Of a stretch of DNA of 64,000 bases, positions 1 through 64,000 are shown in pieces. The position numbers and the translations under genes were made by a program. How positions within the stretch are numbered: the first letter of the stretch is position 1; the number at the start of each line of letters is the position of its first letter. A model generated the notes under the pieces. It worked only from the letters and a program-made list of their open reading frames with translations, did no database searches and was not told the origin of the DNA. Source of the DNA: Massalongia carnosa (Eukaryota); NCBI GenBank assembly GCA_965645245.1, contig OZ287073.1, positions 2,170,001 through 2,234,000 on the forward strand, given 5' to 3'.

Positions 1-1574
1 GGACCGGAGGATAGAGCGGTAGTTGACAAAGAATTCGATGCGATGCACAAGAGTGGCAAGATGGAATGGACAACCAAACCCACACCATTTGCATACCCAG
101 TATTCGTGGTATGGCGAACAATTCATCTCCCAGGGAAGACTCTAGAAAGGAAGGGCCGCGTCGTCATAGATATTCGAGGGCTCAATAAGTTATCCGAATT
201 CGATGCTTACCCAATGCCTTTACAGGCGGATGTTACCGCTATTCAGGGCTGCACCTACATCAGCGTCATGGACGGGGCAGGTTTCTTCCATCAGTGGCCA
301 GTAAAAAAATCGGACCGCCACAAACTCACAGTAGTATCTCATAGAGGATCAGAACAATGGAACGTGGCAGTAATGGGATACAGAAACAGCCCGGCCTATG
401 CGCAACGTCAAATCGACGGGATTCTCAGGCCATATCGAGCTTTTGCCAGGGCATACGTAGATGATATAGTCATATTCAGCCACTCTTTGGAAGAGCATAT
501 TCGCCATCTCAATCAGATTTTCGAACTATTCAGCAAAATCAATCTGGCAATCAAGCCTTCTAAGACGTACCTCGGATACCCTACCATCACACTTCTAGGA
601 CAGAAGGTGGATAGTCTTGGCCTCACAACGAAAAACTATCCGCAATAGCAGGCATGAGTTTCCCAGAAAGGCTCAAAGATCTCGAGCGATATCTTGGATT
701 CACCGGATGGCTTCGCGATTATGTACCATACTACGCACAAAAGGCGGAACCGTTGCAAATTCGGAAGACCATGCTTCTTAGAGACTCTCCTTCCAACAAG
801 GGTAAAGCTAGGAAGAACTATAGCCTTCGAACCCTAATCGCAGACCCATCTGATGCAGAGCTGGACGCCTACTCTCAATTACAAGAAGCATTCAGCAAGC
901 CTAGCATGCTCACTCATTTTTCCACAACACGAAGACTGTACGCCGACGTAGATACCTCCAAGCAAGGAGTAGGAGTTATGGTATATCATTCAAAAAGCGA
1001 CAGAGGTAATGACGGAGTATCAATACCCGCACTACCTCCGAAAAAGACAAGACGTAGACCCCATCCTGTTTCTTAGCAAAACTCTTTCGGCCGCCGAATC
1101 AAGATACTGGCTGTTGAATAAAAGATCAACCAGGCATACGGCAGCGGGATGCAGGAGATGAGGGTCTATTGACAAGTACAGCATATCATCCACAGACGGA
1201 CGGTTTATCCGAAAGAACAAATCAAACCGTGGAGATAGCGCTTCGATACCTGATCACAGAGAATCCCGATATAAAGTGTAGTGAAAGCGCTTCCAGCTTT
1301 ACAAGCAAGTCTGAACAATTCCCCCACGTCATCCACAGGACTATCTCCCAATGAAATAATGTACGGATTCAAAGTGAAAGAAATATTGTCAACACTGGCT
1401 CCCGATAAAGAGCCAAACATAGCCGAAAAAAGACTCGAGTATGCACAATAGGCCGCAGACGCCACATCTTTTGCCAATGCAAAAGCCAAGATCTATTACG
1501 ATGCAAGACACAAGCCTTTGTTATTGAAGGAAGGGGACCATGCGTATTTACGCCTTCACAATGGGTATCAATTA

Positions 1575-4430
1575 ATCGTCGGCCTCGCTTAGCTGCCTCC
1601 ATACGAGGAGTACCACCTCTAGTCGGGGAAAGCGGTCTGCGTAGGCAAGCGATCTGCGTAGTTTCAATTTCAGGATTTGTCCAAATTCACCCATTTTACA
1701 ACCTATTTTGCAGCTTTTTGCACCACTTCTCGACCGCAACCTACGACCGTTAACTGTTATTATTCATACCATAGATAGATATTAACTGCACATCCTAACT
1801 ACACATTGATTAACCGGGATATTCACCTTTATTCAATTGCGACCGCATCAGTTGCATGCCTCCTATTTCGTCAATCACTCTCTCCCTATTTCATCAACCG
1901 CTCCCCACCTCAATCATGAATAGCAGCAGCGTCATGAATAAGAGCCTTATTAAAACCAGTGATTCTATTGCAACGCGCGTGCAAAATGCTAAGCAGTTTT
2001 TATTAGAAAACCCTAAGGAATGCATCGTTTGCGCTGCTCGAATCTTCAACCTCGCCGAGACCACTCTTTATAGTTCAATTGAACGTGAAAAGACGCCGCC
2101 GAAGAAAACTGGAGGGCAGAACAAAATACTGGAGGAGCATCAGGTCAGAGCCATTCACGAATTCATTCGATCTCTGATTGCGTATGGCATTCAACCTACT
2201 CATAAAGTGGTTTTGGCTGCCATTACGACTCTGAAACGTGCTCAAGATGCTGAATTCAATGGTCCAAGTCCACGGTGGTTTAGGCAATGGTGGAAAGACA
2301 ATGGCCTGCACAAGATAAAGACCAAGCCGCTGGCAGTTGTTCGATATACTGCGGCTCAGGAGTCAGATGTGAGATCATGGTTTGATCGATATCAGCGGGT
2401 TCTTGCAGAGTTGGGGATAACTCGTTCCCAAGATATCTGGAACTTTGATGAAGCAGGATTTCGAGTTGGGTGTATGAAGGGTCATGAAATTCTAGTTCCA
2501 TCAGATATTAAGGAGTTCTATTCGATCAGTCCAGAAAATCGCAAATATCTCACCATAATCGAAAGCATCAACGCCGCCGGTCATCAACCACCCCCCCGTT
2601 TTAATCATGCAAGGTCGTAGAATAATGCAGAACTGGTTCCAAGAAGGGCTGCCCACGGGGACTCTGGTCCAAGTATCAGAAAGTGGGTTCATCACCGATG
2701 AAATAGCCATTGAATTTTTGAAGCATTTCATTGCGAATACAAACTCGGGGCCTACAAAGCAGTGGAAATTGATGCTCATGGATAATTATGGGACTCATTG
2801 CACCCCTGAGTTTATAAAGCTTGCCAATGAAAATCACATTCGCCCTCTTCCCCTGATACCACATCTGACTCATTGTATGCAACCCCTTGATGTGGGTGTA
2901 TTTCAACCCTATAAGCATTGGCATGATAAGGCTATCCAAGATGTCCTTGCAGAGTTCAACACCGAGTATTCATTCACTCGGTTTTGTCAAGACCTCACCA
3001 AAATACGAGACAACACTTTCACAAGCTCCACCATTCGATCTGCTTTTAGAAAGGCCGGAATGTGGCCTATCAATAGGGGGTTATGCATTAAACAGCTTAA
3101 AAAATTCGCCGCCCCAGGGGTTGAAGGGCCCGTTCGAATGCTGCGGGGTGAGCAGGTGATGCCGGGCCACCTGCCGGGTCAGAAGCGCGCGAATGAGGAT
3201 CCCCCCTTCCAGTGTTGCCCGCACGAATTCAACCTCAAACCTTCGATGATGTTGAAAGGGGGCTGATTGATTGGTTGCCAAAAATTCAGAATGTTACGCA
3301 GTGGAGTGATGATAATCGGCCAAACGAGTTTGAACAGTTAGTTGATAGTACGAAGCAGATTGTTGCAAAATCAAATCTCACCGACTTCGAACTGAAAGTT
3401 ATCCGCAAAAGGAGAAATGATAAATTGCTACACAAAGCAACCTCTCGCAAGAGGATAAGATCTGCCTATTCGGAGGCGTCAGGACTCACAAAGGAGGACG
3501 CAGAACGAGTCATTGCCGAAAAGAAAGAAAAAGAAGAACGAGAGGAAAGAAGAAAGGAGCACAACAATTACATGAGAATATGGCGAATAGAACGTAATGC
3601 TATACACATCAAGGGAGTTGCTGCGCGAAAAGATGAAAGAGTTCGGCAAAAACAAGTCAAGGAGCTCGATAGGCAAGGCGTCATCATTCCTATTGATAAG
3701 CTGACTCCCATTGAAGATCCCGAAGCAGAATGGAAGAATACAAAATCTATTTGGAAGATGGAGGAGGCGAGGAATGAGGCGGCAAGAAAGAAGAAAGGGC
3801 AGACTGCAGATGAGACAGATGAAGATAGGGATGAGATCGAATTCATCACGGATACTATAGGTGATGATAGTCTACGAGTTATAGAAGATGACTCTATTCG
3901 CGAGCAGACAAACTTCATAGCTTTTGATGAGAATAATGAGAATTATGAGGGTGATGAGGGTGATGAGGATGAGAATAATGAAGGTGATAAGGGTGATGAG
4001 GATAAGCAGTTTAACTTTTATCAAGGGGGCTATCGTCAGACTAGGAGTTACTATTAGAACGCGCAATTGATATATATCTACTTATTAATAATATTTGCAA
4101 ATGAGGTTAAAAATAAAGCAAATGGAGGTTGCAAATCATGATGAGACGGCGTCGCAAATGAGTTGTAAATAGGTGATGAAATTGGATAAATATAATGCAT
4201 TCCCTGTTGATAAATGAGCAGTTAGGATTTGCAGTTGATATCTATCTATGGTATGAATAATAATAGCTAATGGTCGTAGGTTGCGGTCGAGAAGTGTCGC
4301 AAAAAGCTGCAAAATAGGTGGTAAACTGAAATTGAAACTACGCAGATCGCTTGCCTACGCAGACCGCTTTCCCCGACTAGAGGTGGTACTAGTACACCTC
4401 GTATGGAGGCAGCTAAGCGAGGCCGACGAT
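1575..4430 (+). mobile_element. pogo/Fot1-like DNA transposon with long imperfect TIRs
   Basis: TIR ATCGTCGGCCTCGCTTAGCTGCCTCC at both ends, with inverted similarity extending ~250 bp. TA at 1573-1574 and 4431-4432. Host frame is restored on excision. Confidence 0.95.
1916..4057 (+). pseudogene. pogo transposase (HTH + DDE_1) with two frameshifts
   Basis: WNFDEAGF, LMLMDNYGTH and HCMQPLDVGVF motifs across three overlapping ORFs. Both shifts lie in poly-C runs (~2591-2597, ~3201-3206). Acidic C-terminal tail. Confidence 0.9.
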
Positions 4431-4525
4431 TACCGGGCAAACTTAATAAGAAGCTGAGAAATCAGCGAACTGGAACCTTTCTCATTAAGAAAATGGTAGG
4501 GCGCCTGGCGTACGAACTAGAGCTA

Positions 4526-4588
4526 ACATAGGCAACGGGACAAACTGGGCCACGGGACTAACTAAATTTCGCTTAATTTCTAAAGCCT
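4526..4588 (-). mobile_element. Orphan pogo-type terminal fragment
   Basis: After TA (4524-4525), ACATAGGCAACGGGACAAACTGGGCCACGGGACTAACTAAATTTCGCTTAATT resembles the reverse complement of the right end of the 4945-7274 element. No partner end was found. Confidence 0.55.
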
Positions 4589-4731
4589 ACCTGGGTTGGG
4601 TTGGGTTCGGGTTGGGTTTTCATTGGGTTACCCAAATCACATGCTTAGTAATAGTAATCAATAACCTTGACTTATCAACGTGGCGATCGGCGTTAGTATC
4701 TTATGTATTCTCAACTATACCATCTACTTAC

Positions 4732-4867
4732 CACCAGGCATACTCTTCCTGGTGGTTGGTTTTCTTATCGCACCAGTTCTGGCACCTGGTCCGGGTATTC
4801 TGTCGAGTGTTCGGTTTGGAATTCGCGCAGGTTTGCGCGTACGCTTGCGCGGAGTCTTCGGTGCCAT
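4732..4867 (-). other. Short Lys/Arg-rich exon inside the hAT, weakly histone-H3-tail-like
   Basis: ATG at 4867 gives MAPKTPRKRTRKPAR...GARTGAIRKPTTRKSMPG, followed by a GTAAGT donor at 4731 and an ACTAAC branch site at ~4695. Confidence 0.35.
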
Positions 4868-4944
4868 ATCTAAAAGCAAACAGGCAAGCAGGCAAGCAGA
4901 AAGGTTACCGGTGGTCGCGCGTGGCAACTAGGTTAGGTTGGGTA

Positions 4945-7274
4945 ACGTAATTCACTAGTCAACGGGACAAACCGCTCAACGGGACTAAGAAAATCCGAAA
5001 ATATCAATATTTGGACTATCTTACATGTTGAAGCCTTTTCATCATACATTTTCCATACAAAAGTAGCTTCAAATAATAAAACTAATCAATATCATCTTAT
5101 TAAACAGTATAATCATGGCTGTTTGTAAAAAATCCACCTCTAAAAAAACCTCCAAGCTTCCTTCTTCCCACCCCACCTCCGCGTATCAACAACGATTACA
5201 ATCAGCTTTTCTGGCCTGGAAACAGACCGACAAGACTCTTTCTATCACGAAGGCAGCTGCTCTGTATGGCGTTTCAAAGTCCACCCTTCATGCTCGCATT
5301 CAGGGTCGTCAACCACGATTTTCATCCGATCAAGTCAGACAGCTGTTGACACCTGAAGAAGACGACGCTTTGAAGGACTGTGTTTTACAATTGTACGCCT
5401 GGGGCTGGCCTGCTAAAGTCGCTCAATTGCGTCAAATGGCCATCGAATTATTGCGAGCAAGGGGAAATCATACTGCCCTGGGAGTTAATTGGCAACAGCA
5501 TTTTTTACATCGTCATCCCGATTTGCAGGCCAAATATAGTCGCACATTGGATCAGGAACGATTATTTGCGGAGAACGAAGAAATTTTTAAACATTTGTCC
5601 GAGCTTTTTCTTTCCGTCAAACAAAAACACGGAATTCTTGATGAAGACATCTACAATATGGATGAAAAAGGGTTCATGATGGGGGTGGCCGCTAGTGCTA
5701 AAGTGGTAATACCTAAGCACGAAAAGCAGGCCTTTTCAGCACAATCAGGTAATCGAGAATGGGTGTCATTAATCGAGGCCATTTCTGCTACTGGACGCAG
5801 TCTACCCCTCTTCGTCATTTTCAAAGGGGTAAACAAACTAAAGGCCTGGTTTGATGTTCTGGAAGATATTCACAGCCAAATTGCCACCAGTGAAAACGGA
5901 TGGACAGATAACGAACTAGGTGTCGATTGGTTGAAAAGATGTTTTGAACCTGCTACTGCAAAATATTTACATGGTGATTATCGACTTCTGATGGTAGACG
6001 GTCATGCTTCTCATATTTCTACTGAATTTATCAAGTTTTGCAATGAAAAGAAAATAATTCCTCTATATCTACCTCCTCATACTACACATTTACTACAACC
6101 TCTAGACGTGAGCGTTTTCGGTCCCCTGTCTCGGGAGTATAAAAAACAACTGGAGGCCGTCACTCGATTCAACGTTTGTTCGATTGACAAGGTGGACTTT
6201 TTGAAGATCATACAAAAGCAAGAAAAGAAGCAATCAACACAAAAAACGTGCTCACTGCGTGGAGAGTCACCGGATTAGTGCCATACAATCCTTCTCTAGT
6301 TCTTCAGAAACTCTCTAATAAACAATCGGTGTTGCGAAAAACTGACAGCATAATTACCACTACCATCACCACCACTACCACCACCACTACTTCCACTTTT
6401 ACGAATGTCGGAATTGATCCGGAAACCACGTCGGTCTCTGACCCTGACACTCCGATAATTCAGAGTTCTCAGAAAGCTGTCATCGAGGTGGAAAAGACAC
6501 CTGCAAATATCGATCAATTAGATCAATTGATTCGTCGAATTCGATCTGATGAGAATTCAGACTCGACACCCGCCCGAGCGCTAAACAAATTGATAAAGGG
6601 GGCCAAATACGCCTTTGCCGACTCTACCTTGCTACGAATTACCAACAACGAGCTTCTTCAGGCCAATTTACGGCGGCATCATCGAGCCAATCGTAGCGGG
6701 GCTTACTATGGTGGAAAGGCTCGAGTCCTGAGCCTCGAAGACGTTCAACAAAGACAGCAATAGGCTAAAACTCAACAGAAGGTGAAGGATGACAAAAAGA
6801 AGGCCGCTCAGTTGAAACGAGCGGAGCAGGATCTTATCAAAACCTTCAGAGAAATGTGTCGATTTGGGCCTGATTTACTAGGACAAACGTCTACATCCCC
6901 TACGAAAAGTCCTCAAAAAATTCCCTGTAATTCACAAAGAAGGCCTGTAAGTCCTTCAGAAGAGTGTTTGTTACCCCCCTTCGTGCTTCATCCAATCACG
7001 GAGGTGACAGAGACGGTGGAAGGGGCAAAGGAGGTGGTGGAGGTGGTTGAGGTGGTGAAGGAGGTTCAAACTACCAGACGGGGTCGTATTGTTCGTCCAC
7101 CTCGTAAAATGTGATTGTTTTAGTAAACTTACATGCAGATGATCATTATTTTTACAATTATTAGACATTGAAGCCGAAACTGTATGTAAAATGGGTGGGA
7201 GGGAGGCTTCAAGAATTAAGCGAAATTTAGTTAGTCCCGTTGAGCGGTTTGTCCCGTTGACTAGTGAATTACGT
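4945..7274 (+). mobile_element. pogo/Fot1-like DNA transposon nested in the hAT
   Basis: TIR ACGTAATTCACTAGTCAACGGGACAAACCGCTCAACGGGACTAA at both ends. TA TSD at 4943-4944 and 7275-7276. Confidence 0.95.
5115..7114 (+). pseudogene. pogo transposase with a frameshift (~6220-6250) and an internal stop (6761-6763)
   Basis: psq-like HTH, CENP-B HTH, YNMDEKGF, LMVDGHASH, HLLQPLDV. Confidence 0.9.
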
Positions 7275-7490
7275 TATGGTTAGGTTCAGTATGACTAGGT
7301 TGGGTTGGCTAGTTTAGGTGGAATATATATGCATGCGTTGGATTTGACTGAGTGTTTAGAATGTAAACGTAGTTATTAATGCTTTATCGCAGCATAATCT
7401 AGTCAATGAAGTTACATTCCTACAGCTACATTCCTACTGCTACATCCTATATATACATTCCTATATATACAATCCTCGTCATTCGCAACA

Positions 7491-10067
7491 ATGAGCAGCT
7501 CGCAGATGATAGATTCAGAGATATACGATCTTTAAGTTGTGGGCAAACCCACCAGATGCTACGCATATGTGGCCGAGAAGAACAAGGAGTTTATGGATTG
7601 GTGGCGAAGTACGAGATGGCATTTTGCTAAATGAAGAGAAGAGTAGAAAGGCGATGCAGAAGATCGATTGGGGATCGACCAAAAGAAAGGCGGCGGAATG
7701 GAAAGAGTTTCAGGAAGGCGCCACTGTGGGCGATGGTAATCCCAAAATAATCTGCTCGCGATACTCCCTGGTCTTGACTCATCCCTCACTAGGCTCCGGA
7801 AATAACTGCATGACTAATAACTTAAATTCCGAGTCCTGTAAAAAGACGTCGACATTGAAAGGAATGAAGCAACTTTCCTTAAAGGTTGGATATCGTGCCG
7901 AAGTATGACTACCACAATGACTACCATATTACGTGCTTTGCTAATCAATATTAGATTGAAGCAAAAAGACAAGAGGCCTTAACTCTCAACGGGCGTAGAC
8001 TAAAAAAGGATGATTTCACGCCTCAATTGCTTCGTATGATTGTTGCTCTTGGGCTACCGTTACGAAGTGTCGCCAATGTCGAATTGCAAAGAGCGTTCAA
8101 CTGTCTGCTCGATAATGTACAGTTTCCTTCACCATCGACAATCAAGAATCGCTTGATGACCCGAAGTCAAGAGATTATTCCGCTTTTGCTCGAGAGGCTA
8201 CCTAGGGGTAGTTCAAAGGTCTCTCTGGCTTAGGATTATTGGGCGTCATTTAATCGTCAAGGTTATCTGGCCATCAATGCTTACTTCATTGACGATAAAT
8301 GGAATTATCACGAAGTGCTTCTCGCCTTCGAACACGTTGAAGGCTCACACACGGGAATAAAACTTGCTGAAGTATTGAACAGCGTTTTAATTAGACATTC
8401 TATTGAAGATCGTGTTTTGGCATTAACCACGGACAGTGCATCTAATAACACAACGATGGTAGATGAGTTGCGACGAATGATACGAAGCAATCGAGCCTTG
8501 GTACTTCTACACACTGATGCTAATGAGATACAGCGAGTGCCTTATTTATCGCATGTAATTCAACTTGCCGTGAAACAGCTACTTGGGTGTATTCACATTA
8601 ATCCCAAAAATGCCCATTTCAAAACTAGCTAGGATGATAAGCAAGATAGACGAGATTTCGAAAACCCGACACCTGGAGTTCCCCTTACGCTAGCTAAGGC
8701 AAGATTTATTTTTTGGTAGTCGTTGTGGTAGTCGTTCTAAATTTCTATTAGGTTCGAGCATTAGCTGTTTACATTAACAGTAGCAATTTATGTAAGGAGA
8801 ACTTCTACGCTGTTCAACGAGCATTGAATGACGAAGAGAGACGCACTGGAAACTCGGTCAGCGGTACAGTACTAAAGCTTTTTCAAGATGTAAATACTCG
8901 ATGGGACTCCACATGTCACATGTTAATTCGAGCGCTCAAGTTGCGACAAGCGCTGAAAAGATATCATGATAAACATGAAGCCGAGTATTTGAGATTGCTC
9001 GACGTGGAATGGTCACAGATAGAATATCTTATCGATTTAACGAAGCTATTCTGCGTCTTCACAAAGATGCTTGGTCAATCAAAGCAACCGACCATTCATC
9101 AGGTGTTCGAGATCTACAATAAGCTGTTCGATCATCTGGATCAAGCTCGCGCAAGATTATCTCGTAAGCGAGTATCGTGGAAACGTGCGCTATTGAATGG
9201 CATCGAGGCGGCTGCAACGAAATTACGTTAATACTATTCTAAAACTCAGGGGTCATTAGGTTATCTATATGGAAAGGCGGCATTGCTATCTCCCAATAAG
9301 AAGGACCTAATTTTCAAAGGTCCCAATTGGGATGCGCCCTATGGGGAAAGTCGATGGGAAGATTGGCAATCTCTGGAAGCGGAATTCGATATCTACGAGA
9401 ATTCTCAAACCTCACAAGTACGCGGGCGTAATGTCGCGGTCATTCGAGACTTGAATAATCTGGATCTTCTTCTGAGTACGAATAATGCTACACCGCTCGC
9501 TCTAGATGACGAGTTCAACTGCTATCGTCAGCGAGGTAGGTTAACTGATACAATAAATCAGGTCTTTTCTCATTGTGTTCGACTTATTTACAATACACAG
9601 CGATGCATGATCGTTCGGGTCCTATTCTACAACAGTGGAAAGATCTCGAGCCGGAATTTCCACAAATGAGTATGGTTGCCAGGGACATCCTTGCTGTACC
9701 AGCCGCTGGCGTTGGATGTGAGCGCGTTTTTAGCGTTGCGGGAGCCCTTTACGATCATCGCAAGAATTTTCATCCGGATACATTCTCCGCGATGATGATG
9801 GTTCGTTTCTACGATCAGAAGGAGAATGCAGATGCAAGTTTACACTTAGATTTGGAAGAAGAAGAAAGCATGAGTCTTGAGGATTTGACTAATGAGATGC
9901 AAAGGCGACATGAAGACATAACACAGGTTTTTCAGAAGGTCTACATTAGAGATGAAGAAGACGATAACAATGACGAGGACCAGTTAACGCAGATCGGGTC
10001 ATCGCAGGTTGAGCAGGTCTCAGCGCGAGATGTAAGCATCGATTCACTTACTTTCGTGTCTTCTTGA
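7491..10067 (+). pseudogene. Intron-containing hAT transposase, disrupted
   Basis: EHVEGSHTG, LTTDSASNN, DVNTRWDST and C-terminal dimerisation motif ARDILAVPAAGVGCERVFS. Several in-frame TAA/TAG. Introns at ~7903-7954 and ~9536-9600. Confidence 0.88.
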
Positions 10068-10653
10068 GCTAATTATTCTACAGAAAAGTAAGAAACGAAC
10101 TTACAATAGCAGAAACTCCATTTCCGAGCAACGCGATAGGAATAAGAGGATTGCAACGCGCACAAGAAGGGGTAGGCTTCCATCAAGCGAGGAGGTGAAG
10201 GAGGGTATGATAGAGGAGGGTATGGTGGATGAGGTTGAGGAGGAGGAGGAGGAGGAAGAGGGTGTAGTGGATGAGGTGGAGAAGGAGGAGGAGGGTATGG
10301 TGGAGGATGAGGTAGAGGAGGGGGGTGGAGAGGGTGGGGTGACAAGAAGGTAGAGAGTAAAGGAAGAGATAGCGAGAGACTTTCTTTACGAGTTTTGAAT
10401 AGGAAGCGATGAATGGGCGACATACTTCGATATTCGATAGAAGATAGCATATGAATTTGTGATAGTCTTTATGGTAGTTCGACGTCAACGAAATAAATGT
10501 TTTATCTATAATCTACATTTTACTTTGTGATAGTCATTAAAATAAATCTACAATGATTGAAAATCCTAACTCATGTGATAAATATTGCATTCGTGTTTTG
10601 TGGTAGTCATGCTAGTAGTCATCATTTACACTCGCATATTTTTTCTGTGGGTA

Positions 10654-10718
10654 CTGATATATGGACACCCTATCCGCTACCTAGAGTCTAGGTAGCGGAT
10701 GGGGTGTCCATATATCAG
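10654..10718. mobile_element. 65-bp palindromic MITE-like insertion flanked by TA
   Basis: CTGATATATGGACACCCTATCCGCTACCTAGA-G-TCTAGGTAGCGGATGGGGTGTCCATATATCAG: 32-bp arms with one mismatch and TA on both sides. Confidence 0.7.
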
Positions 10719-10826
10719 TACTCTTTTCTGTTGGGTAACCCAACGATAACCCAACCCAACCCAAAACCCATTGGGTTGGGTTCTCATTTTAATAACCCAA
10801 CCCAACCCAACCCATTCCGCGGCGTA

Positions 10827-12108
10827 GATATCGCTCCTTATCTCTGGCTAATGCCTCCTCTTTCTGCTGTTTCTCTTCGATCTTAGCCAGCTCCTCACCC
10901 ACAGTTAGCACCCTCACTTTATCACACCCCTTTCTAGACGCCTTTTGGCGTCGCTGAGCCTGTTTTTCAAATATTTCCTGATTGAAATGCCGTAGAATAA
11001 CTCTATCAGCCACGGCATTCAATGCGGTTGTTTGAAGCAATTCAACATGCGCGCGGAGAGATAGAGTTACACGGGTTAACAAAGCATCGCTAGCTACCTA
11101 AATGCGTTTGTTCGTTATGGGGGTAGTGGTAACGATGTTGCGAGGTGAAGGAATGATAGATCTAGGCAGTTTGCCTAAAACATGCTCGGGATTGTATGGA
11201 ATAAGACCTGCCCCCCGCCATGCATTCATGATATTGATGAGGTTGTTTCCCTCTTGACTATCACTTTAGAACTATCCGCAATGCCCATGGCAAACCCCTT
11301 TTCATCCATATTGTAAATATCTTCATCTGCGACTCCATACTTTGCTCGGGTGGTCATGTACAGTTCAAACCATTCCTTCAGGATTTTGGGATTGTGACGA
11401 AGCGAGATAGTGAATAGATTTCTACCATTGCGCCACCTGTCCTCCCGACCAAAAGGCACAATACTTAGTCCGCAGACCAAGCTCTATTCTACTATAACTG
11501 GGACTCCTGCTATGTTTGCTGTAGGTCCTGCCGTCCGTACCACGCATGGGTCGAACCGTTACAGGGATGACTTGCGTGTTTTCTGGATTGATCCAAGTTT
11601 CTTTTAAATTTAGTTTTGAATTGGGGATGTCTATTCATAATAGTTTTATACCAATGATGTCCTAGGGGTTTTGAGTCTCCTTTTGCTTCCAGCAGACTTT
11701 TAGTCATGCCCTCAAGGTGTTGAATACTAGGTGGCCAGCCCCATGCAGTCATCCGATCTATCCACGTGATCAAGCCCTGTTCTTCTTCTACTGATAGTCT
11801 TTGAGTGGCCTCATGGGAGGTTTTTGCGTCACGTCTGCCTTGAAAACTGGCCTGTAAGGTCGATCGGGGAAATCTGTAAATGCGCGCTATCTCCCGCGGC
11901 GAAATGCCCGGCTTTTTGCGTATTTCTTCAATAGCCAAGTGTAATCTAGTAGCAGAGTCATGTACGGATATGTTTTTAGGCATTTTATATATAGTTTATC
12001 GATAAAGGAGTGATGGTGGTGGATTGGAAGGAAAAGATTAATATTCGGCTACTAGATTTTGAGGGGTGGCCCAATTGGGTAGCTGGCCCGAATGGGTGGC
12101 TAATACGT
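10827..12108 (-). mobile_element. Internally deleted pogo/Fot1 element
   Basis: TIR ending ACGT plus TA at 12105-12110. HTH ORF from 11983, then DIYNMDEKGF, then a direct jump to AWRGAGLIPYNP (most of the DDE core is deleted). The 3' end is cut off at the hAT boundary. Confidence 0.85.
11393..11563. mobile_element. Solo LTR (171 bp)
   Basis: TGTGACG...CGTTACA with GGGAT TSD. Removal restores the transposase frame HASH/PKILKEWF. Confidence 0.9.
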
Positions 12109-12193
12109 TAGATGCCGTATTAGGCTTAGTCCCAAGATAAGATAAGATCACCTCGCTTAGAAAGGGGTGACCAGTAATAGGAAAAGATTGCTG

Positions 12194-13517
12194 CCACGCG
12201 GGTGACAAAATAAATTGCAACGTGTAAGCGAATTTACCCCTGAATGCCCCATCAAAACACCCTCCTTTTTTTCAACTTTTTATCTCATTATCAATGTCTC
12301 CACCCAAAAAGCCTCATTATGATACTCCCATAAAGGCCAAAGTTGAAGGAGCTTATCAATTTCTCATCTCACATGCAATTCCATTCGATCCACGGGCCAT
12401 TTTTCAGGAATTTGGCGTGGCCGAGCGCGCGGGTTATAACATCATCAAAAGCGGAGCTTCTTCTCGCACACGTCACAATTCTTCTCTCGTTGACTCGGGG
12501 TCGAAAGCGAAAGATTAGTGATGATCAGCTGAAGGAAGCAGATCACATTCTGCAGGATCAAGATCTACAATTGGAAGGAAAACGCTACACATGGGATGCT
12601 TTAGCACAGGAGATTGGGGCCGACGTGATGGGACGTACAATGAAGAGAACTCTTACAGCTGCCTTGAATTATCACAAATGTCTAGCCTGTGTCAAAGGAT
12701 GGCTGGCAATGGCATCAGAAGAAAGAAGAGAAGAATTTGCTACAGTTATGTTAAATAAATATCCTCGGTCCGAAGACTAGCATCGCGTACGATTCAGCGA
12801 TGAGATTCATTTTGGCTACGGGCCTGAAGGACAGTTACGAATCATTCGTAAGCCCGGAACAAGATATCGTTGGGATTGTATTTAGCATCGTGACGCACCA
12901 CCTGAGAAAGATCGTAAAAGAAAGCACTGCTGGGCAGCAGTTGGTTACAATTTCAAGTCGGATATCTAATTCTACGATGTGCCCAGCAATATCAATGGAA
13001 AATTGACTCATCAGGTGTATATTGACGCTATTCTTGATCCCGTCGTCAAGCCCTAGTTAGAGCATGGAGATGACTTCGTACTTGAAGAAGATGGAGACTC
13101 TGGTCATGGCACGGGCAAGACACGAAACGCGGTCAAAAAGTGGAAGTTAGATCACGATTTAGAGCACTATTTCAATTGTGCTTCATCTCTTGATCTAGCT
13201 CCCATTGAAAAGTGCTGGCAGCCCGCAAAGCAGCATGTTCGTAAATTTTCTCATTGGGACGATGCAAGTTTGGAGCAGCTGATTAGGGAGGGATAGGCTC
13301 GAGTCAGTCAAGAATTTTTCAATGAAAGGGTGTTATCCATGCCCAAAAGATTGAAAGAGGTGAAAGATGCAAAGGGGGCGATGACTGGTTATTGATCTCA
13401 TGTAATTTAGATGAATTTTATCAGATATGCAGATGATAATGATGAGATGAAAATTTGAATAAAAAAGGGGGGGGTAAATTCGCTTACACGTTGCAATTTA
13501 TTTTGTCACCCGCGTGG
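12194..13517 (+). mobile_element. Tc1-like DNA transposon with a 3-bp CTG TSD
   Basis: 47-bp TIR CCACGCGGGTGACAAAATAAATTGCAACGTGTAAGCGAATTTACCCC. CTG at 12191-12193 and 13518-13520. Confidence 0.9.
12294..13395 (+). pseudogene. Tc1-family transposase (DD38E spacing) with a frameshift and several stops
   Basis: RFSDE, LEEDGDSGH and SLDLAPIEKCW motifs. TAG at 12778, 13054 and 13294, where Trp is expected. Confidence 0.88.
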
Positions 13518-13520
13518 CTG

Positions 13521-14400
13521 CCTAGCAACTCTTCATCCTTAACATCACGGTCATACATACCTTTATTATTACATAGCCATATAGCTATAGTCATATACCT
13601 ATTTCAACACATAGGCTGAGAGCTATAGACGTACGACACGGGTCAGCTATGTCTATCACACGGTTCTCCTTCGTCTACAATACGGAGCCTTCCGGCTAAA
13701 AGAAGTAAAACATATAGAAACATAGTGTGGGGTCAGACCCTACACGATACAAGGAATTTGGGTTATGAAAACCATCCGATTGATGGCTACCGTGAGCAAC
13801 AAGGCCCGAACCGGAGTTATACCGGGGATGGTAGAGACAACCTAGTCAGCAAATAGGATACCCTTAGGACAAGAAGAGGGCAATATACGAGGAACCCGTT
13901 AATTGATAACAGTCACGGCCCTGAGATAATAGACGAATTTCAAACGAGCACCCCTCCGAGTTGTGCTCGACTCGTTTTGGTTAGTAGGGACGGAAAATCG
14001 ATATTATACTGCCTGATCAGGAGCATAGTGGTCGAAATCCCCGCGAGACATAGTCGGTTCATAAACGGGAGACCTTTATGAATAACGAGAAGTGGGCGTG
14101 AAAAACCCGTGAGGCGTGGTATGCAATGGCGGCCACAGGATAGAGACCGTCGGCATAGCCCGAGAGGACAGTATGCGCATGTCGGTGTGTATAGAGCAGG
14201 GAATGTCTATCTCGCTCGTAACGAGACCCCGTCGATTCGCAGGCGCATGAGCTACGGCTAGACTCCCCCTTAATATATGATTAAGGAGTAAACTGGGTTT
14301 GACCTGGGCGAAAGGGACGTCGTTCACCCCAATCGTAGAATTCATCAATAGTCTTGGGCCGTAAAACGTATCAGTAAGATGAACTAAAACTGGGATAGAG
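13521..14400 (+). mobile_element. Possible highly decayed Copia 5' remnant
   Basis: LTR-like end TTCAACA (~13609) is followed by a degenerate version of the GGTTATGAGC PBS seen at 24021. Peptide VCNGGHRIETVGI resembles the Copia protease region. Confidence 0.3.
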
Positions 14401-16182
14401 ACTTCACGAAGGAGATGTCAACTCTATTTTATTATTCTTAGCTACACTCGAATAATCAAACTCACTCTCGAGAGCGCAAAGCGGAAGGAGGAAAGTTTTG
14501 CATGTAAAGATCAAGGAGTATCTTAATCGAGTGTACACCGTTGGTGACCCGGAGGCGTTGCAGTTGCTGAGAAACTCAGCGGAAATTTTGCAAGCGCAAA
14601 ATCTAGTCTATGACAAAGTTGCAGAAATTCCCAACAACATATGTGACACATTACAGGCAATCCAACAATCATTGACACGCATAGAGCGCAATGAGACAAC
14701 TCCTCGCAGCTATGCAGCTGCTGCCACAGGGCAAGGCCGAGATGAGCCCGCACCCCTAAAGAACCAAAACGTCAATCCTCAACAGGCCCGCAAAGACAAA
14801 GCACCCATACCAAGAGAAGAGCGACGTGCCCGGGAAATTACCGTTCAAAACACGGAGGATGCGGACAAGGAAAAAATGAAGCTAATGCCAACCAAGGAGT
14901 TGGTATAAATACTACAAAATAGAGTTTAAGGAATAAGGGGAGTGTCGCGTTTGTTAAACGGCGACATCAGGATTCACGCAGAGTCCTTGGAAGCAAATAA
15001 GACCCTGCTGGAGAAGACCGATTGGACCCGCATGGTGGCCGCCTCAGCTGCGGTGCATACCCGTACCTTTACCGTAAGAGCGAATGGATCAGGGTGGAAA
15101 ATATCAAAGTTGCCAATCAATCAATAGCCATCACCTACCTTCAGGCCGCTAACGCTCGCCTGCCCTAATCTGAAGATCGTCAAAGTAGCCTGGTCAATCA
15201 AGGTCATCAGAGAGAAAAAAGTTTACTCGACGCTTCATATAGAGGTCGCCACCGCCGAGATGGCTAACCGGCTCATCACCGAGGGCCTAATAGAAAGCTA
15301 CGAAATAAAGGACTGCGAGCTCATCACACGTGGTTGCACCATGACTCAATGCTTCAACTGCCAATAATACGGACAAATCGGTAGATCATGCCGCAATCCC
15401 GCCGCCTGTGGTCACTGCGCCGGTAGAAATCAAAGCAAAGAATGCAATCTGGAGACAACGGGGCAATACCGCCGTTGCGCCGTATGCGGAGAGAAAGGAC
15501 ACGAAACATGGTCTACAGCATGAAAAGCGAAAAACTGAATTAGCAATGCAAAACCGCGCCCCCCTCTATGCAATCGAATCATAACCGCCCTCATTTCAAT
15601 TACAACTTCAACGAGAGTCGACACCTACAGTCACACAAACGGACGAAATTCCGTCAACGTGGAAGATAGTAAACGGTAAGAAAAGAAAAATACACAACGC
15701 TACGCCCTCATCCGGCACACACCCGGGCCCTTATCGGGGAGACGACGCACCCACCTTGGCTAATATAGGTATCGTGAATCCTGAAAATATAGTAAAAGCC
15801 TTAGTATAACCAGTGCTGGGTTAGGCCTCGTGCAGATTCCGTAGTATTAACGGCAGGAACTCAGGTCACATCGAACACAGCGGCCGAATCGATAGAAATC
15901 CTATAAGGGACACAAAATACCTCTCTATATTGCAGTATAGTATTAGAAATGACAGAGTGAGTACTATGATACCCCTCTTAGCAGATACAAACACCCAGGA
16001 CTATGATATTATTGCAGTATAGGAACCGTGGCGCAATCTATCCGCCCCTATATCGCTTAGTTCTCATCAAAGCGGCTTTCACTTCCTACACCGCCCAGGA
16101 GGTAACACCAGAGTGTGCTTTTATGTCAACGACCTAATAGACACTGACAGCTGGGAGGTGGAATTAACCTCGGCCGACACGT

Positions 16183-16514
16183 TATGAAGGGATAAACTGG
16201 GTGGTGGCGAACGATAGAAGGATGAACCAAACAAACAAATGACCGAATCAACAGAGCCTCACTGCATCGATGAAATAATCGTCATGCCCATCAATGGCCG
16301 ACTAGCTGTATGAATGAAAGTGTCTATGATAGCTGTATGTGTTGATAGCAGTATGATCCGAAGATGGATATCCCGAAAGATGAGAAGGAAAGTTTGAGAA
16401 AAAGACTCATATTACCGAAACGCCAAGACGCCAGCACCCGACCACATGACCAATCACCTGACTCATCACCTCACTTGCCACCGACCCGGTGGAGTTCCAC
16501 TCCACCCCTCTACA
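16183..16514. mobile_element. Probable solo LTR (332 bp) in the LINE endonuclease
   Basis: TATGAAGGG...CCCTCTACA flanked by ACGT on both sides. Removal restores SADT/CTFKIK. Confidence 0.7.
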
Positions 16515-18784
16515 ACGTGCACTTTCAAAATAAAGACCTACACCGAAGGCATTATGGAAACAATTTACGTCTATAATGTGTATAACTCCTCTCCCGCCTC
16601 CTATTTATCCACTGACAGTCCCACGATCTTACCAGCGGCTCGGAACATGCTTACCGCCGATGCGCATCACATACTACTTGGAGATATCAACCTGCATCAT
16701 CCCTTTTGGAATGGTCCTTCAAGACCCACACAACACGCTGCTGCTGATCAATTACTAGAAATAATCGATGATCATAATCTTTCGTTGACACTGCCGAAAG
16801 GCACCGTAACATGGGAAGCAAGAGACACTTCTAGCACGATAGATTTGGTTTTCATGTCAGAATATCTAGTCGAAAGACTCGAAGACTGAATTTCCAGACC
16901 AGAATTGAATCAATCGTCCGCTCACGTGCCGATATCAACCCGCATCCTACTCGGAAGCGAGCGCAACCGAAAATCAAACGCAGAGCATGGAAACTTCTAA
17001 ACCTGGAAAAATTAAGGGAGGCCGAACGACACGCCCCTATACCGGAGTCTCCCCGTACTACTGCCGAGATTGATGCGTATACGGAATTGATACAAAATTT
17101 TCTACAAAATATTATCAACGAAGCAGTTCCATGGGCAAAATCTAGCAAATATGCTAAGCCATTCTGGACAGAAGAATGCAGCATTGCCACCAAAGCCTCA
17201 CGGAAACTACGCCGCATATGGTCTAGCACGTTAGACCTAACGGAATGGTCTAACTATATAAAATCCAATGATAAAAAACAGAAAAGCATTCAAAAGGCAA
17301 AGAGAACAAACTTTCGTCAAGAAATCAATAAGGCCACCGAAACGCCTCCGGGTCTATGGCGGCTAGCGAAATGGTCCAAAGAAAAAAGTCATCAATCTAG
17401 AGAATTATCCAAAATGCCGATGCTAAAATTCAATGACTAAGTAGTAGACACGTTTGACCAAAAAGCCGAATTGCTAAAATGTTTCTTCTTTCCCGCACCA
17501 CCACCGGCCGACCTAAGCGACATAGAAGGATCTTTCTATCCTATATCGCCGCACTGCCCAATAATCATTACCAAGTCAGAAGTATCGACGGCCCTGAGTC
17601 GGCTCAAGCCCGATAAGGCACCGGGCCCAGACGGCATATCTAACAGCATACTCAAAGCATGCAGCGAAATACTTATCGAACTACTAATACCCCTGTTTCA
17701 GGCGTGCATCACAGACTCGTACCACCCGTGGGCCTTCAAAATAGTAAAAACAATAGCGCTGAAAAAAATAGGCAAAGGAGACTATACCACGCCGAAAGCC
17801 TAAATACTAATTGCACTGTTCAACACGCTCAGTAAAGTTATAGAATCCATAATTTAATCGAAAATAACTTATCTAGCGGAAAAACACCGGCTCCTACCTG
17901 ATATACAGATGGGAGCAAGGAAGGGCAGGTCCACATAGTTAGCACTGGAACTGCTAACTGAACAGGTTTACACGATTTGGGGACAGTGAAAAAATAAAGT
18001 AGCCACACGGCTAAGCATAGACGTCGCCGGCGCGTTCGATACGGTATCACATTAACGACTAACGCACAACCTACGGAAAAGAAAAATTCCAAAATAGATA
18101 ACTGACTGGCTAAACAGCTTTCTGAGCGATCGAAGCACCACTTTAGCAATAAATCGAAAAGTCACCGGGCGGTTTGCGGTAAGAACGGGTATCCCGCAGG
18201 GCTCTTCCCTGTTATCTATTCTTTACCTATTTTACAATCCAGATCTATTGGAAATATGTGATCGACCAGGCAAAAACACAAGTGCCATAGGATTCGTAGA
18301 CGACGCAAAGATTTTGGCATATGGAAAAAGCACCGAGGAAAACTGCAAAACTCTAGAGGCAATACACAGACAATGTGAGACGTGGGCTTCCCGGCACGGG
18401 TCCGTATTCGCTCCGATGAAGTACAAACTCATACACTTGTCCAGAAAGCCCAAAAGATTCAACATGACTGTATCCATCAATATTGCTTGAACCGAAATTG
18501 AACCAAAAACGGACATCAGAGTATTGGGCCTACAAATCGGCACCAAATTGAAATGGGGACCGCACGTTCGCAAAACGCAAGAGAAAATAGTAAAAAATCC
18601 ATAGCATTAACAAAAATTTCCACATAAACCTGGGGTGCCACCTTCGCCAAGGCAAGGCAGGTTTACAGTGCCGTGGTGCGTCTAGCCATGACATATGGGT
18701 CAACCGTATGGCATAGGCCTAAAGAAGTCAAAAAGTCAAAAACGTCATCGAGCAAGCTCTCTATAATGCAAAACAATTGCCTTC

Positions 18785-19811
18785 TGTAATGGGCTACGAG
18801 ACCAGTAAGCTAATCACGAGCGACACTGATCTCGAAAGGGGAAATGCTCAGCGTGAGAGGTGGAAGATAGCTACTACATGCTGGTCTCCGAGAGTATATG
18901 TAATCCAAAGAACTAATGGATGTGGAAGTGCTCAGACCGAGAGATCTCGTCCGAGACCCAAACGTAGGTTGTTCATAGAATAAAGACTAATTGCTAACGA
19001 ATAACACAGGATTCGTTCTGGTATTTATCCTACTCACCCCAAGCCTATAGCCTTGGGAGCCTTGGAACCTTAGGAGCCTTGCAACCCACTTCTGACCTTA
19101 TCGCCTTACATCTAACCATCCCTCAGGATCCATCTACGAACTCGGCGTTGGCTAGATCATCTAGTCAGCCTCGAGCAGCCTTCTAGACCTTCCCTTGCAA
19201 GGTAGAATACTTCTACCTCCGGCTAGATCCCTCACTACATTGCTAGCCTGCCTCTAAATATAAAGTCTAGACGTCGAGGCTATGTAGCTTTATTTCGCCG
19301 TCACCACTACCAACGTAGCGATGGAAGGTTACCTCCGACTGAATCTCTATCTAAAATGCGGACCTGCCTCTAGACACAAGGTCTAGACCACAAGGTCATG
19401 TAGGTTTATTCAGCCGACATCACTACCAGCGTAGCAATAAAGGTGGGTGCTGAAGTTTACACCGGGGAGGCCGAGCTCAAGCTGCGTCCAGCTAGCCGTG
19501 CCTCCTGCTACAACTCTTGATCTATCAAGAGATCGAGTAGCTCCGAGTAGGCCAGTAGATTCCATTTAGAGTTCACGGCTTCTCCACAGGAGTTAGCCTT
19601 ACTCTATGGCAATCTACTACCACGGCCTCGACAGGTGTTTGATCTGTAAGCAGTCTAGAACGTAGTAACAACTAATTCGGAGTTGTGTGGCAAGGTGGCG
19701 TCGTGTCAGCCTCAACGGCTATGCGACTAAGTACTACGGCCTGGCTCATGCTAGTTAATCCCGCAACCGCCGTAGGCGATCACGTATCCCTCTAGCGCCA
19801 TCCGTATTACA
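18785..19811. mobile_element. 1027-bp solo LTR-like element, copy 1
   Basis: TGTAAT...ATTACA with CCTTC TSD. The LINE frame resumes after it (LRTIAGTFKATP). Homologous to 30632-31659. Confidence 0.92.
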
Positions 19812-20720
19812 CCTTCGCACTATAGCCGGTACCTTTAAAGCCACTCCCTTCTCAGTACTAGAAGCAGAGAAATTCATAGCGCCCATAGACACGCATCTCG
19901 ACATGCTACAAGCACAGGCAAGGCACCGGCTCCGAGCCGGAGGCCAATTGTAGATTATCTCCTCCGCATGCAATAAAATAGCTGACAAACTTCGAGGCAA
20001 GGCAGGTCGCAAACGACTTCAAAAGCCCACCCCGGGAGAGCTGAAACACATCTGAGCCAAAAGCCTACTGATCGACTCAAAAATAGTTCAATCACTAAAG
20101 GCACACCCACCATGGTTCGAAGTCTACCCGGCGTAGCACCGCGAAGCTACCGTTGCGCCAACGGCCCGACACAAGCAGATGCAAAAAATTAAAGCACGAA
20201 AAATGGAGGTCTGGAACGACTCGTGGTACGCATATCAAAATCGCGTCATCGAACCCTCCATAGCACAATCAGTCCTATTGAGCAAAAAACGGCTGAAAAT
20301 ACACACGCAGCAAAAAAAGGCAGAAAGCGCTCTAATAACAAAAATCCGCACTGCCAAGATTGGGTTAGCTGACTTCCTCTACAGGCGACGGGTGCCCTTC
20401 GTCACCTTACCGGCCTGCTTATATGGCTGGCACAGACAAACTCCAGAACATATAATCATGTTCTACAGACTTATTGGCAATAGTGAACAGATATTTCGCG
20501 CCGCCGGCACGAGCGACTATCAGCATCTGATCAAAGTATTTATGAACTCTGAAGATACTAACTGCTTGGCTAATGAAAACAGGCTTATTGAATCAATTCT
20601 TACTAACATTAACATTATTATAAAATCAACAATAGTTGAACCTTTCTTTCTTTCTTCTCTTTCACAAGGCATTATAGATATACAAAAATCGTTAATTTTA
20701 TTTTAAATTCATGATCGAAA

Positions 20721-21097
20721 TGTAAGACGTATGCTTCTACTCAGAGGGCGTGTTGGTCACGTGAAGGGGGTGTCTCAATAATGTATGTTATTGATCTATG
20801 CCCTTAGAATAAGTTGGGCATCGACCTCTTTATCCTACAGACGTGTCTCCCCCTAAGACTCCCTTATCGGATAGCCCCCAGCTATCTGATTGGTCCAAAT
20901 GGCTCCCGGCCCCTTTGGGCGGTTAGTGCCATCCGACATGGGTTTCCAGCCGTCCCCCTCGCCAGCCGTCCCCCTGAGACGGCATGTGGCCGACAGCGGA
21001 ATCAGCCCATTAGGGTCGGGCCGGGTTCGGCGGCCGAGTCCATGCTGATGCCCCTTTTCCGTATCCTTCTCCGTAGTCTCTATGGCAGGTCCTGACA
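20721..21097. mobile_element. Solo LTR (377 bp)
   Basis: TGTAAGAC...GTCCTGACA with CGAAA TSD. Confidence 0.85.
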
Positions 21098-21124
21098 CGA
21101 AAACATAATTTATATAAACGTCAA

Positions 21125-21274
21125 TACGCCGCGCAACGGGTCGGGTTTCTCTACTGAAAACCCAACCCGTTTGTGGCGAACCCTATGATTTTTGGTGTCG
21201 GGGTTGAGTTTTGAAAGAAAATCCGGTGGCGAAAAAGCAATTTGTGGCGAAAACCCAACCCGTTGCGCGGCGTA
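21125..21274. mobile_element. hAT-type MITE (150 bp)
   Basis: TIR TACGCCGCGCAACGGG. 8-bp flanks AACGTCAA / AACGTGAA (7 of 8 match). AACCCAACCC subterminal motifs. Confidence 0.85.
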
Positions 21275-21684
21275 AACGTGAAGCATTCTGCTTTCGAAAA
21301 ATTCAATAAATTATTAAATTTCAAGAACGCAAGTTTATTAAAAATGATAAGAATCATCGAAAATAAAGTATATATGGGTCCACCTACCTGCACCTGGCAT
21401 AATACGATGACTACGTCTTGGTGCTTGGTTTGGTGGATGATGAATAGATTCTATCTAGGAAGGGCTACTATCTATAGTGGGCGAACACGTGACAAGCACG
21501 TGCCCGCTTGTTCTAGCCCTTCCGATCCATTCCATTCTAGCCTTATCTGGCTAGTCCCCTTCCTTCTAGAATCCCCCTAGAATCCCCTTCTGGAATCCCC
21601 CTTTTGGTACCTAAACTGGGCACTCTTTGAAAGATGGAAAAAATGGTCGCTTTTTGACCGGAATTTACCCCTTTGCCTCGATTC

Positions 21685-23675
21685 CTACCCCTGATTCCCA
21701 GCTCCCTTTTTGAACTCCCGTTCTACCCATTCGGAAGTGTCCAGGTTGATCTGATTGATGTCGATGACTGCCTTTAGTGCCGAAGATGGTTTGGATTTAG
21801 TCATTGAATCTGCCGGGTTATTCTGACCATGAATCCACTTTACTTCTGTTACTTCTCGCCTTTCATATGACTGTCGGAGGCTCATTACATCGATCATCAA
21901 ACGTTTCTCATTGGTCGTTCCCAATCGGACCAATCAATCATATAATGATTTGGAATCCGTACACAGTATCAACGGAATCTCATGTTGAAATCCAGACGAC
22001 CCGAGCATCTTTGTCAGAGTAGCCTTGACCACCGCGCCGGTGTCAAAGCCATGTGCCATGCCGTACAGTTCCGCAGCTAATACGCTTCTGGTGACTCGTT
22101 TGCACTTGATTGACGACCAGTGAATGATGTTAGCTTTGCCTGTTGAGTCTGCAATGCAGATGACAAATCCCGGTTATTTGCAAATGAGGCGTCGGTGAAG
22201 ACGACTAGTTGAAGTGAATTCTGATCTAGTTGGACATACTTTAAACTCCTTGTCTTATTTTCCAATTGCCAATCCAGGCGCTTATTTAGTAGGGCAACAT
22301 CATCTGATGAAAATTCGATGGACTGCGCCGCATGGGACAGATCAAAAGCTGCTTCTGGTTGGCAGATTGAGGTGATGTATGCACCTCGTGCCCTTTGGGC
22401 CACATATTGGTCTTTTGGTGATAGCCTGGGCCGGACTTTTCCCTTGGAGCTAGTTGATGCGGCATTGTGATTTGCTATTAATGAAATGCCTTCAGCATTG
22501 GTCGTGACTTTAATTTCCCCGTTTGGGCCTAGGTCGATCTTGGTTCCGTTGAATTTGATTGGGCTGCCAGGGGTGAGGCAGTCCCATTGCTTGGTCAGGA
22601 TGTTTGCTTCCTTGATGGCTTTTTCCTCTTTGGTAGCGAAGATGTCATTGGCTAGAATTAATGTATCGTCGGTTTGCATTCCGACGATTCCGAATTCCGA
22701 TGAATTGGTCTTATACAGTAGGCACGGATCGTATGTCGACTCCGTCATCCCGAGTCTATTCAGATGATGCCCGTTGTAGGTAGGGAACCAATGATTACCT
22801 GCCTCCGGGACCCCGTATAGTGGTTTTATGACCTGAAGTATGCAGTCGGATGGGGCACCTAGTAGCGTAGCTAATTCATGAGGCGGGCGAATGTAGAAGT
22901 CTCGATTCAAATCTGACGTTGATTGAACGTACGCTTGAGTAACGTCTCGAAGGTAGAGCTTAGTGTTCGAAATGGTGGTAGCGAGGCAGATTAGTAGTCG
23001 CTGACTCACCCTTTGGATTGTCGGTGATTGAGTCAGTACCAGGCTTTTATTGATATCGTTGTAGGCCTGTACAACTAGTCTCGATTTTTCGAATGCTTTT
23101 TCAGTCCCGGCATTCTTTATCTCATCTACAAATCGGGAATTGAAGACTCGGGCACCGGCCGGGATGTCTTCGAATTGAACGAGTTTGAATACTCCTTTTT
23201 CCAGTAGTCCGGAAATTTCTTTTTGCCTTGATGCGGTAAATTGGTTTCCCTTTTTCATGGGAAATTGATTTTCGTCTTCTTTCATGACGAAACAAAGGTT
23301 AGCCTGGGCTGGATGCTTACTGGGCCTCCCGCGGCCACGTTTGACTGGTGCCGAGACTGGTTCCGAGATTAGATCGGACTCGGGATTCTGTGGTTCATGA
23401 TTTGTCGGGTCCGATTCTGCGTTATTTGGAATTTCATTCTCGGCAGCATTGAGAAATTCATTCTCGGGATTTAGATGGTAGTATGGTTTGACTGACGTGC
23501 TTCTAAATTTGGTCGGACCACTTGGCAATTCGACGATGATCGACTCATCCTGCATGGAGATGAGTCGGAACGGTCTCTTCCACGACCCCGTCTGTCCCGC
23601 ATTACCCTCTCGGAATACTAGGACAGGGGAGTTTAGTGACAGTCCATGTATGGAATCCGTAGATGGTCCATTTCT
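21685..23675 (-). pseudogene. GalEa-like Copia RT and RNase H portion
   Basis: KSRLVVQAY, RDVTQAYVQS, KPLYGVPEAG, GMQTDDTL, FTDASFA. Small deletion/frameshift near 22170. Confidence 0.88.
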
Positions 23676-23680
23676 AGTAT

Positions 23681-24020
23681 TGTTGTAATGTGCAAAGTCA
23701 CCCGGCTGATGCCTAGTAAAGTGTTCAGAGTCACATAGTACCGCATTGGGATTAGTGCGTTGGTAAGAACATTAGGCAACACATAACGACCTCGAGAAGC
23801 ACCGCAAAAACTTCTATGAACATTCCCATCGAGTCATAAATTGGATATGAGTCAATCACCAATCTTAGATTTCTAGGAAGCAGGAAGGTGAGTCATAGGG
23901 AGAACGGTTTTCGGCATGTTTTTCTATCTATATAAACACGGTCCTTAGATAGGTAGATAGAAAGATCAATCGTTTCAAAAGTGAGCTTTTTACTATGCCA
24001 GCAGAGCTTCAATTACAATA
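23681..24020 (+). repeat. 5' LTR (TG...TA ends)
   Basis: Direct repeat of 28547-28886, with a TATAAA box near 23930. Confidence 0.95.
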
Positions 24021-24142
24021 GGTTATGAGCCCGGAAAGCAATTTTTCTTCCGCATAAATTAATCTATCTATTCTGTTGTTTTTCAAAGTTACGAAGCCAT
24101 ACTTCTCTTCGTTCCATCCATCAGTTCTCCTATTATTGGACC

Positions 24143-27100
24143 ATGTCTGGAAAAGAGAGCGATTCCGCAGCTCCCGCGAAAGAGGGCACAACCCCTGATG
24201 GATCATATTCAAAAGCCATTCGAAAAGGAGACTATAAAGTAGAGCCGAAGCTTGGGTCCAACAACTATCTGACCTGGGCCGATGACATGCAACTTCTTCT
24301 CAAATCTAAAAGGATGTGGAGGATAGTAAACGGGGCCATTTCTTCTCCAGACCCTGTCACCCATCCAAAAGACTATGAGGAATGGTTTACTGATGACACT
24401 CAGGCACAGCTCTGGATCAGGGGCAATATAGAAAAGTCTCAATATGTCACTGTTAGGAACAAGGAGACCGCAAAGGATGTTTGGGCAGCATTGAGGAACG
24501 TCCATGGAGTCAAAGCCAAAAGCAGAATATGTGTGCTTCACAGAAAATTCTATACATATGAAATGTCAGTCGATCAACCCATCGATGAGGTCGCCAATGA
24601 ATTGCAGAACCTTGCGATGGAAATCGCAGATATAAAGACTTCAGAACAGCCATCAGATCTGTCTGTGGCCATGACCCTCATGAACGCCATTAAGGACCCA
24701 GCTTATGACACCGCGAAGTTCATCCTTGAAGACCTTGGTGATCCCACATTAGAAAAGACTCTGGAAAGCCTAAAACGGGTGGAGCAACGACTAAAAGATG
24801 GGCAAGAGACCGAGACGGCCAATAAGGCCATTAACAAGGGTAAGGCAATCCCCAAATGCTCACATTGCCCAAAGAGGCATAATAGCAATGATTGCTGGGA
24901 CTGGCAGGACAACACAGATGAAGGTAAAAAATGGGTCAAAGAACACCCTAATGAGGTGAAACCTAGACCAGAAAATAACCGAAAATCAAAGAGTGATAAC
25001 AAGCAGTCCAAAAACAAACCGAGAGGAAGGGGGGCAGCACGAGCAGCAAAGGATGAATCGAATAGTGATAGTGAGAATAGTGCGTGGATGGCGCAAGATG
25101 ATCAACACTCACCTGGATGGGTAATCGACTCAGGAGCCTCCAGGCATATGACATACAACAAATCGATCTTCACCCAAATCAAGCCATACCGGACCACCAT
25201 TAGAATTGCAAACGGCGAAAAACTCTTCTCCGTAGGAGTAGGTACGATTTGCACCAATATCGATGGGAAAAATATCCGGATGACAAACGTTCTATTCGTG
25301 CCTGAACTAGACGTCAACTTGCTATCAATTGCAGCCCTTAATCGGAAGGGTTTGAACGTTTCATTTAACCGGAGAGGTGTCGAGATTTTCAGGGATGGTA
25401 CTTTGGTCGCTACCGGAATTCTTAGGGGACGGGCGTACTTCCTCCACACATCTCATGTGGCCCTCGAAGCCCATGATGAAAATGATGATTTAGATGGCCC
25501 CGAACTACCGGCAAACCTTAAATCAACCACATATCTGACCTCGCTTTCCTCCGGCGAAATTCAACCCAAAACTCCTCCTCCTATTACCCCTGACTGCATC
25601 GATAGCGATCCAGTGGGAGCATCCAAAGAGACCACCAATGAGGCCACCAATGAGGCCCAATATTGGTTATGGCACACACGATTGGGGCACCCCAATGATA
25701 TACGACTTCAACAAGCAACAGGGAAGAAATTTTCAAAGGCAATTCTGGACCTACCGTGCCAGATTTGCAATTTAACTAAGATGACCCGTACAATCAGCAA
25801 AATTCCTTTCTCGAAGGCAAATAGACCACTCGATAGAATACATACTGACGTTTGGGGTCCATATAAGAAGGCCAGTTTAGGTGGGCATACCTATTTCGTT
25901 TCTTTGATAGACGACTATACCCGAAAATCTTGGCTCTTCTGTGTGAAAAGTAGGGCAGACATATACCGCATCATAAAAGACTGGAAGGCAATGGTCGAGT
26001 TGGAAAAGGGGCTCAAAATCATTCGCTTTCGTGCTGATAATGCCAAAGAGTATAAATATCTCGCAGAGCAACTTCAGCCATTAGGAATTCGTATGGAGCC
26101 AACCACCGCATACACGCCCCAGCAGAACGGTGTCGCCGAAAGATTCAATAGAACCATTGTTCAAATGGTAAGGTCTATGTTGGTATGGGCCAAATTGCCA
26201 CAATCTTTCTGGGGGGAAGCAGCAGTAGCAGCAAACCACCTCAGAAACTTCTTACCTACCACCAACACCACGTCGCCTAATGAGTCTTGGACCGGGCTAA
26301 GACCTAACATCAACACTCTTCGTACGTTCGGATGCGTCTCTTTTGTGCATGTCCCAAAGGAAAAACGCTCCAAACTAGATAATGTGTCATATCAGGCAAT
26401 ATTCACCGGATATCATTCAAGCAATCAATATAGGTTATACAATGTGGAAACAAAAAAGGTGGAAATTCAGACTTCAATAAAGTTTGATGAAAAAAGACCG
26501 GGGGGATCCTTACTTACAAAAGGCCTATCATCCCCGTCCGTCGTCCTAAATGACGATGACTCTTCCGATGACAATGAATCGTCACCACCAACCAACCACC
26601 CTACTACTGATCAAGTGGGAGTTCCTACTAATGGTGATCAGCACCAGGGCGATGGTATTCAGCATCAGGATGATGATGCAGGTGCTCAGGATAATCTGCA
26701 CCAAGATGATGCAGGTGCCCAGCACCAAAACAACCAAACTCAGGAGACAAATAGGACCCCTTCTTCATCACCTACCAGACGTTCCAACCGCAGGAAAGAT
26801 GTGTATAACCGATACGAATTCGATAACTCTTATGGAAACAAAAAGGACCGGGACCGGGCAAATATAGCAAAACAACCATCCAAAGTGTACGAGCCGCAGT
26901 CATATAATCAGGCCATGCAATGCACTGACCATCGCAAATGGAAAATTGCTATTCAAGACGAATTAAATGCTCTCGCCGCCAATAATACATGGAAATATGT
27001 TGAAAGACCAGCAGATAAGAACATCATCACCGCTAGATGGGTCTTCAAAGTGAAATACACCCCTACTAACCATGTTGACCGCTATAAAGCACGATTAGTA

Positions 27101-28428
27101 GCAAGGGGCTTCAAACAAATCCCCGGGACAGACTATGGGGACACGTTTTCACCCACCCTAAGGTATGAATCCTTACGAATGCTCCTATATTTCGCATGTA
27201 AATATAACTTCCATATTGAGCAAATGGACGCACCAAACGCATACTTGCAAAGCTCCCTAGATGACGAAATCTATATGGAGCCTCCCCAAGGCTTGGTGCT
27301 TCCCCCACATCTGACGAACCATGTGTTGCGCGTTCTGAAAGGACTCTATGGTCTCAAACAATCTGGCCGAGGATGGAATAAAAAGATAACCAATTATCTA
27401 ACATCCATTGGTTTCAAAGCGCTCTCAGGAGACAATTGTGTGTTCGTTAATCACACTACCCACGTTATCATTAGCCTTTATGTTGATGATTTTCTGATAT
27501 TTTCCAAAAGCATGACAGCCATAAAGGAGCTCAAAAGTCTACTAATAAAGGAATATAATATGAAAGACTTAGGGCCAGCAAAGTTCATCTTAGGGATTCG
27601 CATACGTCGCGAGAAAGACAAAATAATGATTGACCAATCATCTTACATTCGCAGCTTCCTGCAGAAATATAAGATGGATAAAGCAAATTCAGTCCTTACC
27701 CCTATGATCAACTATGATGCATGCAGTCCTGCCATCGTCAACGAACCTAGGACAAACCAATTAGAATATCAAGAACGGATAGGGAGTTTGATGTTTTTGA
27801 TGATCAACACGCGACCAGACATTGCCCAAGCAGTTGGAAAGCTTAGTCAATATACGCACGATCCAGCAATTAGGCACCGAAACGCGGTAGACCATCTCAT
27901 GAAATATCTGAATGGGACCACGAATTTGGCACTTACCTACGAACCCAATGACACCGGACCCACTAGTTATGCTGATGCAGCGTATGGTGATAACCATGAT
28001 AGAAAATCATCATATGGCCACGTTCTGATGCTAGGAAACGGGGCAGTTATATGGGCCAGTAAGAGGCAACGGTCAGTCGTCACATCCACCATGGAAGCAG
28101 AGTATTCTTCCATGTGCCAGGCTTCAAAAGATATAGTGTGGGCAACTAGATGGTTCGGAGAGTTGAACTCTCCAAAGATATGAACCTACCAATTATCCTA
28201 AATGGCGACAACCAGGGTACGCTCGATTTGATAAAAAACCCTGAGCACCATAGTCGGTCCAAACATATGGATATTCAGCTTCATTATCTTCGGGAGGTCG
28301 TTGAAGACAACTATGCCACTATACAGCACGTATCCACTCACGATATGGTGGCAGATATCTTCACTTAACCACTGGCGGCACCTATCTTTCGAAAGTTGCG
28401 CGAGAAATTAGGCCTAAGAGAGGCATAG
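24143..28428 (+). pseudogene. Copia gag-pol polyprotein, open for 1346 aa, then a frameshift and stop in RNase H
   Basis: WVIDSGASRHM, WHTRLGH, HTDVWGP, RYKARLVARGF, LYVDDFL, YADAAY. Frameshift near 28170 and TAA at 28366 in ADIFT*PL. Confidence 0.92.
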
Positions 28429-28546
28429 GAAGATGGAGGACGCTTCATCATAAGGCCACCTAAATTGACCACATAGGCCACACAAAATCAGATTGGAAAC
28501 CGGCGTTTAGGATATTATTACTCACCTGGCAACTTTGCAGTGGGAG

Positions 28547-28886
28547 TGTTGTAATGTGCAAAGTCACCCGGCTGATGCCTAGTAAAGTGTTCAGAGTCAC
28601 ATAGTACCGCATTGGGATTAGTGCGTTGGTAAGAACATTAGGCAACACATAACGACCTCGAGAAGCACCGCAAAAACTTCTATGAACATTCCCATCGAGT
28701 CATAAATTGGATATGAGTCAATCACCAATCTTAGATTTCTAGGAAGCAGGAAGGTGAGTCATAGGGAGAACGGTTTTCGGCATGTTTTTCTATCTATATA
28801 AACACGGTCCTTAGATAGGTAGATAGAAAGATCAATCGTTTCAAAAGTGAGCTTTTTACTATGCCAGCAGAGCTTCAATTACAATA
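28547..28886 (+). repeat. 3' LTR (TG...TA ends)
   Basis: Direct repeat of 23681-24020, followed by TSD AGTAT. Confidence 0.95.
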
Positions 28887-29157
28887 AGTATTAAGCGCAT
28901 CGTTGATCTGACGGGATGCTATGCTTTTTCTGACCTCATCCATTGCCTTCCGCATGGCTACAGCGCGTTGAGTAATTGTCGGAGTGGTATCTGACTCCAC
29001 CATTCTTGGGTACGCTCCGAATACCAATAGAGTGGGCACTAGTCCATTCGGACCGACCGAGTCATTGATTGCCTTGAATGCCATCTGCAGGGCCAGCGCA
29101 GGGTCGATCCCGGGAATTTCAGAAGTGATTATATTGTATACCCGATGTAGTGGTCTA

Positions 29158-29276
29158 TGTTGGAATACTCGCTTAGCCCCATTAGTTCTAGCTCAGCCCT
29201 GCAGGCTGCCATGACTGCTATAAGCAGTCACCTCCGTAGTAATTTCAACATTATGCCGTCAACTGTTTATTTAACA
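29158..29276. mobile_element. Solo LTR (119 bp)
   Basis: TGTTGG...TTAACA with GTCTA TSD. Removal restores integrase VERYHR/PLHRVY. Confidence 0.88.
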
Positions 29277-30631
29277 GTCTATGGTACCGTTCAACCATTC
29301 CAATGGAATGATGAGCTTCCACTGGAACATTCTTTATGACAATTCCCATATTTGCCGCGTATTGCTTAAATTCCCGAGATGTAAATTGCTTCCCTGCATC
29401 GGAGGAGATGATATCTGGTGGGCCGAGATAGGTATCGATCCAGCAGGTCCGCAGCTGGTCCCAAACATGCCGGGCAGAGATGTCTTTTAACCATCGTCCC
29501 GCCTGAAACCGAGTAGCTTCATCGACTAGATGTAGAACCGGTTTGCCTTGTATGTAAAGAATGTCCACTATGACGTTGAAATTGAAGTTGATATCGTCTT
29601 CCTTAATGTTGAAGTTGAATCGGCCACGCGATTTTCCATACTTTTGGCAATGCTCGCAATATTTGGTCAAATGCTGCAATGCCTGCATTTCCACCTCATG
29701 TCCGCACCGCCCCAGAATCTGATGTAGGCGGCGTACTGATGGATGTCCGAAGCGGCGGTGCAGGCGACGTAATTCTATTTCGGTCAGAAAGCAAGGATTC
29801 TGGCTGAGAGACTCGGTGATGACCGAGTAAGCAGATGTACGCCATAGAAGAAATGCGTGACCGTACCGCCGAATGACTGGATGAGAACGACCGGTGCCGG
29901 GCCCGATTTGGACAACTTGGTTAATGGTATTGTTGAAAAATGCTCCCAACCGGTCCATGTCTGCCAGACATAGTAGGAACGGTGTATTAACTTTCACTAT
30001 GTAGAATGTAATTGGTCCCATGGGTGTCTTCAATAGTACCGTCCCTATGGATGCGGTGCTTCCAATTCTAAATGTAAAACTGGCTGACCCGGCAGTGCTG
30101 ACGTCAAATTTTATCGAGTCGTCAATTTTCTGCAGAGCTTTTAACTGGCCGATGCTACCCGTGGATCTGGTGGCGGCCCCCGAGTCTATCAATAGTCCCT
30201 TGAATTCTGATTCATCGTATCGGGAATTAGATGACGTGGTGAACGTGTAGGGAATCGGAGCGATGGAAGTGATCGTTTCATCTGTCGATGTAATTCGGTG
30301 TTTAAAAGAATTGTCGGCTAGTAAGTTGGTCGTCTGTTCGGACTCGGGAATTTTGATTCGACCAATGGAGGTGAGGAATAGCTCATTCTCCGCTGCCTCG
30401 GACGCAGGCATGGGGTCATTGATAGCATCAATTGATAGATTGTCGAAAAAGTAGGCTACATCATTTTCATCTTCATCGCCCTCACAGTGAGCGATGTATT
30501 GCTGAAGATACTGATCGTATCCCGAACGATTCTTGTATTGAGGAAAGCGATTAGCGAATCGCTTTTTGGAATCATCCCGTTCTTGCTGAGTATGATTACT
30601 AGACCAACATCCTTCTTTTCCGCATACGAAG

Positions 30632-31659
30632 TGTAATGGGCTACGAGACCAGTAAGCTTATCACGAGCGACACTGATCTCGAAAGGGGAAATGCTCAGCG
30701 TGAGAAGAGGAAGATAGCTACTACGTGCTAGTCTCCGAGAGTATATGTGATCCAAAGCTAAAGGTAGTGGAATTGCTTAGACCAAGAGATCTCGTCCGAG
30801 ACCCAAACGTAGGTTGTTCATAGAATAAAGACTAATTGCTAACGAATACTACAAGATTCGTTCTGATATTTATCCTACTCACCCCAAGCCTATAGCCTTG
30901 GGAGCCTTGGAACCTTAGGAGCCTTGCAAGCCTTGGGAGTCTTGCGAGCATTACAGCCTTGCAATCCACATCCGACTTTATCGCATTACATCCAACCATC
31001 CCTCAGGATCCATCCACGAACTCGGCGTTCGCTGGATCATCTAGTCAGCCTCGAGCAGCCTTCTAGACCTTCCCTTGCAAGGTAGAACAATTCTACCCCC
31101 GGCTAGATCCCTCACTACATGCCTCAGGCTATGTAGCTTCATTTCGCCGTCACCACTACCTAGTGATGGAAGGTTACCTCCGACTGAATACCTCGCTACA
31201 CTGCGGACCTGCCTCTAGACACAAGGTCTAGACAACGAGGTCATGTAGGTTCATTCAGCCGACATCACTACCAACGTAGTAATAAAGGTTGAAGCTGAAG
31301 TTTACACCGGGGAGCCTAGCTCAAGCTGCGTCCAGCGAGCCGTGCCTCCTGCTACCTCTCTTGAACCATCAAGAGATCCAGTAGCTCCGAGTAGGCCAGT
31401 AGATCCCATATAGAGTTCCTTGGCGTCTCCACAGGAGTCCGCCTTACACTCCATGGCAATCTACCACCACGGCCTCGACAGGTGTTTGATCTGTAAGTAG
31501 TCAAGAACGTGATAACAATAACTCCGAAGTTTCGGGGCAAGATGGCAGTGTGTCAGCCTCGACGGCTTATGCGACTTCGTACTACGGCATGGTCTACGCT
31601 AGTTAATCCCGCAACCGCCATAGGCGATTACGTATCCCTCTAGCGCCATCCGTATTACA
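30632..31659. mobile_element. 1028-bp solo LTR-like element, copy 2
   Basis: TGTAAT...ATTACA with CGAAG TSD. Homologous to 18785-19811. Confidence 0.92.
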
Positions 31660-33591
31660 CGAAGCATTTCTTCCGACGCGAGAACCCTCGTGATGACGGG
31701 ACTCCGAACTGTCGGGATGGTGTAGGTCCGCCTGAGAGGTAGGGTTTGAACCCATCTCTGCCTCGACCGGGTCCTCGGTACCGTCGGTCGGTGAAGTATG
31801 CCTCCGCCTCGTCATCCCCCTCGTTGTAAGATTGCACGTATCCACTCATTGAAGTGGGTTTGTGCACCGCCTCGTAATTGATAATTGATGCGTATAGATT
31901 ATTGACCAGACCGGAGGTGTCTGAGACAGGATTGGTGAGTCCGGCGGCGAGCGCGGGATGCCCGCGGCAGGCCCGTATGATGTTTTCTCGGAGGTGTACT
32001 GGTCCATGGTATGCGGAATCGATGCCTTGTTGAATAGTGTCGATCTCGGTACACATCTTCCGGAGGCATTCGGTAGTATTCAAGGTGGGGTTTGCCGCAA
32101 TTGTATCGTTTAGGCTGACTGTTTGCCATTTAGCCAAATTCAAACGTTGCCATTCGGGACCTTCAAAAAAGAGTTGCATCTTCCGACAGAATTCTTCAAA
32201 TGAGGCAGCATCCCCCCGATTTGCATAGTAGTAATTTTGAGCCTGTCCAGAAAGCATGATCGAGGCTCCCTGAATGTAGGCCTCTGGCGGCAATCCGACC
32301 AGTCTGCATTTGTCATAGTAGATGGTTAGTTTAAAAGAGAAATTGTCTCCGGTACCGCTAAATTTGTCTTCGGACTTGTAGATTTTGTCTAACTGAGTCA
32401 ATTCTTTGGAATACTGAGTTCCTGAGGTCGGACTGGAATAGTGAGACTGATGGCCAGGAGTCGGATTGGGATATTGACTTGGTCCAGGTGTTGGTCCTGG
32501 GGCCCATGTAGGTGCCGGTGGCTCGTAATAGGCAGTCTCGTAAGGTTTCGGCATTTGCCGCTGCGGGGCGTATGAAGGCTCGGAATGCCGAGAGACGTTG
32601 TAGGGTGTCGGTCGATCTTGATAGATCGGATTTCCCGTTGCAGGTGATAAACGAGGCTGTCTGATTGGTCGAGCCATAGATTGGTTTTGCCGTATCGGGG
32701 CAGCAGGGGAAAAATGAAGCTGCCCTATTGGTTGACCCAGGGGTTGATTTTCGGTAGGTGGGAGTAGCGGTGCTCCTGTATGTGCTATCGATGGACTTGG
32801 AGGTGCAGATGCAGAGGCATCACTAATTCTACCTAGCAGATGATTTTTACGACTCTGGATATACCTTGACAAACGATTATAGTTCTTCTCCACGTACAAA
32901 ATTCTCTCTATGTCCCATTCTCCATCGTAGTCATCTTGGACGACTTTTATCATGATTTTGGCTCTACTTCCCTTCTTGCCAAAGTTATCGATCCAAACTC
33001 CGCGGGGTAGGCAACAGTCCTTGATGAGAGCCCAGGTAACGGTGTCCAGTGACTTCCAATGTTTTTCCTCCCAATTCTGGAAGTCGTAGTATATGGCTTC
33101 CTAAAGACGAAAATCTTACATGTTGGCTTTGATGTACTCGTTAAATGCGCTGGTGGTGTATTTACGAAAGAGTGTCATGTCGGCGATGGCCGCGGTGGGA
33201 TCGAGATTCATGGTGCTGATTCCTTCAAGAAAACTGGATTCCTCGTGAGATGGGTCTGGTTGGTTCGACATTTTTGGATGATTTCTGATTTGCCGACTAG
33301 ATGAAAAAGTTTCTGATCTGAGGGCAAGGTGAGAGAAGGTTTCTAGAAGTTGATTCCGAAGGTGGTTTCTGATCTGAATTCGAAAACTGATCAGTGTGGG
33401 TCCACCTACCTGCACCTGGCGTAATACGATTACTACGTCTTGGTGCTTGGTTTGGTGGATGATAAATGGATTCTATCTGGGAAGGGCTACTACAGTGAAC
33501 CCTGGCTATAACGAATCGATGATTCCATGAAAAAAATTCGTTATAACCAGTTTTCGTTATAACCTTAATTTCTACGAAAACATCTCATTTT

Positions 33592-35585
33592 CTACCTAAA
33601 ATAGCTGGTAATGGTCATCTGCTTCCTAGTATTGATTTCCCCATTTAGCATAACCTGCTCCGAAGCATTCAAACGTTGAATCAGATCGATGTCGCCATCT
33701 TCCTGTTGCTCATGAAATGTACGTAGTATTCTCAAAGCTTGAATAGCTTCAGAGTATTTCACTGTAGGTTTGACGATCTCATCTTCAACCGATTCTTCAA
33801 TTTGACCCTCGGCGTATTCATCCACAATAGTATCAAGAATGTCATCATCATCATCCTCAATGATTTCTTCCGCGGGATTGAGACATCGTTCAATACTTAT
33901 GACGTCTTGAATGCGATCATTCTTCTTCAACTGCTGCAATGTAGTGCTCATCTCTTTTACTAGTTGATTGTAGTCTTCCGTCTCTTGATCAACTGCCTTC
34001 GACCAACCCTTTTCTTTCGTCCAGCCCATTTTCTTCGCTTGCAATTGCGTAGTAGGTCCGTAATTTGCTGAGAATACCAAAGACTTAATCCAGCAGTTGA
34101 CGATAGTAGCGGGTTTGACGTTATACTCCCAAGCAGTCATTGACCAACGGATAGCTTGCAAAATATGCATGTTCTTAAAAGGATCTTTGTCCGCATCATA
34201 CTGATCACATAAAAAGGCTAGCCTTATTCGCTTGTAGTGAGCCTTAAACGTCTTGATGATGCCTTGATCCAATGGTTGACAGATGCTTGTAGCATTGGCA
34301 GGAAGAAATATCACTTTAACGTTTGATTCAGGATTTGATTCTGAATACTGACGATAGCCAGCAACATGAGCTGAAAATCCATCGACTACCAAGACTACTT
34401 TGCGATTTGTTTGACGACTAAATCATTGCAAATACTCTTGAAATAATACTCCCGTCATCCATGCCTTTCTATTGCTTCGCCATAGCATATTCAGGTTGCT
34501 AACGTTGATCCCCTCACGCGTAAAACAGCGAGGTGTTTTTGCCGTACCAATGAACAAAAGTGGAAGTTTATGAGTGCCCGTTGCATTAACGCAAAAATTA
34601 ACGGTTATTCTAGCTTTCTCAAGCTTCAATCCAGCAGATGAAGCTGTAGCCAACGTTCCATTCGGATTCATCTTCCAATACAAGGCAGTCTCATCCATGT
34701 TGTATACATCGTCTTGATCGTACGGAGCCAACTTAATTCTCAAGTCCCTCAATTCTTCTTCCACTGTCTCCTTGTCAACTGATGCCGCTTCTCTATTTCG
34801 AATACGAAATGAGATGGAATGACGAGCTTTAAAAGCATCTAGCCAACCGTTAGAAAATTTGGGCATTTCTTCATGAGAGTATTGAGAAAGTCTTGTCCAG
34901 ATTTTCTTTGCCATCTCCTTCAATAACTCTCCCGTCACAGTCGCCTGCTTTGTCTGCATTCGTTGTTGCCATTCGAAAAGAGCCGCTTCAAGATCCGGCC
35001 AAAAAGAAGCTGTCGATATTAATAGACCGTGGTTCAAGCCAATTCCCGAAGTAAGATCCTGTTGAATTTAAAGCACGTGATTTCGGACTAATAACCGAGG
35101 CCTCGATCTTTCAGATGCTATTTCTTTCTATGCCATATATCTGATTTCTAATACTCAATGATTTCAAAACATTGTACCTCGCATGGGTTCCGGATCACTA
35201 ATGATCTATTAGTAAATAGAAGTGGCTGGAAGATATCTAGATTATGAAAGAATGTGGCGAAATGGTCTATATAGCTAGCTAGAATTTCCAGTTTAGATAG
35301 ACAAGGAGAACATCATTTTCCAGATCAATAAGAACGGTCCGACAGAAGCTTTCAATCTTTTGATATCAGGTTGAAATGTCTCCTTCTCATTAAACGATCG
35401 TATTTTCGAGAAAGAATATCCGATATTGTAGATTCCGAAGGTGTATGACCGAATTCAGCTTCAAACCAGACTTGATGAGCTTTGCCGAAAGGTCTTTTAA
35501 CGAAATTATTCTGAACATACTGACGAAGCGCGTGTTTTTCTGCATCTGTGATAGGTCGACGACGTTTTTTGGAGGAAGAATTCAT
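33592..35585 (-). pseudogene. Tigger/CENP-B-like transposase, disrupted
   Basis: WPDLEAALFEW, FSNGWLDAFK, YNMDETAL, KAWMT, VDGFSAH, CQPLDQGII. Stop at 34423 and a solo-LTR insertion. Confidence 0.9.
35011..35344. mobile_element. Solo LTR (334 bp)
   Basis: TGTCG...CGACA with GAAGC TSD. Confidence 0.9.
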
Positions 35586-36161
35586 GTTGAGTTGTTGGTT
35601 ATTAAAAGGATATGTTATCTATCGATAGGATGCGTAGCATGTAGTACTACGTATCAAGAATTTTTATCAGCTAATCCTAAAAGGGTAATTGCCGAGGTCT
35701 AGTTATAGCGAATCACTAAGAAACTTTCTAAAATTGCTTACGAATTCGCAATAGGCCGACATTCGTTATTTTACATACAAGAATCGCTCATCCATGAAAA
35801 AAATTCGTTATAAGCCGAATTCGTTGGAAAAAGGTTCGTTTTAACCAGGGTTCACTGTATCTATAGTGGGCGAACACGTGATAAGCACGTGCCCGCTTGT
35901 TCTAGCCCTTCCGATCTATTCCATTCTAGCCTTATCTGGCTAGTCCCCTTCCTTCTAGAGTCCCTCTAGAATCCCCTTCTGGAATCCCCCTTTTGGTACC
36001 TACAGTTGTCTTTATTATGTATATGTGTAAATATATGTGCATATTTGATAATATTTCACATGTCAAGTAACTAGAGAAACAGAGAAACATTATATCTTAA
36101 GCTCTCAACATGAGACAATGCGTTATCCTCTAAACCCAGGCGTATAATAAATAAATCACGT

Positions 36162-39100
36162 TTAATCAATATTCCAATCGATGCTCGGGGTTGTATACGA
36201 TTTCTGGGATACGAACTGATTAGATAGCGACTTCCAAACCGTCGGGGCAATACTATCGTCTTTCTTTCCCGTCACGTGGCTCTCCTCGTCCAACTTGGCT
36301 AGTAGTTTCGCATAATGCCGCGCACAGGATCTTGTGGTGGGGTGGTTGACTCCGATTTCCTTCTCGTAACCAGCACAGGCCCGCTCGTAGAGGGGGATTG
36401 CGTCGTTGTACTCCTTGCGGATGTGCAGAGAGTTAGCGATGTGGTAGACACTGGTCAATGTATCCACATGATATGGTCCTAAAGTCTTTTCGTAGCCCTC
36501 TAATGCTCTGCCGTGCATCACGTCCGCCTCCTTGTATTTTTGTTGACGGGTTAAAATGCCAGCGAGATTGCTGACGCTAGCTAAGGTGTCAGGGTGCTCT
36601 GGGCCGAGCGCTTCTCTTCCCTTCAGCGCTTGACGATGCAATTCCTCGGCCGCCTCGTATTTGCCTTGTTTCTGTAACAATTCTGCGAAATTACTCATGC
36701 TCGTCAAGGTGTATGGATGGTGTGGCCCATGACTTTCTCTGTATCGAGCCAACACCTCTTGGTTCATCATCTCGGCTTCCTTCCACTTACACTGCGTTTG
36801 GTACAATCCAGCCAGATTACTTGCACTCCTTAGTGTGGATGGATGATGGATTCCTAATGTTACCTTCTGACACTCCCATGATCTTTGCCACAGCTCCTTA
36901 GCTTCCTCATAATAGCCTTGGCGGTATAGTACGTCCGCTAGGTTGCTTGCACTCGTAAGTGTATCAGGATGCTGTAGTCCCAACACTCGTTCTCTCCCTT
37001 GCAATACCTCCAAGTTCATCCCCCGAGCTGCCTTGAATTTCCCCAGATGCTGTAGCACGGAAGCTAATTTGCTCTTGCTTGTCAATGTGTCTGGATGCTG
37101 AGCTCCTAGTGCCTGCTTTCTACCTTCTAGTGCTTGGCAAATAAGCAGTTCCGCTTTATCGTGCTTGCCCTGGAACTCTAAGACTGACGCAAGATCATCA
37201 ATACTCGTTAATGTATCGGGATGTAGTGGTCCCAGAACCTTTTGTCTCCCCTCTAATGCTTTTCGGTTCAGTTTCTCAGCTTCCTCATATTGCGCTCGAC
37301 TCCGTAGCACATTCGCCAGATTATTAATGCTCATTAAATTATCGGCGGATAGAGGTCCCAACCTCTCTCGTCCTTCCAGCGCGTACCGATTCATCTTTTC
37401 CGCCTCCTCATATCTGCCTTGGCTGTGTAGCACCAATGCTAGGTGACTGACACTCGTCAGCGTATCCGGATCTTCCATCCCTAACACAAGTTTTCTTCCG
37501 TCCAATGCTCGTCGGCTAATTAGCTCGGCCTCTCTATCCTTGCCTTGACACTCGAGTACAATCGCCAGGCTATTCAAACTCGATAGCGTGTCCCGATCCC
37601 TTGGCCCCAAAACTGCCTCTCTCAACGTTAGGTCACGACGAGCGAAGAATTCCGCAGCACTGTAATCGCCACTGCTTCGGAGACACCAAGCAACGTTGTA
37701 AAGTAAGGTCCATTGTTCCTTGTCATGTCCATTAGGCAGATATGAGGAAGCTAGTATATAGCGTGCATGAGGTAGATATAATGTCCATTTTTCCTTGTTC
37801 TCATGATTACCCTTCGGGAAGATCTCCGCTAGCCAATCAAGGGTTTTACCCGACCAGATTGTCAATTGATCACCGTGTTTCGGATCGAGTTTTAACCAAT
37901 TGCGCGTGGCCAAATGTACCAGTCGATGTACATCGTAAGAATCAATTCCGTCGTGTAAGGTGGTTCTTAAAGTGATAAAGGAAAATGCTTTCAAAGTCCC
38001 CAAAGCCTTGTTCATTCGGAGTGTTTGATGCACGGGAAGGATGGAAGCTGGAATGTCTCGTTGATTGACACATGACATGAATGCTAGATACTCGGCAGCT
38101 AGCGGATCCTCGTGTCTGATTTGATTAAAAGATATTAGCCAGGTAGCTGCTACCGGGTTTTTGGTACTCTCATATCTAGCCTGAGCTTTAAAATTTTCAC
38201 TAAGAATGTCAATCATGTTCTCCTCGCTCTCTTTGTAGAGGGCGATGTATCGAGATATTGCTATTCTGTTCTTGTTTATATAAGCTGCGGCTTGTGCAAT
38301 GGCAAGTGGTAGGCAGGTGAGCAGGTCGAGGAGTTCAGCTGGAGCCTCAATATCATCCATCAAATCTTTCATCACTAAGTTGACTTTCAAGAGAGTCTTG
38401 GCATCGTCTATACTCATCTTCTCAACCGCGATCACATTATCTCCGGCCTGGTCTCCAACCAGGTCGATAGCAACGCCCATTGTACGAGTCGTAAAGATTA
38501 TTGATCCCTGGCTATTTTCTGGAAGATACTGATCTAAATGGAACGAATAATTTTGATCATCTTTAGAGAAAATCTTGACATCGTCAGCATTGTCTACTAC
38601 CATGAGCCATTTTTTTTGACTCTCCCGACTTAGCTCATCTTTGACCAATTTCTTGACGTCTGCCTTCTGGTCATTGATACTAGGTATCTGTAGGGTTTGG
38701 CCGATTTTCAGATAGGCTTGTTCGAAGGCGGAAGAGTCATTCGCGGGCACCCAGAAGACTAGTAAATCTGAAGAACGCTCTTTGATCCGATAGGTAGTTT
38801 CCAAGGCAATCTGCGTCTTACCTACACCTCCGAGACCCACAATGGCAATACGCTGGAACTGGCCTTCCGTTTGGATTTTTCGGCTGAGCTGCTCAAGCTG
38901 CGAATTGCGACCGACAAAGTTTTTGTTCCTTGCGAAAGGCAGAGGTAAATGCAACTTTGGCATGTCTGCGTTTAGATTAGCCGTATCATCGTGACCTAAG
39001 CTTGCTCAGTCGTACCTTTCCGTGCCTCGATGTGACGATGATAAACCTACAGATTGTTAGATTAGGTGCTTCAAGGAAATCGCATAACCCCCGAAATATA

Positions 39101-40531
39101 GGTCAATGCTAGACTTAGACAATAGTTTGCTTGAAAGATGCCTTCAGTGAATTACAGAAGAAATAATGTCACTTTGATCTCCCACAAGCGGGAGTCTCTG
39201 CATAGTAAACGACGAACTTTCATTCTATTCTCAAATTTAGAACATGCACTGTCGTTAAGAGTCAGCCCACCGTACGCCTCTGCGCCATGTTTTAGGACCA
39301 GTCTTCCACTAACAAACTTCGCTTCTGTTTCAAAGTCAAAGTGCAATTGCGTACACGGTGTTTCTGTTCTTGCGAGACCAAATAACGATCTGTAGCGGCC
39401 CTAATGGCGCCTTCCTCCTTATGCTCGGATAAGCCTACGTTTTGAAGTCCCTGTTGAACATTGAAGCGAAAGTAGCGACCCTCGGAAAACAAGCCTCTGT
39501 ACTGCGATATGAACTGTTCAGCCGTTCGCTCGCTATCAGTGACAATTTCAACCAGGGTTTTTGACAGGAACTGCATAGCTCCATCATTGATAGGCGTCAC
39601 TCCTGGATCACCCGTGCCTATAGACACAATACACTTGATCAACGGCTTCAGTTCACCGCTCTCCGGTGACCAGATGTTCATGGCCTCATTCCACACCTCA
39701 ATAATCGGATTGTTCGCTCCTAGCGCGCCGTCAGCGTACATGCGAGTTCCAATTTTGACAGGATCGAAGAAGGAAGTTGCAGCGGATGTTGCCAAGGCTG
39801 CTTCCCAAATTGTGGCACCATGGTCGTCAAGTTCGTCGGCGACCTTGTAGCTCTTCAGCCGAGCAATTTCTTTGGTTTCATACGCTGTTGCGCATACGAA
39901 GCTGTACTTCTCTTAGTACGAGTATCATGCTAAACCACACAAATTGCTCACACTCTGCAGCCTCGGTCCTTCCCATCATTCAATAGTTCGGATGTGTTTA
40001 GATCTCGAGCCTCAATGGTTTGTTTGATAGCATTCTCAAGGACTTTAGAGTCAAAGCGTCCTTTGATTTTTCCCTTGAAGTTGAATGGGAGAGAAGACTT
40101 CTCGAACACGGTTTTCAACAATCGTGTGTATTCTGTGATGCATTCATCGACATCCATCTCGAGTCGTCCAAGCATGATTGCAATTAGACTGATAGCTGAT
40201 TAACAATAAGTCCCATGGTTGAGATGGAGATGACTACCCTCCAGTACTTGTGCCACCAATTAGGTCGAATATTTCGCACGGCTTGGCTTTTGGTAAACCT
40301 ATCTCCCGTCGCTCGTCGTTCAGCTTTGTCATGAGACCCTTCAAGATCCGCAACGACGAGAGACCCCGAACTCCTCCGCCATCTGTATCATTCCAGAAGT
40401 CAGAATACTAACAGTCAACACGATCCATCATCTATCCACGAACCTAACGAGAGCAAGCAAAGCCCAGTTTCATCAAGTGGATTCGAACCCACTCCGAGTG
40501 TTTGAGCTGTGGTCGGGATAGACTGCATCAT
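36162..40531 (-). CDS. Patatin-like phospholipase / NB-ARC / TPR NLR-type protein (PLP-1-like architecture), 7 predicted exons, 1307 aa
   Basis: Exons 40531-40444, 40382-40238, 40188-39952, 39901-39314, 39248-39218, 39046-39016 and 38965-36162 total 3924 nt in one frame. Patatin DGGGVRG, GTSTG, DGA. Walker A GLGGVGKT, Walker B LMVVDNAD, IIFTTR, LPLAIAQ, VHRLVH. About 11 TPRs with HPDTL-type motifs. The domains are secure; their fusion is a splice prediction. Confidence 0.85.
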
Positions 40532-40862
40532 TACAAGAGGCGACACCGATACAAGTTAGTGATCTCAAAAGAATTGACAACCAAGACGTGAGATAGCCGA
40601 GAGGCTGACAGAGGTCGACATCGCGAATTCAGCCGCAGAACCAGCGTCGTCTGGTGGGCGAGTACTCAGGACTCGGTACGGAGTAGCGACGTCCACTAAG
40701 GCGTGGTATTGCGACAGCCTTTCGGCGCAGAAAGCAATACCGAGTATCATAATACGATACTCGGGTTGTATCCGTAAGAAAACACTGCACAGAATGCAAA
40801 CAACAAGACCACGTAAACGTAAACTGTTTCAATTGATGATGATTACGATGATTACTACCCAT

Positions 40863-41132
40863 CTAAGGGCTTCGAGGTAGGCCCCTTATAACGATTGGCG
40901 GGACTTCTTCTCGTCCGAGGCGTGGGGGTATAACGGCTTGCTGATGTCCAACGAAATCTGGTCGTCGTCTTCCTTGCCGTATGTCATATATTCCGAGTTC
41001 CGATTCGCTTCCGAGGGAAGCTTGACCTCCCGTAGCACTTTTCTGCAATCGGAAGATAGCATAGGCAACAACCGATATGAAGGCAAAGAGAACAACAAGA
41101 ATGATAGCGATAATAGCGTTTTGTTGAACCAT
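40863..41132 (-). CDS. Small single-pass membrane protein (89 aa), function unknown
   Basis: MVQQNAIIAIILVVLFAFISVVAYAIFRLQK: N-terminal hydrophobic helix followed by a basic stop-transfer segment, in non-repeat sequence. Confidence 0.55.
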   Translation of the reverse strand: MVQQNAIIAIILVVLFAFISVVAYAIFRLQKSATGGQASLGSESELGIYDIRQGRRRPDFVGHQQAVIPPRLGREEVPPIVIRGLPRSP

Positions 41133-41907
41133 TGTGCCCAAGAGCTTTTTCAAACGATAAAACGAGCACGAAGTGTAGATTGATCAAATTAATAAGTTAG
41201 AAGTATATATACAAAGGAAAGCGCGCAAAAGTCTTAATTAACGGTAATTTATACGACTAAAAAGAATAAATTCAATTTAATAATGTACCGAATTATTTGA
41301 CAGACAAAACCCTAGTCTTATGGGTCAATTGATCGCCCGGAGGTCATTTGGGACAGGGTTCTATGGGCTAACGTAACCCACCACTAGTTCGTCACCCACC
41401 ACTACTTTAAACACCAGAATTGCTTCATTTACCTTGCTGTCGCCAGCTGCAACGTCGTCGATATGAATAACTTCATGAATCTAACTAAAGGCGCCTCTTA
41501 TTCAGCCATTAATCTAACCCCGGACCGAAGGAATTGCTTCAATTGGCCGCCCAGAGCCCAAACCAACCACCCTTTTTGATCCGACTTCCCCATGCCTTCC
41601 GAGTCTCCCCAGGCGAAAAATCTCTTCGTAATAGCTTCATGATCGACAGTATTAATTATAGTGAGATGACGGGTGTGATTTTGAATGAAAGTAGTTCGAT
41701 TAGCTACAAACAAGATCAAAATCAAAGGGGTTAGAATTATCAGAGGCCCAGCAGAAATCATCAGAGGCCCAAATGAACATAAAAGCTCCTTTTTCATCGG
41801 ATATTTCTCCCAATCTTCGTTGTCTTTTGTATGTAAAATAGTCGTATAATTGTCGAATTTCTGGACAATCTTCCATCTTTTTCCTGCCTCTTCAAAGACC
41901 TTTCGAC

Positions 41908-44389
41908 ATGGCCAGTTCAATTGAAAAATTCCCATCCAGCGCGCGCCCTTCCATCTCTTCCAATCAGGAGAACGTACAGGTTCCATGCTCTGATCTTGTC
42001 GAGGTCTCCGAGACTCCCGATACCAGTCATCATCCATTGTTTTATTCTTCCCCCCCCCTCCCGCAACGTTCAGTCAATCCGGTGTTTCAGGCCGTCGCCA
42101 TCCGACGACAGTTCGAAGAGCTTGTCGAAGAACCTTTTGTAGATGGCATATCTGGAAAGGAGTGGAGAGAGCGAGTGCATCGACAATTGAACACGGAGCT
42201 CGAGGCCGCTTTGAAGGATAATGACCCCGACAAGGAGCTTGATCTACTGCGTCAACTGGCATATTGTCAGGTCTTAGAACGGGAGGGCTATTGGACAGGT
42301 CTCGGACGCGTACCGGACATGACCATGGACCATGTGCGCAAAGAAATTCGCGGAGAAGTGAAAGAACGGTTGGAGGATTTTTATGCATCATCGCCCTCTC
42401 CACCTCGCATGAACTCGGTATGTTCTTCCCTGTCTTCCTCGCCCATGTCATCGCCTTTGGCCAGGCGGGTGATTGCGCCGCTTTCCAGAGGAGATCGTGT
42501 AGGTTTAGCTGTCATAGCTGCAAAGAGCAAAAGAAAAACAGCGAACGAAGTCGCTCTTATTTACGGGGTCAACAGGGGAACTGTGGCCCGTCGAATGAAA
42601 GGAAGTCGAAATGCCGCGGAGTATGGTCTGACTCGTCGCCTTTTGGATGACAGCGAGGAGCAATCCATTCTTAATTACATTGATTCGAGCGCTGCTTTGG
42701 GTTTTCCCGCTCGCTTTGATATGGTTCGTGAAAAGGCCATGAAGTTGTTGAGACTTCGCGTTGATTCTCCTGCACCTTTGGGAATTAATTGGACGAAGCG
42801 CTTTCTTGATCGATATCCGGACTATCGTTCTCGATTTCCTCGTCACTTGGATCAGGAACGACACTGGAACACTGATCGCAAAGTGTTCGAGGATTGGTTC
42901 TCGCTTGTTCGAAGAACAATGGACAAGTATGGCATTGCGACAGGTGATGTTTATAACATGGATGAAAAGGGACATCTGATGGGAGTTGCGGGAAATATTC
43001 GGTAAGTGATCATATTTTCAGCTAAGTCACTTTCAGTTAGAAAATATCTGAGACTAGATGTTTTACGATTAACAAGCTTGAGCGGGGCTACATTTCAGAT
43101 CATCGATTGGTTGAAAATTTAATATTGATTTAAAGTTTTAAGCCTCATCGTTTAAGGTTTGATGTTTACGCTGAAATATTTAGTTCTATTATTTTGTAGA
43201 AAGGTCATCGTGCGACGATGCGACAAAAACGCCTTTTCCGTTCATTCTGGAGACAGGAAATGGAGCACCTGCATAGAGTTCGTTTCTACTCGAGGATGCG
43301 TGTTCAAGCCCATGATTATCTTCGAAGGTAAACGAATAGTAAAAGCCTGGAAGGGGGAATTTCCCGAGGCAACCTTTGCCGTTAGCAAGAATGGCTGGAC
43401 TGACAACAGTCATGGACTGACCTGGGTGAGAGAGTGTTTCAATCCTCAGACAGTTCATTTGGGACGCCGACGACTTCTTCTGATTGACGGGCATGCGTCT
43501 CATGTCTCTGTTGATTTTATCGAGTACTGCTGGTCAGTGGATATAGTTCCGCTTTGTCTTCCACCTCATACTACTCATTTTCTACAGCCTTTGGACGTAG
43601 GATGTTTCGGACCTCTGGACAAAGCATACAAAAAACAGCTGGTGGAGCGAAATAAATTCGGAGAGGTGTACGTGAATAAATTGGACTATCTGAAGTTTCT
43701 AAAGAGGGCAAGGGAAAAGGTCATGACTTCCGATGTAATCATGTCAGCTTGGGCTGCAACTGGTGAGTAAAAGTAACATTCTTTTCTTAATGTTTTGCTA
43801 ACAAGTTCAGGTATTTATCCTTTTGACCCGCAGCGAGTAATTGAGAAATTACCTCAATTTCTTCAATCGGTTCCTTCGGCCCCTTCGAGTTCAATCGTAT
43901 TTCCCTTGACCTCCACCTCCACCTCCACCTCCATCAACAGTTCATTTTCGAACAATTCTTTCGATAGAACTCCTTCTAAAAAGCGCGATTACTCTGCTAT
44001 GTTGAACTCATTAGAAATGTTCATACCTAAATCACATCAAGACCGGCTTCGGCGTCTCAAAATAGCAACTGCTATCGCCTTCGCAGATCGAACACTTCTT
44101 CAAGACTCTACTCAGTCATTATTCAAAGCGAACCTGGCCAAGGAGGAGAGAAAGAAAAAGAGAAAAGAGGCAGGGGAAAGGGCTACTTATGGTAGCGCTT
44201 TCGGACGTGTTCTCACCGAGGCTCAGGCCGAGGCATATCGCATAGAAGAGGAGGAGAAAGCAGAGGTCACTCGTCTGAGAAAGGAGGCCGTTGAGACTAG
44301 AAAGGTGAACGCTGCTGAAAAGAAGAAGGAGGCTGAAAGAAAGAAAGATGAGATGATCAAACGATTGGCCGCTCAGGCTGAGAAGAAAG
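41908..44389 (+). CDS. pogo transposase with two introns, open up to the assembly gap
   Basis: Exons 41908-43001, 43200-43762 and 43811-gap join in frame (GTAAGT..TAG, GTGAGT..CAG). YNMDEKG, LLIDGHASH, FLQPLDVG. Confidence 0.8.
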
Positions 44390-44589
44390 NNNNNNNNNNN
44401 NNNNNNNNNNNNNNNNNNNNNNNNNNNNNNNNNNNNNNNNNNNNNNNNNNNNNNNNNNNNNNNNNNNNNNNNNNNNNNNNNNNNNNNNNNNNNNNNNNNN
44501 NNNNNNNNNNNNNNNNNNNNNNNNNNNNNNNNNNNNNNNNNNNNNNNNNNNNNNNNNNNNNNNNNNNNNNNNNNNNNNNNNNNNNNNNN
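44390..44589. other. Assembly gap (200 N)
   Basis: Run of N. Confidence 1.
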
Positions 44590-45026
44590 TGGAGTTTACC
44601 TGGGATTCCACCCAAACAAAATTGAATTTTGTATGGGATTCGCCTACCCCGCAAGCTCGTTCTTTGGAAGCATCTCCGAGTCTTTACGGGTCGAGTTTGA
44701 ACGCGCCTTATTTTATCAGGCCGGTGGTGAGGGAGGGAAGTCCTGATTTATGAAGACATAAATCTTGAGAGTTGAAGTTCGACGACGAGGTTTTTCGGAT
44801 GGTAATGGAAGGGGGGTGGGGGGTGTAATTACTCTCGGGTGATGATCAGACTGTTTTCGAGTGACGAGGCTATTCAGATTTATTTAATTCATCATTATTG
44901 TCGCTGTCATTGATGATGACGATGAGGGTATTTAGATATTCTGTTGTTTAAAGTAGTGGTGGGTGACGAACTAGTGGTGGGTTACGTTATCCCTCTCGCT
45001 GGTGAATTGGCAACCCTCCAGCTCTA

Positions 45027-45128
45027 ATCGTCGGCTCGCTTACCTCCGGGATCCGACTTGAAAAAATGTCTTTAAAATGCGGTCGACATTTTTTCAAGTC
45101 GGATCCCGGAGGTAAGCGAGCCGACGAT
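45027..45128. mobile_element. 102-bp MITE (44-bp perfect TIRs, TA TSD)
   Basis: ATCGTCGGCTCGCTTACCTCCGGGATCCGACTTGAAAAAATGTC, a 14-bp spacer, then the reverse complement. The TIR tip resembles that of the 1575-4430 element. Confidence 0.92.
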
Positions 45129-45617
45129 TAGCTTGCCTCAGTCAGACGTGCGTGGCTCTATGAGCCGGCTAAGCCCCTCCGGGTTAGCCTATTTCTCTAA
45201 GCCCCTTCGGGTTAGCGTCGCTGCTGACTAACATCAGTGCGATAGCACGTCTGAGCGCAAAACTCAAAATTACAGCCAGATCCGCGTAATAAAAATTTTA
45301 GCAGTGCAACCTTTCCTTTTATGGATATAATACAATGATTAGAGTCGTATTAGTTTACCAGAGACTGTATTTAATACCAAAAACGCACCTCTCAAGATGG
45401 ATAATCATGTGTTATAACCACTATCAGGCTATTAAAGCGATGTGAGAGTCGATTAAGTGATAAATTGCTCGCTTTCGCTCAATTTTGAGGTTGATAAACT
45501 GATTATTTTCATGTAGCGCGATTACATTGAGTTACAAAGATCATGATGATATGAATAATGACGGCCAATCAATGATATTGTATGATTTATCTAGATTGAA
45601 GCTATCTGACGAAAGCC

Positions 45618-48266
45618 ATGGCTCTTGACCTACGGACAAGTCCCTTGACTCCCGCCGGTGCGCTCAAGCGGCCCCACCCATCGCCGTCAGGCAGTAATGA
45701 TAGCTCACCCTCTTCCTCCTCCCTTCCTGCCTTACCTGAAAAAAATGAAGGCGCGAAACGCCACCGCCGGCGCATATCAGATTACGACAAGCTGGTTGAG
45801 GTGCTTAAATTTCTGAGCTCTCTAAATTGGTCGGTAAAAGATTTTTTATCAACACTTTGTAAGAATCGAGCCCGTCATAGTATGCGAAAGGCGCAAGGCC
45901 AGCTCTTCGATTTTGTCTATGTCGATATTGTGCGGCAAGAAGACTTTTCAAGCCTCATTGGGCCTGGTAGAATATCCACTATCCTTCGCGAGAGAGGATG
46001 GGTTTGGGCCGCGGATGCGCTTCGTGAAGAAATCAAAGCTTTGGCAGATCACGCAGCCTTTGGCCCTTTCCAGCCGCCCTCTGCGACAGTCGAGTTTGGG
46101 ACCTTGGAGGCTATTAAACTTGCTGCATCTGCCGCCAAGCAGTTGGCGCCACGATGGCTTGAGCTAATTGATGGTGTTTGTCGCGAGGCTCGCCCGCAGG
46201 AACCTCTCGATGTGACGTTGGATTCTCCAGCGGCCGGCACACCATTATATTGGCAATGCTTTGTCACAAATTGCGACCTAATAAGGCGACTAATATTCAG
46301 TCCGTCTTAGGCCTTTATATTTATCAAGGTGGGGCGAGGCGGCGAGTTCTAGATACACTCTGTCATTTTGACCTGACGATGTCATATACTACCCTGCAGC
46401 GGCGCATGTTATCCTTGATTAAGGAGGCCGAACGAAAGGTTCAGATGCTAGGACAAGGCTCAAACATGAACTTGACATACGATAACTTTGACTTCGCAGA
46501 AGGTAAACGAGGAGAGCGCACGGGAGATAATAGAGACGTCAGATCAATCACTACCGCTCTAATTTTCCAGGGGCAAGGATTCGATGCCGGCGCTTTGAGG
46601 CAGGATATGTGGCGCCCCGCCACGCATCTTTTATCAGCTGAAAGAATCGCGCGAAAGCTGGAGACTGGTGATCTCGAGATGCGGGTGAGTTCAATACAGG
46701 ACGAGATGTATATACCGCGCTCAACCGCTAATGCACCGCGCACCTAGATTCGTCTTCATCATCTAGAGTCAGCGATTCGAGCGCTTTATGGCCCAGAGAT
46801 CGGCGACGTTCAACTTCCTGGTCGACTGCAATGCCCGTGCTGAATAAGATGAAAAAATACAAGACCAATTACATTCCTATCAAACCAGTCATGAAGGATG
46901 AGAGCACAACATCTAATAATATTCAAATATTGGAGGATATATTTGTGCGACAGTTCAAGTTCAGGAGGATGACTCGACGTTTGCGAGCGTCATTCGGCTT
47001 ATCTATGGTGACCTCAAGACATGGTCGAGAATGCAATCTGTCAAGGAATTACGTCGTGGGATATCGGAGCAATCTTTCGATCGGTTCGACTGGATTTTAC
47101 CGGGATTAGGGTTATGGCATCTTCGCTTTAACATGCTGCAGCTTATTCATAAAATACATTGGGGAGAGGCCCAGCTGGTTGATCCTTCGACTCTTCAATA
47201 TGCCGCCGATCGGTGGGGTCGCGCTCGTGTCGTGCAGCCGAACGATTTCCAGGCCTTAGAGGATCTGATCATTCAGAGCTATCAAGCTAGAATCGTTGGG
47301 ACGTGGATTAGGTTTTTACGAAAGGATGGATATGCTCCGCAGCGAATCGAAGCAACTATTTCGTGGCTCACAGCGCAGACTTGCGGGCAGGATGGTACTT
47401 GGACGAATATGTTGGGCAGGATATCTCGCAAACTTCAAGCGGAATTACCCTCAACGTCAATAGATATGCTTCCTCCAACGCTTGATCAACAATTTCAGAA
47501 TCATCAGAACTTCTGTGATCACGTTGAATCGTATCTAACACTTCGATACGCAATCAAATATGCGGATATTGGACTACTTCGTCACGCATTGCGCCACGCA
47601 ACAGTGATCTTTCAGGCAAGCGTAGCTGGCACCCCGAAATATGCGCAAGCTCTTCTATACACCCTTCATGCGATTGATTCTTCCGCAGCGACCATAAGGC
47701 TACAGGAAAATATTTTAATGAATAGTCTTGTCAATTTACGCGGTGACGAAGAGTCGAGTTTTGAGACTGATCGGCTTTTAGAGATACTAAACAATAACCT
47801 CAAGACGTTCCAACACGAGCGATCTTATTTTTCAAAGTATAGTGACACCTTGCTCGAGAACTGGGCACTCAACGGTCCATATCTTATGAAGCTCAAAGAA
47901 ATCGTTGAGTTTTACTTTGGAAGAGTCAACTCTTCAAGGCATCCAGCAAAATCGGCCGCGGAGGATGTGTGGGGCATGGCTACGGCACTAGCGCATAAAT
48001 CACTCTGTAAAAGAAGCTATGATCGATTTTCAACTAATCCAACCGCTAATCTTTATGTTGAGGGATTGAAGAAACTTGGAGAAAATGTATTAAAATACAA
48101 TCAGCAGTATCTTTCCGAAGAAATTTCAAAAGAAATTTCAACAGACGACCTTGAGGGTAAGTATGAAGCCGAGCCCGATTTTGTCAATGAAACAAAGCAG
48201 GTCCCCGACAGCCCTGTCATTTCAATGGCCCGTCTCGAGATATCTGGCGGTATGTTTTTTGATTAA
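45618..48266 (+). pseudogene. DUF6589-like / Academ-type transposase with about three frameshifts and one intron
   Basis: TYDNFDF, IYGDLKT, PGLGLWHLRFN, LRYAIKYADIG, FETDRLLEILN. Intron 46685-46747. Shifts near 46230, 46820 and 46960. Confidence 0.75.
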
Positions 48267-48871
48267 ATCATCGATACCACGAGATAGCCTAGTCATGTAA
48301 ATCCGCGCCGCGCGGCTTTACAGAGTCAGAGGTAGCGGACGGGGCACTTTCTTTCTTGTCTAGATCGTGTCGGAAGAAGGGCCATGGGTACATTCAGCGA
48401 CAACGCTTCCATAGGATCTCGAGGCGCTTTTTTGGTCTTTGATGCCTTCATCGATGATTTAAGAGCATCAACATTGTCAACAACGAGCGCCGCATCGGAG
48501 ATATTGTGATTAGGCGCAGGATTCTCGCCCGATGGCTCCGTGCTCTCGCTTTCCTTCGAGACTTTCTTCTTGACCGCATTTCGCTTTTTAAAAACCTTTC
48601 TCGACATATATCCTTGTTTGATCATCCAGTTTTTCCTCCGTTCCTCAAATTCAATACTGGCGGAGTTGCATGTTAGGCTGGGTAATCGTTTTCGCTTTAT
48701 GTCGTTGTGTCGTTTCCATTCATCGAACATACTCGTATTCACCCCCATTTGCAACACACCCCCATTTGCAACACACCCCCATTTGCAACACGCTAGTTTG
48801 TAAGCACCCGCATTAAAGTCCGCTAACTCCGGTATATCAAATTTTTTTCATTTCTATCTGCATTGTCAACT

Positions 48872-49359
48872 TGTCATGGAATTACCTCGCACCCTCCCAC
48901 GTTTCCTGATCGGGTTAGTATTTAACAGGCTCTCTTGCCGTGAAACCTGCCCTGCATGTTGAATAGAACCGTGGCTCGTTATTCCGAACTATCCTGAAAA
49001 CCTCACCCCATGTGTTCAGACCTTCTTCCGCTGCCTTCAGTGCACTCCCAAACTCCTACATCCCGAATCCAATCTCAACGTCTCCACTATCCAAGCCTAC
49101 GACTGGGATTGCCCAGCAGAGAGAGATTGCTTCGGCATGGAGAAAGGCGTAACAGGTCAAAGCGATCATGGTTAGGAAATTAGAACGAACAGAGATGAGG
49201 GCAAGTCAAGAATAGGGGAGTTGGAAGCCATGGCTATAAAACCTATGTGGTTTCTCAGGTGTTTGGAGCTCTTCGTCGGACGTCTTGTATACTATCCCTA
49301 GACCTAGCTTTGTAATAGTAACTCTTGCATATCTCCCTATCTGCACCTTGTCCGTGACA
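48872..49359. mobile_element. Solo LTR (488 bp)
   Basis: TGTCATGGA...TCCGTGACA with CAACT TSD. Confidence 0.9.
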
Positions 49360-49377
49360 CAACTCAATTAATTCATT

Positions 49378-51221
49378 ATGAACTCAGCAGACGAACTGCC
49401 CAAAGAGGAGCGCATTCAGCTTGCTATTGCTGCTTATAGAGAGTCATTTAATGACTGGGAAGCCGGTCCCAAAGCTTTCGAAGACAAGCCATCCGTTCGA
49501 AAAATCGCCCGTAAGCATGGTATCATTCATTCCACCCTTACTAGACGACTTGCAGAAACGAAAACTCATAAAGAAGCTGCTCTATTGCAGCAGCGATTAC
49601 TTCCGGAGGAGGAATCCGCTCTCGTGGACTGGACAATACAAATGGAGGCATGGGGCTGGCCTCCTCGTGTAACACAACTTCGCTTTATGGCGTTAGAAAT
49701 GCTGATAAAGCGAGACGATCGCAACGATTTGGGTATCAATGGGTGAGCAAATTTTTATCCCGTCATAAAGAGTTGGATACTGTGTTTTGTCAGGCATTGG
49801 ACAAGGAAAGAGCTTTAATGCATAATGCGGAAATGCTCAATCAATGGTTTCAGCTGTACGCAAAGAATTTTAATCAATACAAATTCAATGAGGAGGACTG
49901 CTACAATATGGATGAAAAAGGATTTGCTATGGGACTAGTGGGCAAGCTCAGAGTAATTTGCTCTAAGCATGATCGACCAGCATTATTGACTCAATGCGGT
50001 AATAGAGAATGGGTTTCTCTGATCGAATGTGTATCTGCTGATGGAGCGGTTCTTAAACCATGGGTTATTTTCAAAGGTAAACAACAGCAAAAGGCCTGGC
50101 GTTCATTTATCAAAGAAGGTGGTCACATTGCTCTGAGTGAGAATGGATGGACAAACAATGAAATCGGTCTGGATTGGTTAAAGCAGTGTTTTGAACCGGA
50201 AACACGAAGCCGTTTAAAAGGTCGCTATCGTCTTCTTATTCTCGATGGACATGCTTCTCATCTTACTTCAGAAGCGATTCAGTTTTGTAAGGAAAAAGAC
50301 ATCATTCTTTTATGTCTTCCTTCTCATTCAACGGACATGCTTCAGCCTTTAGACGTTGGTGTTTTTCATCCATTGTCTACAGCCTATCGGGTGGAACTGG
50401 AGAAGTATACTAGACTAGGAGTTGGTTATTCAATTGATAAAGCAGACTTTCTGCTTCTTTATCAAAAGGCTCGAAACAGAGCTTTATCCACTCAAAATAT
50501 TCAGCATGCCTGGTCCAAAAGTGGGTTGTTTCCATTCAATCCTGCTATAGTTCTTCAAAAACTTCCTAGTCCACCTCATCCTTCTACGCCTCCGAAAATG
50601 ACAGTCACGAGTTCAAATGATGTCTCTGTTTCAGTGGCATTTACTCCAGCAAATGCTGATCAAGTCAATACTTTGATGGAGCAATTGACTGACAATGACT
50701 CAAATCAATTGATTCTCGACAAGCTTGGAAAGGCCTGCAAATCCGCGTTGGCAAGCAGTCATCTTCTCAGGATTACAAACGAAGAACTTCTTGTAGCTGC
50801 TCGTCGTAAACACGAAAGAGCAAATCGAGCGAAGGGACATTATGGTACTGCTAGAATCATGAATTCGGAGGTTCTCGAGGAACGAGAGCAAAAGCTAGCT
50901 AGCAAAGAAAAGGAAAAGATTGATAAACAAATGACCAAAGAGTTCAATCTTTTGGTGAAATCTTTCAACAAACTCAGTCCCGATTTATTCATGGAGTCAA
51001 AACAACGCAGTCCCATCAAGAAAGCTCTTCAAAGGCCTCCGATGCTTCCTCCGCCTTCGGGTTCAATCATACTTCTCTCGCCCAGTCCTATCAAGAAGCG
51101 ATCAAGAGGAAATTCATTGCCAAAAAAGACTTTCATGATTGGGCCGGAGGCGAATAGAATGAAAGAAATGCGCATCAGTCGAAGTGGTAGGACAATAAAG
51201 CCGTCGCAAAGGCTTGATTAA
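49378..51221 (+). pseudogene. pogo transposase with a single frameshift near 49740
   Basis: HTH, WGWPP, YNMDEKGF, LILDGHASH, MLQPLDVG. The expected GINWVSKF is broken by a 1-bp deletion. Confidence 0.9.
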
Positions 51222-53413
51222 AGAACTAGAAACTCGCCTCGTACGCATGATCCTCCTCCTCCTAGCCAATAAAAAGTCTCTGTACGTATAAATAGTCCTT
51301 TCACAAGTTCATTTGCCCTGAGTTTATCTGTCAAATGATGTTGATGGGACTTCAGGACCTATCCTAAAAATTCCCTCCGATCCAACACAAGCAACGCCTT
51401 CTTGATCAACAGTATCGCTTTTTCGAAGCTCAAACTGGAAGACCTCGTTGATTAGAGGACATCGATTGGTCAAGGGAAAGTTATTAGGACAGTCTGCTGC
51501 TGTCAGACAGCTGGAAAGTGGGAGTGAAAAGATGAGGTTTAAACGTACATACAAAGCTCAATTCCAGTTCTTTTGATGCAGCCATTGGGTTATATTTAAG
51601 GTCAATAAATGTTCAGATTATTCCGAACCGACTTCATCAGTTGGCTTGCAATTACTCGAAGCTGAAAGGTAAAGGTTTTTCGGATTTTGGTGGGGTGCTT
51701 ACTAACTAGCGTGTTGCAAATGGAGGTGTGTTGCAAATGGGGGTAAATACGAGTACATGTCTCCCTCGTCTAATCTCATCGCTTGACCCCGCTTTAAAAT
51801 TTCTAAAAGCTCGGTGCCGTAGGGCCTAATACCAGCCCATGTGTTACCAATCCATCGTCGCATGGTGGGCTCGTCCACAATCTGATCCGCCCAAGTGGTC
51901 AAAGAATTCAGTACCTCATCGGGCATTATCAATGATGGAAAGTATCGCATATGTGAATTTGGGAACTTTTCCTGCGCCTTGGCCTCCCTCCATTCTCGAA
52001 GTTTAAGGGTGAACCAAGGCCGCCTAGACGAGTCACGCTCGGCCGTTTTATTTAACATCTCATTGGCGGCTGTTGATATCTGAAAACTTGGATCGCAAAT
52101 TGAACAGCAAGGTTGCGGCTTAACATAGGCCGACGTTGGATACACTTTATCATTGAAGAAATTCAAGCCAATACCTCGAACGCAACCATCTGAAGGCACA
52201 TTGATTATCTCCCAAAGACCCGGTGGCATATCTCGTCGCCGATCAGCATCCTTTTGATTGATGCAGCGTTTACTGGCCTTGGATTCAATCTCGATTCCCG
52301 CGTCATCAGATCCGTCCTGTTCGTCCATTTTTGATCCGCTTCTTGGACCTATGCACCAAGAAGGATGCAAAAGAGTAAAATGCGCCTGTCCTCGACCGCA
52401 ACGCAAAGCACGACCTAAACGTTGATATAGCTTCGCCATTGACGAGGGTAGCAGCCATTGCGTAACTCTCATAACGTCTGGATTATCAATACCGAGCCCG
52501 TATGCATCCGTTGCGATCAGGATTCGAGGAAATTTACATTGCTTCGAGGGCATTTCGAAGCGAGCCGCAATCCTTTCTTTGTCTTGGGTGGCCATGTCGG
52601 AAAAGAAAGGCGCGACCCAACTAGCAGCCTCAATTGGATAGGACAATTGATTCATCCATACTTTCATTAGCGCACACGCCTTTTTGATAGATGAAATTGA
52701 ATCCATGAAGATAATCGTTTTCGGAATATTAAAAGGACTCTCAGCCCGTGTTGGTAAAAGATGTTGAAGATCGATCATGCTGTTCATAGGCCTCTGTAGA
52801 CTGCTCGTCTGTATGTATATCTCTGGACGATCAAGCGCTGTTTGAATAACAGTACTTTCGTTATCAAAGCCACAGCGATCTTTAACGCTCTCTAGGATTT
52901 TTGGATCCAGCGTTGCAGACGCACCCAGAAAAGGAGTACCGTCTGGTAATCGTGTACGAAGCACACCGAGATTGAAGTATTCGGGCCGGAAATCTCGCCA
53001 TTCGGATACAAGATGTATCTCATCAAGAGCTAAAAGACATAAATTCAAGAAGAACCTTGGATGCCTCAGAACCTCCTGATTAAACAGCTTTGACGTCGCT
53101 ATCTCTGGGCTAGTAAAAACTATTCATATCAACGAGTAAGTTTTTATATTTATCTCAATCATAATTTGAATACACACCATGCGTATAATTGTTTTCACGA
53201 ATTAACTTTAAATTAGAAGAATTATTACTATCACCGTCCAACACGAAAGGCTTGCATCCCTCGATAACGCTCAATTTCTTGCACTGTTGAGCTTCTAAGG
53301 TCTTGAGAGGCATGATAATTAAAGCGATCTTAAGACAAGAGAACATTAATGGCATAGCTTGAAAGATAATACTCTTTCCAAATCCAGTCTTGGCGATAAA
53401 TATCAGATCCTTT

Positions 53414-53900
53414 TGTCATGAAATGCCTCCGACCTCACCACGTGCCTCTATCACGTGCCTTGATCTGATGACTACTCACGGACGTCGTGCCATGCCTTCG
53501 GGACCCTCATATCATTCTTCGAATTCGCCGATTACTGATCATTAATCAGCCTCGCATTGATGATTTATTCCCGTCTTTCGACTATTATCATGTCTAATAG
53601 CTTCGCATTGATGTTTGACATCTCCCGTCTCCTCGCTGACCCCATCGTGCTTATTGCCGCTATAATGCCCCTCATTCATCATCGCACTGACTAGACATCA
53701 TTCGCCGCCACCCTAGAAAGATGAATATGGGAGGACAAAGATATAAGAAAGAAGTCGAATCATGGAAGTTCTGATTCTTTGTCGAACGTCTTGAATAGCC
53801 AACCTAGCCTAGCCTAGATTCATAGCTATAGACTCAATCAATAAGCTCGACCATCAACCCACCTTGCCTTTGCCCTTGCCCTCGACCTGATTTCGTGACA
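53414..53900 (+). repeat. 5' LTR
   Basis: TGTCATG...CGTGACA, direct repeat of 59608-60094. Confidence 0.97.
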
Positions 53901-53902
53901 TT

Positions 53903-53911
53903 ACGTTCGAC
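53903..53911 (+). promoter_or_regulatory. Self-priming-type primer binding site
   Basis: ACGTTCGAC is complementary to GTCGAACGT at 53781-53789, ~35 nt downstream of the LTR TATAA. Confidence 0.65.
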
Positions 53912-53976
53912 CAACATTCAAAAGTGCCTTCCATAGCATTTTCCCTCATCTCCCTTTATCTCATTCCCCCTCAATC

Positions 53977-55119
53977 ATGTCTTCAGCAGAAGAGAACCTC
54001 TCCGAGCTGGATAAGCGTATTCGATTCATTCAGGAACGTCTTCAGGCAGACCCTCAGCAATTCCTGAGTCAAATGGACAACCTAGAAGCCGAAGTAAACC
54101 AACTTCGCAACAATGCCAATACCCCTTCTATTTCCGAGCCCATACCTATCTCAAATCCACCCCCCCCTACCTTGGATCCGCAAATCATGGCCATGATGCA
54201 GCTGCTCCTGGCGTCAAAAAACTCCCTCATCCGCTCCGAAAAGCTCCCGGACATCACGGAGTATGAGGGCGAAGAAGTCAAGCTGGATGCGTGGGAGCAG
54301 TCCCTGATTCAAAGAATGCATGTCAACAATGATCGATACCCGTTCGATCAAGCCAAAATTGCCTATGCCGAAAGCCGACTCACCATAGGCAAAAAGGCTC
54401 ATAACCTAATGAATGCGTACAGGGTCGATGGCCTTTGCGTACTCACCTCATTTGCTGAATGGCGATCAGCCCTCCGCCGCGCATGCGGAAATCCCTACGA
54501 GCAGGAGGATGCTCGCAAATACCTTCGCGATATCCTCAAACAGGGAAGTAGTAGCTTCGAGGAGTACTACAACCTTTTTGCGCAGAAAAAAGACCGGTCC
54601 AAGATGGAAGATGCCAGCCTGATCGATGCCATGAAGGCAAATGTGAATTATTCAACCCAGACCGCAGCCCTAATGTATAGGGTCCCCGGAACCCAAAGGC
54701 AACCAACCACCTTCGACGAGCACGTCACCATGTGGTTGGAGACAGATCGTGGCCTTCGGCAGATCCGCCACATTGCCCCAAAGGCGAACACCACCACTAT
54801 CACCCCGACACCGAAAAAGCCAAACCCGTTATCAGCACTTCCCCCGACAGTCGCTCCCGCTGCCAAAGCACCTGTCGCTTCTCCCGCCTCCCCTGCGCTG
54901 CTCATTGGCGACCCCATGGACCTAAGCTCTGCCATGGCAGCGGTGAAAGGCCAATCGCTCAAAACCGAGGGGGTCCGCAAAATCTGCGAAGACTGGAAGT
55001 TGTGTTTCTACTGCAAATTGCAGCATCCAGGGAAGTCAGCAACTGACTGTCCCAACAAGCGAACCAACCTTCGGAGCATGGAGCTCGAAGCCCCTGATAT
55101 TGATCAGGGAAAAGCCTAG
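53977..55119 (+). CDS. gag: Gag
   Basis: 380-aa ORF with GDPMDL and zinc knuckle CFYCKLQHPGKSATDC. Confidence 0.95.
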   Translation: MSSAEENLSELDKRIRFIQERLQADPQQFLSQMDNLEAEVNQLRNNANTPSISEPIPISNPPPPTLDPQIMAMMQLLLASKNSLIRSEKLPDITEYEGEEVKLDAWEQSLIQRMHVNNDRYPFDQAKIAYAESRLTIGKKAHNLMNAYRVDGLCVLTSFAEWRSALRRACGNPYEQEDARKYLRDILKQGSSSFEEYYNLFAQKKDRSKMEDASLIDAMKANVNYSTQTAALMYRVPGTQRQPTTFDEHVTMWLETDRGLRQIRHIAPKANTTTITPTPKKPNPLSALPPTVAPAAKAPVASPASPALLIGDPMDLSSAMAAVKGQSLKTEGVRKICEDWKLCFYCKLQHPGKSATDCPNKRTNLRSMELEAPDIDQGKA

Positions 55120-55146
55120 TCTCTGCACATCGTCGCGTGCAGGGAC
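55107..55146 (+). promoter_or_regulatory. Predicted -1 ribosomal frameshift signal
   Basis: Slippery G GGA AAA (55107-55113), then hairpin GTCTCTGCAC-8 nt-GTGCAGGGAC. pol is in the -1 frame relative to gag. Confidence 0.8.
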
Positions 55147-58100
55147 TCCCCCCCCTTCTCATTTCCTCATGTTTGATGGCCAGTTTTTCCCCCTCTTTGA
55201 GATCCAATACGCGATTTTCCGCAGCCTCCGCTTTGGAGCTGTTTGAATCAGATAAGACGTTCAGAGACAGTCACATGGTGATGACAGGTATCTTGCGATT
55301 ATCTAGATCTAGGATTAGAACGTATAATCTAATTGATTGTGGTGCATCTGGCTTTTCATTCATCGATGAGAAATTTGCGCATACTAACCAAATTCCCCTT
55401 CATCTTCTCAAATATCCCCGCCGGCTCGAAGGATTCGACGGCCAAAGGGCTCTATCCGGCAATATCACTCATGTGGCCGAAATCACCATGGATCTAGAAG
55501 GTCATGTAGAAAAACTCTTTCTATATGTCACCGGGTTAAAAAATTATCCCATTATCCTGGGCCATCCATGGCTCCGCCGGCATAACGCCATAGCCGATTT
55601 TGGGCATAATACGCTCACCTTTGCCTCCCCCTACTGCCTCACTCACTGTTGCCCCCACCCCGTCAAGCTTCAAGCCGTTGAGGAAGAATTCCTCACCCCA
55701 GCCGAGAGTCGAAAAATCTGGGATGAAGAGATCCTCGAAGACGCCCTAGGAAAAGTTATCAATCAAGACACGTCTATCAGAACGTCGATAACTTCTCTAG
55801 AAGAGGGGGAAGAAATTCCCACAATCAAAAATTCCATTCCTGACAATCCCGTCAAAATCGAGGAATCCATCCCTTTGTTCAAAACCGCGCCGCGCGATTT
55901 CACCTTAATCAAACCCGAAATCAATGAACCCGAACCCCAGCCTCAAAACCCCACCGATGAACCCAGTCGCATTGAAAATGCAATCCAGCAAGGGCTTCCC
56001 CCCCCGAAAATCCGATACCGAAGCCCGTCCAAATTGCGGACATCCACCCAAAGACGTGCTCATCAAGCAGCACGCAAAACCACCCCGCAGATGAATGTCT
56101 GCGAAATCGGAGCTATCTCCTTCAATCGACTGACTCGGAAGAAAAACCACGATAGTTTCGCCCTGTCCATGAAAGAAATTGACCTCTTTCTAGGAAAAAC
56201 CAACCCCGAACCTCTAGTAATGAAAGCCTCACCTAGTTCAGCCCCCGATTTGATCGAAAAAGCCAAAAAACCCAGCCCAGCCTACCAACCATTGCCATCT
56301 CGAGCAAGCCCGCACGAGAAAGAAATCCACCTAGCCTTATTTAAGATGAATAAGGCCCTAACCCTAGCCACCGCCGTGACTCGTGAAGAGTTAGACGCTT
56401 ACCGAGAAAGTAAGAACGTCGACCCAGCCCCCCTTCTGCCCAAGCAATACCACGAATTCCTAGATGTCTTCTCGAAGAAGAAATCCGAAGACTTGCCCCC
56501 CCGCCGTCCCTACGATCATGCCATAAACCTGAAAGAAGGTACGCAGGCCCCTAGTCAGGCCCTGTATGGTATGAGTCGTACCGAAATCGAGGAGCTCCGC
56601 CGCTACCTCGACGAAAATCTAGCCAAGGGATTTATTCGGGCTAGTCGCTCCCACGCCGCCTCCCCGGTGATGTTCGTGAAAAAGCCAGGTGGGGGACTTC
56701 GATTTTGCGTGGATTATCGTGCTCTGAATGCCATCACGATTAAGGATCGCTATCCGCTGCCCTTGATCGCCGAGACCCTGCACCAATTAATCAAAGCCAA
56801 GATATTCACCAAGATAGACATCATCGCCGCCTTCAATATGCTCCGCATACGAGAAGGAGACGAAGAACTCACCGCTTTTCGCACTCGTTTCGGCCTTTTC
56901 GAGTCCTTGGTCCTACCCTTCGGCCTATGCAACGGGCCCGCCTCATTTCAGCACTTCATCAACGATACGCTTCACGAGTATCTTGCTGACTTTTGCACTG
57001 CGTACCTAGATGATATCCTCATCTACAGTGACAATGAGCTGGAGCACGAGGTCCACGTCAAAAAAATCCTGTCTCGACTCCGAGATGCAGGCCTGCAAGC
57101 CGACATCACCAAGTGCAAGTTCCATGTCACCGAAATTGCATACCTAGGGATGATCGTGACCACCGAAGGGATAAAAATGGACCCGGCCAAGGTGGAAACC
57201 GTCGTCAATTGGCCAAACCTCGTCAATGTGAAAGATGTGCAAAGCTTTCTGGGTTTTGCTAACTTTTATAGACGATTCGTGTATGGGTTTAGCGACATAG
57301 CTGGCCCCCTAACCAACCTGACCAAGAAGGAGACGGAATTCCTGTGGACTGACAAATGCCAATTGGCATTCGAAATGCTGAAAAAAGCTTTCACCTCCGA
57401 TGTCATTCTCAGGCATTTCGACCCCGATCGTCCCATCATCGTCGAAACCGATGCCTCCGACTATGTTTCGGGGGGTATTCTTTCTCAATACGACGATGAT
57501 GGGATACTTCACCCCGTCGCCTACTTCTCAAAGAAGCACAATCCCGCCGAGTGCAACTACGAGATCTATGACAAAGAACTGATGGCAATCGTTCGATGTT
57601 TTGAAGAATGGCGACCCGAACTAGAAGGATCTGCCTTCCCCATCAGCGTCATATCCGACCACAAAAACCTGGAGTATTTTGCCTCCACCAAGCAGCTCAG
57701 CCGTCGCCAAGCTAGATGGAGCGAATTTCTCTCTCGATTTGACTTCAAGATAGTCTATCGACCAGGAAAAGCCGGAGGAAAACCGGACGCTCTAACTCGT
57801 CGATCGGGAGATCTTCCTAAAGAAGGGGATGATACGGACGAGCGAAGGAAATTTCAACACCAAACCATTTTGAAAACCGAAAACCTGGATGAGGAAGTCG
57901 CAAAAAGTTATTTGCGATCCATTCTTCTGGCACCAGCTTTCCTAGATGATGCAGATATCGAAGAAGCAGAACCTCAGCTAGATGAGGACCTCATCGATCC
58001 CGATGAGGATATCTCCACGGAGCTCCTCTGGGAACAAGCCCTGACACGAGACCAATTCGCCCCCGAAGTCCTGGAAGCCCTTCGTAATAACGAGAGGCAT

Positions 58101-59564
58101 CACAATCGAATCCAATTAGCCGAATGCGAAGATAGGGACGGTATCTTGTATTTTCGAAACAAGAAATACGTACCTCGATCCGATCGTCTGAGGCTTCGTA
58201 TCATTCAACTCGCTCACGATAGCGTCGCCGGCGGACATCCGGGCCGTTCCAAATGCCATGAGTTGGTAAATCGATCCTACTGGTGGCCCAGCATGCATCA
58301 GTCCATCAAGCGATTTATCCGAAACTGCCACACTTGCAGAAGATCAAAACCATCCCGCCAGCGCTATCAGGGCTGGCTACGCCCACTCCCCCCCCCCGAG
58401 CGCAGATGGCGGGATATTTCCATGGATTATGTAGGCCCCCTGACCCCCAGCACCTTCATTGGAATCACTTATCGCTACATCTTGGTGGTTATAGATCGCC
58501 TGTCCAAGATGCGACATTTCATTCCTATCACGTCCATGGAAGTTGAAGACGCCGCCGATGCGTTCTATCAGAATGTCTGGAAACTACATGGGCTTCCCGA
58601 AGCCATGGTTTCTGATCGTGGCCCCCAATTCGTCTCCGATTTCTGGCAGCTCATGTGCAAGAGGCTGAAAATCGACGCCAAGCTATCCACCGGATACCAC
58701 CCGGAGACCGACGGGCAGACCGAGCGAGCCAACGCCACCATGGAGCACTACCTAAGGGCTTATGTCAACTACATGCAGGATGACTGGGCACAATGGCTTC
58801 CTGGCGCCGAATTCGCCAGCAATAACACCGATTCATCTAGTATCCTGGCCTCCCCCTTCCTAGCCAACTTCGGGCAACATCCCCGCATGGGATTTGAACC
58901 GGAGGAACCCCTGCCGCAAGACCTAACCGCTCAGGGCAGAGCAAACCTAGTTGCAGCCAATCAGTTCGTGAATAAGATGCAGGATATCGACACTCATCTT
59001 CGAGACGAAATGCTGATGGCCCAAGCTTCGTACGAAGCAACTGCAAATGCTAACCGACGTCCCTGCCCCCGCTATTTCGTTGGCGATATGGTGTGGCTAA
59101 GCACCAGAAATATCCAAACCGCTCGCCCCACAGTCAAGCTGGATGACCGAAATATCGGCCCCTACCGCGTCAGCAAGGTGTTTTCCAACCCCTTGATCGT
59201 ACAGCTGGAGCTTCCCGATACCGTCAAAATCCATCCCGTCTTTCACGTCAATCTGTTGCAGCATGATGCCAATGACCCCCTCCCCGGGCAGAGACCGGAG
59301 CCTAGAGACCCCGTCATCGCCGAAGATGGCCAACGAGAATGGTATGTCAATAGGGTATTGGATTCCAAGCTCGACCGACGGTTTCAACCCCCGCTTCTGA
59401 AATACCTAGTGGATTGGGAAGGGCATCCTTCCACCTGGGAGCCTTTCAACTATCTCATCAATTGTCAGCAAGTCATAGACGAATACCACCAAGCCTATCC
59501 CAATGCGGCCGGCCCTCATCTAAACCCCTGTCAAATTCCCCGTTGCCAATGCCACGAGGCATAG
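55137..59564 (+). CDS. pol: Pol (protease, RT, RNase H, integrase, chromodomain)
   Basis: LIDCGASG, YLDDILI, ETDASD, HHCC zinc finger, SDRGPQF, TDGQTER, GPY motif and chromodomain YLVDWEG..TWEP. Confidence 0.97.
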   Translation: MQGLPPLLISSCLMASFSPSLRSNTRFSAASALELFESDKTFRDSHMVMTGILRLSRSRIRTYNLIDCGASGFSFIDEKFAHTNQIPLHLLKYPRRLEGFDGQRALSGNITHVAEITMDLEGHVEKLFLYVTGLKNYPIILGHPWLRRHNAIADFGHNTLTFASPYCLTHCCPHPVKLQAVEEEFLTPAESRKIWDEEILEDALGKVINQDTSIRTSITSLEEGEEIPTIKNSIPDNPVKIEESIPLFKTAPRDFTLIKPEINEPEPQPQNPTDEPSRIENAIQQGLPPPKIRYRSPSKLRTSTQRRAHQAARKTTPQMNVCEIGAISFNRLTRKKNHDSFALSMKEIDLFLGKTNPEPLVMKASPSSAPDLIEKAKKPSPAYQPLPSRASPHEKEIHLALFKMNKALTLATAVTREELDAYRESKNVDPAPLLPKQYHEFLDVFSKKKSEDLPPRRPYDHAINLKEGTQAPSQALYGMSRTEIEELRRYLDENLAKGFIRASRSHAASPVMFVKKPGGGLRFCVDYRALNAITIKDRYPLPLIAETLHQLIKAKIFTKIDIIAAFNMLRIREGDEELTAFRTRFGLFESLVLPFGLCNGPASFQHFINDTLHEYLADFCTAYLDDILIYSDNELEHEVHVKKILSRLRDAGLQADITKCKFHVTEIAYLGMIVTTEGIKMDPAKVETVVNWPNLVNVKDVQSFLGFANFYRRFVYGFSDIAGPLTNLTKKETEFLWTDKCQLAFEMLKKAFTSDVILRHFDPDRPIIVETDASDYVSGGILSQYDDDGILHPVAYFSKKHNPAECNYEIYDKELMAIVRCFEEWRPELEGSAFPISVISDHKNLEYFASTKQLSRRQARWSEFLSRFDFKIVYRPGKAGGKPDALTRRSGDLPKEGDDTDERRKFQHQTILKTENLDEEVAKSYLRSILLAPAFLDDADIEEAEPQLDEDLIDPDEDISTELLWEQALTRDQFAPEVLEALRNNERHHNRIQLAECEDRDGILYFRNKKYVPRSDRLRLRIIQLAHDSVAGGHPGRSKCHELVNRSYWWPSMHQSIKRFIRNCHTCRRSKPSRQRYQGWLRPLPPPERRWRDISMDYVGPLTPSTFIGITYRYILVVIDRLSKMRHFIPITSMEVEDAADAFYQNVWKLHGLPEAMVSDRGPQFVSDFWQLMCKRLKIDAKLSTGYHPETDGQTERANATMEHYLRAYVNYMQDDWAQWLPGAEFASNNTDSSSILASPFLANFGQHPRMGFEPEEPLPQDLTAQGRANLVAANQFVNKMQDIDTHLRDEMLMAQASYEATANANRRPCPRYFVGDMVWLSTRNIQTARPTVKLDDRNIGPYRVSKVFSNPLIVQLELPDTVKIHPVFHVNLLQHDANDPLPGQRPEPRDPVIAEDGQREWYVNRVLDSKLDRRFQPPLLKYLVDWEGHPSTWEPFNYLINCQQVIDEYHQAYPNAAGPHLNPCQIPRCQCHEA

Positions 59565-59607
59565 ATAAGATGGCATCGCAGGAGCTCTGCCTTGAAGGGG
59601 GAGCTAC

Positions 59608-60094
59608 TGTCATGAAATGCCTCCGACCTCACCACGTGCCTCTATCACGTGCCTTGATCTGATGACTACTCACGGACGTCGTGCCATGCCTTCGGGACCC
59701 TCATATCATTCTTCGAATTCGCCGATTACTGATCATTAATCAGCCTCGCATTGATGATTTATTCCCGTCTTTCGACTATTATCATGTCTAATAGCTTCGC
59801 ATTGATGTTTGACATCTCCCGTCTCCTCGCTGACCCCATCGTGCTTATTGCCGCTATAATGCCCCTCATTCATCATCGCACTGACTAGACATCATTCGCC
59901 GCCACCCTAGAAAGATGAATATGGGAGGACAAAGATATAAGAAAGAAGTCGAATCATGGAAGTTCTGATTCTTTGTCGAACGTCTTGAATAGCCAACCTA
60001 GCCTAGCCTAGATTCATAGCTATAGACTCAATCAATAAGCTCGACCATCAACCCACCTTGCCTTTGCCCTTGCCCTCGACCTGATTTCGTGACA
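59608..60094 (+). repeat. 3' LTR
   Basis: Direct repeat of 53414-53900. Confidence 0.97.
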
Positions 60095-60575
60095 CCTTTT
60101 GATCTTGTGCCAAAGTCATGATAGCGTCAACTTGCTCATTCTTTGGCGAAAAGCCGAATGTACTTAAAATCACGGTCGTCACCTGCTCGCGAGTTATCGA
60201 CGCTATAGGATCGCCCATTTAGATGTGTTCGCGAGCGATATTCGACGATTCGCGAGTTGGATTCTTAGCCCGCAAAACGCACATCAAGCAAGTTCATCAC
60301 ATTCAACGCTTTTAGGCTTTCGAAAACAACGCTCGGAGGATTAGATTAATGATCAGAAGCGCTGACAATGAAAAACTGGAGCTAGTGACCCGTTGAGTCT
60401 GCTGTGGTGGTGTCGAAATTTCGAGTCAAAGTCGAGTCCTCGTCGCGAGATCGATATTGCGACTCAATTCTGCATCGATATGTAATTAAAATATTGATTA
60501 ATCGATAGAATGTATATCAAAGCATCATTTCTATTACTACATAATTTATGAAATGTCGTTGCGCGTTGTTGATTC

Positions 60576-60947
60576 TGTCACGGTGCGAGGTCAGGTAGAA
60601 ATTCAGATGGTGCAAACGTATTACTTGATTGTCTAGCTAGGTGGACAAGACGTTCGACAAGGAGAAAAGAAACAGAAAATCCAACGTGGGCGAGTATAAG
60701 ACTCTGGCGAACGGAACCAGTCCCAATCCAGCCGTTGATCCAATTTCCCAAGTCCCTGGCATGAAACTATCGCTATGACACTATTGACAGTCCGAACACT
60801 TACCTTCAGCCGGAACACTTACCTTTGCCCTGACTAAACCGGATTAAGCTTAGTTCCTTTCGGATCGGCTAGCCGGCTAGTGCTTCGTTCAAGCAGCTAA
60901 GGTTGGTTCAATGAACTAACTGGCAGGTGCCCAGTCACTCCATGACA
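60576..60947. mobile_element. Solo LTR (372 bp)
   Basis: TGTCACGG...CCATGACA with GATTC TSD. Confidence 0.9.
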
Positions 60948-61328
60948 GATTCCGCCGTCAACTTGATTTTTGATGATTTTTGAGGTTAAGCCAAAAATTT
61001 GTATGAGCGCGCACCAAAATAAGCCGGATCTGACAAAATAACAGAGTTTTGCGCTCAGACGTGCCGCCCGTAGCATGCGTAGTCAGCTAAAGGGCCGCTA
61101 ACCCGAAGGGGCTTAGCGAAATAGGCTAACCCGGAGGGGCTTAGCCGGCTCATATAGCCACGCACGTCTGAAGTACTGAGGCAAGCTCTAGCTGTTAGTC
61201 GCATAGTGTTAGTAAGCAAGAACATTAAAATTTGTTTACTTTCTACCTCAAAACATCACCATTATTATCATTAGAAAAATTAATCTCCTTACCATCAATT
61301 GCCATCATATTATATTTTATCTAGCGTC

Positions 61329-62108
61329 ATGGGACTAAATGAAGAAGAAATTCCGAGTGTTTCAGACAAATCCCCCGTTTCAGCAAAGCAACATAGGATA
61401 AATAGCAAAGGCACTGTTAAAAGCATCTTGGCTGACATTCCTCCTCCTCTTTCGAGTTACAAAACCATTTCAATTGATGATAGACCTCTAAGAGCGCTGG
61501 TGAATGGTCTTGTTGATACTCCTCTTGGATTTTTTCAGCTCCTTATTACGACTCAGCTCTGTCGGACCATCACATATCACACGAACATCAAGGCTCACGA
61601 TCATACAGAGAAAGAAAAGGAGAATAATCATCGCCCATGGTATGACACCATTGGACCAGAAATTGAGGTTTTTTTGGGCATTCTTTTGTTTATTGGCATG
61701 GATCATGCGCCTGCCACGGAAGATTACTGGAATCAATGCCCCGACAAGCCCATTTTCCTATCTATTTTACAAGCCATGTCCCTCGTACGATTGCAACAAA
61801 TCAAGAGATTCTTAAAGCTTAATAATGGACGTACAGAACCTCCGCGCATGGGCAAAGGAGTCGATTGGTGGAAGAAGTTGGAACCTCTTGCTACTGATTT
61901 TCGTCAGGCCTCGTTGAAGTACTATCAACCAGGAAGCATCATATCAATTGATGAGCAGCTTATTAAATTCGAAGGTCGATCACGTCATACTCTACAAATA
62001 ACCTCAAAGCAGGCTGGAAAGGGATTTAAAATATATAGTCTTTGTCAGAATAACTACTTGATATCTTTTTTGTTTGCCTCCAAAGTTAGTATCTTTCTAA
62101 AAAATTAA
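61329..62108 (+). pseudogene. piggyBac transposase, N-terminal part, interrupted downstream by a Copia
   Basis: EIEVFLGILL..G, DYW, MSLVRLQQIKRFL, SIDEQLIKFEGR, GKGFKIYSLC. Probable intron donor GTTAGT near 62084. Confidence 0.85.
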
Positions 62109-62241
62109 ACCTCATTTTCCCTTTTTGATCTCTGAATCGTGATCTCTTTCGGACAAAAATTCCATGAAACCTTGTGTTTTTGCTGTAAAAACCCTCTGTT
62201 TTCTGTCGCTTTTCCCAACATAAACTGCAATGATTAACACG

Positions 62242-64000
62242 TATCAGGTCACAAAAATCAGTATGGAGATCTGAGAGATCATAGGATGGGTTGAAGTAGA
62301 GACTGAGTTTATTGAACTACTGAGCTCGATAGAGCAGAATATATAGCTCAAATGATAACTAAGTACACATGTGAAAGGGGACATACAGAGGACATGTGAA
62401 AGGGGACATGTCGAGTACATGTGATCGAGCATGTGAAAGAGTGAGATTATTCCGGCTGATACACCCCCCCAGGTTGCAGAGAGTAGTAGCGAACGGAAAG
62501 CTGTAAGGCATGCGAACAAAACGAAGGAGATGAAAAGCATTCGTGGAGCGTATGAGCGATTACGACGTGAGTAATGATCATTGTCAAGTATCAGTGGAAG
62601 TGGGATAAGGCTGTGAGACGTTGCGTTGATCGCCGATATCCTCAAGACTGAGCTGGGCCATGAAGACAGCGTGGTTCTGTCGCGAAAGGATCTTCGTGAA
62701 GCCGTCGGCTGGCATCTGATTTGTTTTTATCCATTTCACGTTGATCTCATCGCGTTGGACGGCTTGACGGAGCCACATCTGATGGATGTCGACGTGCTTG
62801 AGTTTCGTCTGAAGCTTCTCAGTAGTCTTGTTGACTACTCCGACCGTTTGAGCGTTGTCACAGTAGATCGTGGGCTTGATGTCGGGATCGAAGTCAAGTT
62901 GCTTGAAGAGATTGTTCCACCAGATGAGCTCGGAGCCTGTGCGAGAAAGAGCGTAGAGTTCGGCCTCAGTGGTGGATTTGGATACCGTGCGTTGCTTGGT
63001 TGCCTTCCAGTCAATTGGCAGCTTGAAGAGTTTGAAGATGTATCCATCAGAGCTGGCTCTAGAGACAGGATCGTCGGCAAAGGAAGCGTCAGAGGCACCG
63101 AAAAAGCGTGGTTCAGTGAAGGCGAGATCTAATTCATCGTCCTCGGAGTGAGGAGCAATCCAGGAGTGGCTTTCGTTGATACTTTCGTCAGCGGAGGCCT
63201 TCATGGCGGTAGTGTACGTTTTCCAGAGGAAGCGCCATGACTGAGTGATCTGGCCGAGGTGCTTCGGGCCAGGAAATGTGAGGTAGCGTGAGAGTACGCT
63301 GTGGGACTTGGAGACGTCAGGTCTTGTTTGAGCTGACAGGAAGCCAAGGGAGCCAACAAGTTCTTGATAGACAGCTTGTAGCTTAAGGTCAATGGGGCCG
63401 ATGAAGGGCTCAAGCTGTTCATCACTCATAGGACAGTCTGGGAGAGAGGTGACACCTTTGAGCAGGTCGTACTTCTTCACCACTTGTTCGATGAATGAGT
63501 CCTGAACAAGCCACGTGTGCTTGAGATCGTTGCTGCGTACGACGCGGATGCCGAGAAACCAGTTGAGTTGACCCATAGAGCGGAGCTTGAAGCGGTCTTT
63601 GAGACGCGATTCGAAGTTCTTGTGAGCATGGAGTCGGCTGGGATGAACTAGTACAACGATATCGTCGACGTAGAAGAAGACGATGAGGTCGTTGCTGACG
63701 AACAGGCAGGGCGTGTTGGGGATCGGACGTAATCCCATCTCAGCGAGAGACTTGGTGAATGTGCTGTACCAGAGTTGTGGAGCGTCGCGGAGGCCGTAGA
63801 GGGCTCGTTTGAGACGGAGGATCCGGCCGAGCTGGTCGACAAAGCCTTCAGGCGTGTGGACGTAGACTAGTCGGTCAAGCAAAGCGTTCAAGAAGGCGTT
63901 CATGGCATCGTACTGATACATGAGCAGCCCAAAGCGTGTGGCGAGTGCGATAAGAGCGCGGAAAACTCGAGTAGCAAGCGTAGCTGCGTAGGTCTCACCC
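62242..64000 (-). mobile_element. Ty1/Copia retrotransposon 3' part (RT, RNase H, PPT, probable 3' LTR 62242-62461)
   Basis: ORF 62584 to window end: DAMNAFLN, ALYGL, FYVDDIV, SDASFADD, STTEAEL, MPADGFTK. G-rich PPT at 62462-62470. Confidence 0.92.

Follow-up and report, generated by a model that had tools for sequence, protein, structure and literature searches.

A patatin-NB-ARC-TPR receptor gene of Massalongia carnosa with a micro-exon linker, and the possible release of its lipase by intron retention

Fungal NOD-like receptors (NLRs) like PLP-1 are the best-studied tie of fungal cell death to plant and animal innate immunity. In the window analyzed here, which is the whole stretch of 64,000 nucleotides from Massalongia carnosa (contig OZ287073.1, positions 2,170,001 to 2,234,000), a gene of this type appears to be broken in two, in that the open reading frame (ORF) list gives a patatin frame ending at TAA 39294-39292 and a separate NB-ARC-TPR frame of 947 codons at 39005-36162, both of which a preliminary description of this DNA had reported. 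The question is thus whether the region holds two genes or one, and whether splicing of a single gene could also give a protein that ends after the patatin domain. Our analysis provides good support, at the level of sequence, for a single seven-exon gene on the minus strand (40531-36162) predicted to encode a 1307-aa PLP-1-like fungal NOD-like receptor, with the fusion taken from a comparative gene model. The further reading, that the locus may make two selected products from this gene and its micro-exon linker, the full NLR and a lipase-only form, is the most likely one, though we put it at about even odds.

Gene model, domains and surroundings

The gene model was rebuilt by script from the start ATG at 40531 to the stop codon at 36164-36162, and the features are given below in window coordinates, all on the minus strand unless marked.

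36162-40531 (-): complete gene in 7 exons, 1307 codons and a stop, ordered patatin, linker, NB-ARC, TPR
40444-40531 (-): exon 1, 88 nt, from the ATG through base 1 of the DGGGVRG D codon
40383-40443 (-): intron, 61 nt, GTTCGT..CTGAC..CAG, 70.5% identity with orthologue L001
40238-40382 (-): exon 2, 145 nt, with the DGGGVRG oxyanion motif and the GTSTG catalytic-serine motif, Pfam Patatin E 1.9e-06
40189-40237 (-): intron, 49 nt, GTAGTC..CAG, after GGTSTGG
39952-40188 (-): exon 3, 237 nt, from the script-built model
39902-39951 (-): intron, 50 nt, GTGAGC..CAG, after ..RGCRV
39314-39901 (-): exon 4, 588 nt, C-terminal half of patatin, catalytic Asp in DGA, Pfam Patatin E 3e-08
39292-39318 (-): retained-intron tail, eight codons SLLVEDWS plus TAA in the exon 4 frame if intron 1 is kept
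39249-39313 (-): linker intron 1, 65 nt, GTTAGT..GCTGAC..CAG, starting within the conserved read-through tail
39249 (-): variant site, acceptor G of intron 1, A in one contig of run X4 (organism B)
39218-39248 (-): micro-exon 1, 31 nt, ACSKFENRMK after a split F codon, fitting the family linker motif
39047-39217 (-): linker intron 2, 171 nt, GTTCGT..CTAAC..TAG
39016-39046 (-): micro-exon 2, 31 nt, VYHRHIEARK plus the first base of the following codon
38966-39015 (-): linker intron 3, 50 nt, GTACGA..GCTAAT..CAG
36162-38965 (-): exon 7, 2804 nt with the stop counted, NB-ARC followed by about ten TPR_10/TPR_12 repeats
36165-36182 (-): C-terminal IDWNID motif, W-acidic and restricted to the orthologue group
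33592-35618 (-): flanking Tc5/pogo-type transposon remnants (DDE_1, HTH_Tnp_Tc5, HTH_ABP1_N)
41842-43770 (+): Tc5/pogo-type transposon remnants on the opposite flank

The six linker splice sites and the two 31-nt exons proposed in the preliminary description proved correct to the base by direct reading of the sequence, and the script-rebuilt model confirmed that the micro-exons join the patatin frame in frame with the NB-ARC-TPR frame, since the phases of the linker exons are compatible and leave the frame open from the patatin exon into the NB-ARC. The resulting linker has 31 residues, made up of the final 5 nt of exon 4, both micro-exons and the opening codons of exon 7, consistent with the 31 to 33 aa found in annotated homologues, and its three donors (GTTAGT, GTTCGT and GTACGA) are non-consensus. 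For linker intron 2, the Rfam search gave no match and the fold z-score was 0.04. No RNA run was found among those listed for this DNA, and the matches in 4 runs were near-identical, colinear genomic contigs without joints; the variant at 39249 may be an error, as it comes from a single contig at a depth of 3.4. Upstream of the linker, the N-terminus in exon 1 agreed with homologues by sequence comparison, the intron after GGTSTGG was found in all four genomic loci covering the N-terminus, and the genomic exon ORFs of relatives stop at the position of intron 39951-39902. The three introns of the patatin part (40443-40383, 40237-40189 and 39951-39902) were absent from the preliminary description, which had also overlooked an in-frame join of donor 39317 directly to acceptor 38966.

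In the translated model the patatin motifs DGGGVRG, GTSTG and DGALGANNP are intact, and the Ser-Asp dyad together with the glycine-rich oxyanion motif identifies a putative patatin-like phospholipase, whose activity is predicted. The PLP-1-type architecture that had been suggested for the locus was borne out by Pfam on the comparative gene model, with an N-terminal patatin effector in exons 2 and 4, a central NB-ARC (PF00931, E 2.6e-12; Walker A GLGGVGKT, Walker B VVDNADD), and a C-terminal TPR array (TPR_10, E 3e-100, in 10 stretches; TPR_12, E 1.8e-88). The AF2 model of the exon 7 protein had a mean pLDDT of 85.4 and was all-helical from residues 414 to 898. The W-acidic C-terminal motif was matched by a regular expression in five of five orthologues and in none of the 142 other long homologues. 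Regarding the neighbourhood, the 64-kb window contains 99 ORFs of 100 aa or more, of which 43 were scanned, and the recognisable ones were all transposon-related, with no sec-9/SNARE neighbour found among the 43; a SNARE gene may be composed of small exons or may lie beyond the window.

Comparative evidence for the linker

The orthologue L001 aligned over the whole gene with 84% identity and conserves every one of the six linker splice sites. When spliced at its orthologous sites, it gives 1308 stop-free codons, and the dN/dS values against it were 0.14 for the patatin, 0.24 for the NB-ARC and 0.18 for the TPR part. The exon indels were all multiples of three (6 nt, the only one in exon 2, and 3 nt), and the intron indels were 4, 9, 1, 1 and 1 nt, of which 9, 1 and 1 nt are in linker intron 2 and a single one of 1 nt is in linker intron 3. 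As for the conservation of the micro-exons, it held for the splice sites of both and for the first of them, which is also 31 nt in L001 with 3 substitutions, but not for the sequence of the second, which is 28 nt in L001 through an in-frame 3-nt deletion with both flanking splice sites kept, and is weakly conserved (75% identity; linker dN/dS 0.69 over 31 codons).

To place the micro-exon model among its competitors, all in-frame, stop-free GT..AG models with 0 to 3 introns between 39345 and 38940 were enumerated, which gave 1355 models, and these were scored against a profile of 14 homologue linkers. The two-micro-exon model ranked first of the 1355, by a thin margin (140.1 bits in comparison to 139.7). 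GT and AG with an open frame were found at the aligned positions of L001 for 95 of the 1355 models, and the two-micro-exon model came out on top of these 95 by summed score (278.5 in comparison to 272.9), although in L001 by itself the orthologous model scored lower (138.4) than models with an L001-specific acceptor (144.0). The distant loci L013 and L015 have two micro-exons at the linker as well: for L015, the best of 1903 models contains three introns, with micro-exons measuring 26 and 37 nt, and for L013 a reading by eye gave two of 35 and 37 nt and the donors GTGTGT, GTAAGG and GTATGT, the intron positions in both being shifted by a few residues from those in the window. The arrangement of patatin exon, intron, micro-exon, intron, micro-exon, intron and NOD exon is old, and part of the patatin module in many fungal NLRs.

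The evidence can be weighed against two other gene structures. One of them takes the region as two genes, a patatin-only gene ending at TAA 39292 and an NB-ARC-TPR gene starting at ATG 38963, as ORF-based calling splits it. Database entries for the window's own products do separate the parts in this way (a 933-aa protein, P0001, starting with MPKLH, and the patatin fragment P0122), several fungi have annotated patatin-only models of about 350 aa, e.g., P0228, P0154 and P0145, and the tail with its stop is conserved, as described in the next section. However, L001 has ATA in place of ATG 38963 and offers no further in-frame ATG ahead of the P-loop, the reading frame of the micro-exons survives their 3-nt indel whereas indels of 1 nt are tolerated in the introns, the micro-exon peptides are conserved family-wide in fused proteins with several NOD types, and a lone NB-ARC-TPR protein would be without an effector domain; continuous fused ORFs are in addition carried, unannotated, by short contigs (P0282 with 1049 aa in 3.5 kb, and P0301 with 1215 aa in 3.9 kb), and we regard two genes as very improbable. 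The other structure keeps the fusion but replaces the micro-exons by one 352-nt intron from donor GTTTGT at 39317 to acceptor 38966, leaving a 9-residue linker. In the window as in L001 this join preserves the frame, its GT and AG are conserved, and short linkers of this kind occur in annotated homologues, e.g., P0091, P0268, P0288 and P0295. Against the homologue profile it ranked only 1076th of 1355 (123.3 bits), its intron would be far longer than the other introns of the gene (49 to 171 nt), and it leaves unexplained both why the indel in micro-exon 2 is a multiple of three and why the micro-exon peptides resemble the family linker, which makes this structure, too, highly unlikely in comparison to the two-micro-exon model.

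The retained-intron tail and a lipase-only product

If linker intron 1 is kept, the exon 4 frame runs on into the eight codons of the tail, and retention predicts a patatin-only protein of about 357 aa. We surveyed this tail in the best 120 patatin-exon homologue ORFs of 1181 (homologue ORF lists being the best 120 per length class), of which 111 could be anchored. The results showed the same tail length in 93 of the 111, with exactly 8 residues after the KQKQ position and then a stop. The consensus in most relatives is SVYIE[DN]F[AS], and SLLVED[WYF]S is kept in all four members of the orthologue clade. The mean pairwise identity was 0.62 for the tail in comparison to 0.60 for the preceding 8 residues and 0.66 for the preceding 32 residues (n=92), and in both length and identity the tail shows the marks of selection on isoform-specific coding sequence. 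Its substitutions are protein-like (I/L/V/M, D/N, F/Y/W and A/S/T). In the codon-level comparison, which rests on DNA of three independent lineages, L013 and L015 differ by three third-base changes, all synonymous, and the tails of the window and L015 retain residue classes at low nucleotide identity. The tail occurs at loci with a downstream NB-ARC (the window, L001, L013 and L015) and is absent from the long fused homologues (0 of 95), while reading on into intron 2, as four partly spliced ORFs do, gives tails of 0, 4, 7 and 15 residues that show no conservation.

Continuous ORFs of relatives, which are RNA-like as judged from ORF continuity, include intron-1-retained, intron-2-retained and fully spliced forms, and in the first of these the upstream introns are spliced and linker intron 1 is kept. 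Seven unannotated ORFs from Met to tail span both conserved upstream intron positions; two of the seven fall into 90% clusters that contain full-length NLRs from Lobaria immixta and Aspergillus parasiticus, and the same clusters also hold short genomic exon ORFs ending at those upstream introns. These retained-intron contigs could be unprocessed pre-mRNA. From the conserved tail and the intron-1-retaining RNA-like contigs together, the lipase-only product is plausibly under selection.

The preliminary description had proposed a splice switch by either of two routes. Retention of intron 1, as a possible switch, gains indirect support from the conserved tail and the contigs of relatives, whereas the rival donor, the upstream GT (GTTTGT, 39317-39312, minus strand), found no support: joined to acceptor 39249 it gives a stop inside micro-exon 1, and a frame from it to micro-exon 1 is impossible in the window clade. 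GTTTGT at 39317 is at the position of the ancestral phase-1 donor of the family.

By analogy with PLP-1, the TPRs of the full protein would detect a partner, the NB-ARC would drive oligomerisation, and the lipase would kill the cell. An mRNA keeping linker intron 1, if spliced so here and translated, would add to these the patatin-only protein with its acidic-aromatic tail. The pattern of this ending (hydrophobic, hydrophobic, E, D, aromatic, small, COOH) might let it dock, as a short motif, onto a TPR domain, either the TPR sensor of its own NLR or of a sister NLR, or a TPR of chaperone type, and the free lipase could then be held, inhibited or delivered in trans, in a two-component mode beside the fused receptor, with the NLR end of the window clade, [IV]DW[SN]x D-COOH, possibly competing for the same groove. 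The broad form of this proposal, in which intron 1 is an ancient 'coding intron' of the patatin-NLR family whose retention is a selected release of the lipase and whose tail docks a TPR, seems to us unlikely.

It is possible, if somewhat doubtful, that the gene is fused and only its full-length product matters, with intron-1 retention as splicing noise around micro-exons that are hard to define, and with the conserved intron start meeting an RNA-level need (recognition of a weak donor, or intron definition) or acting as a fail-safe that ends translation early. All of the gene-model evidence applies equally to this explanation, and intron 2 is likewise retained in the RNA-like ORFs P0263, P0277, P0333 and P0356, so that the linker introns seem to be spliced inefficiently as a rule. 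The tail overlaps the donor region; with DNA of three independent lineages, constraint on the intron start may also be exerted at the RNA level. In the AF2 model of the homologue P0189 the tail is disordered and unpacked (pLDDT <50 at residues 351-357), and no structural role is therefore apparent for it. The function of PLP-1, moreover, was demonstrated for the full-length form (PMC12881547). What noise does not readily account for is conservation that continues for 24 nt past exon 4 up to a stop whose codon position is fixed in the 93 homologues, substitutions of a protein-like kind with synonymous third-base changes, residue classes kept between the window and L015, and intron-2 read-through tails that are without such conservation. 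With these points on either side, two selected products, the full NLR and the lipase-only form, remain the reading we consider the most likely, at roughly even odds.

Relation to known systems

Gene models of fungal NLRs are frequently wrong, here and in many database entries, with the effector and sensor split apart or the linker shortened; split or truncated models arise when two exons of about 30 nt are missed, and NLR censuses are distorted as a result. The eight-codon ending in linker intron 1 is the more important result, as it suggests that many patatin-NLR loci may also make an effector-only lipase, and members of the family occur in model fungi, including the Aspergillus oryzae group, Neurospora and Podospora.

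Truncated NLR isoforms matter in plants, where they are produced by alternative splicing or intron retention, as in tobacco N and Arabidopsis RPS4. The window gene would be similar in that a single NLR locus yields both the full receptor and a shorter N-terminal signalling or effector product, but kingdom and effector are different, and the evidence here is the conservation of the tail, whereas there the isoforms were measured. No fungal patatin-NLR with a truncated isoform was found in the literature searched. In the AF2 model of the patatin-only homologue P0189, the best matches among solved structures were the bacterial CBASS phospholipase effectors CapV/CapE and plant patatin (AbCapV 9jeh_A, E 3.4e-16, TM 0.69/0.72; patatin 1oxw_C, TM 0.76/0.75), which at 17-22% identity are free-standing, nucleotide- or otherwise activated enzymes without NOD fusion. 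Tiny exons with alternative splicing have a precedent in fungal NLR genes, where, in a 2012 study as described in PMC4986451 and PMC13449251, tens of 3-nt exons diversify the repeat region, while the two exons of about 30 nt in the window encode a fixed linker between effector and NOD.

The closest comparison is with PLP-1 of Neurospora crassa (PMC12881547, bioRxiv 10.1101/2022.04.03.486892), which shares the N-terminal patatin-like phospholipase, the NB-ARC and the TPRs, with catalytic and P-loop motifs in both, so that the mode of action is likely the same by analogy. PLP-1 was not among the best 120 matches of any search, and the window gene thus belongs to a different branch of the family; the close sec-9 linkage of PLP-1/SEC-9 was also not found among the window ORFs scanned. 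A retained-intron tail is without mention for PLP-1 in the portions of PMC12881547 and bioRxiv 10.1101/2022.04.03.486892 that were available. HET-Z1/PaPLP1 of Podospora anserina and VIC2 of Cryphonectria parasitica are genetically defined incompatibility loci (PMC13449251, PMC12881547), in comparison to which the window gene is known from its sequence.

Gene model and linker micro-exons

The window is eukaryotic, and its homologues mark it as fungal. On the minus strand, the patatin-type frame closes at the TAA at 39294-39292, and the NB-ARC and TPR repeats lie on a separate frame of 947 codons (39005-36162). The preliminary description had fused these two frames into one hidden patatin-NB-ARC-TPR NLR through two micro-exons of 31 nt; when we read the bases directly and rebuilt the gene model by script, all of its splice coordinates proved correct. 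The whole gene so rebuilt has seven exons and 1307 codons, from ATG 40531 to the stop at 36164-36162, with a linker of 31 residues (31-33 in annotated homologues), intact patatin motifs (DGGGVRG, GTSTG and DGA) and intact NB-ARC motifs (GLGGVGKT and VVDNADD), and each linker intron carries a CTRAY-type branch site 10-15 nt before the intron end.

Features of the rebuilt gene model
40443-40383, minus strand, intron of the patatin part
40237-40189, minus strand, intron of the patatin part
39951-39902, minus strand, intron of the patatin part
39313-39249, minus strand, linker intron 1 (donor GTTAGT, acceptor CAG)
39248-39218, minus strand, micro-exon 1 (31 nt)
39217-39047, minus strand, linker intron 2 (donor GTTCGT, acceptor TAG)
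39046-39016, minus strand, micro-exon 2 (31 nt)
39015-38966, minus strand, linker intron 3 (donor GTACGA, acceptor CAG)
36165-36182, minus strand, C-terminal W-acidic motif IDWNID, the end of the NLR

To compare this model with other ways of joining the two frames, all GT..AG combinations of 0-3 introns of at least 40 nt were enumerated between 39345 and 38940, an open frame was required from RYFRFNV to the P-loop, and the resulting 1355 models were scored with a profile built from 14 annotated homologues whose linkers are full-length. The results showed that the micro-exon model ranked first, narrowly, with 140.1 bits in comparison to 139.7 for the runner-up. At the aligned positions of L001, an orthologous locus, only 95 of the 1355 models retained both GT/AG and an open frame, and within this two-species set the same model was again best by summed score (278.5 in comparison to 272.9). 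When L001 was scored alone, some models with an L001-specific acceptor beat the orthologous model, 144.0 to 138.4; the orthologous model is thus singled out only by the two-species filter and not by the L001 profile score alone.

L001 was found by metagenome scan, and its alignment, at 84%, spans the whole gene and not the flanks. All six linker splice sites are kept there, and both micro-exons are present, micro-exon 1 with 31 nt and three substitutions and micro-exon 2 with 28 nt owing to an in-frame 3-nt deletion. Indels between the two sequences measure 4, 9, 1, 1 and 1 nt in introns and only 6 and 3 nt in exons, and L001 joined at the orthologous splice sites gives 1308 codons with zero stops. 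The dN/dS values were 0.14 for patatin, 0.24 for NB-ARC, 0.18 for TPR and 0.69 for the linker (31 codons).

A separate NB-ARC-TPR protein would start at ATG 38963, which is ATA in L001, where no other in-frame ATG precedes the P-loop; a start of that protein at the in-frame Met of micro-exon 1 was rejected, this Met not being conserved in homologues. A one-intron join from 39317 to 38966, missed in the preliminary description, is also in frame and scored 123.3 bits (rank 1076). With the micro-exon model ranking first of 1355 and first of the 95 shared with L001, and with its splice sites conserved in L001, the fused micro-exon gene is very likely the right model.

Linker intron 2 (39047-39217), with 171 nt in the window and 181 nt in L001, is about three times as long as the other five introns (49-65 nt). 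Its extra length was explained neither by an Rfam match (none in 38800-39500 at E up to 1) nor by an unusual fold (no better than shuffles, z 0.04), and these two approaches found no riboswitch-like control element in the region and the intron, respectively.

The linker in related loci and proteins

A patatin exon was found upstream of the P-loop in nine of the 80 related loci fetched, and in none of these nine was the frame continuous across the join. For the distant metagenomic locus L015, the best of 1903 enumerated models, run from behind an in-frame stop in the patatin exon, has three introns (61, 62 and 47 nt), which enclose a 26-nt and a 37-nt exon. A second distant locus, L013, read by eye, has inner exons of 35 and 37 nt and donors GTGTGT, GTAAGG and GTATGT, and its linker so modelled matches annotated Dothideomycete proteins. 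The intron positions in both loci are shifted by a few residues relative to the window. The stop in L015 (9588-9620, GL*DIGL), which may mark a pseudogene or a sequencing error, stands in a gene whose remainder is apparently intact.

One or both micro-exon segments are absent from the annotated homologues P0091, P0094, P0268, P0288 and P0295, though present in sister proteins, and this looks like annotation skipping. Comparison of the sequences suggests that public models of the patatin-NLR family often omit micro-exons, or divide the gene into two models, one for the patatin alone and one for the TPRs alone. Fused uninterrupted ORFs also occur on short unannotated contigs, such as P0282 (1049 aa, 3.5-kb contig) and P0301 (1215 aa, 3.9-kb contig), and spliced RNA is their best explanation. 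The micro-exon-1 motif N-[RK]-T-[ED]-x-x-F-[AS] was found before several NOD types in a set of 95 long homologues. Because the patatin module, with its KQKQ end and the micro-exon-1 motif, is joined to WD40-type, ankyrin and GTPase-type partners in other homologues (P0304, P0352, P0355, P0306 and P0336), the module including the linker exons seems to be shuffled as a unit.

A conserved tail in linker intron 1

If linker intron 1 is left unspliced, the exon 4 frame extends by eight codons, SLLVEDWS, followed by TAA (39318-39292). A search with the exon 4 frame among ORF-level proteins 113-361 aa long showed the same ending in nearly all homologue ORFs. Among the best 120 of 1181 matches, the ..[DN]C motif gave an anchor in 111, and 93 of these 111 end exactly 16 residues past it (8 coding and 8 tail residues); the same tail is also present in at least five of the nine unanchored matches. 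The consensus of these 93 tails is S-V-Y-I-E-[DN]-F-[AS], with per-position counts of S 85, V 75, Y 79, I 66, E 79, D+N 74, F 79 and A+S+T 88. The mean pairwise identity (n=92) was 0.62 for the tail, in comparison to 0.60 for the preceding 8 residues and 0.66 for the preceding 32.

The replacements within the tail are of the protein kind (I/L/V/M, D/N, F/Y/W and A/S/T), and in the window's own clade all four members carry SLLVED[W/W/Y/F]S. Between L013 and L015 there are three third-base changes in the tail codons, all synonymous, and the tails of the window and L015 have few bases in common, with residue classes and stop position kept. As an internal control, four ORFs in which intron 1 is spliced and intron 2 is read through end in unrelated tails of 0, 4, 7 and 15 residues. 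The tail was found in none of the 95 long fused homologues. The window, L001, L013 and L015 each have both the tail and an NB-ARC downstream of it; the more distant member L052 is without the tail. In a divergent sample of 150 cluster representatives, the anchors failed for 87, and the 63 anchored ones include 31 fusions, four with a tail of canonical length and five others ending in DFS/NFA/DVS variants. Translational read-through, or a donor immediately before the tail stop, was considered and rejected, since neither the window nor L013 nor L015 has a GT at that place.

Seven unannotated ORFs of relatives are uninterrupted from the start Met to the tail, spanning both positions (after GGTSTGG and after ..RGCxV) at which the inspected genomic loci have introns. 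Two of the seven share 90%-identity clusters with annotated NLRs of full length, from Lobaria immixta (1177 aa) and Aspergillus parasiticus (902 aa), and the same two clusters contain short ORFs of genomic exons, 77 aa and 150 aa in length, which end exactly at those introns. The simplest reading of the continuous ORFs is that they would be RNA-derived contigs from which the upstream introns have been removed, with linker intron 1 still in place. The length of several of these contigs, only 1.2-1.6 kb, would fit a short mRNA, and assembly breaks could give the same length. Relatives also show intron-2-retained and fully spliced forms (counts of retained and spliced forms are drawn from the best 120 of each length class and do not amount to an unbiased census), and because these forms also occur, splicing of the linker introns may simply be slow. 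A selected lipase-only product made by retention of linker intron 1 is plausible and, given the gene model, moderately probable. The possible splice switch of the preliminary description thus gains new, indirect support as regards intron retention, and its other route, by the rival donor GTTTGT at 39317, was not supported.

None of the runs listed for 38700-39700 is recorded as RNA, and the contigs of four runs aligned to the window are genomic and colinear, without joints. One contig of run X4 (organism B; depth 3.4) has AA in place of the acceptor AG of linker intron 1 at 39249, the only difference reported in 4.8 kb; the variant may be an error, and if true would leave that strain without the fused isoform.

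For the patatin-only homologue P0189, the AF2 model (mean pLDDT 78.7, pTM 0.83) has as its closest solved folds the CBASS CapV/CapE phospholipases and plant patatin, and its last seven residues, with pLDDT below 50, are unpacked after the final helix; in this model the tail is more consistent with a free linear motif than with an element of the fold. As an acidic-aromatic C-terminal peptide, the tail resembles known TPR ligands, among them the EEVD termini of chaperones and the W-acidic and Y-acidic motifs in cargo of kinesin light chain, and docking of the tail to a TPR domain would be a candidate role. At the C-terminus of the NLR, [IV]DW[SN]xD-COOH closes all five NLRs of the orthologue group (P0001-P0005) and none of 142 other long homologues checked, and the W/Y/F variation of the retained-intron tail occurs in the same clade as this W-acidic end. 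In the AF2 model of the NB-ARC-TPR protein (pLDDT 85.4), the C-terminal residues 908-933 fall below 50 and the W-acidic end is unplaced.

Genomic setting and known systems

The NLR is the only recognisable non-transposon gene of the window, an isolated host gene in a sequence (1-64000) which is almost all transposon-derived. Tc5/pogo remnants lie on both sides of it, and the similarity to L001 ends at the gene borders.

Transposon-derived features of the window
24029-28183, 22077-23771 and 62584-63999, copia
55104-59564, gypsy
16398-18490, LINE-like RT/endonuclease
2559-6278, 33592-35618, 41842-43770 and 49572-51221, Tc5/pogo
9549-10067, hAT
61284-62108, piggyBac-type
46920-48266, DUF6589

The PLP-1-type architecture proposed for the gene holds, its layout being the same as that of PLP-1 (Neurospora), HET-Z1 (Podospora) and the vic2 patatin protein (Cryphonectria), and by its sequence the gene is classed as a PLP-1-like patatin NLR. 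In PLP-1, cell death depends on both lipase and P-loop, and SEC-9 is engaged by the TPRs (PMC12881547, bioRxiv 10.1101/2022.04.03.486892, PMC13449251). No member of the SNARE/SEC-9 family was found in the 43 ORFs scanned out of the 99 window ORFs of at least 100 aa, and because linkage to sec-9 was thus not seen within the window, the gene is not filed under the PLP-1/SEC-9 allorecognition system. A search of full-text literature turned up no relevant account of splicing isoforms for patatin NLRs or PLP-1. Very small exons and alternative splicing are described for the Tuber NACHT-ANK genes (PMC4986451, PMC13449251), and unlike the linker micro-exons of the window gene, those small exons diversify repeats.
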